Numbered from the stretch's first letter, positions 1 through 64,000 are shown. The stretch: DNA of 64,000 nucleotides from an uncultured Nitrososphaerales archaeon (GCA_963695855.1 CAVOHZ010000010.1:864001-928000), one strand, 5' to 3'. Made by a program: numbers and translations. Notes: generated by a model from the letters alone, not told the origin.

Positions 1-7
1 CGACAAG

Positions 8-826
8 GTGTTTACTTGGGTTTCCCCCATTACTTTTCCTGAGAAAATACAATCACTTGTTCAAGTAATAAATATGACCGAACTAGTAGTCTTAAATGTT
101 AAATCATTAGATAAATATTTTGCTGAACAAATTATTGCGTTGGATTCACTTCAAATTTCACAGGGATTTATTCTTCATTCTTATGATGTTGATCATGATA
201 GATTGCAACAGATGATCAAAGATACTACCGTAGCTAATTTCAGAATACTTGATGATGTTGATTCATTAAAAATAGAACTTAATAATGTTTCTCAAAGATC
301 TAATGAAGGGAATTTAATTATTCCAATTGACCATAGTTTCGATGTCAAAGGAGTTGGAACTGTTATTCTGGGTGTGATCAGACAAGGTCGTGTAAAGATT
401 TATGATAAATTAAAAATACTACCTTCAAACAAAGAAATTTTGGTTAAATCAATTCAAATGCATGATGATCCAGTAAACGAAGCATCAAGTCCTGCAAGAG
501 TAGGTCTTTCTCTCAAAGGTGTCAGTCCAGATGAAATAGAACGCGGCGATATAATATGTGATGGAGAAGGATTAGAAGTATCATCTTCTGAATTAATTGT
601 TCCAAATCTCTCAAGAAATAAGTATTATAAAAACGAAATTACTCAGAACCAAACGTATTTGATATCTGTTGGATTACAAATAAAACCAGTAAAAATCGTA
701 TTTCAAGATTCCAAAATTAAATTGCTATTAGAGAAACAAATAGTTTATTATCACAACCAGAAATTTCTAATCCTAAAACCTGATAGCAAGAGTACAAGGA
801 TTGTTGCCCAAGGATTGTTGCCTTAA
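8..826 (+). CDS. SelB-like / EF-Tu domain 2 translation factor (aSelBL-like), probably 5'-truncated by the window edge
   Basis: IDHSFDVKGVGTVILG, VKSIQMHD and RVGLSLKGV..DEIERGD are EF-Tu/SelB domain II motifs; the frame is open to the window start. Confidence 0.8.
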   Translation: MFTWVSPITFPEKIQSLVQVINMTELVVLNVKSLDKYFAEQIIALDSLQISQGFILHSYDVDHDRLQQMIKDTTVANFRILDDVDSLKIELNNVSQRSNEGNLIIPIDHSFDVKGVGTVILGVIRQGRVKIYDKLKILPSNKEILVKSIQMHDDPVNEASSPARVGLSLKGVSPDEIERGDIICDGEGLEVSSSELIVPNLSRNKYYKNEITQNQTYLISVGLQIKPVKIVFQDSKIKLLLEKQIVYYHNQKFLILKPDSKSTRIVAQGLLP

Positions 827-1450
827 TACAGAAAACAGATTAAATTTTACTATCAGTAGATATGGTGTTGTCCTTTATATCCTAGCACTCGAAGAATCCA
901 CAGCAGAAAGGGCTTCAATAAGTTAGCAAAAGTAACTTAAAAATTCAGATATCTCAATATACATATTACGAACTATTCCTAATTCACAATCAATTAACAG
1001 CATTCAGTAATCAGCATAAATTCTTCCTTTTGAAATAACATATATTGATAAATGCGAAAATAAAAGAAATTGAGTTTAGAATGGATAAGAAAATAAAAGA
1101 AATTAGGACAATAAAGAAAGAAGATAGTAAGGAAGAGTTACCTTTGTCAGCGAGAATATTCTAAATAATATGGAAAATCAATCTGTAAACAATGAAAAAT
1201 AGTCCATAAATAAATTTGATGAGATAATAGAAAAAAGATTAATTTAAAGAAACCCAGACACAAAGCAAGAAAAGTTTTAGGTAAAAGTATGCAAGATCAT
1301 TCAACAATCTATGAATGATATAATAACCTAAAATTTAAAAAGTGAAATTCTGAGATAACTAAAGTAACATATAGATTCAAATATAATATAACAATATTGT
1401 TCACATTGTTATTTATGTGACTCATATTTATTCAATTTATCGACGCAATT

Positions 1451-4087
1451 TTAAAAAAATATCTTAATTGTTAGAATTTTGAATGCATCAATTTCTATAT
1501 TCATTTCATTATTTTCTATATTCTTTATTTCTTCAATTTTATTTTCCATTAAATCAACTATTTCCGCCGCTTTCACATTTAAAGCTAATTTGATCTTTAC
1601 ACTAGTTTTCTTACCTTCTGCTTCATATATCCTCAAAATTATTGTTTTTCTATCATCACCTAACTTTATAGTACTTAAAATTACATTTTCTTTGTCGATA
1701 TTCAGAAAAGATTCTCTATTTCCTAAACTACCACTTTCTAAATTTTTATCTCCGCTGGAATGACCATTTACGTTGTTGTTATTTCTTTTTATCTGCAGTG
1801 GAATTAAAGGCATGTTGATCTCCATCCCGTGCTTATAGATATCATCATCTTGCCAATCATTTTCGTGTGGGAGTATAGAATATCTGAAAGTATACGGTTT
1901 ACTTTCTGCGGCATCCGGTGTCGGAATACATGGTCCCATTATTCCATCAGATGATAATAGAATTATACTTCTAAGTAATGTTAAGTATATTGTATTATCT
2001 CTGACCTCATGAGAGGGTAGTCCTTGATGTAGCAAGCTAACTCCAATTTTTTCATTTGAGTCATTTTTTTCAGAAATATAATCAACCCATTCAAATGATG
2101 GAAAAACTCCAGATGGTTTTTCAAACCAATGGGGTTCATGTCTTTTATAATATAAGTTAGTATCTCTTTGTATAGCCCCAAATTGTGTCCCGCACCAGTA
2201 GTTTGAGGATTTAATATTGGTATCAAATTTAACCCTCAATCTAGAATGAGGATGTTTATTAAAAATATGGGTTATAAAATCTATTCTATTTAAATTCTTG
2301 TAAATTATAATTTCTTTTTCTATATCAACGAAATCATGTCTAAATAGCACGGGTTTAAATTTCTCGGTAAATCTATATGGCCATCTTAAAGCATAATATT
2401 TACTCTTAAATTTTATATGTGTCTTTAATTTGCCATTTATTACTTCGTATTTTTCGGGGTTGAATATTCCGTATTTTACTCCATCTCCAGATTCAGACTT
2501 TAGCAGTCCCAAATTTTCTCTATGATAGTACAAATCTCCAATTTCTTCATCTAAACATATTTCATTTCCCATCAAATAAGGTATTTTTTCGTTATTCTTG
2601 TTAATTTTTGAGACCGTGATTATAGCATTCTCTCTATTGATTTCAATATCATACTCTTTATTTTTAAAATTCGTATCATGAGTAACTATGGTTTCCAAAT
2701 TGATGTTATCTGACCTAACAAGTTGTAGGGTTTTATATCCAAGTGAGGGGATCGAAATTAGAAATCCTATCTTTATTTTCTTTATAGAGTTATCTGGATA
2801 GAGAGAATAATCTACAATTTCTATTTCTATGCTCTGATCCTCATCTTTTAGTCCGGAAATCCCAATGACTTCTTGTTGATCGAATTCCAGGGATAGTTCT
2901 GTCCAGTTAGTCACTTCCCATGATAGAGGATTAAAAATAAAAATATCCTTATTATTGTCTGTTTTTAAAGATAATTTTTTCAGATACTCTTGTATTGATT
3001 TGCCAATACTTTTCTTTGCATTATCAAATATTTCTCCTATTTCTTTGTATACTTCATCTACGCCTGTTCCTGGCAAAATATCATGCATGGCAACAAATAG
3101 CATTTCTTTCCAGTGTCTTGAAAGTAAATCTGAAATATTATCATCATGAATATTTACCATCCAAGAAATCGCATCAAGTCTCTCTAGTAATAATATACTG
3201 TTTTCAAATTCTTTTGCGCCTTGTTTTATCCACATACGAGTTGATGTACATTCAGGATATACTGCCGAAAATTTTCCTGAATACATCTCTCCTTTTCTGA
3301 TCATAAATTTGACATTTTGTTTTTCCAACTCCCTAAAAAATCGAAGAGGGGTAGAAATAGTCATTCTATGTCGTTTTGTATACTTTCCGTCCCTATCAAT
3401 TGATTTTTTATTCCAATCTTCGATCGCATCGATTAACTCTGGTTGTGGTGGCGTTGAACCACTTCCAGAAAGCATCAAGATTTGATTTGTTGCAGAATGT
3501 TTTTTTAATTTCTTGTATGATTTGTCTAAATCTGTTAAAAACAATCCCGCCCTATAACCTAATGGCATCCAATGAGTCAAGATCTGTGTTCCATCAAGAC
3601 CTTGCCAAAAAAATTCAGAGGGCGTTGAATTATTTATGCCCCTTCTGAATAGAAAATATTTGTATCCTGCACTTTTTAAAATCTGCGGCCACTGTGCATT
3701 AAATCCAAATTCATCAGCACCATAGGCAACTAGAACCTCCTGATTTAATTTATCCTTTACAAATTTTTTACCTTCAATTATCTCTCTTATTAGTACTTCT
3801 CCATTTGGAACCATTGTATCTGCTAGTAAATACTGACCGCCAGCGATTTCCATTTTATTTTCCCTTATTAGATCACTTATTTCTGAGAAAAGATTAGGAT
3901 AATCTTTTTCTACTTTTTCCAAAAGAAATGTTTGTTCAACGATAAATTTGTAATCTGATTTTTTGATGAGATTTATGGCTTGTTTTAAAATAACCTCAAT
4001 ATTGACAAAATAATAGTCTTGTTTATTTAATATCCATACTGCATCATAATGCATATGAGGAACTACATGAATAGTGGGATCACTCAT
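1451..4087 (-). CDS. GH38 alpha-mannosidase-like glycoside hydrolase
   Basis: HMHYDAVW Zn motif, ADEFG nucleophile region, FFWQGLDGT and MHDILPG; start moved to the ATG at 4087, which overlaps the upstream TGA (ATGA). Confidence 0.9.
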   Translation of the reverse strand: MSDPTIHVVPHMHYDAVWILNKQDYYFVNIEVILKQAINLIKKSDYKFIVEQTFLLEKVEKDYPNLFSEISDLIRENKMEIAGGQYLLADTMVPNGEVLIREIIEGKKFVKDKLNQEVLVAYGADEFGFNAQWPQILKSAGYKYFLFRRGINNSTPSEFFWQGLDGTQILTHWMPLGYRAGLFLTDLDKSYKKLKKHSATNQILMLSGSGSTPPQPELIDAIEDWNKKSIDRDGKYTKRHRMTISTPLRFFRELEKQNVKFMIRKGEMYSGKFSAVYPECTSTRMWIKQGAKEFENSILLLERLDAISWMVNIHDDNISDLLSRHWKEMLFVAMHDILPGTGVDEVYKEIGEIFDNAKKSIGKSIQEYLKKLSLKTDNNKDIFIFNPLSWEVTNWTELSLEFDQQEVIGISGLKDEDQSIEIEIVDYSLYPDNSIKKIKIGFLISIPSLGYKTLQLVRSDNINLETIVTHDTNFKNKEYDIEINRENAIITVSKINKNNEKIPYLMGNEICLDEEIGDLYYHRENLGLLKSESGDGVKYGIFNPEKYEVINGKLKTHIKFKSKYYALRWPYRFTEKFKPVLFRHDFVDIEKEIIIYKNLNRIDFITHIFNKHPHSRLRVKFDTNIKSSNYWCGTQFGAIQRDTNLYYKRHEPHWFEKPSGVFPSFEWVDYISEKNDSNEKIGVSLLHQGLPSHEVRDNTIYLTLLRSIILLSSDGIMGPCIPTPDAAESKPYTFRYSILPHENDWQDDDIYKHGMEINMPLIPLQIKRNNNNVNGHSSGDKNLESGSLGNRESFLNIDKENVILSTIKLGDDRKTIILRIYEAEGKKTSVKIKLALNVKAAEIVDLMENKIEEIKNIENNEMNIEIDAFKILTIKIFF

Positions 4088-4947
4088 TTTGTCCGGTTCC
4101 TCTGTAATATATGATCCAATACCACTTCCTTCCAACCATCTTGAGCTATACCCTTAACTCTAGTTAGATTGTTAATTTCCATTGGTGTATATTGATTGAA
4201 AATATTCCTTACTAGGAAAGCTTGATCGACATTTTCAAACATGGTAATATCGTTGATAGCGTCTCCTATAGCTATAACTTGAATCTTTTGATTTTTATAT
4301 TTTTTATAAAAAAGATTTTTCAGAATAGAAACTGCAGATCCCTTGTCGTGTCGCGCCGAGACTGTGATATATCTGGTACCTTGAACCATGATAAGGTTTC
4401 TTTCAATTAGGGCCCTCTCCAACTCTACACGATTGACAAATTCTATCTCTAGTATGGTTTCACTATATTCCCTTGATGCCATCAATGTTGCACCCTCCAC
4501 TGATATTCCAACTTTATTAGCTAATTGGGTAATTGAAAAATCAGAAACACAATTGAATCTAATATGAAACTTATTCCGTATATCGTTAAGGATTGTTATT
4601 ATTTGCTCATAGGATTTTCCCAATTCTAAAGTCATATTTCCATCGGTCTCTTTGGTTTCCAAACCAAATTCTTCAAGATTAAACGGAAAATAGTTTTTTG
4701 GAACAATAATGGCACCTCCATTTTCTACAATATAGGGATCAACAATATCTAGGTCATTTCTTATTTTGTCTTGTTCTTTTCTAGTTTTAGTTGAACATAA
4801 TACTAGAGGAATTTGATTCTCTGAAAGAATCTTGATAACTTTTTTAATGTCTCCATAGCCGTTTGAATGAATCATTTCTCTATTTCTTGCTATATATGAT
4901 TGTATGAGGGTATTGTCAATATCAGAAAAAATTAAAAACCGTGACAT
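4084..4947 (-). CDS. mpgP: Mannosyl-3-phosphoglycerate phosphatase (HAD IIB)
   Basis: SDIDNTL, CSTKTRKE, IVENGGAI, REYSE, DKGSAV and IGDAIND motifs typical of MpgP/YedP. Confidence 0.8.
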   Translation of the reverse strand: MSRFLIFSDIDNTLIQSYIARNREMIHSNGYGDIKKVIKILSENQIPLVLCSTKTRKEQDKIRNDLDIVDPYIVENGGAIIVPKNYFPFNLEEFGLETKETDGNMTLELGKSYEQIITILNDIRNKFHIRFNCVSDFSITQLANKVGISVEGATLMASREYSETILEIEFVNRVELERALIERNLIMVQGTRYITVSARHDKGSAVSILKNLFYKKYKNQKIQVIAIGDAINDITMFENVDQAFLVRNIFNQYTPMEINNLTRVKGIAQDGWKEVVLDHILQRNRTK

Positions 4948-5017
4948 CTTTTTACTCTTTCTTTAAAATGGATGACTTTATACTTTAACGTAAGAACTTA
5001 CATAAGAATTTTCTATA

Positions 5018-5584
5018 TCAAGGGAAAATTTGTCTGCCTGTTAATTTATCAATAATTTTTATTGCTTTTGTAGGACAAGTCTGGGCTGCATCTAATATGT
5101 TTTCAAAATCATCTCCAGATTCAGATATCACTACTGCTTTAGGATTGATCATCTTATTCTTTTCAACAATGAACACATGAGGAGCTAGAATCTCACAACT
5201 GCCAAATGCCATACACAAAGAAGGTTCTATTATTATATTAAATCTTGACTTTTTCTTTATTGGACCATATTTTTTGGAATTGTCATTAGGTTCATTATCT
5301 AAAACTGTTTTTTCATTTTCTAGATTGGTACCTAAATTAAAATCATCAACAATATCACTATTTTCTATTTCAAGACATAATTTATCATAATAACCCCTCT
5401 TATGATTGTCAGATAAAACTTCAAAGGCGATATTGATTTTTTTTATCATTTCCAAATCGTACTCTTTTCCAGAGTTCTTATCTGGATGATATTTTTTGAC
5501 TAACTGTCGATAAGTTTTTTTTATTTCAATGCTATCTGAATCCATAGTTAATCCAAGAATACTATAATATCCGTAAATATCCAA
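5018..5584 (-). CDS. DnaJ-ferredoxin fusion (DnaJ-Fer)
   Basis: J domain with HPD, followed by ferredoxin motifs CMAFGSC and AAQTCPTKAI. Confidence 0.9.
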   Translation of the reverse strand: MDIYGYYSILGLTMDSDSIEIKKTYRQLVKKYHPDKNSGKEYDLEMIKKINIAFEVLSDNHKRGYYDKLCLEIENSDIVDDFNLGTNLENEKTVLDNEPNDNSKKYGPIKKKSRFNIIIEPSLCMAFGSCEILAPHVFIVEKNKMINPKAVVISESGDDFENILDAAQTCPTKAIKIIDKLTGRQIFP

Positions 5585-5929
5585 CTATCAATTATGTATC
5601 TCCTTCTTATTTAATTTCTATGAAACAGTTATTGCAATTTTAAGTAGATTTAAAGCGATTTCATGGAAACGAAACGTTAACTTCAGCTGCTTTAGAAGTC
5701 TGTATATTATTCGAATTTCTTTAACAATACTCAATCGATCTACAAAAAAATCACCACTATTGACGATAATTGTTTTTTTTTTGTTTATATCCAGTACAGA
5801 TCCTATAAACTTAAATTAGAACTCCATATCTCAAGATGAATTCAAATCTATCAGATTGATATTGTAAATTATAATTGTTTATTCTGTTTGATTAATTTTG
5901 ATCGTCATTTAAAAAGATGTTTTTCTGCG

Positions 5930-6898
5930 TTAACTAGTATTGTAAATTAACTCTGAACTAATTTTGAGCATTTCAGTGTTTTCTAAAAAATTACAATTTT
6001 CTAGTCCGAGTTTCTTGGCCAATCCAATTATAAACAGCTGTACAATGAAAGTTGCCATCAGTAATATTTTGATATCTTCATTATCAGGAATTTCAATCAT
6101 GAATGTTTCTATCATCCTTTTTTTCAGTGATCTTTCTAATTTCTTTTCTTTTTGATAAAGACTATGCCTTTTGGAGGAAAGAATGATAATAGAATCATCT
6201 TCTGTAATCTGAAACAAGGGTGCATGACAGAAATTCTCAAGGGAATAGGCAAAAGACTTCCATCCCAGAACTTCATTAACCTTTAAAGATCCATACATGG
6301 CTATAGGATACAAAATAGAATTTCCAAGAAAAATTATAGAATTATTTTCATGTGAAGTAGATGAACACTTAGTTTTAGATACCAAAATTTTTGCTTTTCT
6401 TTTGGATTTTTCATACATTTCTTTTATATTATTGATATTATACGATGCTTCCAATAGATAAACACAAGTTACCATGCTGATAATAAAACTTAAAGTTCCC
6501 GAAGTAGGAGTATCTAAATTTTTATAGTTTAGATTTATTACTCGATTGCAATTCCTAGCCAATTGGCTGTCCGGATTACATGTTATTGCTATAGTTTGCT
6601 TACAGTATTTTTTTATCTTTTGTGCAACAAGTATATTCTGTTTAGTTTTACCAGAAATGGAAATTATATAAACAATTTTATCTTTACTTATCGAAGGATT
6701 GATTATTAAGTCAGCTGGATCAATACATAGGGAATCAAAATTTGTGAGATAACTAAATATCAATCCTGCAACATACGAATCTCCAGAGCCAACGATTATA
6801 CATTTATTGAAATTATTAATTTTAGGTGGTTTTTTAATTTTAGAAATTTCCGAAACCTGAAGGCTAATTTCTTTTTCCATTTTTTCCAATGATTTCAT
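5930..6898 (-). CDS. Double SIS-domain sugar-phosphate isomerase-like protein
   Basis: VGSGDS, ISISGKT, YGSLKVNE and ENFCHAP motifs of the GlmS/AgaS SIS fold; no glutaminase domain. Confidence 0.8.
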   Translation of the reverse strand: MKSLEKMEKEISLQVSEISKIKKPPKINNFNKCIIVGSGDSYVAGLIFSYLTNFDSLCIDPADLIINPSISKDKIVYIISISGKTKQNILVAQKIKKYCKQTIAITCNPDSQLARNCNRVINLNYKNLDTPTSGTLSFIISMVTCVYLLEASYNINNIKEMYEKSKRKAKILVSKTKCSSTSHENNSIIFLGNSILYPIAMYGSLKVNEVLGWKSFAYSLENFCHAPLFQITEDDSIIILSSKRHSLYQKEKKLERSLKKRMIETFMIEIPDNEDIKILLMATFIVQLFIIGLAKKLGLENCNFLENTEMLKISSELIYNTS

Positions 6899-7425
6899 TT
6901 TAATATCTTTCCTTTTAATTATTTAAAAAATTTATTTATTCTTTTATTTTCCTAGAAAACAATATTTTTAGATTTAGATGTAAAATAAGAATATTCTAGA
7001 TTTTAATTATATAATTTTTTTTGTATAAATCTTTTTTCTATACCGATATTCTATTTTAAATAATTAATGAGATACGATAGATGAATACAGGAGCATATAC
7101 AAGAACCTGAGATTGCATTTAATAGAACCTAAACTAATAAAATCCTTCAAAAAAGAAATCTCATACAACTTTTTTGGATTTTCTCTCATCTTTATAAGAG
7201 ATGGCGTGATAAGCATCGTAAATCATCACTTTTTAAATGGAGTTTCATTTTTAGTCTGTTTAACATATTTAATCTAAAACAGAAAAAATACAAATATCTA
7301 CCATAATACCGATTCCTTTTAAAGAAAGTATCGAATATTTTCGGTTTTTCTTTAAATACTTATTACAAAATCCGTAAGCTTAGAATATATGATAATATAT
7401 CCAAAATGTGAGGTAGCATTAAATA

Positions 7426-8181
7426 TTGAAATTACAAGATAAGGTTGCAATAGTTACAGGAGCAAGTGGAACTGTTGGTAGAGATATTACTAAAAAACTC
7501 GTATCAGAAGGTTGTAAGGTTGTTCTTGTAGGCAAAAATAGCAAAAAATTAAACAACTTAGTAGAGGAAATAGGAAAAAAGGATGATCTTTTACCTCTGC
7601 CTTCAGATATTAGCAAAGAGGGAGATGTACTAAATATCATTGAACAAACCATCAATAACTTCAATACCATAGATATTTTGATTAACAATGCAGGAATAAT
7701 AAATGATCCCACTCCTTTCCACAAAACTGATCAAGATCTGTGGATGAATTTGATCGAAGTTAATCTAATAGGAACTTTGCATATGACAAAATTCGCATTG
7801 CCTATAATGATGGAAAATAAATCCGGCAACATCGTAAACATTTCCTCAACGTTAGGAACTAAGGCCATTTCCGGAGTTCCCCTTTCAATCTATGGCCTTA
7901 CAAAAGGTGGATTGATATCATTTACAAAACATGTAGCTGTAGAGTATGGGGAATACGGAATCCGGTGTAATTGTATTGTTCCCTCTTCCATAAGATCGCC
8001 ATTTTTAGAACCATACATGAGTGATGAAAACGCCAGAAAAACTCTAGTATCATCATTTCCCTTGGGGACAATTGGAGACCCCTCTGATATCTCTAATGCA
8101 GTCATATATCTGTGTTCAAATGATTCAAAATGGGTTACAGGTGCAGAACTAGATATAGATGGCGGGATGACTGCAAAGTAG
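7426..8181 (+). CDS. SDR-family (FabG-like) oxidoreductase
   Basis: TGASGTVG, INNAG, NISS and YGLTK catalytic motif. Confidence 0.9.
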   Translation: MKLQDKVAIVTGASGTVGRDITKKLVSEGCKVVLVGKNSKKLNNLVEEIGKKDDLLPLPSDISKEGDVLNIIEQTINNFNTIDILINNAGIINDPTPFHKTDQDLWMNLIEVNLIGTLHMTKFALPIMMENKSGNIVNISSTLGTKAISGVPLSIYGLTKGGLISFTKHVAVEYGEYGIRCNCIVPSSIRSPFLEPYMSDENARKTLVSSFPLGTIGDPSDISNAVIYLCSNDSKWVTGAELDIDGGMTAK

Positions 8182-8257
8182 GTATTGATGATATTCTCTG
8201 TAATCGCAGAGAATTATTCAGACCTATATTTTTATAATATTATTTTTATACATATTT

Positions 8258-8602
8258 ATGAAAAAGTTAGAAATAATAATACCACATGAACGTTTAAACG
8301 AAGCAGATTCCATTCTCGAAAAGTTTAATGTTGGAGGAATGTCCTTTCTTCATGTCAATGGACGAGGTAAGACCAAGTGGAGTCCTATTCCTGTTGGTAG
8401 AGGAGTGATGGTGTATACTCCAAAATTTGGAACTCGCACTAAAATTGAAGTACTAGTAAAAGATGAAATAGCTAAACCTTTGGTTGATGCATTAATAGAA
8501 AATCTCAGTACAGGGTCTGTGTCTGATGGAAAAATATTCGTCTATGATGTTCATGACGCTTATGACATAGGAAACAGACAACAATCGGATTTGGCAATTT
8601 AG
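8258..8602 (+). CDS. PII nitrogen-regulatory family protein
   Basis: MKKLEIII, GRG, KIEVLV and TGSVSDGKIFV. Confidence 0.9.
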   Translation: MKKLEIIIPHERLNEADSILEKFNVGGMSFLHVNGRGKTKWSPIPVGRGVMVYTPKFGTRTKIEVLVKDEIAKPLVDALIENLSTGSVSDGKIFVYDVHDAYDIGNRQQSDLAI

Positions 8603-8996
8603 CCTTATTCTAATTGTTATATTCTTTCACTTAAAACTAATAATAGATCCGAAAGATGAGCCGACACGTCTTCTTTTACCTTGTCATTCTATCTTTCAAT
8701 GATTGATTGATTAAATTTGTTCAATTTTTAATAAAATACATTACCAGTTTCATTACTTACCTATTTCCTATTACTGACTTGAGTGCTGTGAATCTGTAGA
8801 CAAGCATATATACATACCATAGCCTTCTACATGGTACATTCGTGGTTGCTCCTCCAATAGACGGCTATGGCTCTTATTCTTCTTATTTTACTATTAAATT
8901 TGGCAGACAGAAGTTATCTCCAATAGTATAACATATGACAAAATTAACTTTATTATATTATAACTTTATTATATTACATGTTTATATTACTATTTA

Positions 8997-9515
8997 ATGA
9001 GAAAACTTTTCTTTTTTACAATAACCGCTCTACTCATGACAACAGCATCCGTAGTAGTGATAAACTCATACGATATAAAATTTAATATATTGAATGCATA
9101 TGCTACTGTGGAAGGATTTAGTGCTCAATTATCAGGTAATGAAGAAGTTCCTCCTGTTCAAACTGATGCAACTGGCTCTGCTGAATTTACAGCACCGCAT
9201 TTTGACAATATTCGTTATTCCCTAAATGTATCAAATATAGATAAAGTTACAATGGCTCATATACATAGTGGCAAACAAGGCGAAAATGGACCACCAGTGG
9301 TAACATTGTTTATGGCAGAAACTCCATCAACTGAGCCTATAAATGGCAATCTAGTAAGTGGCAATATTACTAATGCAAATCTTCAAGGTCCTATGGCTGG
9401 AAAAACAGTAATGGATTTAACGAAATCTATGGAATTAGGTGAGACATATGTTAATGTACATACGGAAGAAAATCCCAAGGGTGAAATTAGAGGACAAATT
9501 AAAGGTGGAGGATAA
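8997..9515 (+). CDS. Secreted CHRD-domain protein
   Basis: Signal peptide; LSGNEEVPPV, AHIH and YVNVHT..NPKGEIRGQI. Confidence 0.9.
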   Translation: MRKLFFFTITALLMTTASVVVINSYDIKFNILNAYATVEGFSAQLSGNEEVPPVQTDATGSAEFTAPHFDNIRYSLNVSNIDKVTMAHIHSGKQGENGPPVVTLFMAETPSTEPINGNLVSGNITNANLQGPMAGKTVMDLTKSMELGETYVNVHTEENPKGEIRGQIKGGG

Positions 9516-10449
9516 ATTCCATACTTTTTTAACTTGTAGATAAAGACTGATCCAACAGTAACTGCACAAATTTCAATATTACTAAAATAAAAATAAAAAT
9601 TTTTATTAACTTTTAATAATTTTTTTAATAAATTTTTATTTCTTCTCTAGTTCTAGCACCACTATCAAATACAAACTAGTACAAAATACTGTTATTTATT
9701 AAATAAAAAATCTAACATTCACTTAAAACTCTATGAGAACAGTTTCAAAAGTGATAAATACTCTAACAATTGGGTTTTCACCACACATGCATATCGAATC
9801 ATAGCAAAACCTCACAGTTGTCATACTCACCTGCATTCTATCTATAAATCCATATCATATTGTTCGTTCAGGCTATGACAGCAATAATAATTTCTCTATT
9901 TAAGATTATTTAAAACTCTATAGAAAAATAGTTTCAAATAAATAAATATCTCATTGGAAAAGAGGAATATGAACATTAACCTCATAAGTTCATTACTCTA
10001 TCTAGCGAGTGATATAACTATGACTATTGATTCTGTAAATAAACAAAAGTGGTGAAGGAAGGGGTGAAGGCTGTGAAGGCATCTGATGAGGGAGAGGGGA
10101 TATTCAAAACACAGAATGAGAAATAACGAATAAAATCAATAATTCTGATTTCTAAGAATATAATTTAAAATATATGAAAAAGGAGGAGGGAGAGAATTCT
10201 ACTAACAAATGAGTAATAACACCGTCAAAGATCTACCCTGTCATTATGCATCAATAGCAATTGAAAAAGGGAAGGATCGCCAGACTGTTCTAAATTTGCT
10301 ACAAGAACTTTTTTTGACGAAGGTTAAGATTGAACTTTTCCTTTATGTGAAGAACATTATCAAAAAGTATCAAAACAAAGCAAAAAAGCAGTTAGTTAGT
10401 CATTTAGAATCCTAATATGATTAATAATTAATCAAATCAATTAATTAGT

Positions 10450-11499
10450 TGTTGTACTTACACAGATAGGTAACAGATTCACTTACCAACATGGGTAACA
10501 CTTTTTATCTGCTTATTTGTTTTGATATTCTTACAACTATTTAATCTTCCTTTCATAAGAAACATTTCAGATGGTGTGTGACCATTGATTCCACCATGTT
10601 CTCTTGTTTCATTGTATGCTTTGACAAACATGGAATATCTTCTCTTTCCTTCTTCTCTGTTGGAAATATTTTCTATTGCCAAAAATTCATTTTTGACTAT
10701 CTTGTTATATGCTTCAATTTTACCCTGTAGTTGTGGATATCTAGCAGGTATGGATTTATCTTTAATGTTGTTACGTTGTAGAAAACGTCTGAATATTTTG
10801 GATGTAAGCTGTTTACCATTATCATGCAGTACCTTGAGAGGTTTACCATTCTCTACTATGTAGTCTTCCAGTACCTGTAGTACATCTACACTTCGTTTTC
10901 TTTCAGACCAGTCACTTGTTACCTTTCTTGAACAGTCATCTTCACAACTGATAAAATAGTTCTTTTGAGTAGAATTCTCAAGGTAAAATGGTCCTAAAAT
11001 GTCCATCTGTACCATTTGATTGGGTTTTTCCATTGCAAATCTTTTGTATTTTCTATTTCTGATTTTGCATCTTAGTATGTTCAGTCCATGTCTTTTCAGT
11101 ATCTTGTAGATGGTTTTTGTACTGAAGGAGATATCATTCAGTCGTCTTAACCTGAACCTTATGCGATTGCAACCAAATCTTTTTGTTACACGTAAATCCA
11201 ATATTTCCTGTTCTATCTCATTTGTTACTTTTCCAGGTTGTATATTATATGGTTTCCTACTTTTATCCCGTAAACCGTCTATTCCATTCTCAAGGTACCT
11301 GTTCTTCCATTTGTAGTATGACTTTCTAGATGTATGATATCTATTACAGATATTAGTTACAGTATCTCCAGTCGACTCTTTCTCATGAATTAAATTAAAT
11401 TTTGTTTGTAATTCTATTTTTGTATACACTTCCTAGCAGATTAGGAAGTGTTACCTATCTCGGTAAATGAAATTGTAACCTATGTTGGTAAGTACAACA
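10450..11499 (-). mobile_element. IS481-family insertion sequence
   Basis: Imperfect TIRs TGTTGTACTTACACAGATAGGTAACA (10450) and reverse complement TGTTGTACTTACCAACATAGGTTACA (ends 11499); flanks ATTAGT/ATTAAT. Confidence 0.85.
10479..11429 (-). CDS. IS481-family transposase (HTH + rve DDE core)
   Basis: YYKWKNRY..GLRDKSRKP, VQMDI, EDDCSR, HDNG, GKIEAYN and YNETREHGG. Confidence 0.9.
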   Translation of the reverse strand: MYTKIELQTKFNLIHEKESTGDTVTNICNRYHTSRKSYYKWKNRYLENGIDGLRDKSRKPYNIQPGKVTNEIEQEILDLRVTKRFGCNRIRFRLRRLNDISFSTKTIYKILKRHGLNILRCKIRNRKYKRFAMEKPNQMVQMDILGPFYLENSTQKNYFISCEDDCSRKVTSDWSERKRSVDVLQVLEDYIVENGKPLKVLHDNGKQLTSKIFRRFLQRNNIKDKSIPARYPQLQGKIEAYNKIVKNEFLAIENISNREEGKRRYSMFVKAYNETREHGGINGHTPSEMFLMKGRLNSCKNIKTNKQIKSVTHVGK

Positions 11500-11575
11500 A
11501 TTAATATATTATTCTATAGCGAGTGAATAATATTATTACTATGAAAAAGAAGTAAATTTTTTTATTTATTTATTA

Positions 11576-13422
11576 CTAACTTAAGTTACCAGTAAAAACA
11601 ATTATTGCGCCTCTTGACTCAAGAATGGGCAATAATATTATTGTTATTGCAGACCCTGCTTCCCATATTATTGCTATGTATACCCATATTATGTAAACAT
11701 ATAGAGAAAATGCGTATCCTGAAACATATAATGGTAATGCCCAAATAATAACAAGAATGAGGGTTAAAAAGAGCGCATATTTGTAGGTGAATCTTGCAGT
11801 ATTCTTTAAAAACTTTTCATTGCTGTCCTGTTCTATTATGTTTCTTTTCCTTTCGTCAGTAACAAAACTTCTTTGTTTGATTGTATTGAAATTGAGATTC
11901 TGTGGTTTTAATATCCTTATAGCTATAGAAATAATTCCGCCAGAGACAATTGACGTAATATTACCAATAAGAAGTGGTATATATTCTCAGGTCGAATGAA
12001 TTGAAATTTCTCCATAAATTGTGTAGGCAGTAAGTAACCAGGTACAAATTCCAAGGGATAGACCGGCTAGTGCGCCAGCAATTATGGCATTTTTATTTGT
12101 TTTTTTCCATACCAATGCTATAGATATTGGAATCACCGAAGATCCAATTATTATGCCCATAGTCAAGTACACATATTGAAGGCTCGATCCAATATGAAAG
12201 AGGACAGACACTAATACTCCAATTAAAACTCCAAACGCCATTATGGATATACGAGAAATTCTAATTAATTCTCTTCCTGAAGCTGATGGTTTTATATAGG
12301 TTCTGTAAATATCGTAAGTAGTTAACGACGATACTGCTATCATTTGTACTGATCCTGCAGATGTTACAGCAGTAAATACTGCAGTCAATATTAAGATTGC
12401 ACCTAGGTCACCTAATAATTCTGACGCTGCCGTTGGTGCTACCATCCCATATTCAATTTCCTGTGTTGTTAATGATATTCCTATTGAAATTGCAGCTAGA
12501 CCCAAGGAAGTAGCCAATGTAAACGGGATCGCAAACCATACCAAAACAACAATTAAAAAACCACGAATAGCAGACTTCGGCCTGGAGGCAATTGTTCTTT
12601 GTCAATAAGTCTGATCAATAAATACACTTACAAAATTTCCTACGATGTTAATTATACCAAAAGTTAACGCTCCAATCGTGGCTAATGTAAGATAAGACCC
12701 TTGAGCATTGCCTTCCACAGGATCAGTTAATGCTACCTGTGTTAATTTGTTATACATACCTTCAATACCACCGATCTCTGGATTAATAAAATATATTGAA
12801 ATAACAAAAATCAATACTACACAAAAAATAAATGCAGTATTCAGATAATCAGCAAAAAATGTGGCTTTCAATCCTCCAAAAATCCTATAAATAATTACTC
12901 CGATGGGAATCAAAAATGTTGCAATGGTCATATCGACTCCAGTCAAGGCATTAACCACTGCTGCCCCTCCAAGGATCAACATTGTAGTTATGATTATGTT
13001 GGTGATAAGAGCAAAAAAAAGAAACACTTTATGTGCTTTGTATCCAAACCTAGCAAAAATCATTCTAGGAGATGTGTGTGAATAAGGAGCTTTTCTTTTT
13101 AATTCGATTGCTAAAATAGCAAAAAGAACAACTTGAATACTTTCTCCTGCAGCATACCAGAATAAACCACCTATTCCAAATTCATATGTGACTGTCGAGG
13201 ATTGAAGTAATGTTGCAGCAAGTCCATGCCGATACTACCTATGAAGCAATTAATCCTGATTTAACATTTCTTCCGGCTGTTGAAAACGATTCAAAGGTTT
13301 TTTTGGTTCCAAGCCATTTTGTTTCAGCCTTGACTAAAACATTACTATTATCGCCATAGTTTTACCAACTCCAAGTAAAGTAAAGTAAAGTAACCAATCT
13401 CTTGGGTTAAGATCTCTTGCAT
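11576..13422 (-). pseudogene. DUR3-like sodium:solute (urea) symporter pseudogene
   Basis: Fragments TAGRNVKSGLIAS*VVSAWT, WYAAG, DQTY*QRTIASRP and WFAIPF; in-frame TGA at 12602 and 11987, TAG near 13240, frameshifts near 13220 and 13340-13390. Confidence 0.85.
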
Positions 13423-13595
13423 TGTTATCAAATTAAAAGAGGAATTATTTAAGAATGATTTCCAACATCAATTGTAAATCTTCAAAATGCATTTTTAAAA
13501 AAATTTGAATAATTATCTCTTTTATATAAATAATATAAATATAATATGGTATTATTAAAATTAAAATATTCGTCTTACAATAAAATAGAGCATTA

Positions 13596-14141
13596 TTGAT
13601 AGTAGTAGATAAAGTTGATGAAGTTATATTGTCTGCCTTATCCAGAGATGCAAGACAAGATGTCAGAGAAATCTGGGAATTTCTTAGAGATCATGGATTC
13701 AATTTAACCGAAAGTGAAATTGAATCTAGAATTACGCGACTAGAAGACGATAAAGTAATTACGAGATATACTATATCAATTGACACGAAGAAAATTAATT
13801 CCCGTATAGTGAGATTTATTCTAGTTAAATTTAGAACCTCCCAACACCTTCCTAGTAGAATGGAGGGATTGAAAAAATATCTTTCTGATGCTCCGTTTGT
13901 TCTTTATTCAGGAAAAACTAGAGGGGGTTATGATTGGATTTGGATACAGGCATTTTTAACAGAAGAAATGGCTGACGAAGAAATGGACATGTATAGAAAT
14001 CTTTTCGGTGATATAATTCAAACATATGAAGTGTATGATTTTATTCCAACAAAAGAGCTTTCTCTTCAGGCATTATGTTATACTGATACGGAGTATAAAC
14101 ATTTTTTAGAAGAATGGTTACCCCCATTTTTAGGTAGATAA
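13596..14141 (+). CDS. Lrp/AsnC-family transcriptional regulator
   Basis: VDKVDEVILSALSRDAR...RITRLEDDKVITRY N-terminal wHTH; GGYD in the RAM domain. Confidence 0.8.
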   Translation: MIVVDKVDEVILSALSRDARQDVREIWEFLRDHGFNLTESEIESRITRLEDDKVITRYTISIDTKKINSRIVRFILVKFRTSQHLPSRMEGLKKYLSDAPFVLYSGKTRGGYDWIWIQAFLTEEMADEEMDMYRNLFGDIIQTYEVYDFIPTKELSLQALCYTDTEYKHFLEEWLPPFLGR

Positions 14142-14168
14142 AAAAAAGAAATATATTTAATAATCTTT

Positions 14169-15050
14169 TTATATTTTTATTGCTTTTTTGCTATAATTCT
14201 TAAATCTTATTGTTTCATCTATTAACTCGTGAATTTTTAATCTTATTTCCATTAGAAAATTGATAATTTCAGTTCTATTCTCTGGTTCGATTGTTACTTC
14301 AACTTCCTCTATCAAATTGTCAATTCTAGCTAAACTTACCCTAAGTGATAATGATGCCTTTTTGGTGATTTTTAATGAATTGAAAAAGTAGCTATTGTTT
14401 CCATTCGATAGGTTCCTATTTTGTTCTTCGATATTCTCTTTAATTGCTCTTTTCATTTCTCTTAATTTTTTAACAGATATTTTATTTCTAATTATTTCTT
14501 CTAGGATCTCCGGATGACTATCAATTGGTATGGATGAAATTTCTATTGCCTTACTAACGTTTATCATGTTGTCGGATATTTTTTTCTTTATTTCATCAGG
14601 TAATTTAAGCAATTGAATTCTGTGAGAAACATATTCTTCGCTTTTTCCAATCTTTTTTGCTAGGTCGCACACTCCGCCCCAGCCAAAATCTATTACATAT
14701 TTTCTAAAAGCTTCTGCCTCTTCTATAGCATCCATCGTTTTTCTTTGAATATTTTCTGTTAACTGAATCTCAAAAGCCTGTTTGTCAGACATCTCTCGAA
14801 TTTTACAGGGAATAAAACGCCATCTCAGTGTCCTACATGCATGATATCTTCTATGGCCTGCTACAATTTCAAATCCATGGGACAACGGTCTAATAATGAT
14901 GGGTTGAAGTAAACCATACTCTCTAAGGCTCGATACCAATGTATCGTCTTCTTCCGAATATTTTTGAAATTTGTCCCTTACTGCAAAAGAGGACGGCCTA
15001 ATCATTTTCATTTCAATCTGCTCGATTATGCTTGTATCGACAAATTCCAC
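14169..15050 (-). CDS. ParB/Spo0J-like protein (no ParA nearby)
   Basis: GLLQPIIIRP, EIVAGHRR, ENIQR and HTH LAKKIGKSEEYVS. Confidence 0.9.
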   Translation of the reverse strand: MEFVDTSIIEQIEMKMIRPSSFAVRDKFQKYSEEDDTLVSSLREYGLLQPIIIRPLSHGFEIVAGHRRYHACRTLRWRFIPCKIREMSDKQAFEIQLTENIQRKTMDAIEEAEAFRKYVIDFGWGGVCDLAKKIGKSEEYVSHRIQLLKLPDEIKKKISDNMINVSKAIEISSIPIDSHPEILEEIIRNKISVKKLREMKRAIKENIEEQNRNLSNGNNSYFFNSLKITKKASLSLRVSLARIDNLIEEVEVTIEPENRTEIINFLMEIRLKIHELIDETIRFKNYSKKAIKI

Positions 15051-15188
15051 AATTATGAATTGTTGGTTGTATTTATATTGTTTTTTATTTTTCTCTTTTA
15101 AAATAAATAGAAATTATATGTTTTGTGGAAAAAATCAAATTTCCTATATAAAAGATTACTTTTTAGTGAATTTTCAACATGAAGAATG

Positions 15189-16079
15189 TCAATGTTCATG
15201 TCTGTGATCGTCCTTATGAACATGGAGATGAGAGTGTTTTTTATCTCCATGAAAATGTCTGTGACGTAATCCTTTAAGATATACGTAGAAGAGTGATATT
15301 CCAAATCCAGATGCACCGAACAAAACTATCGTTGCACCTGAAGGAGAATCAATATAAAAACTAGTATACATTCCTAAAAATGCAGTACTGATTCCTATAA
15401 TAGAAGATAAAAGTAACATCTTAAAAAAATTATTTGTAAGCAGTCTTGCAGAAGCAGCTGGTGCTATAATTGCAACAGCAAGAAGTGTAACGCCAATAGA
15501 ATTCATTGAAGATATAACTACAGATGCAAGAACAAGGGAAAATAAAATGTCTACGCGATCTGTATTTATACCATAAACTTTTGCAGTTTCATTATCAAAA
15601 ATAGTAAATAGTAGCCTTTTTTGAAAGAAGAAGATAAATACGATTGTAATAATTGTTACTACAGAAATTATCATAAAATCAAAGTCAGTTACAGCTAATA
15701 TGTTTCCAAATAACATAGCTTCGAAATTTTTAATTGGGCTGTGTCCTGTATTCATTAACAGAACTCCAGCTGCAAAACCAGCAGTAGTAACTATACCAAT
15801 TACCGCATCTGCTTTTATTTTATATCTTTTATTTATCTCTGTTATTGCTATTGCTGAAAGAAATCCCCATAAGGTTGCTCCAATATAAAAGTTAAGACCA
15901 ATTAGGTAGCTGCTCACAGCTCCTCCAAAAACAGCATGAGATAAACCATGTCCTATGTAGCTCATTCCTCTAAGAACAACGTACACCCCCAATAACCCAC
16001 AAATTGATCCTAACAATATAGACACAATAATCCCACGTGTAAAAAATTCATACTGGAAAGGCTGCAGTAAAAAATCCAT
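15189..16079 (-). CDS. Metal ABC transporter permease (ZnuB/MntB family) with His-rich C-terminus
   Basis: GVYVVLRGMSYIGHGLSHA, LFGNIL and PAASAR; tail HRHFHGDKKHSHLHVHKDDHRHEH. Confidence 0.9.
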   Translation of the reverse strand: MDFLLQPFQYEFFTRGIIVSILLGSICGLLGVYVVLRGMSYIGHGLSHAVFGGAVSSYLIGLNFYIGATLWGFLSAIAITEINKRYKIKADAVIGIVTTAGFAAGVLLMNTGHSPIKNFEAMLFGNILAVTDFDFMIISVVTIITIVFIFFFQKRLLFTIFDNETAKVYGINTDRVDILFSLVLASVVISSMNSIGVTLLAVAIIAPAASARLLTNNFFKMLLLSSIIGISTAFLGMYTSFYIDSPSGATIVLFGASGFGISLFYVYLKGLRHRHFHGDKKHSHLHVHKDDHRHEH

Positions 16080-16098
16080 TTATATTTTTCTCCTCACA

Positions 16099-16842
16099 CT
16101 AATTACTTTTTGTTATACCATAAGTTCTATGAATTACATTTTCAGACAATACGTTATTTGGATATCCTTGAGATATTAACTCTTTGTTCAAACATACTAC
16201 CCAGGGTAACTTCCTAGCCACACCATCAATATCGTGTGTAGTCATTATGATAGTAATTCCCTTATTGTTCAGCTCGGTTAATGTTTGTACAAGATTTTCC
16301 CTTGACATGGGATCTAGTCCAGAGGTCGGTTCATCTAAAATCAATATATCGGGATTATGAATCAAAGCTCTTGCTAAAAATGCACGTTTTTGTTCTCCTC
16401 CTGATAATTCTCTTATTTGTCTATCCGAATAAGCATCTAATTCGAGGTCATGCAGGATGGAATCTATATCTTCTTTTGTTCTACTATTTATCCATGGAAA
16501 ACAACCGGAGTTGTTCCAAATACCCATAGCTACTAATTCTCTTACTGTAACAGGAAAGTCCCATTCTACACTTTCGACCTGTGGAGAGTAGCCTATAGTA
16601 GGAAATGTAACCCCATTATGTTTTGAATTCTTTTCAAACATGATTGTTCCATTCCATGGTCGAATTAATCCTAAAATCAATTTCAGTAAAGTGGTCTTTC
16701 CTGCACCGCTAGGACCCAGTAAACCCACAAAACTACCTTTTAAAAAATCTAATGAAATGCCCTCGATTATTGGATCATGGAATTTATATCCAAATGATAA
16801 ATTTCTTATTGTTATTATACTAGGTATATTATTGGAAGCCAT
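16099..16842 (-). CDS. Metal ABC transporter ATPase
   Basis: GPSGAGKT, LSGGE, LILDEPT and THD. Confidence 0.92.
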   Translation of the reverse strand: MASNNIPSIITIRNLSFGYKFHDPIIEGISLDFLKGSFVGLLGPSGAGKTTLLKLILGLIRPWNGTIMFEKNSKHNGVTFPTIGYSPQVESVEWDFPVTVRELVAMGIWNNSGCFPWINSRTKEDIDSILHDLELDAYSDRQIRELSGGEQKRAFLARALIHNPDILILDEPTSGLDPMSRENLVQTLTELNNKGITIIMTTHDIDGVARKLPWVVCLNKELISQGYPNNVLSENVIHRTYGITKSN

Positions 16843-16922
16843 TTTCTAGGTTATGCCTTCTTTAACATCCAATCAGAATAACCTTTTACAGTTGTCAATT
16901 CTTTTATATCCCAGATTTCAAC

Positions 16923-17924
16923 CTACAGTAAGTCCTTTTCAGCGATTTGCTTTAAAGGCTCTATATTTCCTCCTAGAGGTAGTACCATATTTCTAATATT
17001 TTCCAACATCATTCCTATATACGAATGATTAGGATCTCCTTCTTTTCCAGGTAAATCATCATCACTCAGCGTTTCTACTATCGTTACATTAGCTTCTTTG
17101 GCTATCTGATCTATTATATTAGTAGGAAAAATTTCAGATGCAAATAATGCTGGAATATTCTCAGTACGAATTTGGTCGATCAATCTCGCAATATCTCGGG
17201 CAGAAGGTTCACCAAAGTCAGAAGGTTGTATTGTTCCAATTACAGTCATCCCGTACCTTGGAGCAAAATATGCCCAAGAATCGTGATATGTAAGCAATTT
17301 TCGGTTTTCTTGGGGTATTGTGTCCACAGATTTTCTTATACCCTCATCAAGTTCTTTAAGTAGTTCATTATATCTTTGATAATTTGAGATATAATATTTA
17401 GAATTGTTTGGGTCTAGCTCTATTAATTTATCCGTTGTGATATTTGCAAATTTCATGGCATATTCTACGTTCAACCATAGATGTGGATTAGGATCTCCTT
17501 TTTCTTTTGGAAAACTGAAATCGAAAATCCAGTCATCTTTTGTTACGGTGTTATCTGCTAGCTTTACCAATTGTATTTTGGGATTTTTTGCAATAATGTT
17601 TTTTGCAATATTCTCTATACTTGTTTCAAGATTCAGACCGTCTATGACTATGAGATCGGCATTGCCTATTTTTATTGCATCGGAAGGAACTGGTTCAAAT
17701 GTATGAGAATTTACACCTTCAGGAACCAGACCAACTAGGTTTATTCTTTCTCCGCCGATATTTTTCACAATGTCCGTTATCGGTGCAACTGATGTTACTA
17801 AATTCAATTTTTTCTTGCCTATATCTGAAACTTCTATTTGTTGGCCCAAAACATAGTTGGAAAAAATAAGAATGATCGAGATCAAATGAATAAAGGCAAT
17901 TCCAATACCTGATGATCTATTCAT
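16923..17924 (-). CDS. Metal ABC substrate-binding protein (TroA/ZnuA, cluster A-I)
   Basis: SHTFEP, NPHLWL, YHDSWAYF and LSDD ligand motifs; signal peptide. Confidence 0.9.
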   Translation of the reverse strand: MNRSSGIGIAFIHLISIILIFSNYVLGQQIEVSDIGKKKLNLVTSVAPITDIVKNIGGERINLVGLVPEGVNSHTFEPVPSDAIKIGNADLIVIDGLNLETSIENIAKNIIAKNPKIQLVKLADNTVTKDDWIFDFSFPKEKGDPNPHLWLNVEYAMKFANITTDKLIELDPNNSKYYISNYQRYNELLKELDEGIRKSVDTIPQENRKLLTYHDSWAYFAPRYGMTVIGTIQPSDFGEPSARDIARLIDQIRTENIPALFASEIFPTNIIDQIAKEANVTIVETLSDDDLPGKEGDPNHSYIGMMLENIRNMVLPLGGNIEPLKQIAEKDLL

Positions 17925-17945
17925 AAAAAAAATTTAATTGTGGCG

Positions 17946-17975
17946 AGTATTAAAAATTTGCTAAATAGTAATACT
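17946..17975. promoter_or_regulatory. Putative NikR operator
   Basis: Palindrome AGTATTA-N16-TAATACT about 22 bp upstream of the SBP start; same geometry as the E. coli NikR site GTATGA-N16-TCATAC; nikR is adjacent. Confidence 0.75.
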
Positions 17976-17985
17976 TTTTCATATT

Positions 17986-18119
17986 AAACCCATCTTAGAG
18001 AACAATTGAATGAAACTAAATTTATATTAAAAATACAACCGTGTTATTCATCAAACCCATCTTAGAGAACAATTGAATGAAACTAAATTTATATTAAAAA
18101 TACAACCGTGTTATTCATC
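17986..18119. repeat. Perfect 67-bp tandem duplication
   Basis: AAACCCATCTTAGAG...GTGTTATTCATC at 17986-18052 and 18053-18119. Confidence 0.95.
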
Positions 18120-18192
18120 ATATTAATAAATTTATACTCAGTTGTTACTCATTGATTTACTTTAAATGTATTCATATAGATCAATAATGTTT

Positions 18193-18645
18193 TTATTTAA
18201 TGCCAACATAATGCATCTTTATACTTTTTATACCTCTGTTCTCAGAGATAACTTTCATAAAACTTTTCATTCTTCTTATTTTTCCTCTTAGAATGATCGT
18301 TTCAAGACAATTATCGTGATCCAAGTGTAAATGTGTAGTGGTTACGATTACATCATTATATTCATGCTGACTCTTTATCGATTCTCTATCATTACCGAAG
18401 AGATGATTATCGTATAAAACTACTAATGCACCTGCGCCTTCTTGAACTTCTTTTTGTTCCCATTCATTATTATTAATAAATTCATAAAGTGCTTTTTGAA
18501 TTGCTTTTGATCTATCTGAAAACCCTGCATTATTCATGGATTTATCAAATTGATCAAGTAAAGTAGGAGATAATGAAATGCTAATTCTAGCAACCTGATC
18601 TTTCTTATTACCTTCTTTTTTGTTTTTGTGCAAGTTCTTACGCAA
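18193..18645 (-). CDS. nikR: Nickel-responsive regulator NikR
   Basis: RHH domain RISISL..LLDQFD..GFSDRSKAI; Ni site QH...HLHLDHDNCLE. Confidence 0.9.
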   Translation of the reverse strand: MRKNLHKNKKEGNKKDQVARISISLSPTLLDQFDKSMNNAGFSDRSKAIQKALYEFINNNEWEQKEVQEGAGALVVLYDNHLFGNDRESIKSQHEYNDVIVTTTHLHLDHDNCLETIILRGKIRRMKSFMKVISENRGIKSIKMHYVGIK

Positions 18646-19076
18646 TTTTATAATAGATCGTATTTTTTATTCTTAAACCTATCTTTACATTAAATACCTT
18701 TATCTTGTCCAGTGAGATCAAGATAGATTTTAAGTTTAAAAATTTATTTTGCATAGTAAAAATCTATATTGTCTTTGGATTATCTTTACGTATTAAAGAG
18801 GTTATATATCAAAGAAGCACAACATATTTTTATATAATATCTTTAAATCTTCCTTGCAACTACGTAAGCTCATAACTACAAATTTTAATGAATTTTTCAT
18901 CTATATACATTTATTTCGATATTTTCCTGATCTTTTTATATTTTTATATTGATAAAGATATTCAGTAATCATAAATACTAAAAATGAATTATAATATGAT
19001 CTAAAAGTTTTTACTTTATTAATAAACAAAATTAAATTACAAATTAATAAAGAATACCTTGTGAAAATCTACCTAC

Positions 19077-20192
19077 ATGGGAGTAGCAGATTTTGTGTCC
19101 GGTAATCCGGGATTGGACTTCTTTTATATTCTGTTTAATGGAATTTCTGAAGTTCCACTCTTCAGTTCTCCGGTCACTGGTATCCTGATACTAATTGGAG
19201 TATTTATCGCGTCAAGAAATGCTGGAATAATGATGGTAATTTCTGGTCTAATAGGTGCAGGGATGGCTATATTGCTAGGCGCTCCATATGGACTTGTTGC
19301 ATTCGGTCTTTTTGGTTATAACTCTATACTCACTGGTATGGCTTTTTGGTCTGGACCTTTCGTTAAATCTAACAAGGCAACATTCTTCATATCGATATTT
19401 GGTGCAGCTGTTACGGCAGTAGTCTGGAATGCAATGGGTCATCTGATGGGAGACATGTTTGTTCTACATGGTTTAGCTGAATCTTGGGCAATTCCTGGCT
19501 TTACGTCATCATTCATCTTTACGACTTGGACAATAATGTATGCCACTAAAAGATTTGGACATGATATTTGGCCTGAACCGGCACCCGCGGCACATGAACA
19601 GTTGATAAAAGGTAGTGGAAACCCCGTTCTGGTGCAGGAAGAGAATTTCATATGGACAGCAGGAGAATTTATAAAATCAACGTTAAAAGGTGTTTCCCAG
19701 GTTACATTTGTAGAAAACTGGAAGACTGGAATCTTTTGGGTGGTTGGCCTTACGTTAGCGTTTGAATTGGCACCATTTATAACTGGCCAAGATAGACCTT
19801 GGTGGACAAATGGGTACACCGCACAATGGAATGAATTTTCTCCGCTTTATTTGGGTGGCTTGATGGCGCTTGTTGGTTCTGCAGTTGGAGCTGGAATGGC
19901 AATATTGACAAAATTGCCAACAGGCGAGATAAGAGCAGGTCTACATGGGTTTAACCAAGTATTGGTAATGATTGCTCTCACCAGTTTTCTGCCTCTTACG
20001 CCACAATCTTTCTTTATTGCATTACTTGCCACAGTATCCTGCGGTTTTGTGATGCCGGCGATGCAACGATTCTTTGGAATGTGGGGATTACCAGCATTAA
20101 CAGGTCCGTTCGTTTTCACTGCATGGGTGTTCTTACTAGCGATATCTGGTTTCTCAAATATACCTGCTGGTATCGGCTGGTCACGACCATAG
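19077..20192 (+). CDS. Urea transporter (UT/Yut family channel)
   Basis: Two repeats: GISEV/GVSQV, GLFGYN/GLHGFN and LPALTGPFV. Confidence 0.9.
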   Translation: MGVADFVSGNPGLDFFYILFNGISEVPLFSSPVTGILILIGVFIASRNAGIMMVISGLIGAGMAILLGAPYGLVAFGLFGYNSILTGMAFWSGPFVKSNKATFFISIFGAAVTAVVWNAMGHLMGDMFVLHGLAESWAIPGFTSSFIFTTWTIMYATKRFGHDIWPEPAPAAHEQLIKGSGNPVLVQEENFIWTAGEFIKSTLKGVSQVTFVENWKTGIFWVVGLTLAFELAPFITGQDRPWWTNGYTAQWNEFSPLYLGGLMALVGSAVGAGMAILTKLPTGEIRAGLHGFNQVLVMIALTSFLPLTPQSFFIALLATVSCGFVMPAMQRFFGMWGLPALTGPFVFTAWVFLLAISGFSNIPAGIGWSRP

Positions 20193-20229
20193 ATCCGAGA
20201 AATTCCATTTTCTTTATTTTATTTTTTAA

Positions 20230-20820
20230 GTGAAAAAAATGAACATACAGGAATTTAATCAATTTTTGAAAATTACAAGGGAAGGAAGAGAGAATTCTGA
20301 TATCCAAAAAATCAAGATGTTTATAAATTGGTGCAATAAAAACAACTACGAAGAAATAATTCTAAGACTTAGTTCCGAGAAAGATGCAGGTTTAGGAGAT
20401 AACCGCATAATAGACTTTACTACAAAACGAATTATTATTACCAAAAAAAGTTTTATGAAAAAATTTCTTGATATTGGTTATGTAGCTGGGATGGGTCCAT
20501 TTCCATACATAATATTATCCGAAAAAAAATACACATCAAAAATAAAGGATTCAGCAAAAGTAGACGTCAGAAAAATTATGAACAAATCAGATTCAGAATA
20601 TTCGATAGATTATGATTTAGTAAATGAAGTTATTGTAAGCCAAGGCTCTAGTTCTGTTGTTAGAAATATGTTTGGCTCATTTATAACAAAAAATTACTTG
20701 ACTATAATTGCGGATCAGAGAAGGTATGAGTATATTTTGCCAGCTAAGAAGAATGGTGATTTTTATAGAATGACTCATTGGCTTCAGGTTCTTCCAGTAA
20801 AGGTTTCAGTCGTATATTGA
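20230..20820 (+). CDS. Hypothetical protein between urea channel and ureA (possible PH-like fold)
   Basis: 196-aa ORF co-oriented between ut and ureA; FTTKRIII strand plus a short hydrophobic hairpin. Confidence 0.65.
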   Translation: MKKMNIQEFNQFLKITREGRENSDIQKIKMFINWCNKNNYEEIILRLSSEKDAGLGDNRIIDFTTKRIIITKKSFMKKFLDIGYVAGMGPFPYIILSEKKYTSKIKDSAKVDVRKIMNKSDSEYSIDYDLVNEVIVSQGSSSVVRNMFGSFITKNYLTIIADQRRYEYILPAKKNGDFYRMTHWLQVLPVKVSVVY

Positions 20821-20917
20821 TCTTAGCCGACGTCGGCAAAAATTACTTTTATATAAATTAATTCTTTCAAATTTAAAATATTTCAAATTCACTAGTATCA
20901 TAAGGTGAATTGTAGAT

Positions 20918-21220
20918 ATGATGTTAGTTCCACGTGAAGTGGATAAAATGATGATTTGGACCGCAGCGCAAATTGCTGAAGGCCGTAAAAAAAGGGGAAT
21001 AAAACTCAATCATCCGGAAACTGTTGCATATATAGCGAACTATGTAGTTGAGGGCGCAAGAGAAGGAAAAAGTGTGGCAGAATTAATGAAATCTGCTAGG
21101 GAGGTTCTAACAAGGAATGATGTTATGGAAGGGGTACCAGAACTGATTCATACTGTTCAGGTTGAAGCTACTTTTCCAGATGGTACCAAGTTAGTTACCG
21201 TTCATGATCCAGTTCAATAG
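20918..21220 (+). CDS. ureA: Urease gamma subunit
   Basis: PREVDK, KLNHPE and [17 protein letters not shown]. Confidence 0.97.
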
Positions 21221-21290
21221 GAGTGAAAAAAATGGTTAGAAATTTTGAAAAAAATATAATAAAGAAAAGTAAGGAGGCTTTTAAATCGAA

Positions 21291-21665
21291 ATGATTCCAG
21301 GCGAGTATATTTTGTCTTCGGAGCCTGTAATCTGTAATCCAAATTATAAAACTGTCAAGGTTACTGTGAAGAATACTGGTGATAGGGCATGCCAGATAGG
21401 ATCTCATACACACTTTTTTGAAGTAAATAGGGCTCTAGATTTTCCAAGAGAACAAACATATGGATACAGATTAAACATACCTGCTGGCACTTCAATTAGA
21501 TTTGAACCGGGTGATTCACGAGAAGTAGAGTTATGTGAATTGGGTGGAAAACGAATTATATATGGATTTAACGGTCTGACGATGGGGGGTCTCAATTCCT
21601 CTGTGATAAAAGATGCTGCCATGGAAAAAGCGACGAAACTTGGGTACCGTGGGATGAGCAAATAA
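21291..21665 (+). CDS. ureB: Urease beta subunit
   Basis: MIPGEY, NTGDR..QIGSHTHFFEVN and RLNIPAGTSIRFEPG; SD AAGGAGG upstream. Confidence 0.97.
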   Translation: MIPGEYILSSEPVICNPNYKTVKVTVKNTGDRACQIGSHTHFFEVNRALDFPREQTYGYRLNIPAGTSIRFEPGDSREVELCELGGKRIIYGFNGLTMGGLNSSVIKDAAMEKATKLGYRGMSK

Positions 21666-21687
21666 AACTCAAGGAGCATGAATTAAA

Positions 21688-23415
21688 ATGGTTTTGAAAA
21701 TAACTAGAAAACAATATACTGACCTCTTTGGACCGTCAAAAGGTGACAAAATAAGACTTGCAGATACTGACATAATTATTGAAGTTGAAAAGGACTTGAT
21801 CTCCCAAGGAGATGAATGTGTCTTTGGTGGAGGCAAAACGATAAGAGATGGACTGGCGCAAGCATCAGGTATTACCAATGCAAACGGTGCTTTGGACCTT
21901 GTCATAACAAATGCCGTAGTTTTAGATCCTATACTGGGGATTGTAAAGGCAGACATTGGTATCAAGGATGGAAAGATAGCAGGAATAGGAAATTCAGGTA
22001 ACCCATATACTATGGACCATGTTAATACGAACATGATTGTCTCAGCATGTACAGAGGCAACTGCGGGTGAACATACAATTTGTACTCCTGGTCACTGGGA
22101 TACACACGTACACATGATCTCTCCACAACAATACATGGATGCAATTAGCAACGGAATCACTACTATGATAGGGGGTGGAACTGGACCTGCAGATGGAACA
22201 AATGCAACAACATGCACACCAGGGTCCTTCAATATTAGCAGGATGATGGAGAGTGTAGAGGATATCCCAGTAAATTGGGGTTTCTTGGGCAAAGGAAATG
22301 ATTCACATCCATCACTTGCCACACAGATAGAACAAATTGAAGCTGGGGCATGTGGATTAAAAGATCATGAGGACTGGGGAACAACTGCTGCAGTTTTAGA
22401 TGCATCTCTTAAGGCAGTAGACATGACTGATACACAATTAGCTATACATACCGATTCAATAAATGAATGTGGTTACGTTGAAGACACAATTAATGCGATA
22501 GATGGTAGGACACTCCATACATATCATACTGAGGGTGCAGGTGGTGGACATGCTCCAGATATTATGAAAATCGCAGGTGAGCAGTTTGCACTCCCCTCAT
22601 CAACTAATCCAACTAGACCATATACTGTGAATACGGTTGATGAACACCTTGATATGCTGATGTTTTGTCATCACCTCAATCCAGCAGTACCCGAGGATGT
22701 GGCTTTTGCAGAGTCAAGAATCAGAGCAGAAACAATTGCTGCAGAAGATGTATTGCATGATGAGGGAGTGTTGAGCATGTATTCATCTGATAGCCAAGCT
22801 ATGGGCAGAATTGGCGAAGTTGTAATCAGGGCATGGCAAACTGCTGACAAGATGAAGAAAATGAAAGGAAGATTGACAGAAGAAACAGGAGACAATGATA
22901 ATCTTAGAGCTAAAAGGTATATTGCAAAGACTACCATCAATCCTGCTATCACGCATGGTGCAGCTGATATCCTTGGATCTCTAGAAGTAGGAAAATATGC
23001 AGATATCGTTATGTATCAAACACCATTCTTTGCAGCCAAGCCAAAAATGATTTTTAAAGGTGGCTTCATTGCTTGGTCAATCATGGGTGATCCTAATGCG
23101 TCCATCCCAACGCCTGAACCTGTCTATTATAGGCCAATGTTTGGTGCTATGGGTAAGGCGGTAAAAAGGACGTCCTTGACTTTGTCATCAAAGGCAGCCG
23201 TAAACCTTGGAGTGAGAGAAAAACTAGGATTAGAAAAGGTTCTACATCCTGTACACAATTGCAGGAACATTGGCAAAAAAGATATGGTCTGGAACGATAA
23301 AACTCCAGAGATTACGATAGATCCTGAGACATACGAGGTAAAACTGGACGGAAAAATAGCTACAGTTGACCCTGCAAAAGAATTATCCCTAGCACAAAGA
23401 TACTTCATGGCATAA
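21688..23415 (+). CDS. ureC: Urease alpha subunit
   Basis: [36 protein letters not shown] and SSDSQAMGR. Confidence 0.98.
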
Positions 23416-23500
23416 GAGATAAACTATACCGACATCTACTATTTTTTATTTTCATTTTCTTTTTTATCGAGATATATACCTCATAGTAGGATAATATTTT

Positions 23501-25057
23501 ATGTCTAATCCAAATTATGGAGTTTGGAGACCAATTGCAGAAAACGTAGAGTTTAATGCTCTTGAATCTAATTCACAAGCAGTAATGGCTGTTGCAGAAA
23601 CAGTCAGAACAACTTTAGGTCCAAAAGGTCTCGATAAACTCTTGATAGATCAAGCTATGAATCGACACGTTTCAAACGATGGTGTTACCATTTTACTCTC
23701 TTTAAGGGCCATACATCCAGTTGCAAGAATGATAGTCGAAATTGCAGAAAGACAAGAACAGCTAGTCGGTGACGGTACAACTACTGCAGTTGTAATGGCT
23801 TCTGAAATGATAAAAGAAGGGAAGAGACTAGTGAAGGAACTAGGAGTTCATCCAACCAAAGTAGTGGAAGGTATAGATAACGGTGTTAAACAAGCATGTA
23901 AACTTTTAGAAAAACAAGCAAAGAGTATATCATTGAATGATGACGAGCTTGAACAAGTAATAAGAACTTCTCTCAATTCTAAATTAGATGGTGCAAATTT
24001 ATCTACATTGGTTATCAACTCCATTAGAACCATTGGAGAAAATTCTGTCTATAACTCATCATTTGATTTTGGTAAATCAATTAAAGTGATAAGAAAAACA
24101 AACGTGTCTGACACAGTATTCAATGGTGTTGTCTTGGAAAGAAAAAGACTCGATACAGAGATGCCATTAAAAATTGATAAACCTAAGATAATGATAGTAA
24201 AACTAGACTTAAAACCAGTTAAAGAATCATGGTTGAAAGAAAATAATCGTTATGAAGAAATACTGACCATGGAAAATGATAGACTTTCAAAGTCTAAAAA
24301 GATAGTTGATGAAATTGTGTCTACTGGAGCCAACACACTTTTGATAGCCTCTCCAGAAATAGATGAGGTTATAGAAAATCTTTTAGTGTCTAAAAAAATT
24401 TTTGCTGTCAGGATCTCTTCTGATGAAATTGAATTTCTGTCTCGATATCTTGGAACAAGGCCTGTGAGAATGATAGATGATCTACAAGGGGACAGTATCA
24501 TTGGAAATGCTGGCTGCATTCAAGAAAATGAAGATGAGGGATTAATTTACCTTGAAAATGGTTCTGAAAAAAATATTGTTTCCATAATAGTATCAGGAAC
24601 TACTAAAGAGACATCCCTTGAGAGGTGGAGATCAGTAATAGATGGAGTTAATGCTGCTGAAGCCGCCCTTAATAAAGGTGTTGTAGCTGGAGGTGGAGCA
24701 GCAGAATTACATGTTATTGAAAAGTTAAAAGGTTTGAGGATGAAAGGCCTAGAGCAGGTAGGAGTTGAGGTAGTAGCGTCAGCACTTGAAAGCATAATGA
24801 GACAAATTTTAACAAATGCTGGTTTTAATGGTCTAGAAAAAGTTATGGCTGCAAAAGCATCAAAACAAAATATTGGTGTTGATATAGATAGTGGTGATCT
24901 AGTGGATATGTGTGAAAAGGGGATTATCGATCCTTTATTGGTTAAAATAATGGCCCTCGAAGCTGCTGGAGAAATTTCAAAATCTGTCCTTCGGATTGAT
25001 AGAAATCTTGCCGCCGAAGACCTAAGTCAACAGGCCGTTTCTGAAACAAGGAGGTAA
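23501..25057 (+). CDS. Divergent thermosome/TCP-1-like chaperonin inside the urease locus
   Basis: [32 protein letters not shown] and LRID. Confidence 0.92.
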
Positions 25058-25066
25058 AAGAGAGAA

Positions 25067-25459
25067 GTGCAAATTCGTCACTGTGTACAAGAAGATAATG
25101 TAAATGAACACATGATAATCAAGGATCCCACAAAAATAAGACACGTAGTTATTTTTGGAGGAAAGATAAAATCAATGTCAGGTTTTATTGATCCTGCTTC
25201 TCATCTTAATATTGATTATCCACTACACAAGGTAACAAAATGTGTTATTGCGAAGAAATTTGAGTTAGGTTCTGATATTCTTTTCTCTGATAACGGGTTT
25301 ATCTTTGCCTTGGTGATGTCTTCACATTTTGATAATTATGGATACCTAGACTATACAAAAAATCTTTCTGAAATGATTGAAAAAGTAAATAATCTTAAGA
25401 CTTCTAAATCAGTTAAAAAAGTATTGGAACAAGAAAATACAAGAGAGCAGGTTGAGTAA
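25067..25459 (+). CDS. Hypothetical His/Cys-containing protein between chaperonin and ureE
   Basis: 130-aa ORF, 9 bp after the chaperonin stop and 8 bp before ureE; GGAGGT upstream. Confidence 0.75.
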   Translation: MQIRHCVQEDNVNEHMIIKDPTKIRHVVIFGGKIKSMSGFIDPASHLNIDYPLHKVTKCVIAKKFELGSDILFSDNGFIFALVMSSHFDNYGYLDYTKNLSEMIEKVNNLKTSKSVKKVLEQENTREQVE

Positions 25460-25467
25460 TAAAAAAA

Positions 25468-25983
25468 ATGATAACTATCAATAATATAATTGGTAATTTA
25501 ACGAAAGACTTTAAATTAAAAGAAAAATATGAATTGATGCTTAGGAAAGGTAACTGTGAAAAAGTAAAAATCAATAGGTTAGAATCCCAAAGGCTCAGAA
25601 TGAGAAAGAATACAGACAAGGGATCTGATGTTATTTTTGTTTTTGACCATAATCCACAACTTCGACATGAGGATGTTGTATTTTCAGATGATGAGAAGAT
25701 GATTATTGTTGAATTGGAACCAGAATACGTCGGTATAATTACATTGAAAAATTATAATAATAACGAAGATATGTTTTCAATGTCGATAAAGATTGGTCAT
25801 ACACTGGGAAATTTACACAGACCAATTCAGGTAACAAAAAATCAAGTATATTTTCCATTACAAGCAGAGACAGAAATTGAAATGCTTACAAAACTCTTTT
25901 CATCATTCAGTCAATTTCTTGATATCAAAACTGATTATATGGTCTTTGAACCAGAAGAAGGACACCATATTCATGAACATTGA
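25468..25983 (+). CDS. ureE: Urease accessory protein UreE
   Basis: RLRMRKNTDKG, IGHTLGNLH and FEPE plus His tail HHIHEH. Confidence 0.92.
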   Translation: MITINNIIGNLTKDFKLKEKYELMLRKGNCEKVKINRLESQRLRMRKNTDKGSDVIFVFDHNPQLRHEDVVFSDDEKMIIVELEPEYVGIITLKNYNNNEDMFSMSIKIGHTLGNLHRPIQVTKNQVYFPLQAETEIEMLTKLFSSFSQFLDIKTDYMVFEPEEGHHIHEH

Positions 25984-26737
25984 TGCCATCGATCTTCAGT
26001 TAGAAGAGATAAGCATTATGCAGTTAGGGGACTCTTTTTTTCCAACGGGGATGTATACGACCTCAAGTGGATTGGAGTCTCTCTATTACAATAGAAAGAT
26101 AAAAGATAAACAAAAAATTTTAGAATTTATTTCCGTATCTCTGAAATATCAAATAGGTCCAGCAGACTGTACAGCACTCTCTAACGCTTATCATTTTGCT
26201 AAAATTTCAGATTTGCAAGGCGTAATAGAGATAGACAAATTACTTTTTTCTATGAAGTTAGTTAAGGAGATACGAGATGCTTCGACAAGGTCCGGAACAC
26301 AATTGTTAAGTTGTGTATCAAGTTTCGTTAATGAAAGTATTACCGACGATGTCGCAACAAATTTAATTCATGATAATATTCTTACTCCTGCCAAACTGGT
26401 TTCATCCTATTATAATGCGATAAAGAATAAAACTGCTCATGGTATTTATCCAGTTGCATTAGCGGTAGCGTCAAATGCATTAAACATAAGAAAAGAAAGG
26501 GCTTGTATGCTTTTATTGTACGGATTTACGGTAAGCATAGTAGGTGCGGCACTTAGATTGGGAATGTTACAACATTTTGAAGGACAGCAAATAATTCATT
26601 CTTTAAAACCAGTGATGATAGAGGTTATAAAAACAAATATTGATAGACCTTTTTCTCATATGTGGCAATTTTCTCCTGGAATCGATATTTTGCAGATTAC
26701 ACATGAGAGGATGGATTCAAAAATGTTTATTACATAA
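25973..26737 (+). CDS. ureF: Urease accessory protein UreF
   Basis: QLGDSFFPTG..SSGLE, AALRL and HERMDSKMFIT; start set to the ATG at 25973 overlapping the ureE end. Confidence 0.92.
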   Translation: MNIDAIDLQLEEISIMQLGDSFFPTGMYTTSSGLESLYYNRKIKDKQKILEFISVSLKYQIGPADCTALSNAYHFAKISDLQGVIEIDKLLFSMKLVKEIRDASTRSGTQLLSCVSSFVNESITDDVATNLIHDNILTPAKLVSSYYNAIKNKTAHGIYPVALAVASNALNIRKERACMLLLYGFTVSIVGAALRLGMLQHFEGQQIIHSLKPVMIEVIKTNIDRPFSHMWQFSPGIDILQITHERMDSKMFIT

Positions 26738-26758
26738 AATATTTATCATTTATTTGTT

Positions 26759-27424
26759 ATGACTGTTAAAAGAATTCCTCGAGTTGGTATCGGTGGACCT
26801 GTTGGATCAGGAAAAACAATGTTAATTGAACAATTTGTTCCTTTATTAAGTCAAAAAGGATATAAGACGGCAATTGTCTCCAACGATGTAGTATCGAAAA
26901 TAGATGCTGATCGGATGCGAAGAAACTTGGCATCCGAACAAGGACTACTACCAGAAAGTCTGGTAATAGGACTTGCTACAGGCGGATGTCCACATACTGC
27001 CATAAGGGAGGATCCTTCTATGAATATTTCTGTGGTTGAAGAAATAGAATCCAAACATAATGAAGATCTTGATTTGATAATCATTGAAAGCGGTGGTGAT
27101 AATATAACAACAACGTTTAGTCCTGCATTGGCTGATTACTTTATCTATATAATAGATGTCTCTAGTGGAGATAAATATCCCAGAAAACGTGGTCTTGGAA
27201 TAGAGAGTTGTGATCTTTTGGTGATTAATAAAATTGATCTTGCTCCACTTATAGGTGCAGATCTTAAAGTAATGGAAAATGATGCTATTATCGTCAGAAA
27301 AAACAAACCATTTCTATTTGTTAATTGTAAAACTGGTCAGGGAGTGAAAGAAGTTTCAGAACATATTATAAAAGATGTTTTGTTTGAGGCACCCCCAAAA
27401 ACTCTTCTAAAGAAAAACAATTAG
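26759..27424 (+). CDS. ureG: Urease accessory GTPase UreG
   Basis: GGPVGSGKT, GGCPHTAIRED, ESGGDN and INKIDLAP. Confidence 0.96.
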   Translation: MTVKRIPRVGIGGPVGSGKTMLIEQFVPLLSQKGYKTAIVSNDVVSKIDADRMRRNLASEQGLLPESLVIGLATGGCPHTAIREDPSMNISVVEEIESKHNEDLDLIIIESGGDNITTTFSPALADYFIYIIDVSSGDKYPRKRGLGIESCDLLVINKIDLAPLIGADLKVMENDAIIVRKNKPFLFVNCKTGQGVKEVSEHIIKDVLFEAPPKTLLKKNN

Positions 27425-27447
27425 ATAATGAAAGAGTTTACATAATT

Positions 27448-28383
27448 ATGATACCTCTTGATCTAGATTATTTCATCCCAAAGGATATTCCCAGAGAGGT
27501 TTTATCTTATGAAGCAGTTTTGACTCAACTAGGGGTAGGTAAAGCGGGAAAGCTTGGAACATTGATTTTGTCCCTTGAAAAGGATCAAAATCTAAATAGA
27601 ACAATAATAAGAGAACAGTACTGTAAAGTTCCTCTTTTTGTTCAACGTGCGCTATACCTTGAAGAAAGTCTGCCATCTATGGCATATATCTATATAATGT
27701 CTCCTTCTGGAGGAATTCTCCAAGGTGACCGGTATAGAATAGATATCAAGATAGGTGATAGTGCATTAGCTCATATGACCACCCAGGGAGCTACAAGACT
27801 TTATAGAATGGATAAAAACTATGCAACTCAGATAGTCAATATAACTTTGGATAGCAACAGTTATTTTGAATTTGTGCCCGACCAGATAATACCCTATAGG
27901 GATTCTAGGTTCTATCAATCTGTAACTTTGAATATTCATGAGGAGGCTACCATGATATATTCTGAAACAATAGTGCCAGGACGTATGGCTATGGGTGAAT
28001 ACTTTAATTATGATATTTGTTATTTAAAAATGATTGGAAAGAACCAAGAGGGCATATTACGATTTATTGATACTGCATTGTTACAACCCAAGAAAAATGA
28101 TCTAAAGATCCTTGGAATTCTTGAAGAATTTAATATGTTATGCAATACGTATATCCTCACACCACCCAGATATGTTGAGAAATTGAATGATAGTATAAAT
28201 GATAAAATATCTCTATTTCCAGAGGTCAGAGGTGGATGCTCTGTGATGCCTGATGAATCAGGAATAGCTATTAGAATCTTGGGAAACACAATAGATAGAT
28301 TAAAAGAGGTTACATATTCTATATTAGGGATGTGTAGACATGAAATCCTAAATGCGAAGTTTAGTGGAATTCGCAAAAACTAA
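27448..28383 (+). CDS. ureD: Urease accessory protein UreD
   Basis: SPSGGILQGD, TTQGATRLY, PDQIIPY and PGRMAMGE. Confidence 0.93.
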   Translation: MIPLDLDYFIPKDIPREVLSYEAVLTQLGVGKAGKLGTLILSLEKDQNLNRTIIREQYCKVPLFVQRALYLEESLPSMAYIYIMSPSGGILQGDRYRIDIKIGDSALAHMTTQGATRLYRMDKNYATQIVNITLDSNSYFEFVPDQIIPYRDSRFYQSVTLNIHEEATMIYSETIVPGRMAMGEYFNYDICYLKMIGKNQEGILRFIDTALLQPKKNDLKILGILEEFNMLCNTYILTPPRYVEKLNDSINDKISLFPEVRGGCSVMPDESGIAIRILGNTIDRLKEVTYSILGMCRHEILNAKFSGIRKN

Positions 28384-28469
28384 CGGTTAAAGAGATCTTT
28401 TTTATATTTCATTTCTTTATTTATTTTTCATTTTGTTAGTCTTTATGATTTTATTTTTATATTATGATC

Positions 28470-28622
28470 CTACTTTCTTGATATCGTCCAAAACTCTATT
28501 ATTTTGACCCTATGGTTATTATTGTTTCTGTGAATCTCTGAATCAACGATGTTGTCAAAAACCTGATCACATTCCTCACACCAAGAGGTACATTTTTTCT
28601 TACTTTTATCTAATGCATTCAT
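28470..28622 (-). CDS. 50-aa C2H2 zinc-finger microprotein (below the ORF-track cutoff)
   Basis: Manual translation MNALDKSKKKCTSWCEECDQVFDNIVDSEIHRNNNNHRVKIIEFWTISRK; pattern C-x2-C-x3-F-x8-H-x5-H. Confidence 0.65.
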   Translation of the reverse strand: MNALDKSKKKCTSWCEECDQVFDNIVDSEIHRNNNNHRVKIIEFWTISRK

Positions 28623-28866
28623 CTCTTATTTAGAACGACAAAATTATTATTAAATGATCTGTTTATACGAGTCTTTCAATTAAACAATCAAATATTAGAT
28701 GAAATTTCAATATATTTTCTAAATTATGCAATTTACTTGATGATAGTACATATTGATATTACTTATTGATATTCTTAGTACATCATTTGCATACTTTGAT
28801 AATGATATCAGGTATCTATTGATTAGTTTTAAATGAAAAAGACAATAATGAATATATTTATGATAG

Positions 28867-29388
28867 ATGAAGAGTCTTCGGAGATTACTCTTTTTGGATA
28901 ATAACTCTATGAAATTTCAAAAGAGCCCTAGTGATTCAAAAGCAGAATCCACTATTATGATGTTGCCATCAGATGCAAATCCTAAGGGAAACGTCTTCGG
29001 AGGATCTATTCTAAAACATGTTGATTTAATTGCTGGTATTGTAGCTAAAAGACATGCCAACCAGTCAAATATTGTTACTGCAAGTATGGATAGAATGACT
29101 TTCATCAAACCCATATTTATTGGAAATGCGCTCATCCTTTCAGCAAGAATTAATTATGTTAAAAGATCTTCTATGGAAATAGAAGTAAATATTTATTCAG
29201 AAGATCTTGATTATAATACTAGAGTTCATGCCGGTAAAGCATTTGTGACTATGGTCGCACTTGATAAATACGGTAAACCCATGGAAGTACCTCAACTCCT
29301 TTTAGAATCCGAAAGCGATAAAACTCGATTCAAAGAAGGAGAGGAAAGAATGGGAGTTAGGCTGAAAGAATCAGGTAAATTTAAATAA
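28867..29388 (+). CDS. Acyl-CoA thioesterase (YciA-like hotdog fold)
   Basis: PSDANPKGNVFGGSILKHVD, VTASMD and TMVALD; true start may be near 28909. Confidence 0.9.
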   Translation: MKSLRRLLFLDNNSMKFQKSPSDSKAESTIMMLPSDANPKGNVFGGSILKHVDLIAGIVAKRHANQSNIVTASMDRMTFIKPIFIGNALILSARINYVKRSSMEIEVNIYSEDLDYNTRVHAGKAFVTMVALDKYGKPMEVPQLLLESESDKTRFKEGEERMGVRLKESGKFK

Positions 29389-29588
29389 ATAGATATATTT
29401 TCAACATTTACAATTCTTGATAAATCCCTACAAAAGGTGTCCATCTCTACTTGGAACATTTTTTTTTGTTTGTTTTATTAGAATTGATCTAAGATTTGTT
29501 TTATGGATAAAACCTATATAAAATTATTTATAAAAATTTTGTGAAATTGTTTATAATAAATGTCGTACATAATCAATTAGTATAAACG

Positions 29589-30140
29589 ATGTACCAAAAA
29601 AATTTATTGTTAATTATGACTACCTTAATTACTTCGATATTTTTGTTCTATGGAGGATTAAATGCGGCTTTCTCAGCATCTGGTGATAATTTTAGTGCAA
29701 ATCTGGATGGGGCACAAGAAGTACCACCGGTAACTACTGAAGGAACAGGTATTGCCTCTTTGCAAATGCAGGATAATACCATAACATATCAGGTAAACGT
29801 CGTGAATACCGATAAAATAACTGGAATTCATATCCATAAAGGAACAAGTGGAGAAAATGAGGACGTACTTGTCAGTTTGTATACCCGAGATACAGATGGT
29901 GGTGATATCCCATCTTTACCTAAGAACATCGAGCCAAAAATTGATGTTGCATCAACTGTTCAAAGATCCAGTCAATTCTCATCAAGTGGGAACTTCCATG
30001 ATTACGATCTGCAAGGCTCTCTAGAAGGAAAAACGTTAGAAGATCTAGTTTCTCTGATACAAAGTGGACAAACATATCTAAATGTACATACAACAAGTTA
30101 TCCTGATGGTGAGATTAGAGGACAGATATCGAGCAAGTAG
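29589..30140 (+). CDS. Secreted CHRD-domain protein
   Basis: LDGAQEVPPV, IHIHKG and YLNVHT..YPDGEIRGQI. Confidence 0.9.
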   Translation: MYQKNLLLIMTTLITSIFLFYGGLNAAFSASGDNFSANLDGAQEVPPVTTEGTGIASLQMQDNTITYQVNVVNTDKITGIHIHKGTSGENEDVLVSLYTRDTDGGDIPSLPKNIEPKIDVASTVQRSSQFSSSGNFHDYDLQGSLEGKTLEDLVSLIQSGQTYLNVHTTSYPDGEIRGQISSK

Positions 30141-30182
30141 ATCGAAATTAAATATATCTCCCAAAGTATTCTGTATAATATC

Positions 30183-31019
30183 TTGGGAAATGAAGGATTA
30201 AGAGTTGACGAATCGGTTCAATTAACTAAAAGTGATGGTAGGAAAGTCTTATTTGATTTTGATAAGATTATATCCACATGTATAAGAGCCGGTGCTAGTA
30301 GAAATCTAGCTGAAGAGATTGCACAAAAAGTATATGAACAATCTTATGATGGCATGACTACAAAAGAGGTATATAAAAAAATACTTCGATTTCTAAAAGA
30401 CCAACATTATCCAAAGATACAAAATAGGTATAGACTACGCGAATCAATAATGTCCCTTGGCCCTACCGGCTTTATTTTCGAATCCTTTGTTGGTCAGATT
30501 CTTGAAAAACACGGATATAGCATGGAATCTATAAGATCCAAAGTCAAAGGTCAATGTGTAGAACACGAAATTGATCTAATTGCACGTTCTTCAACAAATG
30601 ACCGATATATGATAGAATGCAAGTATCATAACATTGCGGGAATATTTACTGGTCTAAAAGAGACACTATACACTCATGCAAGGTTTCTTGACCTAAAAGA
30701 GGAGTTCGATCGGGAGATGCTTGTGAGTAATACACAGATTTCTGGAGATGCTATCCAATATGCAAAATGTGTTGGACAAGATGTATTGTCGTGGCGATAT
30801 CCAAAAGATAATGGATTAGAAAAGATGATTGAAGATCAAGGACTTTATCCAGTAACTCTTTTACATTTAAATAAAAATGAGTTAGATGCCTTCGCAAAAA
30901 TTAATTTCTTATTAGCAAGAAATCTTCTCAATGTAAATATTGATGAATTATCTAGTCAGACAGGAATTTCAACGAACCGGTTAACCACACTTCAAAGTAA
31001 GATCCATCAGATTCTGTAG
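30183..31019 (+). CDS. ATP-cone + PD-(D/E)xK (Mrr-like) nuclease-domain protein
   Basis: KSDGRKVLFDFDKI ATP-cone; GPTGFIFE, EHEIDLIA and IECKYH. Confidence 0.8.
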   Translation: MGNEGLRVDESVQLTKSDGRKVLFDFDKIISTCIRAGASRNLAEEIAQKVYEQSYDGMTTKEVYKKILRFLKDQHYPKIQNRYRLRESIMSLGPTGFIFESFVGQILEKHGYSMESIRSKVKGQCVEHEIDLIARSSTNDRYMIECKYHNIAGIFTGLKETLYTHARFLDLKEEFDREMLVSNTQISGDAIQYAKCVGQDVLSWRYPKDNGLEKMIEDQGLYPVTLLHLNKNELDAFAKINFLLARNLLNVNIDELSSQTGISTNRLTTLQSKIHQIL

Positions 31020-31315
31020 ATTTATTGAATTATTTTTTTTATATCAACTAATGTGAAAGTATTATTTAACTGTCAATTGTTTCATGTGTTTAATTGATTA
31101 TCTATCGGTCTCAAATTATAATAAAATGATAAAACAAACATGCCATATGAGGTTGATAATTGTAGATGATGATGAAAATAAATTCAACAGAAAAATTCAT
31201 TAAAAATAAATTAGCTTTCACTTTAGAGTTTTTTATTGTGTATATATATATTCTAAAATATTAGTCGACATCGACTAAATATACAAAAATAGACTATTTT
31301 GATGGATTAGTCAAG

Positions 31316-31633
31316 TTAAGGTAAATCATATGATTGTGTGACATCATAGATGAAAATCTTGCCATGGATTTTACTAGATTTTTTTACCTCATCTAGTATT
31401 TTATCTACTTCAGAATCAGGAATAACCACTTCTACTCTTTTTCTCGTTACGAATTCAGGAACAAACTTTTTCCCAGATCTATATCCGTCTATTATTTTCT
31501 CTACCTCTCCTCTTTCTAATTTTCCTCGTCCTGCTATTTCAAAATACGATATTCCCTCAACATTATTTTTTTGTAAAACTTCTTTAATAGATTCGAGATC
31601 CGTATTACGGATATAGAAGACTAATCCTTTCAT
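31316..31633 (-). CDS. PII-family protein (short C-terminus)
   Basis: AGRGK, RVEVVI and GKIFIYDV. Confidence 0.8.
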   Translation of the reverse strand: MKGLVFYIRNTDLESIKEVLQKNNVEGISYFEIAGRGKLERGEVEKIIDGYRSGKKFVPEFVTRKRVEVVIPDSEVDKILDEVKKSSKIHGKIFIYDVTQSYDLP

Positions 31634-32073
31634 TGTTAATGTATTCTAGTTTATTTATATAACTCTTTTCAACTTATTTTAATTTAAATGCATTAATTAT
31701 AGTTTTATTGTAATACAAAATGTTTTTTACTATAGTACAAATTGCCAATGTTTGGTCACAAACACTTTATCAATCTAAAAATAAGTGCTAAAAAACATAA
31801 AAATTATCTCAGTAATTGTTATGTTCTATTTCAACAAACCAGTTCATTTATCTGACTAGCAAACCCCTTGTGCACATGGTCCTCTCTAGTAAAAAGAAGG
31901 TTTTTCGATGAATGGTCATGTATGTGTGCTGTTGCATATGTTAGCGCTCTAGCTATGATATATTTTTGCAGCTTTGTCTATTGCTCTTTTGATTGCAACC
32001 ATTTAGAAATTTTCCAATCCTTTCATGTTTAAATATCATTTTTATTATCTGTATAATCATCCAGATAGTTCAA

Positions 32074-32259
32074 TCACACATCAAAGTGAAATTTCTTTAT
32101 ATGAAATGAAATACCCTCTTCATATAGTCCCTTAGAAATACTCTTTATTATTCCATCTTCAATTATCTTACGACGATCATTGTTCTCAATAAGATCCGTT
32201 GGAATATCAATATCTATTTCTACCTTTAATCTCACTCGCCTGCTTACCATAAAAATCAT
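32074..32259 (-). CDS. Small hypothetical protein
   Basis: Compact ORF with protein-like composition (RVRLKVEIDIDIP...GLYEEG). Confidence 0.5.
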   Translation of the reverse strand: MIFMVSRRVRLKVEIDIDIPTDLIENNDRRKIIEDGIIKSISKGLYEEGISFHIKKFHFDV

Positions 32260-33287
32260 ATCACTACATCCGGTATTGAGTGTATGTTTTTGATTAATAA
32301 ATTACGATCGAGTAATTCTTACCATTCATTTAAGTTAGTATAATGCCTCTGGGGAAAATCCTTGGAATTATTTTTATATCTCTTTTTGAAAAAGATTTTT
32401 TTATCTAAATAAATATGAAGTATAGGTATTCTTAAAAATAAAGTGTCACAAAAATAGGATAATTTGCAATGTTGATTGTTGAAATTGGAATTTTTCGTGT
32501 CAGTCATTTATTTTCCAAATCTACTCTGGATATTACCCAACTGAAAAATATTACAAATATTATTGAAGGCATAAAAAATAATGAATAGATAATATACCTG
32601 AAGCATCACCTCTGGCAGGGAATAAAACACATATTCGACATTAGAAATGAAATTTTATTAGCCATGCTATCTAAATAAATGACTGGTAAAATACATTGGA
32701 TAATTTAGATATTACTTTCAATTTTACAGCTTCGATGTCGGTTCAGGCTAATTTCTTTTTCCGTTGAATGACCTTTATTGCTAAATATATTGCTATACTA
32801 CTTGATCCTAATATCGCCCCAACCATAATTTTGGTCAAAAGATCATTTTCAATAAACATGGATATCCCAGAACTAAAGATACTGTAAAAGGAAAGGGCAT
32901 AAGCAATTTTCTCATATTTTCTTTTTTTTTACGTCTCTTTCTAATGATTCTTTCACAACACTTATTGTTGTTACCACAATTTGCTATACATAAAAAACTA
33001 TTAAAACATTTTTGTGATGTTAATAATTATAGTTTAAATAGTAACAATTAACGATTAATAAATCGTATTTTTAATTTAGATTAATTGAAGAAAAGTGCAA
33101 ATAAAGAATTACATATTATTGTATTAAAAAAAACGAAACGGTAGCAATAGCCAGTTAATCTTATTTTATGAACAATTCGAATTGATGGAATAATAAGACA
33201 TTTCATAAACGAATCAAACAATAAAAATTTACAAGAAAAATTTGAATACTAAGAGTTATTAAAAGATTTAATAAAAACCATACTTAA

Positions 33288-33638
33288 ATGCCAGATGAGG
33301 ACTGTATCAGAGATGATAAAGAAGATGAAATATTAGAATTAGATTATAAGAATTTTAGTATTGTAATAAATAGAAATAAACTTACTTTAGTTGATTTTTG
33401 GGCACCATGGTGTGGACCTTGTCAAACAATGTTTGCCATATTTTCGAAGTTATCTAAATATTATTCATATAAGATCACCTTTGCAAGAGTAAACATTGAT
33501 AATAATCCAAAAATTGCTTCAGAATATGAAGTATTCTCTATTCCATCTTTTATATTATTTATGGATGGACAACCAATTAAAGGCTTAATTGGTACAGTAA
33601 CTGAAAGCAGATTAAAAGAGATGGTGGAAAAATTGTAG
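33288..33638 (+). CDS. trxA: Thioredoxin
   Basis: VDFWAPWCGPC and SIP cis-Pro motif. Confidence 0.92.
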   Translation: MPDEDCIRDDKEDEILELDYKNFSIVINRNKLTLVDFWAPWCGPCQTMFAIFSKLSKYYSYKITFARVNIDNNPKIASEYEVFSIPSFILFMDGQPIKGLIGTVTESRLKEMVEKL

Positions 33639-34397
33639 GTCCACTGTTGTAATTTTTCGGCGCCGAAAAAAAGCAGTTTAATTATCTCGCATCTTGAATG
33701 AATATTGCTGGCTTATTTAATTATGATGAAAAAGTTATTAGAACATTAGTGAAAACGCAAACCGTATACTGGATATAACGTACATAGGTTAAAGTTCAAT
33801 CTAATTTTCGGTAATGTTAATCACTACATTAAATGATCTAAAAACTTATGTAATGGCATATGCAAGATTTTGGGCCTTTGGAATTTCATTTATAATGTCG
33901 TTCTTAGCTATTTCCTTCAAGAAAACTAGGTATCGAAATTTTTTCTCTATCGTCAACCACTGATTTTTAAAAGGTTTACTATGGAATTTATTAATATCAA
34001 GATAAAAATATAAGATCTTTTGTGCCAAACGTCATAAGTTGAATACCCATATCTCGGACTTATTCGAGCTCGCACAATCTTTTTCTTAATAAAATATCAA
34101 ATGGGGCATCTATTTTGGGATTAAAATAAGATATTGACTCAGTTGAGGAGATCATAACTAATATTTCCTAATGTTTTAATAATTAGAATAGAAAAATCTT
34201 GTGTCTTCGGAAATAATTTTACAGTTTCTGGATAATGGTTTAGTGAGGATCCCTCCCCCTTCGGAGCTTAGTAATTTCAAATACAGCTTGAATACTATAG
34301 AATTGATCAGCGACAACGATTTTTATTCGGACCCATGGGTACTATCAACAAATTTAGATAAAAAAACTTAATTAATCATATAACAATGTCTAATTAA

Positions 34398-34841
34398 ATG
34401 CGATTCGTTGACTTTAGACTAATGCAGGATAGAAATAATATGATTCACTATTCGGTAAGACATGTATTTTTTATTTCAATTTTAGTAGCTACGATCTGTC
34501 TTCTTAATTCTTCATCCATGAGTAAGCCAGCATGGAGTTCCGATTATAATGTACAGATTCCTTATCAAGCATCTGATCCCTCCTTAAAGAAAAATTTTGA
34601 TCCAGAATCTATAGATATACAAACAGGTGACAAAGTTACTTGGATTAATAACGACGAAATGATGCATACGATCACTGGGCATACGTTATCCGATGGATCA
34701 TCCACAAATGGATTCGATTCCGGACCATTACATCTCGGACAAGAATTCACATTTATATTTAACCAAGAGGGAGAATACAAATACTCATGTATGTTCCATC
34801 CATTTATGACTGCAAAAATAATAGTCTCTCAACAGGGATAA
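34398..34841 (+). CDS. Plastocyanin/cupredoxin blue copper protein
   Basis: GDKVTWIN..HTIT and YSCMFHPFM type-1 Cu ligands; signal peptide. Confidence 0.9.
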   Translation: MRFVDFRLMQDRNNMIHYSVRHVFFISILVATICLLNSSSMSKPAWSSDYNVQIPYQASDPSLKKNFDPESIDIQTGDKVTWINNDEMMHTITGHTLSDGSSTNGFDSGPLHLGQEFTFIFNQEGEYKYSCMFHPFMTAKIIVSQQG

Positions 34842-35259
34842 AACTAGGAAAAAACTATAATATATAATTAAAACTATAATACATAATTTAATAATATTCA
34901 CACATAATAAATATAGATTCTGTTTTACTATTTATGACTAATCTATATCTAAACCTAATATATAATAACAGCATATTAAAAAATAATAAATGTATATAGT
35001 TAAAAGAAATATAATATACACAATTAAATTTATTTACGCAGGTCAAATGAATGCAAAGCAAGGAACAAATATTTTTGATAGTTATCAAAATTCAATAAAA
35101 AGATAGAGTCAAACTATATAAATGATAAGTACTTATCTTAGTTACAGGTTTTATGATTTGATAAAAAAGTAGATATTATCAATAATACTAAAGAAAAATA
35201 GAATAAAAAAAATGGAACAAACAAATCACGCTAATATTGAAAAGAGGCCTGAATGTAAT

Positions 35260-36136
35260 ATTTAAAAATTACCTGGAGAACCTTGAGTGTATTATATTAT
35301 GATCATATTGCTAAAAATGAGAAACTATCGGTCGTATTTAATACGTACAGTAGATTTATTCTGCATAAAACAAGAAAAAGAGAATACAAAAGACAAAATT
35401 TGTTCTTATATATCTAATTGTTAGACAAGTTCTAAGTTACATATATTGTAACAGAAACAAAATGATTAGTAAAATAGTTCTTTTCATCAACATTCTTAAT
35501 ATAAAATGGTGCCAAAATATTCATTTTTACCCGTTGGTTAAGCTTTTTCATTGTGAACATTTTATACCTTATATTTTTGACATTACATTTCATGTTGAAA
35601 CGATGTCTTTTGTAATATTCTTTAGATAGTTATGGTAATGAGCGATACTTTATGTAGACATTTTAAGCTCTGTTAAATTAAGTAAAAATTACAAATTTAA
35701 TTGAAAAAACCTACTAAAATTGAGTGTAGAACATAAAAGATAAACAAAACATATCTTATATTCTATACTTAACTTAACAGAGCCACATTTTAGCATGAAT
35801 CTATTCTCGTTCAAACCAAATCTTTTAATTATACGTAAGTCAAGAATTTCCTTTTCTATAACATTTGTTACTTCTGCAGACTGTTTATTGTGCGCTTTTA
35901 TATTTTCATGCTGCAAACCATTTGTTCGATTCTCAAGGTACCTGTTTTTCCACTTGTAATGTGTCATTCAAGTTATTAGGTATCTAGTGCATTACCTACA
36001 GTACCTTCAGTCCACGGTTTCTGATGAATTAGATTAAATTTCGTTTGTAATTCTATTTTGTATACAATTACTATCAGACTAGAAAGTGTTACCTATGTTA
36101 CTAAATGAAATTGTAACCATCTATACAAGTACAACA
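35260..36136 (-). mobile_element. Degenerate IS481 copy related to 10450-11499
   Basis: Colinear similarity to the intact element, including the terminus ...AAGTACAACA (36136); many stops and frameshifts; left boundary approximate. Confidence 0.8.
35666..35784. mobile_element. 119-bp IS6-type MITE with 8-bp target duplication
   Basis: TIRs AGCTCTGTTAAATTAAG / GGCTCTGTTAAGTTAAG match the IS6 end at 46414-46430; ACATTTTA on both flanks (35658-35665, 35785-35792). Confidence 0.85.
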
Positions 36137-36699
36137 AGTAATTATTAGTTTTAAGAAATTTATAGCATCTTAATTCATATATAGAAATAGACATGACATA
36201 GAACTGGGTAACGACGATTAAATTTGTGATTATAGTAAGAATACTGAAGGATGATGACTAAAATTTTACAGGTAAGAGTATTATACTATAGTACAGCTGT
36301 TAGTTTAACAGAGCATAAACAGCGCTGAAACCGGTATGCAGGATTTTAACAATACGATATCCTTGAGAAAATCAAACAAACTTCTTACATGTAACCTTTT
36401 AGAATCTATCAATATAGTCAATATCTGAGTGTGTCAGATTTATTTTACATGATATAATGTCTCAACATTGTAGCCTCATCCAGTATGTTGAAGCAAACGA
36501 TTAGAGCTTGATTTTGATTAGCTAGCTCAAATTATAGGAATTTACTCGATAATCTAACTATGTTGTCATTTAGTTGGATAATCCTACAGAATTATACTCT
36601 AATAACTTTACAATTTTGAACTATTAATTGATTAATTTATTTATTGTTAGTGCCTATTGATAGAATTCTATATTAATAACTAAATTATTACAATATTTT

Positions 36700-37275
36700 A
36701 TGAAACAGAAGGTAAGAGTAATGGTTGTTTCACTAACTTTAATGATTGGAATAATGGCTGTTGTGGATTATTCACTTGAGACAGCTTTTTCTCAGGAGGA
36801 CCCAGCGAAAGAAAAAGCATTACAGGACCAGGTAGCCAGCGCCTTTAATTATGTGCATAAGGCAGACCTTAATAGAGCATCTTTAACTCTATTACTAAAT
36901 GGCATCAGTCTTATTCAAAATGATACATTACTAATATATGATTCAACTCCTTATGCAAGCAAGGGACATATATCTCTTAATTTACCATGTAACCCAGAAG
37001 AACCTAATAAACCGATGTTTCAGGTACTAATCGGTCTTGCTCCAAAGGTTTTTCCCTTGTACCTGGGATATTTAGAACAAGTTTCAAACCCGCCTAGAAG
37101 TTGTTTATTTCATGGACAATTTGGATTTGGAGATCCTGTAACAGATGTGGCTCTTCACTACTCAGGTGATGGAGAGATTAAATTTCTAGGTCCACATACT
37201 ATTACAATAACTGTACATGAATCATACATTCCAAGTCAAGAGCAGTTAAAACTGAAACAACATTTAGCTCCTTAA
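36700..37275 (+). CDS. Exported hypothetical protein
   Basis: Signal peptide; 191-aa ORF with two Cys and several His. Confidence 0.7.
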   Translation: MKQKVRVMVVSLTLMIGIMAVVDYSLETAFSQEDPAKEKALQDQVASAFNYVHKADLNRASLTLLLNGISLIQNDTLLIYDSTPYASKGHISLNLPCNPEEPNKPMFQVLIGLAPKVFPLYLGYLEQVSNPPRSCLFHGQFGFGDPVTDVALHYSGDGEIKFLGPHTITITVHESYIPSQEQLKLKQHLAP

Positions 37276-37543
37276 TTTTTTTTTAACATATATATGATGG
37301 TACGTTTTAATAAAAAATTAATTTGCAAGTTTTTATACCTTGAAAATTAAAAATAAATTGAATACTTTCAATACTTTTTTATGAGAAAATAATTGTAGGA
37401 AGATTTTCTTATTTCGCTAACATCTTACATAACAATTGTTCTTAATTTAGTAAGAGCAATAATCTTCATGTTTTTACATATTAACAAAGTAAATTGAATG
37501 TCTAGAAAACTCACTATGTTTGGATTTTACTGCCAACTATATT

Positions 37544-38947
37544 CTAATCATTAGCATGCAAGGAATAATTTTTGCCAGTCAAGTCAAGGAGACATCTTTC
37601 TATTGGTTTCTTTAAATCTTCTACTTCCTTCTTATTTTTTTCCAGCTCCATTTGCAATTCTTTATGTGAGGCCTCTTTTGCAAACAGTTCTTGGGAAAGA
37701 TAAGATTTTTGTTCCTGCATGTCTCTTAATTTTGAAAAAATAGTGAGATCTGGATTGTTCTGTAATGTATGTAATTTTTTATTCAGGTTTTCTTCTCGAC
37801 TTTTAAATTCATTTAATGAATGGAGAATGTTGTCAATATAAGTAATTATTTTACCAGAATCTTTGACATTAATTTTTCCCTTTACCATTGAAGTCCTAAC
37901 ATCTGTAATGAGATTAACATAGTGAGTAATGTCTTGAGAGAACATTTCCCAAGGCTTTTCAGTCATTACTTGGAATTTATGAATAACTGATTTATTCATT
38001 CCATAAGAATATTTGTTGAATGCTCTGCTGACTCTACTAAAACTATTAATTAATTCTTTATGGAAATCCTTTTTCTCTTTCTCAACTAATGTCAGCGTTT
38101 GTCTTGTTTTCTGTGCATTATGATATTTTTCAGAGTTTACCAACAAATTTATTTCAGATTCAACTTTTTTTATATTCGATCTCAAATCGTCAATATTAGC
38201 TCTCTTATCATCGACAAGTGATTCCATAGAACTTATCATTTCTTTTTTATCCGCAATGACATTTAATCCATCTATACAGGAATTCAAAAAATTTAATTCA
38301 TCGTCATAGAGATAAATTTCCCTTTTGCATTCATGGGAAATATTTGAAATATTCTTAAATTCGTTTTCTAGTTTTTCGGCATACTTTCTAATAAAGAAAT
38401 TGAAAACTTTCTTATGGGAAGAACTTAGCTCTGAAAACCTATGGACCATAGAATCTAGGTGCTGATGAAAATCTTTGATATCTTGAAAAGATTCAGGAAC
38501 AGTAGGAAATGATGATATTTCTTTTTTTATCGATGATATAACCATTCTTTTGGAATTAATAAGTAGGGACTCAAAGCTACGTTCTTGGACATCTATTTTA
38601 GCTATTTCTAGATCCCTGGCAATATTCTTTATATTGTTCATATATTGTAACGACTGAAAATGGAGTGGTTTAATTTTTTCTGCTAATTGCTTTATTTTAC
38701 CATCTCGAGATCTTTGAAGAATATCTTTAGTATCAAATGATGTAATTTGAATATCCTCAATTGAATTATCTTTAAATTTGTTTATATTATATGAATTTCT
38801 CCCTTTTTTATCAATATGGGGTTTCTTCTTAAAAAAATCAAATAAAGGAGCCAATAAATATACTAATAATATCAATAAGAAAAATCTTTTTATTTTTCTA
38901 GTATGCGAAAATTCATAGTGAGTCCTAAAAATATTGAAACAAGTCAT
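37544..38947 (-). CDS. Long coiled-coil hypothetical protein (start uncertain)
   Basis: 467-aa ORF with heptad-rich K/E/L composition; no Walker motifs. Confidence 0.7.
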   Translation of the reverse strand: MTCFNIFRTHYEFSHTRKIKRFFLLILLVYLLAPLFDFFKKKPHIDKKGRNSYNINKFKDNSIEDIQITSFDTKDILQRSRDGKIKQLAEKIKPLHFQSLQYMNNIKNIARDLEIAKIDVQERSFESLLINSKRMVISSIKKEISSFPTVPESFQDIKDFHQHLDSMVHRFSELSSSHKKVFNFFIRKYAEKLENEFKNISNISHECKREIYLYDDELNFLNSCIDGLNVIADKKEMISSMESLVDDKRANIDDLRSNIKKVESEINLLVNSEKYHNAQKTRQTLTLVEKEKKDFHKELINSFSRVSRAFNKYSYGMNKSVIHKFQVMTEKPWEMFSQDITHYVNLITDVRTSMVKGKINVKDSGKIITYIDNILHSLNEFKSREENLNKKLHTLQNNPDLTIFSKLRDMQEQKSYLSQELFAKEASHKELQMELEKNKKEVEDLKKPIERCLLDLTGKNYSLHAND

Positions 38948-39019
38948 TTTTGTGTAAAAAAATGAAAAAAATGAAAGTACATCGGATTACCTTTATAGGA
39001 GATTTATAATGCTTGAATT

Positions 39020-39616
39020 TTGTTGATGAATAATAAAAAAGAAGATGACAATTCGAAAAATGGTATGATTTTTATATATATATCATTATCTATTTTGAGC
39101 GCCACAATAATAAGTGCAATATTCTCACGAGAAATTAATTATTATTTTTATGCAATGATATGGATTGGAAGTTTTTTGGTCTTTTTTTTGTTGTTCAGAA
39201 CTAGAATAATAGATTCAGTTAAAATTATCAAGACGAGGATAAAAAAGAGTACTGGATGGCCATTAACAATCAAAATCATAAATGGAATATGTTGGGCTGG
39301 TCCATTTTTCTTTGCAGCATTTATGCCTGTTATTCATGAATTTTTAATATTGTTGGGAATAGGATTAGGAAATATTTCCACTGCACTCATATTTTTAAAG
39401 TATAACAGACTCAAAAACAAGGATCAAATGATCGTTGGGTTAATTTGTTTAATATCTATCGTAATAATAATGGTGTTATATCAATATGATTTAATAGCGA
39501 AAGTACAAGGTGAATTTTTAGCAAGGATATTAATATCTATAGCTTATGGAATAGGAGGAGTATATAGCTTATTCTTTGGAGAAAAAGATACATATTCAAA
39601 TGACATACCACAGTAA
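39020..39616 (+). CDS. Integral membrane hypothetical protein
   Basis: About six hydrophobic segments. Confidence 0.7.
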   Translation: MLMNNKKEDDNSKNGMIFIYISLSILSATIISAIFSREINYYFYAMIWIGSFLVFFLLFRTRIIDSVKIIKTRIKKSTGWPLTIKIINGICWAGPFFFAAFMPVIHEFLILLGIGLGNISTALIFLKYNRLKNKDQMIVGLICLISIVIIMVLYQYDLIAKVQGEFLARILISIAYGIGGVYSLFFGEKDTYSNDIPQ

Positions 39617-40148
39617 AGAAATAATCACATTTTGTCACTAAGAGCGTACTTAAAAATAAAGAAGAATTTAGCTCTTTGGTTTCTTTATCATGGTAATAAT
39701 GAAATAAGAACAATAAGACCAAAAGTCATGTTAGAACAAGTTACATGTATTGCAGATAGCTATGAAACGATATTAAAAACCTTGTACCAGAGTAAAAACA
39801 GAGAACAATAGCGGTAGACCAATTGTTCCTTATAGAATAGTACTTGATGGAATAATATTTGTCCTGAGCACTGGCAGTCAATAGAAAATGTTACCAAGAG
39901 TATGGTTCAGGATGGGCACAGAAAAGAAGATTTCAAGAGTAGGAACAATCAGGTAAATTTGACAAATTAGAGTGCAATTACTAGAAATACACTATAACAG
40001 AAAAATAATCAAATTGACTTAATAGTCACTTGATAGTAATCTATAAGCCACCTAATCAAAAAAAGTGAAGAAAAAAAGAATTATTCATGAATATGAATTT
40101 TTATATTTCCTTTTCTTTGCAGTGTTATTGCATAAAATAATAATTCTA

Positions 40149-40506
40149 ATGTTTATAACTATTGGACTTCTATTAACATCGAGTCTTACTTCATGAAAAA
40201 CGGTAAACAGTGATACAGAAAAAGCATTTGCAGAACAAAATAGTAGTGCGCTAAAACTACTTACTGAAGATGATTTAAAATTTATTCAAGAAGAAGGGAT
40301 CGAACTATCCAAGTTCATTCAGTGATAAATACATAAGAGAAATTAAACAACAACCACCTGACGCTTATGAACAGAGAATTAAAACTTGTATGGATATGAA
40401 GGATGCAAATTTCATCGATCCTAATATAGAATGTGTAAGTTGGATGCTTACGCTAGAGGGAAATTACAAATTAATACAATGGCTTCTCAGCTCAAATCAA
40501 TATTAG
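40149..40506 (+). pseudogene. Broken paralogue of 62970-63284
   Basis: Encodes ...RIKTCMDMKDANFIDPNIECVSWMLTLEGNYKLIQWLLSSNQY; early TGA and TTCA duplication frameshift near 40315. Confidence 0.8.
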
Positions 40507-40529
40507 TCTCATTTTTTTGTGTACTTTTT

Positions 40530-40961
40530 CTAAGGCTTATTTAATTGAGCCATTTCATCTATTTCGTGTAGGAATTTACCTGTTTCATCATATGATTTAG
40601 CACATAAATCGATTATGAATGGTATTGGTGAGTTCAAAGTATCTATTGCATTCCATTCGACTGCAATTATGGTTATTTTTATATCCATAGAAAATTCTTC
40701 ACTTTCGATTATAGGTTGAATCTTAGACCATCTTTGCTTATACATTTCTAGCGATTCTCCGAGTGATACACTGTTTGAATATGTAACACATTCTAGTAAT
40801 TTCATTTCTGAAGTATTTGGATTTTCTGACGCCTTTTCTACGGTTTCAGCTAAATTGTTAGGAAAGTTTTCATATTGAAAATTTAGTTCATTTTGTGCAT
40901 TTATGTTTGAGGAAAGTATAACGCTTCCTAACACTCCACTTAGAATCAATATTAACATCAT
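40530..40961 (-). CDS. Exported hypothetical protein (intact copy of duplicated gene)
   Basis: Signal peptide; near-identical broken copy at 62529-62946. Confidence 0.75.
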   Translation of the reverse strand: MMLILILSGVLGSVILSSNINAQNELNFQYENFPNNLAETVEKASENPNTSEMKLLECVTYSNSVSLGESLEMYKQRWSKIQPIIESEEFSMDIKITIIAVEWNAIDTLNSPIPFIIDLCAKSYDETGKFLHEIDEMAQLNKP

Positions 40962-40974
40962 ATATTTACGAAAC

Positions 40975-41616
40975 CTAATCGAATCTTAATTTTTGTTGTG
41001 GTTCAACTTCTAATTCACTATCGCCTAGAAATTTAATTGATTTTATAAAATGGTCACGAATTTCAATATTTTCTGGATCATCAAAAATTGTAGTAGGGGC
41101 TATAAATTTAAAAGCGTATAATTTATCATCAACATTAGTTATCCAAAATTGTCTAGCATATTTAACAGCATAAGGCTGATATTTATCTTCGCTAGTAACC
41201 AAAAAAGTTACAGTTTCTTTACCATCAATAGACATCATCGATGGTTCTTCTATAATTTTAGCTTCATACGCTTCTTCAAATCCCTTAGTAGCAATATGAA
41301 GAGCTAGTTGAATCACCTTTTCAAATCCAAGAATATCTAATACGTTTGCTAATGATCCTCCCGAGGAAATCGGAAACCCTAGGTTGAAACTTCTACTTGA
41401 CGAAAAGTCTGCTATCCTCATATCTGGTGCACTATCAAATCTAGATTTTTCATTAATTTTCCAGTCTGTTGGATATTCAAACTGAATTCCGTATTTCTCA
41501 CTTGTATAATTAGAGAATTCTATTGCAAAAGCATAATTTTCTGGTGTAAACAAAGAGATAGATGATAAAGAAATTGCAAGTCCTGTAAGCACAATCAATA
41601 GTAGTAAGTGCTTCAT
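40975..41616 (-). CDS. PsbP-like exported protein
   Basis: Signal peptide, NYTSEKYGIQFEYPTDW, SIDGKE and FIKSIKF. Confidence 0.75.
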   Translation of the reverse strand: MKHLLLLIVLTGLAISLSSISLFTPENYAFAIEFSNYTSEKYGIQFEYPTDWKINEKSRFDSAPDMRIADFSSSRSFNLGFPISSGGSLANVLDILGFEKVIQLALHIATKGFEEAYEAKIIEEPSMMSIDGKETVTFLVTSEDKYQPYAVKYARQFWITNVDDKLYAFKFIAPTTIFDDPENIEIRDHFIKSIKFLGDSELEVEPQQKLRFD

Positions 41617-41728
41617 ATATTGCTAAATCACTCTTAAACAGATAAACTTTTATCTATAACTGTTCATTGTAACAATGTTATATAAGAATCGATAAATTTA
41701 TTAATTTAAATCTAATTGTATAGTTAGA

Positions 41729-42302
41729 ATGATTTTTTCATACCTAGTTCTCTCATTAATGGCCATTCTTATACTGACAATAACAAGTACAAATGGATTT
41801 AGTTAATCCCTTCAGATGCCAGAATTCAAATCCAAATCTACTATGGAAAGTAATACAATAATAGAAAATAATCCGAATGAACAGATTGCAATGAAACTTC
41901 AATTAGAACCTCACGAGAACGAATTTTTGGCTGATGATGATTGGTATCAAGTTTCAGACATTGCGTTTGCAACCACTAATAACAGTAAATTATGTCATGC
42001 GGTAAGATGTGATTATGAGATTGATGATGGACAAATGAGTTCTGAAATTTGCAGCTGGTGAAAGATCGTTAGATGGAAAATTCAAGACAAGTGCTGGTGA
42101 ATCAAAGAAAATATTCGATTTAAGGGCTACTTGGGAAGCAGTCGAGGAACGTGATGTAAATGGTGAACTAAGTCAACTTAAAGAAGGGACGTTTAGCATA
42201 GGCAGACCTGTATTTAATCCACAGTTCGAATATGACATAAATGGCACATTGACAAAAGATGGTAATGGTTATTTGATACAGGTATTAGGGGCAAAGAAAT
42301 GA
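41729..42302 (+). pseudogene. Disrupted exported-protein gene
   Basis: Signal-like start, a stop before 41816, frameshift near 42050, then an open frame to TGA at 42302. Confidence 0.55.
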
Positions 42303-42606
42303 AGGAAATTTATATTTTCACTTCATAATTTTTTGTTTCTAATACTTTGTGTAATGTACAACTAAATGCGATATATTTAAACATAATAAATTGCAAAAGA
42401 ACTACTGCACACCATTACAAACAACGTTGCTGGTTCACTGTTACCTAAAGAAAAAATTATAGTGAAAGAAAAATGAGTCAAATTAATCATATTAATTATT
42501 AAGTTCTTTTACTATTTTCTTTACATTTTGTGCCAACTAGAAACCTTATTTTACCTACTCATTTTAATTACTTTTCAATAACTTTTTTCATTGATATATA
42601 ATCTAC

Positions 42607-43624
42607 TGCTCTGTTGCGTAACTCGTCTAGATAATCATCTATTTTTTGTTACTAAGGTAAATTATGTAACACTTATACTTTGAAACCAGTTATACAAAGA
42701 CGCTTTCAGTATTATCTCCTTTATCATGTTCTCAAATCTTATAGCAGTAACATATTCTCCAAACATTCTCTTGATACAGGAAAAGACTGTTTCTACTATC
42801 CATCTCTGTCCATAGTCTACACTATCCTTCCATTGTTGTAGATTGGTTTTCTGTAATTGTACGTTCTTGTTTCTCAAATAATGGTTTGTCTTTCTATACT
42901 TGGCATTCTTTCTTACCTTAATTGCTGGTTGAATTCCTTTAAATGATAAAAATTGAAAATTCTTGTTACTGTCATAGGCACCATCCATAATGGCAGTTTC
43001 AACTACTTTGTTCTGTTTTATAGTTATATCACCCACTAATTTAGGTAATACTTTTCCATCATGCACTTCTTCACTGGTTACATGTAATGATAGAATTCTC
43101 TTCTTTTTTATGTCAACTGCTACATGTATCTTTAGATAACCTCTTTTTACTTTCCATTTGTGCCTAATCCATTCTCCTCTGTTTGTAACTTTAACACCAG
43201 TAGAATCAATTACAATTACAAAATTATCATCATGTTGTAAAGTGGATTTATCCTGATCATCATCATCTATTTTGATATCCAATCTGTTTATTCTTCTGCA
43301 AATCCCGCTATAATCTGGAATTGATGGTAACGTATTTGCAGCATGAGCTCGTACAATACCCTCAGTTTGTCTGTATGGTAAATGAAAATATGCTCTCACA
43401 TATCCAAGTAGTTTGATGAATGACTCTGGATATACAAATTTTCTACCTTCCTTGTCCTTATTCATCTTCTCTAGTTCAGAATCCCAGTTATCTATAACAT
43501 CAAAATCAAGTAATACCTCACCACGTTTAACAAGAGATTCATTGTACTTCTTCCAGTTCACATGTATTATGACTAGAATAGGCTAGCTAAATGTGTTAGG
43601 AATAGCGAGTTACGCAACAAAGCA
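42607..43624 (-). mobile_element. IS5-family (IS903-group) insertion sequence with TSD
   Basis: TIRs TGCT(C/T)TGTTGCGTAACTCG; direct repeat TAATCTAC at 42599-42606 and 43625-43632. Confidence 0.92.
42662..43561 (-). CDS. IS5/IS903-group transposase
   Basis: NWKKYNESLVKRGE, IDSTG, KIHVAVD, DGAYD and YGQRWIVETVFS. Confidence 0.93.
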   Translation of the reverse strand: MNWKKYNESLVKRGEVLLDFDVIDNWDSELEKMNKDKEGRKFVYPESFIKLLGYVRAYFHLPYRQTEGIVRAHAANTLPSIPDYSGICRRINRLDIKIDDDDQDKSTLQHDDNFVIVIDSTGVKVTNRGEWIRHKWKVKRGYLKIHVAVDIKKKRILSLHVTSEEVHDGKVLPKLVGDITIKQNKVVETAIMDGAYDSNKNFQFLSFKGIQPAIKVRKNAKYRKTNHYLRNKNVQLQKTNLQQWKDSVDYGQRWIVETVFSCIKRMFGEYVTAIRFENMIKEIILKASLYNWFQSISVT

Positions 43625-44035
43625 TAATCTACAAAAAGTAGCATATACAATGTAATTTCAATAGTAAAAGTTTAAAGCTACTTTCTATTATCCTTCATAA
43701 AATGAAAACATCAATACTTACTAATTCGGAATTGTTGTGGTTGTCTGGAAAGAAGATGGTATCAAAAGATTATGAGTACAGGATTAGGAGTGATATAAAA
43801 AAGAAAATAAAAATTTTATAACAATTAGAACTACCATTACTTGCAAATCATGGTTTCATAGATGATCTAAGTATATTTACTCAGCTGAGTGCTAATCCTC
43901 AGATCCTAAATTATAGTAATACAAAAAAAACGGAAACTAAGAACTTGAATGAATCTATTCAGAGAAATTTCGTGCTTAATTCCTCAAGTGAGGGAAATAA
44001 CACTTATAAAAATAATCAAACAAATAACTGTGAGG

Positions 44036-44110
44036 GGGCCGGTGGTCTAGCCTGGTTAGGATACCGCCTTGACATGGCGGGGATCGTTGGTTCGAATCCG
44101 ACCCGGCCCA
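44036..44110 (+). tRNA. tRNA-Val(GAC)
   Basis: Acceptor stem GGGCCGG/CCGGCCC-A, anticodon arm CCGCC-TTGACAT-GGCGG, T arm GTTGG-TTCGAAT-CCGAC. Confidence 0.95.
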
Positions 44111-44155
44111 GGTCATATCTGTCTGCTTTTATAGGCCCAATACTATATAACATGC

Positions 44156-44569
44156 ATGCAAGTCCAATCTGAAACTGAAGATTATCAGCATGAAATTAAT
44201 CCTATAACAAATTTTCTTTTTGCACTAAAAGCATCTGAAAGTAGGAGACAGTATCCAAAAAGGTTTGAAGTTTTTCTAGATTTTCAACATTTGGAGGGCG
44301 ATTTTAAAAGCAAGGTATTTGCATTTTATAAAAAAACGATAAAAAACCCTCAATGGTTATCAAACAAACTAATAGAATTTATCCAATTTCAAAAAGAAAG
44401 AGTCCAAAAGGGAGAAATTTCTGAATCTACAATTCCCTATTATTTTAAAGCGGTAAAACTATTTTGTGTAATGAATGATATAACTATTAATTGGCAAAAG
44501 ATAAGCAAAGGGATTCCTGCAGGGAAAAGAGCAGCAGAAGACAGAGCACTATCACATAATTATGTCTAA
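44156..44569 (+). pseudogene. Truncated tyrosine integrase (N-terminal part only)
   Basis: FALKASESRRQYPKR...GEISESTI..YFKAVKLFC.MND..INWQKI...EDRA resembles the thaumarchaeal integrase N-domain; it ends before any catalytic residues; 45 bp after the tRNA. Confidence 0.7.
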
Positions 44570-45629
44570 GAAAAAAGGATCTTCCTATATGAAATATTCC
44601 GGTATAATGATTTTAATACATACATCAATTTTGGTATCATATAATCTAGTAATAGCGCCTTCATTAATATTAATTGATGGAGCTCCACCAACACCCGGAA
44701 CTGAACCCCTTATACCTATCAAACCCTTTATGCCCGGTGGAGTTGGCATAGATCCTAATACTGACAGTGTGTTTATAACTGAACCACAAAACGACATTAT
44801 CAAGAAATTCACAAATAACGGTGTTTTTGTGAAAGGATGGGGCGGACCAGGGGGAGCTAATGGTAAATTTAGTGATCCAAAAGATGTCGCTGTGGATTCT
44901 ACTGGTAACATATTTGTAACCGATGGTCATAATAATCGCATTCAAAAGTTTCAATTATCGAATGTATGTCCTGTCGGCACAATACAGATTGCAGTTGGTG
45001 TATGCTTTGTTAAGAGTTGGGGTACATATGGGACGGGAAATGGGCAATTCGAGTTTCCATTTGGAATAGACATAGATTCTAAAGACAGCATATTTGTAGT
45101 TGATGCCTGGAATCAACGTATCCAAAAGTTTGACAATAATGGCAACTTTATTACTAAATGGGGTAACTGGGATACTGGTCGTCATGGTGAGTTTCAAAAT
45201 CCAGATGTTATTGCAATAGATCCTAAGACAGATGAAGTTTATGTACATGATTCTGATAACTATCGCATTCAGAAGTTTGATAATAATGGCAACTATGAAT
45301 TAAGCTGGGAAGCACAGGGTACTGACGATGGTCAATTTGGTAATGTATATGGTATTGTGGTAGATCCTGGTAATGTATATGGTATTGCGGTAGATCCTAA
45401 AACACATCATGTATATGTATCCGACACAAGTAATAGCCATATTCAAAAATTCACAAATAATACCGCATTTGTCACAAGCTGGGGTGAATATGGTGCAACA
45501 AATGGGAAATTTAACACACAATCTGACCTCGATGTAGACTCTAAAGGTGATATATTTGTAGCTGATTTGAATAATCATCGCGTTCAAAAATTTAATAAGC
45601 AAGGTAGCTTCATTTCAAAATTCCCATAA
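44562..45629 (+). CDS. NHL-repeat six-bladed beta-propeller exported protein
   Basis: Repeated F..P..VAVD...IFV.D..N.RIQKF..G.F...WG. Confidence 0.9.
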   Translation: MSKKKGSSYMKYSGIMILIHTSILVSYNLVIAPSLILIDGAPPTPGTEPLIPIKPFMPGGVGIDPNTDSVFITEPQNDIIKKFTNNGVFVKGWGGPGGANGKFSDPKDVAVDSTGNIFVTDGHNNRIQKFQLSNVCPVGTIQIAVGVCFVKSWGTYGTGNGQFEFPFGIDIDSKDSIFVVDAWNQRIQKFDNNGNFITKWGNWDTGRHGEFQNPDVIAIDPKTDEVYVHDSDNYRIQKFDNNGNYELSWEAQGTDDGQFGNVYGIVVDPGNVYGIAVDPKTHHVYVSDTSNSHIQKFTNNTAFVTSWGEYGATNGKFNTQSDLDVDSKGDIFVADLNNHRVQKFNKQGSFISKFP

Positions 45630-45704
45630 TTTATTACCACATTAATTACATATAATAAACTTGCAAAAAAGAAGATTAAATTCATAACATCTGATATATT
45701 TACA

Positions 45705-46430
45705 GGTGCTATTAACTTAAGGAAAGAGATATAGCTGTGAACGTTCTATTCTAACAATATATGTTATTAAGATTTGTCAGAAATAGAACATCCGCATGTA
45801 TAGTAATGTACTCTTTGTGTTTGTACTTTCTTGGTCTCAGTCTACGAAATACATCCAAAGCATTGGTAATATTTAGAGATAAAAAGAGAAGTCACATTGC
45901 TGTATGGAACTGGATTCAAAGATTTGGTTCATTGCAGATCTACAATAAACATAGAAGAATTTCTGCATTCATAATTGATGAAACTATAATTCAGATTGGT
46001 GATCAACACTTTTGGTTATGGATTTGTATTGAACCAATTCATTCTTCAGTGCTTGGAATCCATATTTCTGAAGAGAGAAATATGCTTGTTGCTGAAAAAT
46101 TCCTTAGATCGTTAGTTGAGAAGTATGGAAGGCATCCAGTTTACACAGATGGTGGGACATGGTATCCAGAAGCATGTAATCTACTGGGATTGAAGCACTA
46201 TCTACATTCTTCGATAGAGAAAAGTCTAATGGAACGGGTTAACCAGTATTTGAAAGATAGAACAGAATGTTTTGATGATTACTATCCATGTATCAAAGAG
46301 GAATGTAATCTATTTCATGTATATAACTGGATACAATTCTTTGTATCTATGTATAATGATACAATAGCAGATAATAATAATTATGATTTTGAGTTAAAGG
46401 AGGTGGAAATTATCTTAAATTAACAGAGCC
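45705..46430 (+). mobile_element. IS6-family insertion sequence
   Basis: Imperfect TIRs GGTGCTATTAACTTAAG / GGCTCTGTTAATTTAAG; no clean TSD. Confidence 0.8.
45761..46423 (+). CDS. IS6-family transposase
   Basis: [26 protein letters not shown] and [11 protein letters not shown]. Confidence 0.9.
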
Positions 46431-46636
46431 TATTTGACTATATTTTTTTATTTTTATTTTTTTCAATAGAATTCTATTGCACAAACCATATAGGAATAAT
46501 GAATTTTATCACATCGACAGATTTAACTTCCTATACGTACGTCAGATTTAGACTATTAAAACATCTTAATCAAAAAATTGTAAGATAAAAATCAAGTTGG
46601 TTAATTTTATTAATATAAATCAATATAGAGAAAAAA

Positions 46637-46920
46637 TTATTTGACTGTCCATTGCCATATATTGCGTTGAGATGCTTCTCCTCCTATTATACTTACATAG
46701 AGACCCACTGAATCTTTCAAGAAACTAAGCGAACCATTGGACGTTGTATCAAAATAGATCAAGCCTTGATAAATAATACTTCCATTTCTAGTTACCTTAC
46801 CAATGTCTTCTGCATTCCATGTCACGCTCTGACCATCGGATGATGTTATTATACCTTTACCTTTTCCGATGATTTTATTAGGATAAATGGATTCAAGAAA
46901 AGTTCCTTGATTTCTACTTG
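46637..46920 (-). pseudogene. 5'-truncated hypothetical gene
   Basis: Frame open upstream of 46825 (...GKGIITSSDGQSVTWNAEDIG...IWQW) with no clear start. Confidence 0.4.
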
Positions 46921-48127
46921 ATAATGCTGAACATTATAAAAGTCTTTGGTGGTGTAGAAAACAGAACATATCACGAGATTAAACTTGCGTTTTGCGAAAC
47001 CAAGCAACCATAATTAATTCTAGTTAAAGCGATCGGCAAGTTCTTGGTTATTCATCACTCGTATCGCATCATTTATCTCAGTTATACAGAACATCTTTTG
47101 GCTTTTAAGAAAATCTTATCACATAAAAGTACGGAATCCTCATTCAACCTTATCTGGAAAGATTATTGATGAGAAACTCTGGATGGTCAATTCCTCGATG
47201 GGATATTAGACTTATGTTTCAAATGGTTTATACCACAGTAAACAGTGTACGCCTCAGTTAGCACCCCTATTCGATCACTGATAGAACCACAAAGATAGAC
47301 GGCATGGGGATGCCTTCAAATTATTATCTTTACCATCCTAAAGATTTTGCAGACTTTGCGGCAGCTTCATCTAGCGCTTGCTTTGGATCTTAATCATATA
47401 AAAGAAAATATTCAATGATTTTAGAAAGTTATTTATTTATTTATTTATTCCATCATGATGATGGATAAATGAATAGATCAGAATTGCCATAGCCTTCTAA
47501 CATTCAACAAAGACCATGACAACAACTACAACAAGCATCCAAAACCTGATATATTAGGAGAGGAAAGAGGGCTATGGCTTAATTTTAAATACAATGTTAG
47601 CGTATTCTATGTACCTAGAATCTTCAACATACACTCCATAGCCTTCTCCTTTCAAATCATGCAAACCTCTGGAAGGAGGCCTATGGCTTTTACCTTTAAT
47701 TCTGGGTATTTTGAATAGGTTAGTATTGTAAACAATATTGTGACCTCTGAGCCCAAAGAATTTGTTAGTTAATTTAATAGATTAATTAAGATTACAGGCA
47801 AAAATGACCGTTGCCCAAGCCGGCCCATGTAATTTTTATAAATTTGATTGTACTTTTTTACAATTTTCATATTATTTAACAAAGTATTATCAAATTTATT
47901 GTTTCTCTCTTTTTGGGAAAAATTTAAAAATAAAAAAATTTTATGAGGAAGTATACCGGTAATTTTTATTGACGGCAAAATTGTTTTGAAAAAAGAGTTT
48001 TACTTCATATGAAATTGAGTTAATGGACTAATTTTATGGTAGAATCAAGCATTTGTTTATTTATTTTTCATGAATCTTATACCAGAAATTTAATTTTTTT
48101 ATAACTTTCAAGATGATAATATGATAA

Positions 48128-48385
48128 ATGAGACCTCACAAATACAGGAGGAATTACAATACATTTTTCATAAAACATGGATTTAATCCGTGGAAGTATC
48201 ATATAGAAGATCACAAGTATCATGAAAGGCTACCGTCCGGATACCATGTCTCACAGACATGGGGCGGATTGCATAAGGCATGGGTCGGATATTGTATAGC
48301 CAGAGACAAATTGGAACCGGATAGGGAAATACATTATGCCAAAGTAATACAAAAGTTACAAAAGGAGTTGGGCTTGAAAGTTTGA
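48128..48385 (+). CDS. Small basic hypothetical protein (possibly truncated)
   Basis: 85-aa ORF with ATG start. Confidence 0.5.
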   Translation: MRPHKYRRNYNTFFIKHGFNPWKYHIEDHKYHERLPSGYHVSQTWGGLHKAWVGYCIARDKLEPDREIHYAKVIQKLQKELGLKV

Positions 48386-48455
48386 GAATTTGAATGTTTA
48401 AGCTAATGAATATTAGAAACATGAAATAGGAAAAAAGATAGAAACCGAAAAAAAA

Positions 48456-48758
48456 TTAGATACTGAGACTTGTAAATATTATTTGTTGCACTCTTTCTCT
48501 CCATTCCTTAGATGAAATTATCTTTTTATCCTCTAATAGTTCAACAATTGAGTCTATCATGTATTCAAGAACATGCAGATCATTGTTATAGTCAGGACAT
48601 GTATGTTTGTCAGAATTTGTCTTGTAACTGTTTAGAAAAATAGAAGAAATAACAATATTCTGAATTCGTTCTGACTCAGTATTCCCTAACAATTCCAGAT
48701 CTTTATTGATAGTATCCAAAACATCTTTTGGATGTGAAATTTGAGTTTTATCTTCCAT
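48456..48758 (-). CDS. Small hypothetical protein
   Basis: 100-aa ORF; C-terminal LLEDKKIISSKEW helical motif. Confidence 0.5.
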   Translation of the reverse strand: MEDKTQISHPKDVLDTINKDLELLGNTESERIQNIVISSIFLNSYKTNSDKHTCPDYNNDLHVLEYMIDSIVELLEDKKIISSKEWRERVQQIIFTSLSI

Positions 48759-48946
48759 TTAACTAAATTATTGCGCCTAAGGTTTTTATTATTTTCAATA
48801 CGATCTTTTTCCCTGTTTTTTAAAAAGAATCATGTTGTTTGCTGAGCATAAGCTTTGTAAATTATTTTTTTATTGATATTATTTGAAATATTTCTAAAAT
48901 TAATTATTAATATTTAATACCATCTTCCTGTTATTGATTAATTAAG

Positions 48947-49201
48947 ATGAGTGACATTGATATTTGGCAAAAAGAGTTCTGGAATCGATTGAATCAAGAA
49001 ATGCAAGAAAATTTTAAAAAACAAATGGAGCTTACACAACAACAGGTAAAAGAACAAATTGAACTTACACAAGAACTGGTAAAAAAACAAATGGAGCTTA
49101 CACAAGAACAGGTAAAAGAACAATTGGAATTTACAGGAGAACTGGTAAAAAAACAATTGAACATAAAGAAGGACAGCCAAGAAGATCAGAAGAAGAAGTA
49201 A
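48947..49201 (+). CDS. Small 11-mer-repeat helical protein
   Basis: (K/E)Q(M/I/L)ELTQxxVK repeats; 66-bp DNA duplication. Confidence 0.6.
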   Translation: MSDIDIWQKEFWNRLNQEMQENFKKQMELTQQQVKEQIELTQELVKKQMELTQEQVKEQLEFTGELVKKQLNIKKDSQEDQKKK

Positions 49202-49928
49202 AAAGATTGATAGAAGTGGCTATGAAAAATGCACAGGATTTCCTCAATCAACATAGTCCAACATTAGCAATGATAGAATTTGAACAAGCAAGATTAAGAA
49301 ATTTCTTGAAGGAGTGAAATTTCCCTTTATTTTTATTAATTTAAAATAATTAAAAAATAAATCTTTAATATTATTATCTTTATTACCATATATTAGACTC
49401 TTATTTTTGCACCGCTATAGGTATTACTACCTCCTTGGCAAATTCCTATATTTTCTGAATAAGTACAAAATAATTAAAATTAAGTTTCTCATAATAAAAG
49501 CTAAATACAAGATAGTAGCAGCAGAACCCTACTACATTGAAGATTCCACTCTCGACCAGATAGCTGAGTATGTCGATGAACCCTATTGTTAAAAAGAAGT
49601 AAAATTCAAGCAACTTGCCAGTTCAAATTTGCTATTATACTGACTTTCAGAGCATCTTTAACATTTTTGGTAAATTCTAAAGTAGTTTTTGTTGTTGTAT
49701 AACTATTGTATCTCAGAATTTCACATAATCTAAATAATCTTTCATTTCATTTTCATATATCAAAATCTTATCTGCAACTATTACTACTGATTTTTATTGA
49801 GTGCTAAGACATGACCTTTTCTTAAATAATTTTTTTATTTGCAAATAATATTTAGAATATTTTACTATAATTATCTTACCCTTTATTGTTATATTATACT
49901 AATATAAGTAAATCACTTATCTAATAAT

Positions 49929-50198
49929 ATGAAATATAGAAGTAGAACAGAAATAGTAAGTAATATACTGGATGCTGCAAATGGAGGAGCAACCAAGACA
50001 AAAATTATGTATAATGCTTTTCTAAGTTATAAACAGTTAAAGGAAAACCTTTCTGTCTTGATAGAAAACAATCTAATAGAATATCTTGAAGGAACTAAAA
50101 CATTCAAGACTACAGAAAAAGGATTAAATTTACTAAAAATGCAAAACGAAATGGCAGAATTATTACAAATTACAATCGGAAATGACAAATTAATTTAA
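49929..50198 (+). CDS. Winged helix-turn-helix protein (archaeal HTH_45-like)
   Basis: KYRSRTEIVSNIL..GATKTKIMY.AFLSY.QLKE.L...FKTTEKG. Confidence 0.88.
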   Translation: MKYRSRTEIVSNILDAANGGATKTKIMYNAFLSYKQLKENLSVLIENNLIEYLEGTKTFKTTEKGLNLLKMQNEMAELLQITIGNDKLI

Positions 50199-50479
50199 TC
50201 TTTTTCAATATACTAACATACACAATATTTTTTTTATAGTAATTCTATATTAATATCTAGTTTAAAGACAACGAAAAGTTAATCCTTAATTATCTGTGAT
50301 ACTACAATGCTAGACTTTTATTATATAATCGATATATGAAATATTGCATTAACTACCATGGTAGAATACTGAAAATACTCTGTCGTCTTGACGAAGTTAT
50401 GGTACTATTATAATTAAGTTTGGATTAGTAACAAATTGTAACTCAAACTACCCGGCCCATTACAAATATGTATGCTTTT

Positions 50480-50933
50480 AGATGATGAGTGGGAAAAGGT
50501 TGAAGTTGTGGTTCCTCCAATAAATCCGGAAGATTATGATCTTGTAGAATTTTGGGGGAATAGGAAAATATAGTTCACCAGAATTTTCATGGATGTTGCT
50601 GCTGTTGCTCTGACGTTTCTTAACTCTGATAGATTAGGTGAAATGTATGAAAATGATATGTTTGTAGGAGACATCAAACAAGGTAATCTTTACCGTTTTG
50701 AACTAGATGAACAGAGAAAAGGGTTGGTACTTGATGGAGCACTTGCAGATAAAGTTGGTAGAAAAGATGAGATAAACCAAGTAGTGTTTGGTCAGGGATT
50801 TGGTGGTATTACAGATATAGAAGTAGGGTCCAATGGTTATCTGTATATTTTAACCTTTGACAAAAAGAATGGAACAATATATAAAATAGTACCAACAGCT
50901 GCAGATAGAGGAGAACAAGAAATAACTTCATGA
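50480..50933 (+). pseudogene. C-terminal fragment of a PQQ-dependent sugar dehydrogenase
   Basis: FLNSDRLG..YENDMFVGD and FGGITDIEVG..GYLYIL, homologous to the end of 58977-60266; frameshifted 5' remnant. Confidence 0.8.
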
Positions 50934-51030
50934 TTACAGTACACAGGTAAATTTTGATTATGTTATCTTTCAACATTGAGAAAAGAATATTGGCACATAT
51001 AATAAAAAGTGAGCAAATGGATATTAATCG

Positions 51031-52074
51031 ATGATATTTTCAAGATCTGGGATAATAATAGTTCCTATTACTCTTTTTATTTTCTCTCTAAACATTATGA
51101 CAACTTTTTCAATCAGCATAGAAAAGAGTGACATTACTCTTAAAAATCATGATGCACATTCTTCCCTTTCTCCTTCTTCTTCTCCTCTATCTGCAGGAAC
51201 GCTTAATACTTTAACAGATTTTAACTTTGCAGCTGTTGGAGATTGGGGATGTACATCTGACACTACAAATACTCTAAAAAATATTCAAGATAAAAATCCA
51301 GAATTTGTATTGGTATTAGGTGATCTTTCCTACGATAAAAGTACCCAATGTTGGTTTGATATAATAGATCCCATTGCAGAAAAAATTATGAGTGCAATTG
51401 GGAACCATGAAGTTGATTCAACTAAAAAACTTCAACAATATATGGATTATTTTGGTTTAGAAGAATAATACTACTCATTTAATTATGAAAATATTCACTT
51501 CACTGTGATCTCCATAAAACTTCCGTATGAGGAGGTTTCTGAGCAGTATAATTTTATCAAAAATGATCTTTTTATGGCATCGACAGATCCTAATATAGAT
51601 CGGATTATTGTATTTTATCATAGTTTAGCCTATACCTCACCTGCAGATACCGGCAAAGGCAATAGAGCAGAAAAAGAATTGAGAGAGACTTATCATCCTT
51701 TATTTGAGGAATATAAAGTGGACCTAATATTGCAGGCACATAATCACAACTACCAAAGGTCATATCCAATAATCTATAACAACGATGATCCAAAGAATCC
51801 CATAATAACAGATGATAATAATAATAAAAACTAGAATGACCCAGAAGGACAGATATTTGCAACAGTGGGTACTGGTGGTGCAGAAATTTATCCTTTAACC
51901 TGACAAGCTGATTATGTTGCTACTCAATATGAAGGATTTGGCTTTTTGAATGTATATGTGATAAACAATGGAGTAACTCTTGATGGCAAATTTTATGCTA
52001 ATAATGGAACAATAAAAGACCAGTTTACTATCACAACATCAGCTAATGTCGATAAAATCTATACAAATGATTAA
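51031..52074 (+). pseudogene. Secreted calcineurin-like metallophosphoesterase pseudogene
   Basis: VGDWG, LGDLSY, GNHE, QAHNHNYQRS and VGTGG in one frame, with stops TAA 51466, TAG 51832 and TGA 51901. Confidence 0.88.
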
Positions 52075-52309
52075 ACTATATAATAAAGATATGTCGAGAT
52101 AGTACATAATTGAACCTAAATTACTTTGCTTTTTCCGATCTATAATTCTCAACAATAATAATATTAGATTCATGAATTATTAATTGTTAAGTTACATATA
52201 CTCTATAGCATAGTTAAATTTTGTAGATCGTAAGCTTACGGAACTAAATAAATAACACAATTATGTCTATACCGCAAGTTATATAGCTAATTTAGCTTTT
52301 ATATATACG

Positions 52310-53515
52310 CTATCCATGGGTTTTATTCTGGAATTCCGCTGATGCTTCAGATCTTTTGGTGTCGATATCATTTATGTAAAATCGCTCTTGGTTTTCATCA
52401 TATTCAAGGTCATTCAGAGTTATGACTTTGAATCCATTATCATATAAATATTTCATCTCCAAATCAAATAGTTCTGGAGGTGTAAAATCTATATTGCCCC
52501 TGCTGATTGCATGATAACCAATTATCGGAATAACATTTATCTCTCCATTTTTATTGAATTTGGTTTGGCTATCAACTATTTTAGCAAATTTTTCAAATAG
52601 TAAAAATAAAGGCTCATACCCAAATTCATCTCCCATGAATCCCTTGCCGATATAATGATGCGCTCTATCGTGTGACCATTCTTTCATTGCAAATTTGTTG
52701 GTAGGGGTTAATGTTCCATCAGAGAGATATGGACTACAGTTGGTTGTCCCATAATAATTCTTCTTGTCATAACCAAATTTCTCCCATCCATCACAGTTAA
52801 GAAACATTAAATCAGAATGTCCTATAAATGCAAAATCAAAGTATTTAGCAACAGTATCTACTATAGAATGATCATTTCCAGCTTCATTAAATGGAACTTG
52901 GAAGACAGTGGGACTATAACCTTTGTCTTCTAAACATTTTTTACCTCCACTAATAATGGACTCAATTTCTTGGGGTGATTTAATTTCAGTTAGTTTTGTA
53001 TGTTGTAATCCATGTGATTGAATATCATAACCATCATTATACAATTCTCTTACTTGCTCCCAGGTCAAACCTCTTCTCTTCTCAGCATATTCACATGACA
53101 CGAAGATACTTGCTTTGAAACCATATTTATCGAGAATCGGTTTTGCTGTAGTATAGGTTGTTTTATATCCCCTATCAAAAAGTAATATTACATATTTGTT
53201 GTTATTTTCTCCGTCCAATTCTATTCTTTGAGTTATCTTTAATAATGGTATGGGCTCAAAATCTAAAGGATTGTCTTCAGAGAAATCTTTATTCTCACGA
53301 AAGTTATCTTCAAAAAACTTTTTAAGATAATTACTCTCCTTGTCTTTGTCATCATCTTTCTCCTTTTTGTTATCATCATCCTTCCCTTTGTCATAATATT
53401 TCTTTTTCTCACCGTATACATTATTTGAAGATGCTAAACTATCACCAACAACTACTAAAAATCCTACTGCCAAAAGCAGCATAATCCAAAGATTAATATT
53501 ATTAAATGCATTCAT
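52310..53515 (-). CDS. Exported polysaccharide deacetylase (CE4/NodB-like)
   Basis: LFDRG, GFKASIFV, LTWEQVREL, IQSHGLQH and MKYLYDNGFKVIT. Confidence 0.85.
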   Translation of the reverse strand: MNAFNNINLWIMLLLAVGFLVVVGDSLASSNNVYGEKKKYYDKGKDDDNKKEKDDDKDKESNYLKKFFEDNFRENKDFSEDNPLDFEPIPLLKITQRIELDGENNNKYVILLFDRGYKTTYTTAKPILDKYGFKASIFVSCEYAEKRRGLTWEQVRELYNDGYDIQSHGLQHTKLTEIKSPQEIESIISGGKKCLEDKGYSPTVFQVPFNEAGNDHSIVDTVAKYFDFAFIGHSDLMFLNCDGWEKFGYDKKNYYGTTNCSPYLSDGTLTPTNKFAMKEWSHDRAHHYIGKGFMGDEFGYEPLFLLFEKFAKIVDSQTKFNKNGEINVIPIIGYHAISRGNIDFTPPELFDLEMKYLYDNGFKVITLNDLEYDENQERFYINDIDTKRSEASAEFQNKTHG

Positions 53516-53935
53516 GAAATGAATATATTAATAGGTCAAATAATACTTAAAAGTTCAGACACAAGTTTACTGATTCTAGATAGGAAGATTTTATAAAAAA
53601 ATTAAATTTCTGGAATATATAGGAAGATTTTATCTAAATATTTTATGAATATATTATCTATTAGCATGATGTTATAAAACTTTATTATAAATATAACAGG
53701 TTATAGTTTTATGGAAAAACATCAACTAAATCGGTAATATATTCACTAATCTTTCTTTTTACTTCTGTACAAAATTGACTCAGAGTCAGTGCTTAGTTAA
53801 TCTTAGAATGAAAAGTTACTCTATTTGGAAAATCTAAAAACTTTGGATCTACCACTTCTTACTTCTACCTAGTAAAAGAGAGTAACTGATATCATGAGAC
53901 AATACGGTTAACAGACAATCAGTCTTCTTGCTATC

Positions 53936-55558
53936 TTAATAATTTGTCCTTATTTCTTGCGTTCTGGATCCTCCAATGTTTGCTCTAATCCCAGTGTAAG
54001 GATATATTTTACTATCATAATTGGATTCGTCATCCTTGAAAAGTGCCGCTACAGTTGTATTGTTATATATATTTTTTAAGCGGTCTATTTGAGTCAAATT
54101 TTCACCTTCTATTTTTGACATGACACGTTGATAGATAGAATCTACAAGAAGTATTATTTTTGATGTCCTGATCGGTTTGGTATCTCTAAAATGTGAAAAT
54201 GTATTTTCGTTGTCAAATACATATTTGTATATCCATGATGATATTGGACTTGCAATTACTGTAATTTGATCACTTTCTCGTTCATGATCTTCAATGATGG
54301 GAATAGGATCTCTTTCATGGGATTCTTTTTCTAATTGGTTTGCTATAAAAGATATGGAATAGAACTGAACATAAGATAAATCAGTTGAAATTAGTAATGT
54401 AGTATTTACAAGTCCAAATATACAGAGAGAAGAAATTATTAAAAATGAAATTATTCTATCTTTCTTTTTTAATTTACCTATCCGAGGTAAATCATGAATA
54501 AGTTTCGCTATTGCTATACATAATGGTGGTAATATCAATATGAGATGAAAATGGGCGACCCATCCTATAAAATATAGAAAAATTATATACGGCACGAGCC
54601 AGATTATTGGAACAAATTCCCTTCTTAATGAACAGTATATAGTACCTATAATTCCTAGAACCAATAATACCGGGTCGGATTTCCAGAAATCTTCTACTAT
54701 ATTAAAAAGAGAATTGCCTCCATGTCTTTCTGTTCCTTGCCAGAATATTCCATCTATGAATTCATCAAAGCGGTCTGAGACGATTGCATATGCTGGCCAT
54801 ATTGCAGGAATTACGACAACAGGAATAATGAACCATATAATCAAAATTTTAATTTTTCCACTGTTAAAAGAAAATTTATTTTCCTTGTACGGAACTTCTG
54901 ATAAGCTTTGATTTATCAAATAGAGTGCTATCGGTAGAAAACATATTGCTGGTATTTTAGTGAAGATCGCAATACCCATTGATATACCTGATAAAAGGAG
55001 TAGAATTTTATTTCTAGAAACTGAGCTAGGCCCAATTTTCAATGCCAGAAAAATTGAAGTTAGAATAAACGGTAACATAATTGAATCCAATACGATTCTT
55101 CTTGTAATCCATGTTAATGGCATTACGGCAAATAAAATCGCGGCGAAAATTGCAATGGGCCTATTAAATCGTGTTTCTGATATTTTATAAATCAAAAAAG
55201 TATCTATTACTGCAACGATGCCCATTAATATTCTTGGAATTAAATAAAGGGTTTCTATTGATTGCACATCCGCGGATGGGTCTATAGAATTTGGATATCC
55301 TATCAGTCCCAAAAAAAAGGCTAAAAATATTTGACCGAAATAAGGGTGATCAAAACTGCTTGTGGAATCCTGCGAGTGATCAAAACTGCTTGAATCATCG
55401 TGAGGACCATTTCCCTCTAATATATGTAAGGCTCTTTTTATATAAACACCCTCATCTGGATGAAAAGACGGAAATTGGGATAAATTCCAAAGGTGAGTAA
55501 AGGAGCTTAAAACTAATGGAATGAAGAGAATAATCAAATAATTTCTCTTAATTAGCAT
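53936..55558 (-). CDS. GT-C membrane glycosyltransferase (PMT_2/ArnT-like)
   Basis: HPDEGVY, DHPYFGQ, multiple TM helices and AIFTKIP. Confidence 0.85.
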   Translation of the reverse strand: MLIKRNYLIILFIPLVLSSFTHLWNLSQFPSFHPDEGVYIKRALHILEGNGPHDDSSSFDHSQDSTSSFDHPYFGQIFLAFFLGLIGYPNSIDPSADVQSIETLYLIPRILMGIVAVIDTFLIYKISETRFNRPIAIFAAILFAVMPLTWITRRIVLDSIMLPFILTSIFLALKIGPSSVSRNKILLLLSGISMGIAIFTKIPAICFLPIALYLINQSLSEVPYKENKFSFNSGKIKILIIWFIIPVVVIPAIWPAYAIVSDRFDEFIDGIFWQGTERHGGNSLFNIVEDFWKSDPVLLVLGIIGTIYCSLRREFVPIIWLVPYIIFLYFIGWVAHFHLILILPPLCIAIAKLIHDLPRIGKLKKKDRIISFLIISSLCIFGLVNTTLLISTDLSYVQFYSISFIANQLEKESHERDPIPIIEDHERESDQITVIASPISSWIYKYVFDNENTFSHFRDTKPIRTSKIILLVDSIYQRVMSKIEGENLTQIDRLKNIYNNTTVAALFKDDESNYDSKIYPYTGIRANIGGSRTQEIRTNY

Positions 55559-56150
55559 TCTGATTTATTTAGACAATATGCTCTTTATATTTTATTTTTA
55601 GAATCATGAGAGGATGGGATACCTAGACAAAAGAAGATGAAAAGAATATACTCTTAATACTTGCATCATAAAGAATGGATAAGATACCACATAAATCAAA
55701 ACATGAAAAATTAAAGAATCATATTATATCGTATACTAAGATCAATATCCAGTTACCTCATAACTTGCACTAATAGATACTTTTTTGATTTATAAAATAT
55801 TGAAGACATCTTCTGACTTCGGTTACAAGGGAACAGAAGGGGATTTTTCACATGCAAAATCTATACTATTATTAAAGAAGAAACACAGAATTTAATTTGT
55901 CTAAACAGACAAAATTCCGAAAATAAACATCATAAAGAATGAGTAATAATAGAACATACAATTTGTCGAATCATGCAAATTGGTATAATAGAAGGAGACA
56001 AATTGAGAACCAAACTGATCGGGCATGAAATATTTTGATATCCTATTTGTTATTGTAAACATCGGAATAATGGAGAAATAAAAACAGCAACTGTATTTAA
56101 TCATAAGAACCTATACCAAAAAATATGAAGGAAAAACTGATTTGATTTAA

Positions 56151-57530
56151 TTACGAAAGAAAATCTAATTTACTTATTTTCTTAAAAAAAATATCGTTAT
56201 TCTCAAATTTTGTATCTTGCCAAACTATAAACACGTTTGGTCCAGAGACAACCAGTGAAGGATTTAAAGCTTTTAATCCCTGATCATCTAATACAATTCC
56301 TTTACGCGAAGAGTCTTTAAAATATCCGAATGGATAAAATTCGATGGTACTTTTATTATTCGGAAAATTCGCTACCCAAATTCCAAAGAAATAATCACCT
56401 CCTGCTATCAGTTTCGGTGATTTTGTATTTCCTATAGATTCTAATATATTCGTGCCACCAAAACTCAATTTATCAGTCTTTGCATGCCTGAAGAATATTC
56501 TATTCTCCATATTAATATTCGATTTTTTTGCAGCTTGTAAATCTGTACTATTCTCATCTTGCCAAATAACATAAGTTTCATTATTTAAAAGAGCTACATC
56601 TGGAAATTTTGAAATCCCTGTAGTATTGCTTATCATCTTGGTCTTTTTAAAAATCTTCCCTGTTTTTTGACTTGCTTTAAAATATATCTCCTTATTTCCA
56701 TTGGTATCATCATCCCATACAACATAAACATTCTTCCCTGATGCAGCAATTTGCGGAAATTCTGATGTCCCGTTATTTTCACTAAGATTCTTTTTACCTT
56801 TAAACTCTTCACCGCCATTTGGACTTGCTTTAAAATATATCTCCTTATTTCCATTGGTATCATCATCCCATACAACATAAACATTCTTCCCTGATGCAGC
56901 AATTTGCGGAAATTCTGATGTCCCGTTATTTTCACTAAGATTCGTGATAGCTCCGAATGTACTTCCATTATCTAAACTAGAAGTAAAATATATCTCCTTA
57001 TTTCCATTGGTATCATCATCCCATACAACATAAACATTCTTCCCTGATGCAGCAATTTGCGGAAATTCTGATGTCCCGTTATTTTCACTAAGATTCGTGA
57101 TAGCTCCGAATGTACTTCCATTATCTAAACTAGAAGTAAAATATATCTCCTTATTTCCATTGGTATCATCATCCCATACAACATAAACATTCTTCCCTGA
57201 TGCAGCAATTTGCGGAAATTCTGATGTCCCGTTATTTTCACTAAGATTCGTGATAGCTCCGAATGTACTTCCATTATCTAAACTAGAAGTAAAATATATC
57301 TCCTTATTTCCATTGGTATCATCATCCCATACAACATAAACATTCTTCCCTGATGCAGCAATTTGCGGAAATTCTGATGTCCCGTTATCTTGACTGATAT
57401 TGGTATTATGACCAAAATAAAGGGATTCTGGTATGATGCCATAGGCCAAACCATTATAATGAGAAAAATGATAGTAAATTATCAATATCATAAGAATTAA
57501 AATTTGTAAAATTAATACCTGACAAATCAT
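56151..57530 (-). CDS. Exported BNR/Asp-box (sialidase-like) repeat protein
   Basis: 51-aa repeats SEFPQIAASGKNVYVVWDD..GNKEIYF.SSLDNGSTFG with Asp-box SxDxGxTF. Confidence 0.85.
   Translation of the reverse strand: MICQVLILQILILMILIIYYHFSHYNGLAYGIIPESLYFGHNTNISQDNGTSEFPQIAASGKNVYVVWDDDTNGNKEIYFTSSLDNGSTFGAITNLSENNGTSEFPQIAASGKNVYVVWDDDTNGNKEIYFTSSLDNGSTFGAITNLSENNGTSEFPQIAASGKNVYVVWDDDTNGNKEIYFTSSLDNGSTFGAITNLSENNGTSEFPQIAASGKNVYVVWDDDTNGNKEIYFKASPNGGEEFKGKKNLSENNGTSEFPQIAASGKNVYVVWDDDTNGNKEIYFKASQKTGKIFKKTKMISNTTGISKFPDVALLNNETYVIWQDENSTDLQAAKKSNINMENRIFFRHAKTDKLSFGGTNILESIGNTKSPKLIAGGDYFFGIWVANFPNNKSTIEFYPFGYFKDSSRKGIVLDDQGLKALNPSLVVSGPNVFIVWQDTKFENNDIFFKKISKLDFLS
56679..57388. repeat. 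153-bp-period intragenic tandem repeat (five identical cores)
   Basis: Identical core of about 98 bp at 56679, 56832, 56985, 57138 and 57291; three full units identical. Confidence 0.93.
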
Positions 57531-57789
57531 AATATGATACTCTTCTGTAAAAGTCTGGGATATGATATTAATGTTTAAGTGAATGATCTATGTTTATTTG
57601 GTATACAATAATAACTAAAAAAAATATAATAATGATTAAAAAATTTATCCACTAATAACGAAAAAATTTATAATTAATAAATATGGAAAAATCACTGAAT
57701 AGGGTAAAATTGAGAGAAAATTTGGATCATTCTGTTCCATTCCTGTAAAATATGATCTGTTTTTTGCATCCGAAATCCTATCTTACCTT

Positions 57790-58169
57790 GATTACTGGTG
57801 TAATTCCACTAAAAGAAAGGTATTGAAAATTCTTGTTACTGTCATACCAACCATCCATGATAGCAGGTTCTAATGGCAATGTATTTGAACCGTGTTTCCT
57901 AACTATACTTTCTGTTTATCTATAAGATATGAAAGGATGCTCACGTACCAACCCCCAATTATTTGATAAATAATCTGGGTATACGAACTTTCTACCTTCC
58001 TTGTCCTTGTTCATCTCTTATAATTCAGTATCTAGCCATCAATAACATCAAAACGAAGTAATACCTTTCCATGTCTACCAAGAGTTTATTGTATTTCTTC
58101 CAGTTCACTCTTGATTACTGGAATAAGACAGCCAGACGTGGTAGGATTAGCGAGTTATGAAACATAGCA
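57790..58169 (-). mobile_element. Internally deleted, degenerate IS5/IS903 copy
   Basis: Patches match 42955-43000 and 43430-43624, including the end AGCGAGTTATGAAACATAGCA. Confidence 0.8.
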
Positions 58170-58659
58170 GAAATAGATACAAACGGGTAAAATCAAATAA
58201 TGTATCTAAAAAAGTACCGGCTTTTTATTTATTATAGCTTTATAAGAATAATTCTTATGTATAAAGTTAAAAAATGACGATATTGAAAAGTAATAATTTT
58301 CTATATTGTTTTGCCTTTATACTCTTCCTTCTTCTATTTGATTATTTTACCATTAATTATGACCTATTCTTATTCTTTCTATAACCATCGCATTTTTTTG
58401 TATTTGGTTATTTACCTGAAGCTGGAGGTCTTCCTTCAGTTGAAGATCCAGCGGTAGAACCGTACTACATGGAGGACTCTATCTTGAACGGGCCCCTGCA
58501 GATATAATGCTAAAATATAAGTTAGTATATACTAAAACCTTAACAAAATGGGTTAGTCTCAAAGAATAGAAACTCCCTTTTTTAGATAAATTAGGCACTT
58601 AAATCTTCCGTGATCAAGTTACTTTGTTTAATGCTATAAAATTTTTTTGTGTACAACTA

Positions 58660-58785
58660 CATTCAAATATTAAAAAACATTCAAATATTAAAAAACATTC
58701 AAATATTAAAAAACATTCAAATATTAAAAAACATTCAAATATTAAAAAACATTCAAATATTAAAAAACATTCAAATATTAAAAAA
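58660..58785. repeat. 18-bp minisatellite, seven perfect copies
   Basis: CATTCAAATATTAAAAAA x7 with no spacers. Confidence 0.97.
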
Positions 58786-58976
58786 TAAGTGCATAATGTA
58801 TTATTATATTGATACATGTATTGGAGAAGAAAAAAATTAATTCTGAATTTGTTCTTTATTGGTAATAGTTGTAGGTGAGAAGACTGATCGTGTCGACAAT
58901 TTTTGGATGGTAAATGTAACACGCTGTATTTTATGATAAAAACAATCTTTTGCAGGTTTACTACAGAAATAATAAA

Positions 58977-60266
58977 TCATTGGGATAATGTTATTTTATA
59001 GATCTTTCCTTCACCATCTGAATCTCTATCTAACGTCAATATGTACAAAAATCCGTCTGGCCCAGTTTCAATATCTGTCATTCCACCGAAAGCCGTTCCC
59101 AGGGCTATTTCAGACATTTCCTCTTCATTGTCAGCGATTAGATCATTTAGTTCTTTTTGACTATTACTATCAAATTTCATTCCTGTTCTGTCCTTATTAA
59201 CTTCGAAGTAATAGAGATACCCATCAGTTAGGTCACCAATATCACCAACAAAAATATTGTTAGCATATTTATTTCCAAGTTTTGAGGAATTTAAAAATTC
59301 GATATCAGTAATTCCTATTGTTGGAATCCAGCTAAATACAGGATCAGCATAGTGTGATCCTGCAAACCTTACCAATTCATCTTCATTAACGTTAGTCTTA
59401 GAAATAGGGCCCATAACTTTCTTCCATCCACTGTTAAAGCCTGGTTTAACTAAATTAATTTCATCACCATATTCTGGTCCATTCTCTGTATCCCATAGGT
59501 TTCCAGTTACTGGATCAAATCCGATCCCAAAACTATTGCGGATTCCATAAGCATAATATCTTTTATTCTCCTTATCTGCAAAAGGATTACCAGGAGCTGC
59601 AGATCCATTCTCTGGATTTACTCTGAATATGACACCAGTATCATCTGGTTCTGGTCCATCTACAATATTCTGTAGTTTTCCCTCATGGTTAAGAAGATCT
59701 CCTATTACAGTATAAAGATAGTTATCAGGTCCAATGATCAATTTCCCACCGTCATGGTTTGGACCTGGAGTCGCTGGTAAATCTAAAATTAAAGTAGGAT
59801 TAACAAGAGTTCTTTCTTCTTCATTCCATTGATATTTGTAAACTCTATTCCTTAATGGTTCATTATCGTCAGAGGAAGATTCTGTATAATATAGAAATAC
59901 CGTATCTTTATTCATTATAGCAATTCCCAAAAGTCCACGCTCAATCTTAGTATTTACATCTACTTCCAATACTGGCTCCTCTTGCAAGATACCATCTGTA
60001 ACAAGCCGTACAGTACCTTCCTTTTCTAAAACCAAAATATTGTTATTATCTAGAAATGCCATGCTGGTCGGCCAAGAAAATCCTTCAACATATATTTCTG
60101 CTTGTAGATTTGGATCATTCAAAATTGGTTGTTGTTGTGCCATCGCAGTTTGATAAAAGTTTAATGATAATAAGTCAAAAATTACAATGGTTAAAACAAG
60201 AATTGTGAGAAACATTATTGTCACACAAAATGAAAGATTAAAAAATAAGTTGCCATTTTGATTCAT
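58977..60266 (-). CDS. PQQ-dependent sugar (glucose/sorbosone-type) dehydrogenase, exported
   Basis: ERGLLGIA, NHDGGKL, YAYGIRNSFG and WDTENGP..DEIN. Confidence 0.92.
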   Translation of the reverse strand: MNQNGNLFFNLSFCVTIMFLTILVLTIVIFDLLSLNFYQTAMAQQQPILNDPNLQAEIYVEGFSWPTSMAFLDNNNILVLEKEGTVRLVTDGILQEEPVLEVDVNTKIERGLLGIAIMNKDTVFLYYTESSSDDNEPLRNRVYKYQWNEEERTLVNPTLILDLPATPGPNHDGGKLIIGPDNYLYTVIGDLLNHEGKLQNIVDGPEPDDTGVIFRVNPENGSAAPGNPFADKENKRYYAYGIRNSFGIGFDPVTGNLWDTENGPEYGDEINLVKPGFNSGWKKVMGPISKTNVNEDELVRFAGSHYADPVFSWIPTIGITDIEFLNSSKLGNKYANNIFVGDIGDLTDGYLYYFEVNKDRTGMKFDSNSQKELNDLIADNEEEMSEIALGTAFGGMTDIETGPDGFLYILTLDRDSDGEGKIYKITLSQ

Positions 60267-60408
60267 TCTAAAATTTAACCATAGGTATATAATAAATATT
60301 TTATTAATTGTGCACTAAAATTGAATGAAATCAACTTATTCTTTTCGTTTCAAGTTTGATGATATAAAAAATCTCAACGAAGTTGCTAAAAAGCTAAATA
60401 CAAGGTAG

Positions 60409-61536
60409 TATACCAATTAAGATAAATATGCTTACTCACCTCCAACCAGGTAATTTCTCATATTCAGATTGAATCTTTTTGTTCTAAAATATGTAGATAT
60501 TTTAATTATGAAATCTGTAAATGAGCGATAGTATTGTAGGACAAGCAGATCGTTTTTGGCTATATTCCAGCATTCTTCCAGTACCATAAATTCTGGAGAT
60601 GCTGTTGGAAGATATACTGGAATCAGATCCTTTTTGTGTTTGTCAAAATATTGCAGTACCTTTTTTGATTTATAGTGTTGTTTTGCTTTATCCAGAAATA
60701 TATAACATTTTGGAAATTTTTTATGTATTTGTTTTAGATAATTAAGAAATGTATTTTCATCAAACCAGTCATATTGCCTGAACAGTTGTTTTCCTTCTAA
60801 ACTTGTGGCACCAAATAGAACTGACTCCTGATGATATCCATTAATTCTTACTACTGGTCTTTCATCTTTTCTTATCCAGACTCTTCTTACAAGAGAGTCA
60901 AAGAAAAAGAATGATTCATCAGTAGATACTACCGTGAATCCTTCTTGGAGATTATCCAGTATCTTGCTCTTTTTTAAAACCTTCTTTCTCTTCTTTTGGT
61001 GCAGTGTTTACATGTACTTTTCTTGGTACCTTCTGTTTGAATCCCCATCTTCGAAGTAATGTGTAAATGTAAATATGATGGTAGTGTATACCGCTTTCTC
61101 TGACTATGATATCATAAACCTGTTTTGTAGTCCATCCCTGTTTGCTAGACGACAGTTTATTTTTTATCTTGTATACTGTCTCTTCTGGTATATCTGGTGG
61201 TCTACCACTTTTTGATCTGTTTTTTAATCCTTCTATACCTTCTTCCCTGTACCTCTTTAACCAATCAGAAGCCCATGTTCTGCTTCTGTGGAGATCTCTT
61301 GCAACCTGTGCAGGAATATGTTTGTCATATACTACGTTTAACACAAGCAACATTCTTTCCCTTACACCTACATCAGATTCTTGTTTATACAGTTGCTCAA
61401 ATCTTGTTCTAGAAAGATTATTGCTCTCAATCAAATGATAAACTGTATGCTTCCTTTCTTAGCTAAATCTATTATTGTCTAAAGTGTATGACCATGATGT
61501 TAAATTAATGTCAGCATAATTATATTAATTGGTATA
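60409..61536 (-). mobile_element. IS630-family insertion sequence (coordinates include the TA duplication)
   Basis: TIRs TATACCAATTAA(G/T)ATAA(A/T)TATGCT at both ends. Confidence 0.9.
60432..61434 (-). CDS. IS630 transposase split in two frames
   Basis: ORF1 HTH part (61434-60952); ORF2 STDES...FLDKAKQH...LPTASPEF..LEECW ending at TAA 60432; junction at TTTTAAAAAAG. Confidence 0.8.
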
Positions 61537-61626
61537 GTATCACTATAAAATTGGACTCTTATTTTTGCGCCGCTATCGGTATTATTCTCTATATTCATTA
61601 TGGTAGAAGTTTTTGTTTGTATTTAT

Positions 61627-61812
61627 CTAATTTTCTATATTCTTGCCTTTCTTACTATTTAATATTATTGGAAAACCAAAAAGTAAAAGTAGTAAACCAA
61701 TCATTGGAACAAATATTCGAATGGAACTCTCTGTTATAGTTATAACTAATGGAATTACCAGCAAGACAGTACCTAACACCATAAAAATTATTCCTATTCT
61801 TCTCTGTTCCAA
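61627..61812 (-). CDS. Small two-TM membrane protein
   Basis: Two hydrophobic helices with basic flanks. Confidence 0.5.
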   Translation of the reverse strand: MEQRRIGIIFMVLGTVLLVIPLVITITESSIRIFVPMIGLLLLLFGFPIILNSKKGKNIEN

Positions 61813-62528
61813 TAAACTGCGTTATTTCACATGTTCTATAAAACAATATTTCATATTTGATAGAAAAGAAAAAGAGTTGTATTGAAATTTTTAGGTGATT
61901 CTATCGAACCAAATGAAGATTAGTCTATTATTGTACAATTATTTTACTTTCTAAGTTCCTAATGATAAAAGCTAAATACAATGTAGTAGAAGCCTACTGC
62001 ATGGAAGATTCTACTCCCGATGAACTACATGAATATGTACATGATCCCACCACTTAAAGTGATTATTCTCATTACAAATTTTAACATCTTATCTTTTAAA
62101 GATATTGATTCTGAATATTACAACAACAAGAAATTATTCTTTATTTTTTTGATTCTAATCCTCTTGATAGAATTCTAATCTGTAGAGTGCAAAGAACATT
62201 TAAGCTCTCATTTGGCCGTCATGCCATAAGGCATAGTGGCCCAAATCCATCTTATAACTATAAAATCTATATCTTCTGTTCCGCGGTTACGAAATTAATA
62301 GTTACGCAATCATGCAATTTATTATTACGAAATACACAGATTCACTTTTTTTGGTCTTGCGATATTTCAGCCCTTGCGCCACCACAGTAATTTCATTTTT
62401 ATTCTATTCTGTGATTCTTTGTGTGGTCTAAGGCATAGCAAAAAGCAGGCAAAAATCATTATAATAGGGGATAAAACTTATTAGCTGACTTATTTAAAAA
62501 TAGGTAGTGATGAATTTTTTCATATTGA

Positions 62529-62946
62529 TTGATTGTAAGTGGACTATTAGTTATGTTTTCTTCAAATATATATGCACAAAATGAACTAAATTTTCAATAT
62601 GAAAACTTTCCTAACAATTTAGCTGAAACCGTAGAAAAGGCGTCAGAAAATCCAAATAGTTCAGAAATGAAATTACTAGAATGTGTTACATATTCAAACA
62701 GTGCGGCAATTAAAGAATCACGAGAAATGTATAAGCAAACATGGTCTTAGATTCAATCTATAAATAATCGAAAGTGAAGAATTTTCTATGGATATAAAAA
62801 TAACCATAATTGCAGTCGAATGGAATGCAATAGATACTTTGAACTCACCAATACCATATCTAATTGATTTATGTGCTACATCATATGATGAAACAGGTAA
62901 ATTCCTACACGAAATAGATGAAATGGCTCAATTAAATAAGCCTTAG
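62529..62946 (+). pseudogene. Broken paralogue of 40530-40961
   Basis: AAG-to-TAG at 62748 plus ATAA duplication near 62760; otherwise near-identical. Confidence 0.85.
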
Positions 62947-62969
62947 AAAAAGTACACAAAAAAATGAGA

Positions 62970-63284
62970 CTAATATTGATTTGAGCTGAGAAGCCATTGT
63001 ATTAATTTGTAATTTCCCTCTAGCGTAAGCATCCAACTTACACAATCAATTTCCCTATCAATAAAATTTGCATCCTTCATTTCCATACAAGTTTTAATTC
63101 TCTGTTCGTGTGCTTCGGGTGGTGTTTGTTTAGTTTGTTTTATATGTTCATCAGTAAAGTCAGATAGTTTCATTCCTTTTTCTTCCATAAATTTAAAATC
63201 CTCTTCAGTAAGTAGGTCTACTGCACTACTATTTTGTGCCTTAGTAGAAGTGAAGGAAAAAAAGGTAATAGTTGAAACAAGCAT
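62970..63284 (-). CDS. Exported hypothetical protein (intact copy of duplicated gene)
   Basis: Signal-like N-terminus; broken copy at 40149-40506. Confidence 0.7.
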   Translation of the reverse strand: MLVSTITFFSFTSTKAQNSSAVDLLTEEDFKFMEEKGMKLSDFTDEHIKQTKQTPPEAHEQRIKTCMEMKDANFIDREIDCVSWMLTLEGNYKLIQWLLSSNQY

Positions 63285-63449
63285 GATTATAAAGATTGAA
63301 GTAATTTTTATCTTGAACGTTAAGTGAAATTATCAACTAGTAATATTAAAAATGTTCTATGATAATGGATTATCTTTATAAAAAATTAAAAAAAATAAAA
63401 AAAATAGATTAATTTAACAATTTACTCCTTCAAAATTTGGCTTACTGAT

Positions 63450-63990
63450 TTAGATTGTATTTGCCATTTCTTCAACTATTGAAGAATATTTATCAATCTG
63501 CTTTATCGGGTTCATCAAAATTTAATTTATATTCTCTATCATATGCAATTATCAAAAGATGAAATCTGTGAAATTCAACTCCTTCCGAACTATCAGTATG
63601 AATAATTTTATAAGCAGGAAATCCGTTTATTTCTGTAATTCCTGAATCAATCAGAGTGGAACTTGGTAACAATGTCTCAAAACCTGTTTCTTCAGCAATC
63701 TCTCCAATTGAATATTTTGCAAGTCCAAAATTTTCTATTGCAATATCTAATCCATAAATGTCATTATCTGCAGATTGAAAATCAGCTATAGTTTTTGATT
63801 TATCTTCATATACATAATTATCTTCATATACATAATCTGATTTTTCACAGTCCAATCTTTAGGACATTGAATTCATATTCAACATTTTTCATTAGTATAT
63901 GTATTTTCTAATTCACAAAAGCCTTCGTCAAAGGATATTCCTAATACTAGCGATATAACAGCTACCAAAAGAATAAAAAATATTTTTATA
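63450..63990 (-). pseudogene. PsbP-like exported protein pseudogene
   Basis: INGFPAYKI, REYKLNF and, in another frame, DKYSSIVEEMANTI; frameshifts; boundaries approximate. Confidence 0.6.
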
Positions 63991-64000
63991 ATATACGATT

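Follow-up and report, generated by a model that had tools for sequence, protein, structure and literature searches.

Ammonia oxidizers of soils and of the sea depend on urea as one of their major substrates, and urease is the textbook nickel enzyme, whose assembly involves four accessory proteins. The chaperonins HspA and HspB (GroES and GroEL) of Helicobacter pylori are housekeeping proteins of group I that act in urease activation via a His-rich GroES tail. A chaperonin encoded at archaeal urease loci has been in print since 2018: the available text of Abby et al. (2018; PMC5797428) places an 'Hsp60 homolog (arCOG01257)' in the urease loci of Nitrososphaerales and Ca. Nitrosocaldus cavascurensis, proposes urease stabilization as its role and en bloc acquisition as its origin, and draws the Helicobacter HspA/HspB analogy. 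The chaperonin gene analyzed here, cpnU, is in essence no different from the homolog described in that text, sharing its family, its position in the locus, its proposed role and its distinctness from the conserved thermosomes, and the window holds a further orthologue in a known association. Added to what that text contains are counts of linkage and co-occurrence, the partner gene hyp130, restriction to one UreC lineage, relatives with flanking genes of bacterial type, evidence of selection, and conservation of a promoter. Like HspA/HspB, cpnU would be a chaperonin with a part in the activation of urease, but it is group II/III-like and lidded, has no His-rich segment, and is encoded inside the urease gene cluster. 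The favored reading, given a probability of about 70%, is that cpnU encodes a lidded chaperonin, powered by ATP, that is devoted to maturing one urease lineage, and is the first gene of the series cpnU-hyp130-ureE-ureF-ureG-ureD.

The urease gene cluster

The window is a stretch of 64,000 nucleotides from an uncultured Nitrososphaerales archaeon (GCA_963695855.1, CAVOHZ010000010.1:864001-928000). Its urease genes and their flanks are as follows.

15189-16079, minus strand: permease of a ZnuABC-type metal ABC transporter (Pfam ABC-3)
16099-16842, minus strand: ATPase of the same transporter (Pfam ABC_tran)
16923-17924, minus strand: binding protein of the same transporter (Pfam ZnuA)
18193-18645, minus strand: nikR, NikR-type nickel-responsive regulator (PF08753 NikR_C, 77.7 bits)
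19077-20192, plus strand: UT-type urea transporter (PF03253, 180 bits)
20230-20820, plus strand: hyp196, conserved protein of 196 aa, between the urea transporter and ureA
20918-21220, plus strand: ureA (Pfam Urease_gamma)
21291-21665, plus strand: ureB (Pfam Urease_beta)
21688-23415, plus strand: ureC (Pfam Urease_alpha and Amidohydro_1)
23501-25057, plus strand: cpnU, chaperonin of 518 aa (PF00118 Cpn60_TCP1, 354 bits)
25067-25459, plus strand: hyp130, ORF of 130 aa (no Pfam family)
25468-25983, plus strand: ureE (Pfam UreE_N and UreE_C)
25973-26737, plus strand: ureF (PF01730; ATG at 25973)
26759-27424, plus strand: ureG, GTPase (PF02492 cobW/HypB/UreG)
27448-28383, plus strand: ureD (PF01774)

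The structural urease genes ureABC (20918-23415) belong to the 'type-1' lineage. As the first-pass annotation had stated, a full-length TCP-1-like chaperonin lies between ureC and ureE, separated from ureEFGD by hyp130, and the genes after it follow at distances of 9 bp, 8 bp, an overlap of 11 bp, 21 bp and 23 bp; the overlap was checked at the start codon, the ureE stop being at 25981-25983 and the ureF ATG at 25973. The nikR gene is transcribed away from the genes for urea transport and urease, and is adjoined by the ZnuABC-type transporter genes (15189-17924, minus strand), which are a candidate metal uptake system, possibly for nickel, the neighboring NikR being the one indication of that specificity. 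The urea transporter gene keeps the same position in related loci. The hyp196 protein matched no Pfam family at E of 0.001 or less, its weak match to bPH_3 having an E value of 0.025. At one related locus (L086), a second urease gene set also has an adjoining NikR gene.

Linkage of cpnU to the urease genes

Linkage was counted in 80 loci kept from 114 relatives found, with cpnU orthologues 70-98% identical to that of the window, under titles such as Nitrososphaeraceae, Nitrososphaera and Nitrosopolaris. Of 71 testable loci, 69 have ureC directly upstream of cpnU, and ureABC is detached in the other two; the gene directly downstream is hyp130 in 70 of 70, and ureE follows downstream in 66 of 66. 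Full colinearity of the cluster's eleven genes could be scored in 38 loci and holds in 36, the other two having no hyp196 match. The arrangement is conserved well beyond chance, and supports a tie between cpnU and the urease cluster.

More distant relatives have a different arrangement. A copy of cpnU with 40% identity (genome G085) adjoins ureEFGD, and among 14 metagenome loci with relatives of 42-44% identity (L112-L125) the chaperonin gene directly follows ureD, in the order ureE-F-G-D-cpn, in 12, the other two being too short; a homolog of hyp130 is located 3' of ureC in all six rearranged loci that reach that far. The order of the genes has therefore been rearranged while the set of genes has been kept. 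The rearranged clusters have flanking genes of bacterial type, with SSF and ABC transporters nearby, and no match to the UT-type urea transporter or hyp196 was found in them. These clusters bear on the possibility that the client of the chaperonin is some other product of the cluster or regulon, such as the urea transporter, hyp196 or the metal transporter. Conservation of the urea transporter and hyp196 along with the urease genes in the 36 colinear loci would agree with such a client, but where the chaperonin gene follows ureD, the transporters are of other types and the two candidate genes have no match. Integral membrane transporters are, moreover, not usually folded by cytosolic chaperonins, and a client of this kind is considered very improbable.

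Co-occurrence with urease

In a sample of 401 genomes of the class, which are related to one another so that the counts are not independent, cpnU is present in 48, every one of which has ureC. No intact cpnU was found in 223 ureC-negative genomes, and the sole match among them (genome G166) is a fragment of residues 220-449 within a decayed cluster from which ureABC, hyp130 and ureE are missing, which supports decay of cpnU along with the urease cluster. Conversely, 130 of 178 urease-positive genomes do without cpnU, and archaeal urease as such therefore does not need it. The gene is confined to one urease lineage, with UreC at least 82% identical to that of the window. In the Nitrosopumilaceae-like family cpnU was found in none of 224 sampled genomes, the best matches (approximately 33% identical) being thermosomes; the homolog of Abby et al. 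(2018) is likewise absent from Nitrosopumilales. A search of 400 sampled genomes of the phylum for the P0124-type chaperonin matched only known holders of cpnU, which places that lineage outside the sample.

Probable promoter and terminator, and transcripts

Two short elements separate ureC from cpnU, and both the T-rich tract and the ATATATA at 23472-23478 that the first-pass annotation had pointed out are in the sequence.

23441-23466, plus strand: T-rich tract 3' of the ureC stop
23470-23478, plus strand: TATA-like box AGATATATA, 23-31 nt upstream of the cpnU ATG

Transcription of ureABC probably ends at the tract, as an archaeal oligo-T terminator, and the box is probably the promoter of a leaderless or short-leader transcript of cpnU-hyp130-ureEFGD. 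A TATA-like octamer, of patterns chosen after inspection of the sequences, occurs in every one of 75 distinct stretches upstream of cpnU, compared to a mean of 7.7 of 75 in shuffled sequences. The box is kept in two loci (L048, L057) that have no ureABC upstream. No Shine-Dalgarno sequence precedes cpnU, and hyp130, which starts with GTG, has AGGAGG upstream. RNA contigs from three of four metatranscriptome runs end at 23403-23429, just 3' of ureC, with loose ends that are not genomic; one contig spans 21192-23403 (ureABC), others bridge cpnU to hyp130, hyp130 to ureE, and ureG to ureD, and none of the contigs listed bridges ureC to cpnU. The contigs were assembled from soil metatranscriptomes of related strains, possibly with some DNA content, and cannot by their nature demonstrate a single transcript; their depth is lower from cpnU to ureD than over ureABC, although contig depth is no valid ranking of genes. 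Genes of the cpnU region are thus present in environmental RNA libraries, and the proposal that cpnU is the first gene of the maturation unit gains from the box, the Shine-Dalgarno pattern and the contig ends, so that cpnU very likely heads its own transcription unit, of which cpnU-hyp130-ureEFGD would be co-transcribed as one mRNA.

The cpnU protein

Residues 31-501 of cpnU match positions 1-484 of the 490 in the PF00118 profile (354.3 bits, with a cut-off of 34.3), and the search yielded no other Pfam family and no homology to the UreD, UreE, UreF and UreG families. The motifs LGPxGLDK, NDGxT, GDGTT and GGG and residue Asp381 are invariant in 27 members of the cpnU family, down to 38-44% identity. 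GDGTT, LGPxGxDK, NDGxT and the Asp are the motifs of ATP binding and hydrolysis, with a catalytic role known from Mm-cpn. The gene is under purifying selection: dN/dS is 0.11 and 0.06 for cpnU, compared to values of 0.05 and 0.04 in ureC and of 0.13 and 0.10 in ureG. Median identity across loci is higher for cpnU (74.7%) than for ureD (58.9%), ureF (52.8%) and ureE (47.6%).

The AF2 model of cpnU (pLDDT 80.6) is predicted to have the three-domain chaperonin fold, with Foldseek TM scores of 0.74-0.80 to Mm-cpn, the thermosome and the group III entry 5x9v, a range that covers both group II and group III and does not discriminate between them. The model has a helical lid protrusion (helices 242-246 and 251-274) with deletions relative to thermosomes. 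The N-terminal strand segment and the C-terminal tail of thermosomes are missing from cpnU, and ring assembly therefore cannot be assumed. The protein has no His-rich segment and no run of His at its C-terminus.

A lineage beside the thermosomes

The fold, the ATP-binding motifs, the catalytic Asp and the built-in helical lid are shared with archaeal thermosomes (Mm-cpn, Thermoplasma acidophilum), but cpnU is only 32-33% identical to the two thermosomes of its own genome, has a shorter N-terminus, lid and nucleotide-sensing loop and no GGM tail, and is placed on a long, fully supported branch. In two unrooted trees built with neither a group I outgroup nor a reference sequence of Ch-CPN (FastTree, 175 rows; IQ-TREE LG+C20, 60 rows), a branch with support of 100 parts cpnU and a bacterial clade from all thermosome-like rows, and cpnU is sister to this bacterial "group III-like" clade (25 rows in FastTree, 15 in IQ-TREE) rather than nested in it; the six named clusters of the sister clade are all bacterial. 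The first-pass annotation's description of cpnU as a paralogue of housekeeping thermosomes is contradicted by its position outside the group II clade in both trees; of the reading as a urease-dedicated chaperonin, the linkage to the urease genes stands and the paralogy does not.

The nearest lineage in both trees is that of the group III chaperonins, of which Ch-CPN of Carboxydothermus hydrogenoformans is the prototype (An et al. 2017; PMC5635000); the available text of that paper mentions non-canonical chaperonins of Thaumarchaeota that resemble Ch-CPN. Group III proteins and cpnU have in common a length of approximately 505-525 aa, the lack of an N-terminal strand segment and of a GGM tail, a deletion of three residues in the lid, and a built-in lid. 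The sensing loop of cpnU (SKL---DGANL), however, is only three residues shorter than those of aligned thermosomes and keeps the Lys, whereas that of the bacterial clade (SR------ENEDI) is six residues shorter with Arg in its place; cpnU makes up a separate clade adjacent to the bacterial proteins, and is encoded between ureC and ureE, not in a dnaK operon. By its sequence, cpnU is a lidded chaperonin of a lineage separate from thermosomes and nearest to bacterial thermosome-like chaperonins.

This affinity would also be expected if cpnU and hyp130 were passengers of a urease cluster moved as a block between bacteria and archaea, kept by linkage or as a general stress chaperone under nitrogen limitation, with no urease-specific client. 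The en bloc acquisition proposed in the available text of Abby et al. (2018; PMC5797428) and the 130 urease-positive genomes that do without cpnU are consistent with such an origin. A passenger would be expected to be lost or to drift, yet dN/dS of cpnU is 0.06-0.11 and its ATPase motifs are invariant to approximately 40% identity; the set of genes has outlived their rearrangement, no intact copy was found in the 223 ureC-negative genomes, and the copy in a decaying cluster is truncated. Carriage as a passenger is accordingly judged decidedly unlikely.

The partner gene hyp130

The hyp130 protein has six invariant residues (R4, H5, H26, H46, H54 and C59) and its AF2 model has a pLDDT of 87.4. 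Foldseek found no match to this fold in the PDB (best E 2.8), the highest Z score in VIA-align wide was 2.2, for the most part from the C-terminal helix, and the protein atlas returned only unnamed or low-scoring clusters. A family search gathered 1194 proteins, the best 120 of which are unnamed or 'hypothetical' and have no Pfam family. Prediction of a complex of cpnU with hyp130 scored 0.00 in both runs, which is evidence neither for nor against one. The hyp130 protein is a member of an uncharacterized family that always adjoins cpnU in ammonia-oxidizing archaea. Assignment to DUF3067, its only Pfam match (E 0.14), was rejected.

The invariant His and Cys residues raise the possibility that cpnU and hyp130 form a chamber for nickel handling or scaffolding, which would store or deliver nickel or hold apo-urease open during metal insertion, and would resemble HspA, the His-rich GroES of Helicobacter, in function. 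Its agreement with the data extends to the constant company of hyp130 and cpnU-type chaperonins, clusters with bacterial-type flanks included, to the conserved His tail of another family of urease-associated chaperonins (cpnH, below), and to the NikR and metal ABC transporter genes that flank the cluster. Against these points, cpnU itself has no His-rich segment, its conserved catalytic Asp and phosphate-binding loops favor a working ATPase cycle as in foldases, and metal binding by hyp130 is putative and its fold has no known match; a nickel chamber is considered rather unlikely.

Proposed role of cpnU

If cpnU is a chaperonin dedicated to urease maturation, transcription of cpnU-hyp130-ureEFGD would begin immediately 3' of the ureABC terminator, from a TATA-like promoter of its own, and the protein would assemble into rings like those of thermosomes, which enclose a urease component and fold it or keep it competent for assembly. 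The candidate clients are UreC, a TIM-barrel subunit of 575 aa, or protomers of UreABC, or else UreD, an accessory protein prone to aggregation. The folded component would be passed to the nickel-insertion machinery of UreDFG and UreE, and the small His/Cys protein hyp130 would probably be an adaptor or metal-handling factor of the same pathway. Linkage alone does not separate a folding role from some other urease-related role of cpnU.

A more ambitious version, which is possible but has the odds against it, makes cpnU and hyp130 the obligatory fifth and sixth accessory factors of one urease lineage, as a client-specific chaperonin (for apo-urease or UreD) and a His/Cys metal-handling or adaptor protein that together formed a single module and accompanied the urease genes in their transfer between bacteria and archaea; a His-tailed thermosome would have been recruited to the other lineage in a second, independent event. 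If cpnU and its partner are required, the accepted scheme of urease maturation is incomplete for these organisms, and the two genes would have to be included when this urease lineage is expressed in another host; cpnU would also be among the few client-specific chaperonins of group II/III type in prokaryotes.

A second chaperonin near urease genes

A different, His-tailed thermosome paralogue, cpnH, is encoded in or near the urease clusters that belong to the other UreC lineage; the genome of the window does not have it. It is only 23-26% identical to cpnU, is sister to the thaumarchaeal thermosomes (support 96), and has a conserved His-rich C-terminal tail with at least eight His residues. 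In the Nitrosopumilaceae-like family, all 67 genomes that hold cpnH have ureC and none of 119 ureC-negative genomes has cpnH. A second chaperonin at urease clusters is a parallel case in favor of the reading of cpnU as urease-dedicated. If both chaperonins were recruited to urease, chaperonin-assisted maturation of nickel enzymes would be a general archaeal theme. A dedication of cpnH to urease was not accepted, because genes of the arginase family and urease-gamma-like genes are found close to it, and cpnH could equally well be linked to a ureohydrolase module. It had been noted by Zhong et al. (2020; PMC7265257), as an 'additional thermosome near urease genes' of a hadal MAG, and in N. viennensis under DMPP a thermosome transcript, which the available text of the report does not specify further, increased together with those of the urease genes (PMC13674081).

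Chaperonin gene of the urease cluster

The window carries a urease gene cluster in which a chaperonin gene, cpnU, is enclosed between ureC and the accessory genes ureEFGD, with a small open reading frame, hyp130, as its immediate neighbor.

Features of the urease cluster and its upstream flank (window positions)
15189-18645, minus strand: NikR, then a ZnuA/ABC-3/ABC_tran (ZnuABC-type) metal transporter, upstream of and divergent from the urease cluster
19077-20192, plus strand: UT urea transporter
20230-20820, plus strand: hyp196, conserved 196-aa protein of unassigned family, between UT and ureA
20918-23415, plus strand: ureA, ureB, ureC
23501-25057, plus strand: cpnU, 518-aa Cpn60/TCP-1 protein (PF00118, 354 bits)
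25067-25459, plus strand: hyp130, 130-aa ORF without a Pfam family
25468-28383, plus strand: ureE, ureF, ureG, ureD

Besides cpnU (354 bits), the genome (3.55 Mb, 11 contigs) encodes two other PF00118 proteins, both thermosomes, with scores of 642 and 618 bits. The ABC transporter may take up nickel, with NikR as its regulator. The hyp196 protein is 30-92% identical among related loci and has a weak match to a bacterial PH domain (E 0.025).

The association of cpnU with urease, and with it the idea of the first-pass annotation, is already known: Abby et al. 2018 (PMC5797428) propose that an Hsp60 homologue at the urease locus probably stabilizes urease, and they raise the possibility that the locus was acquired en bloc from bacteria. 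Publication of the association in 2018 leaves it with low novelty; a literature search on urease with chaperonin, thermosome or Hsp60 in ammonia-oxidising archaea (AOA), and on arCOG01257, found no experimental test of it.

Linkage and co-occurrence with urease genes

Relatives of cpnU were sought by scanning one genome per species, and the best 80 of the 114 loci found (70-98% identical) were searched with 11 proteins of the window. Among these best 80 of 114, the gene immediately 5' of cpnU is ureC in 69 of the 71 loci where this could be tested, and the gene immediately 3' is hyp130 in 70 of 70; ureE is downstream in 66 of 66, and the full set of 11 is colinear in 36 of 38, the exceptions (L031, L049) having no match to hyp196. 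At two loci (L048, positions 1-816; L057, positions 1-2463) a UDG-like ORF replaces ureABC upstream of cpnU-hyp130, and the TATA-like box is kept. The median identity of cpnU in the same set (74.7%) exceeds that of ureD, ureF, ureE and hyp130. Nei-Gojobori comparison of the window with the two closest loci gave dN/dS values of 0.11 and 0.06 for cpnU, 0.05 and 0.04 for ureC, 0.13 and 0.10 for ureG, 0.12 and 0.11 for ureE, and, on few sites, 0.31 and 0.44 for hyp130. The chaperonin gene is a real feature, strongly tied to urease.

A comparison of urease-positive with urease-negative AOA, which had been proposed as a check, bore out the linkage: in a sample of 401 genomes of the class (five flagged unpublished), where counts are over related genomes and not independent events, cpnU is held by 48 genomes, all with ureC, and intact cpnU occurs in none of the 223 ureC-negative genomes. 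The holders are the genome of the window, 44 of the 77 other sampled members of family f1, two members of f3, and one of f17 (G085). One ureC-negative genome (G166, 98% complete) retains a chaperonin remnant consisting of residues 220-449 only (L192:9575-12784), which adjoins a startless ureF (from residue 35), ureG and ureD; ureABC, hyp130 and ureE were not found near the remnant, and the locus is a decaying urease cluster.

The converse does not hold, as cpnU is absent from 130 of the 178 ureC-positive genomes (22 in f1, 105 in f2, three in f5) and is therefore not universal among urease-positive genomes. Compared with UreC of the window, the UreC matches form two classes by identity: among the matches listed, the 44 at 82-100% identity are all in cpnU-holding genomes, and those in genomes without cpnU are at most 74% identical. 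The latter type also occurs as a second ureABC set in four genomes (G235, G244, G200, G275). From these classes it follows that cpnU goes with one urease lineage.

Distant relatives in rearranged clusters

The chaperonin stays with urease genes when their order differs. In G085 a 496-aa copy, 40-42% identical to cpnU, is convergent with ureE-F-G-D. Outside the AOA clade, the 50%-cluster representative closest to cpnU (P0124, 42% identical) led to 14 metagenome loci (L112-L125; GC 0.36-0.40) encoding chaperonins 67-70% identical to P0124 and 42-44% identical to cpnU. Urease genes are directly 5' of the chaperonin gene in 12 of these 14 loci, L121 and L125 being too short to tell; the fullest loci have the order ureA-B-C, hyp130 homologue, a gap, ureE-F-G-D, chaperonin, and the hyp130 homologue (36-38% identical) is right after ureC in all six loci that extend that far. 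The genes flanking L113 look bacterial in type: they encode a HAMP/HisKA_3 kinase paired with a LuxR-type response regulator (a NarL-type two-component system), a DUF1573 protein, an Amt-PII fusion and an ABC ATPase. A 69%-identical protein is encoded on a 5.1-Mb contig. The set of cpnU, hyp130 and urease genes has stayed together through changes in gene order and probably in domain; of the arguments for a shared function, this persistence is the strongest. The clusters suggest that the whole module was transferred between domains. In one sub-lineage of cpnU (L084:2029-3519 and P0127) the lid region has a deletion of about 20 residues that leaves the chaperonin nearly lidless; the L084 gene still adjoins ureEFGD.

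Promoter and transcription unit

The first-pass annotation had placed cpnU at the head of the maturation genes on the strength of the short gaps that follow it and the sequence that precedes it. The gaps (9 bp, 8 bp, an 11-bp overlap with the ureF ATG at 25973, 21 bp and 23 bp) are as it had given them, and the T-rich tract (23441-23466) and ATATATA (23472-23478) are both exact in the sequence. The 73 distinct versions of the spacer between ureC and cpnU range from 62 to 243 bp (median 114), and in every one a TATA-like box comes after runs of T. A TATA-like octamer, defined by patterns picked after viewing the data, occurs in 75 of 75 distinct 60-nt stretches upstream of cpnU, compared with an average of 7.7 of 75 in shuffles, and the box starts between -28 and -53, mostly between -30 and -34, relative to cpnU. 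In the window the box is 23-31 nt 5' of the ATG; given the usual distance from TATA box to start in archaea, this position fits a leaderless or near-leaderless cpnU mRNA. The upstream sequence of cpnU has no AGGAGG, and hyp130 is preceded by AGGAGG as for an internal gene of an operon.

Contigs 90-99% like the window were available from four soil or rhizosphere metatranscriptome runs of two studies. One covers ureA to ureC (21192-23403), and in three of the four runs contigs end at 23403, 23424 and 23429, with loose ends that are presumably sequencing adapter. The bridging contigs listed span cpnU-hyp130 (24716-25154), hyp130-ureE (25292-25539) and ureG-ureD (27377-27650); none among the matches listed (79 further records) bridges ureC and cpnU. 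Contigs of this kind are no proof of a single transcript, and DNA may be present in RNA libraries; the pattern of the contigs is a weak hint in agreement with the promoter reading. Taken with the conserved TATA-like box and the distribution of AGGAGG, it makes it very probable that cpnU heads the maturation operon.

Chaperonin class of cpnU

The first-pass annotation had called cpnU a paralogue and had proposed a phylogeny against housekeeping thermosomes; cpnU is 32-33% identical to the thermosomes of its own genome. Phylogeny separated them: in both a FastTree tree of 175 rows (rows outside 450-620 aa and the pseudogene of L091 excluded) and an IQ-TREE tree of 60 rows (LG+C20+F+G4), each unrooted and containing two long lineages, a branch with support of 100 parts cpnU and a bacterial clade from every thermosome-like row. 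That neighboring clade, in trees whose rows do not include the group III prototype Ch-CPN of Carboxydothermus hydrogenoformans, has only bacterial names among its named members (Thermoactinomyces, Peptococcaceae, Bacillota/Eremiobacterota, Maledivibacter, Vulcanimicrobiota and Gelria/Syntrophomonas; six of the 16 clusters looked up were named). The motifs LGPxGLDK, NDGxT, GDGTT and GGG and the Asp381 position, which we take, after work on the archaeal thermosome Mm-cpn, to be ATP-binding and catalytic positions, are without variation in 27 members of the cpnU family.

In alignment, cpnU resembles the bacterial clade in having neither the N-terminal strand segment nor the GGM tail and in a common three-residue deletion in the lid. 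The nucleotide-sensing loop of cpnU is three residues shorter than that of thermosomes and keeps the Lys, whereas the loop of the bacterial clade is six residues shorter than that of thermosomes and has an Arg. A shorter loop with Arg is given as the defining feature of group III by An et al. 2017 (PMC5635000), who also describe non-canonical chaperonins of Thaumarchaeota as similar to group III. In the AF2 model (pLDDT 80.6) cpnU adopts the fold of a chaperonin, helical lid included, and the model fits group II and group III structures equally well in superposition. Relatives of cpnU with better scores include two proteins of 1047-1057 aa (P0126, P0128) with two chaperonin-like stretches in tandem, one of them named as a protein of a Freyarchaeota archaeon.

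The partner protein hyp130

The hyp130 gene starts with GTG 9 bp past the cpnU stop codon, and its product begins M-x-I-R-H-C-V-E-E in aligned AOA orthologues, with Val in place of Cys in the copies from clusters with bacterial flanks. Invariant positions in 35 AOA sequences include R4, H5, C6, H26, H46, H54 and C59, and all of these except C6 are still invariant when four bacterial-flank copies are added. In the AF2 model (pLDDT 87.4), hyp130 folds into a small beta domain and a long C-terminal helix, and comparison with solved folds gave no match. At E<=0.001 the family comprises 1194 proteins, the best 120 of which are unnamed or "hypothetical" and have no Pfam domain. Because of the invariant His and Cys residues, a role in metal handling or as an adaptor might be guessed. 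Chaperonins of the cpnU type always have hyp130 alongside, those of bacterial-flank urease clusters included. The chaperonin itself represents a lineage of its own, and its small partner is conserved.

A second chaperonin family in urease-positive AOA

Clusters of the other UreC lineage hold a different chaperonin paralogue, cpnH.

Loci with cpnH (locus positions)
L088:2602-4299, minus strand: thermosome paralogue with His-rich tail
L086:4264-5979, minus strand: thermosome paralogue with His-rich tail
L089-L108: further cpnH loci

The cpnH proteins (565-571 aa) of f1 and f2 share 47-48% identity; their identity is 40-47% to thermosomes and 23-26% to cpnU. They are sister to thaumarchaeal thermosomes with support of 96 (IQ-TREE, 60 rows, unrooted). 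A conserved His-rich C-terminal tail with at least eight His is present in 22 of 22 readable copies (21 loci plus L088; the copy of L091 is broken), being of the form ...NTHCHIDGTVHAH...HNHFEQEGLEQRQMHHYY in the f2 type and ...THTHxDGTxHSH...HDHYFDKLGK.QRP.HHYY in the f1 type; the f2 type has also lost two catalytic Asp positions. At E<=1e-135, cpnH was found in 95 of the 401 genomes and was absent from the genome of the window. In f2, each of the 67 holders also has ureC, and cpnH is missing from all 119 ureC-negative genomes; in one f1 genome (G346) it adjoins decayed ureC fragments. The gene adjoins ureEFGD or ureABC in some loci, is often unlinked from urease genes, and is often accompanied by a urease-gamma-like ORF (PF00547, 33-40 bits); in L088 an arginase-family gene is nearby. 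An extra thermosome near urease genes was read as pressure adaptation by Zhong et al. 2020 (PMC7265257), and a literature search combining thermosome, urease and histidine-rich found no paper.

Other features of the window

A sodium:solute symporter (SSF) gene split into two ORFs (11987-12544 and 12602-13063, minus strand), beside an rve-type integrase/IS (10479-11429; whole region 10479-13063), is probably a disrupted transporter gene. A gene at 5018-5584 (minus strand) fuses a DnaJ domain to a 4Fe-4S ferredoxin domain and may be of the DnaJ-Fer type, the transfer of which to Thaumarchaeota is the subject of a title in the reference list of PMC4084955. The region 35689-46423, composed of ORFs without Pfam families and bounded by DDE transposases (42662-43561, 45761-46423), is possibly mobile or recently acquired.
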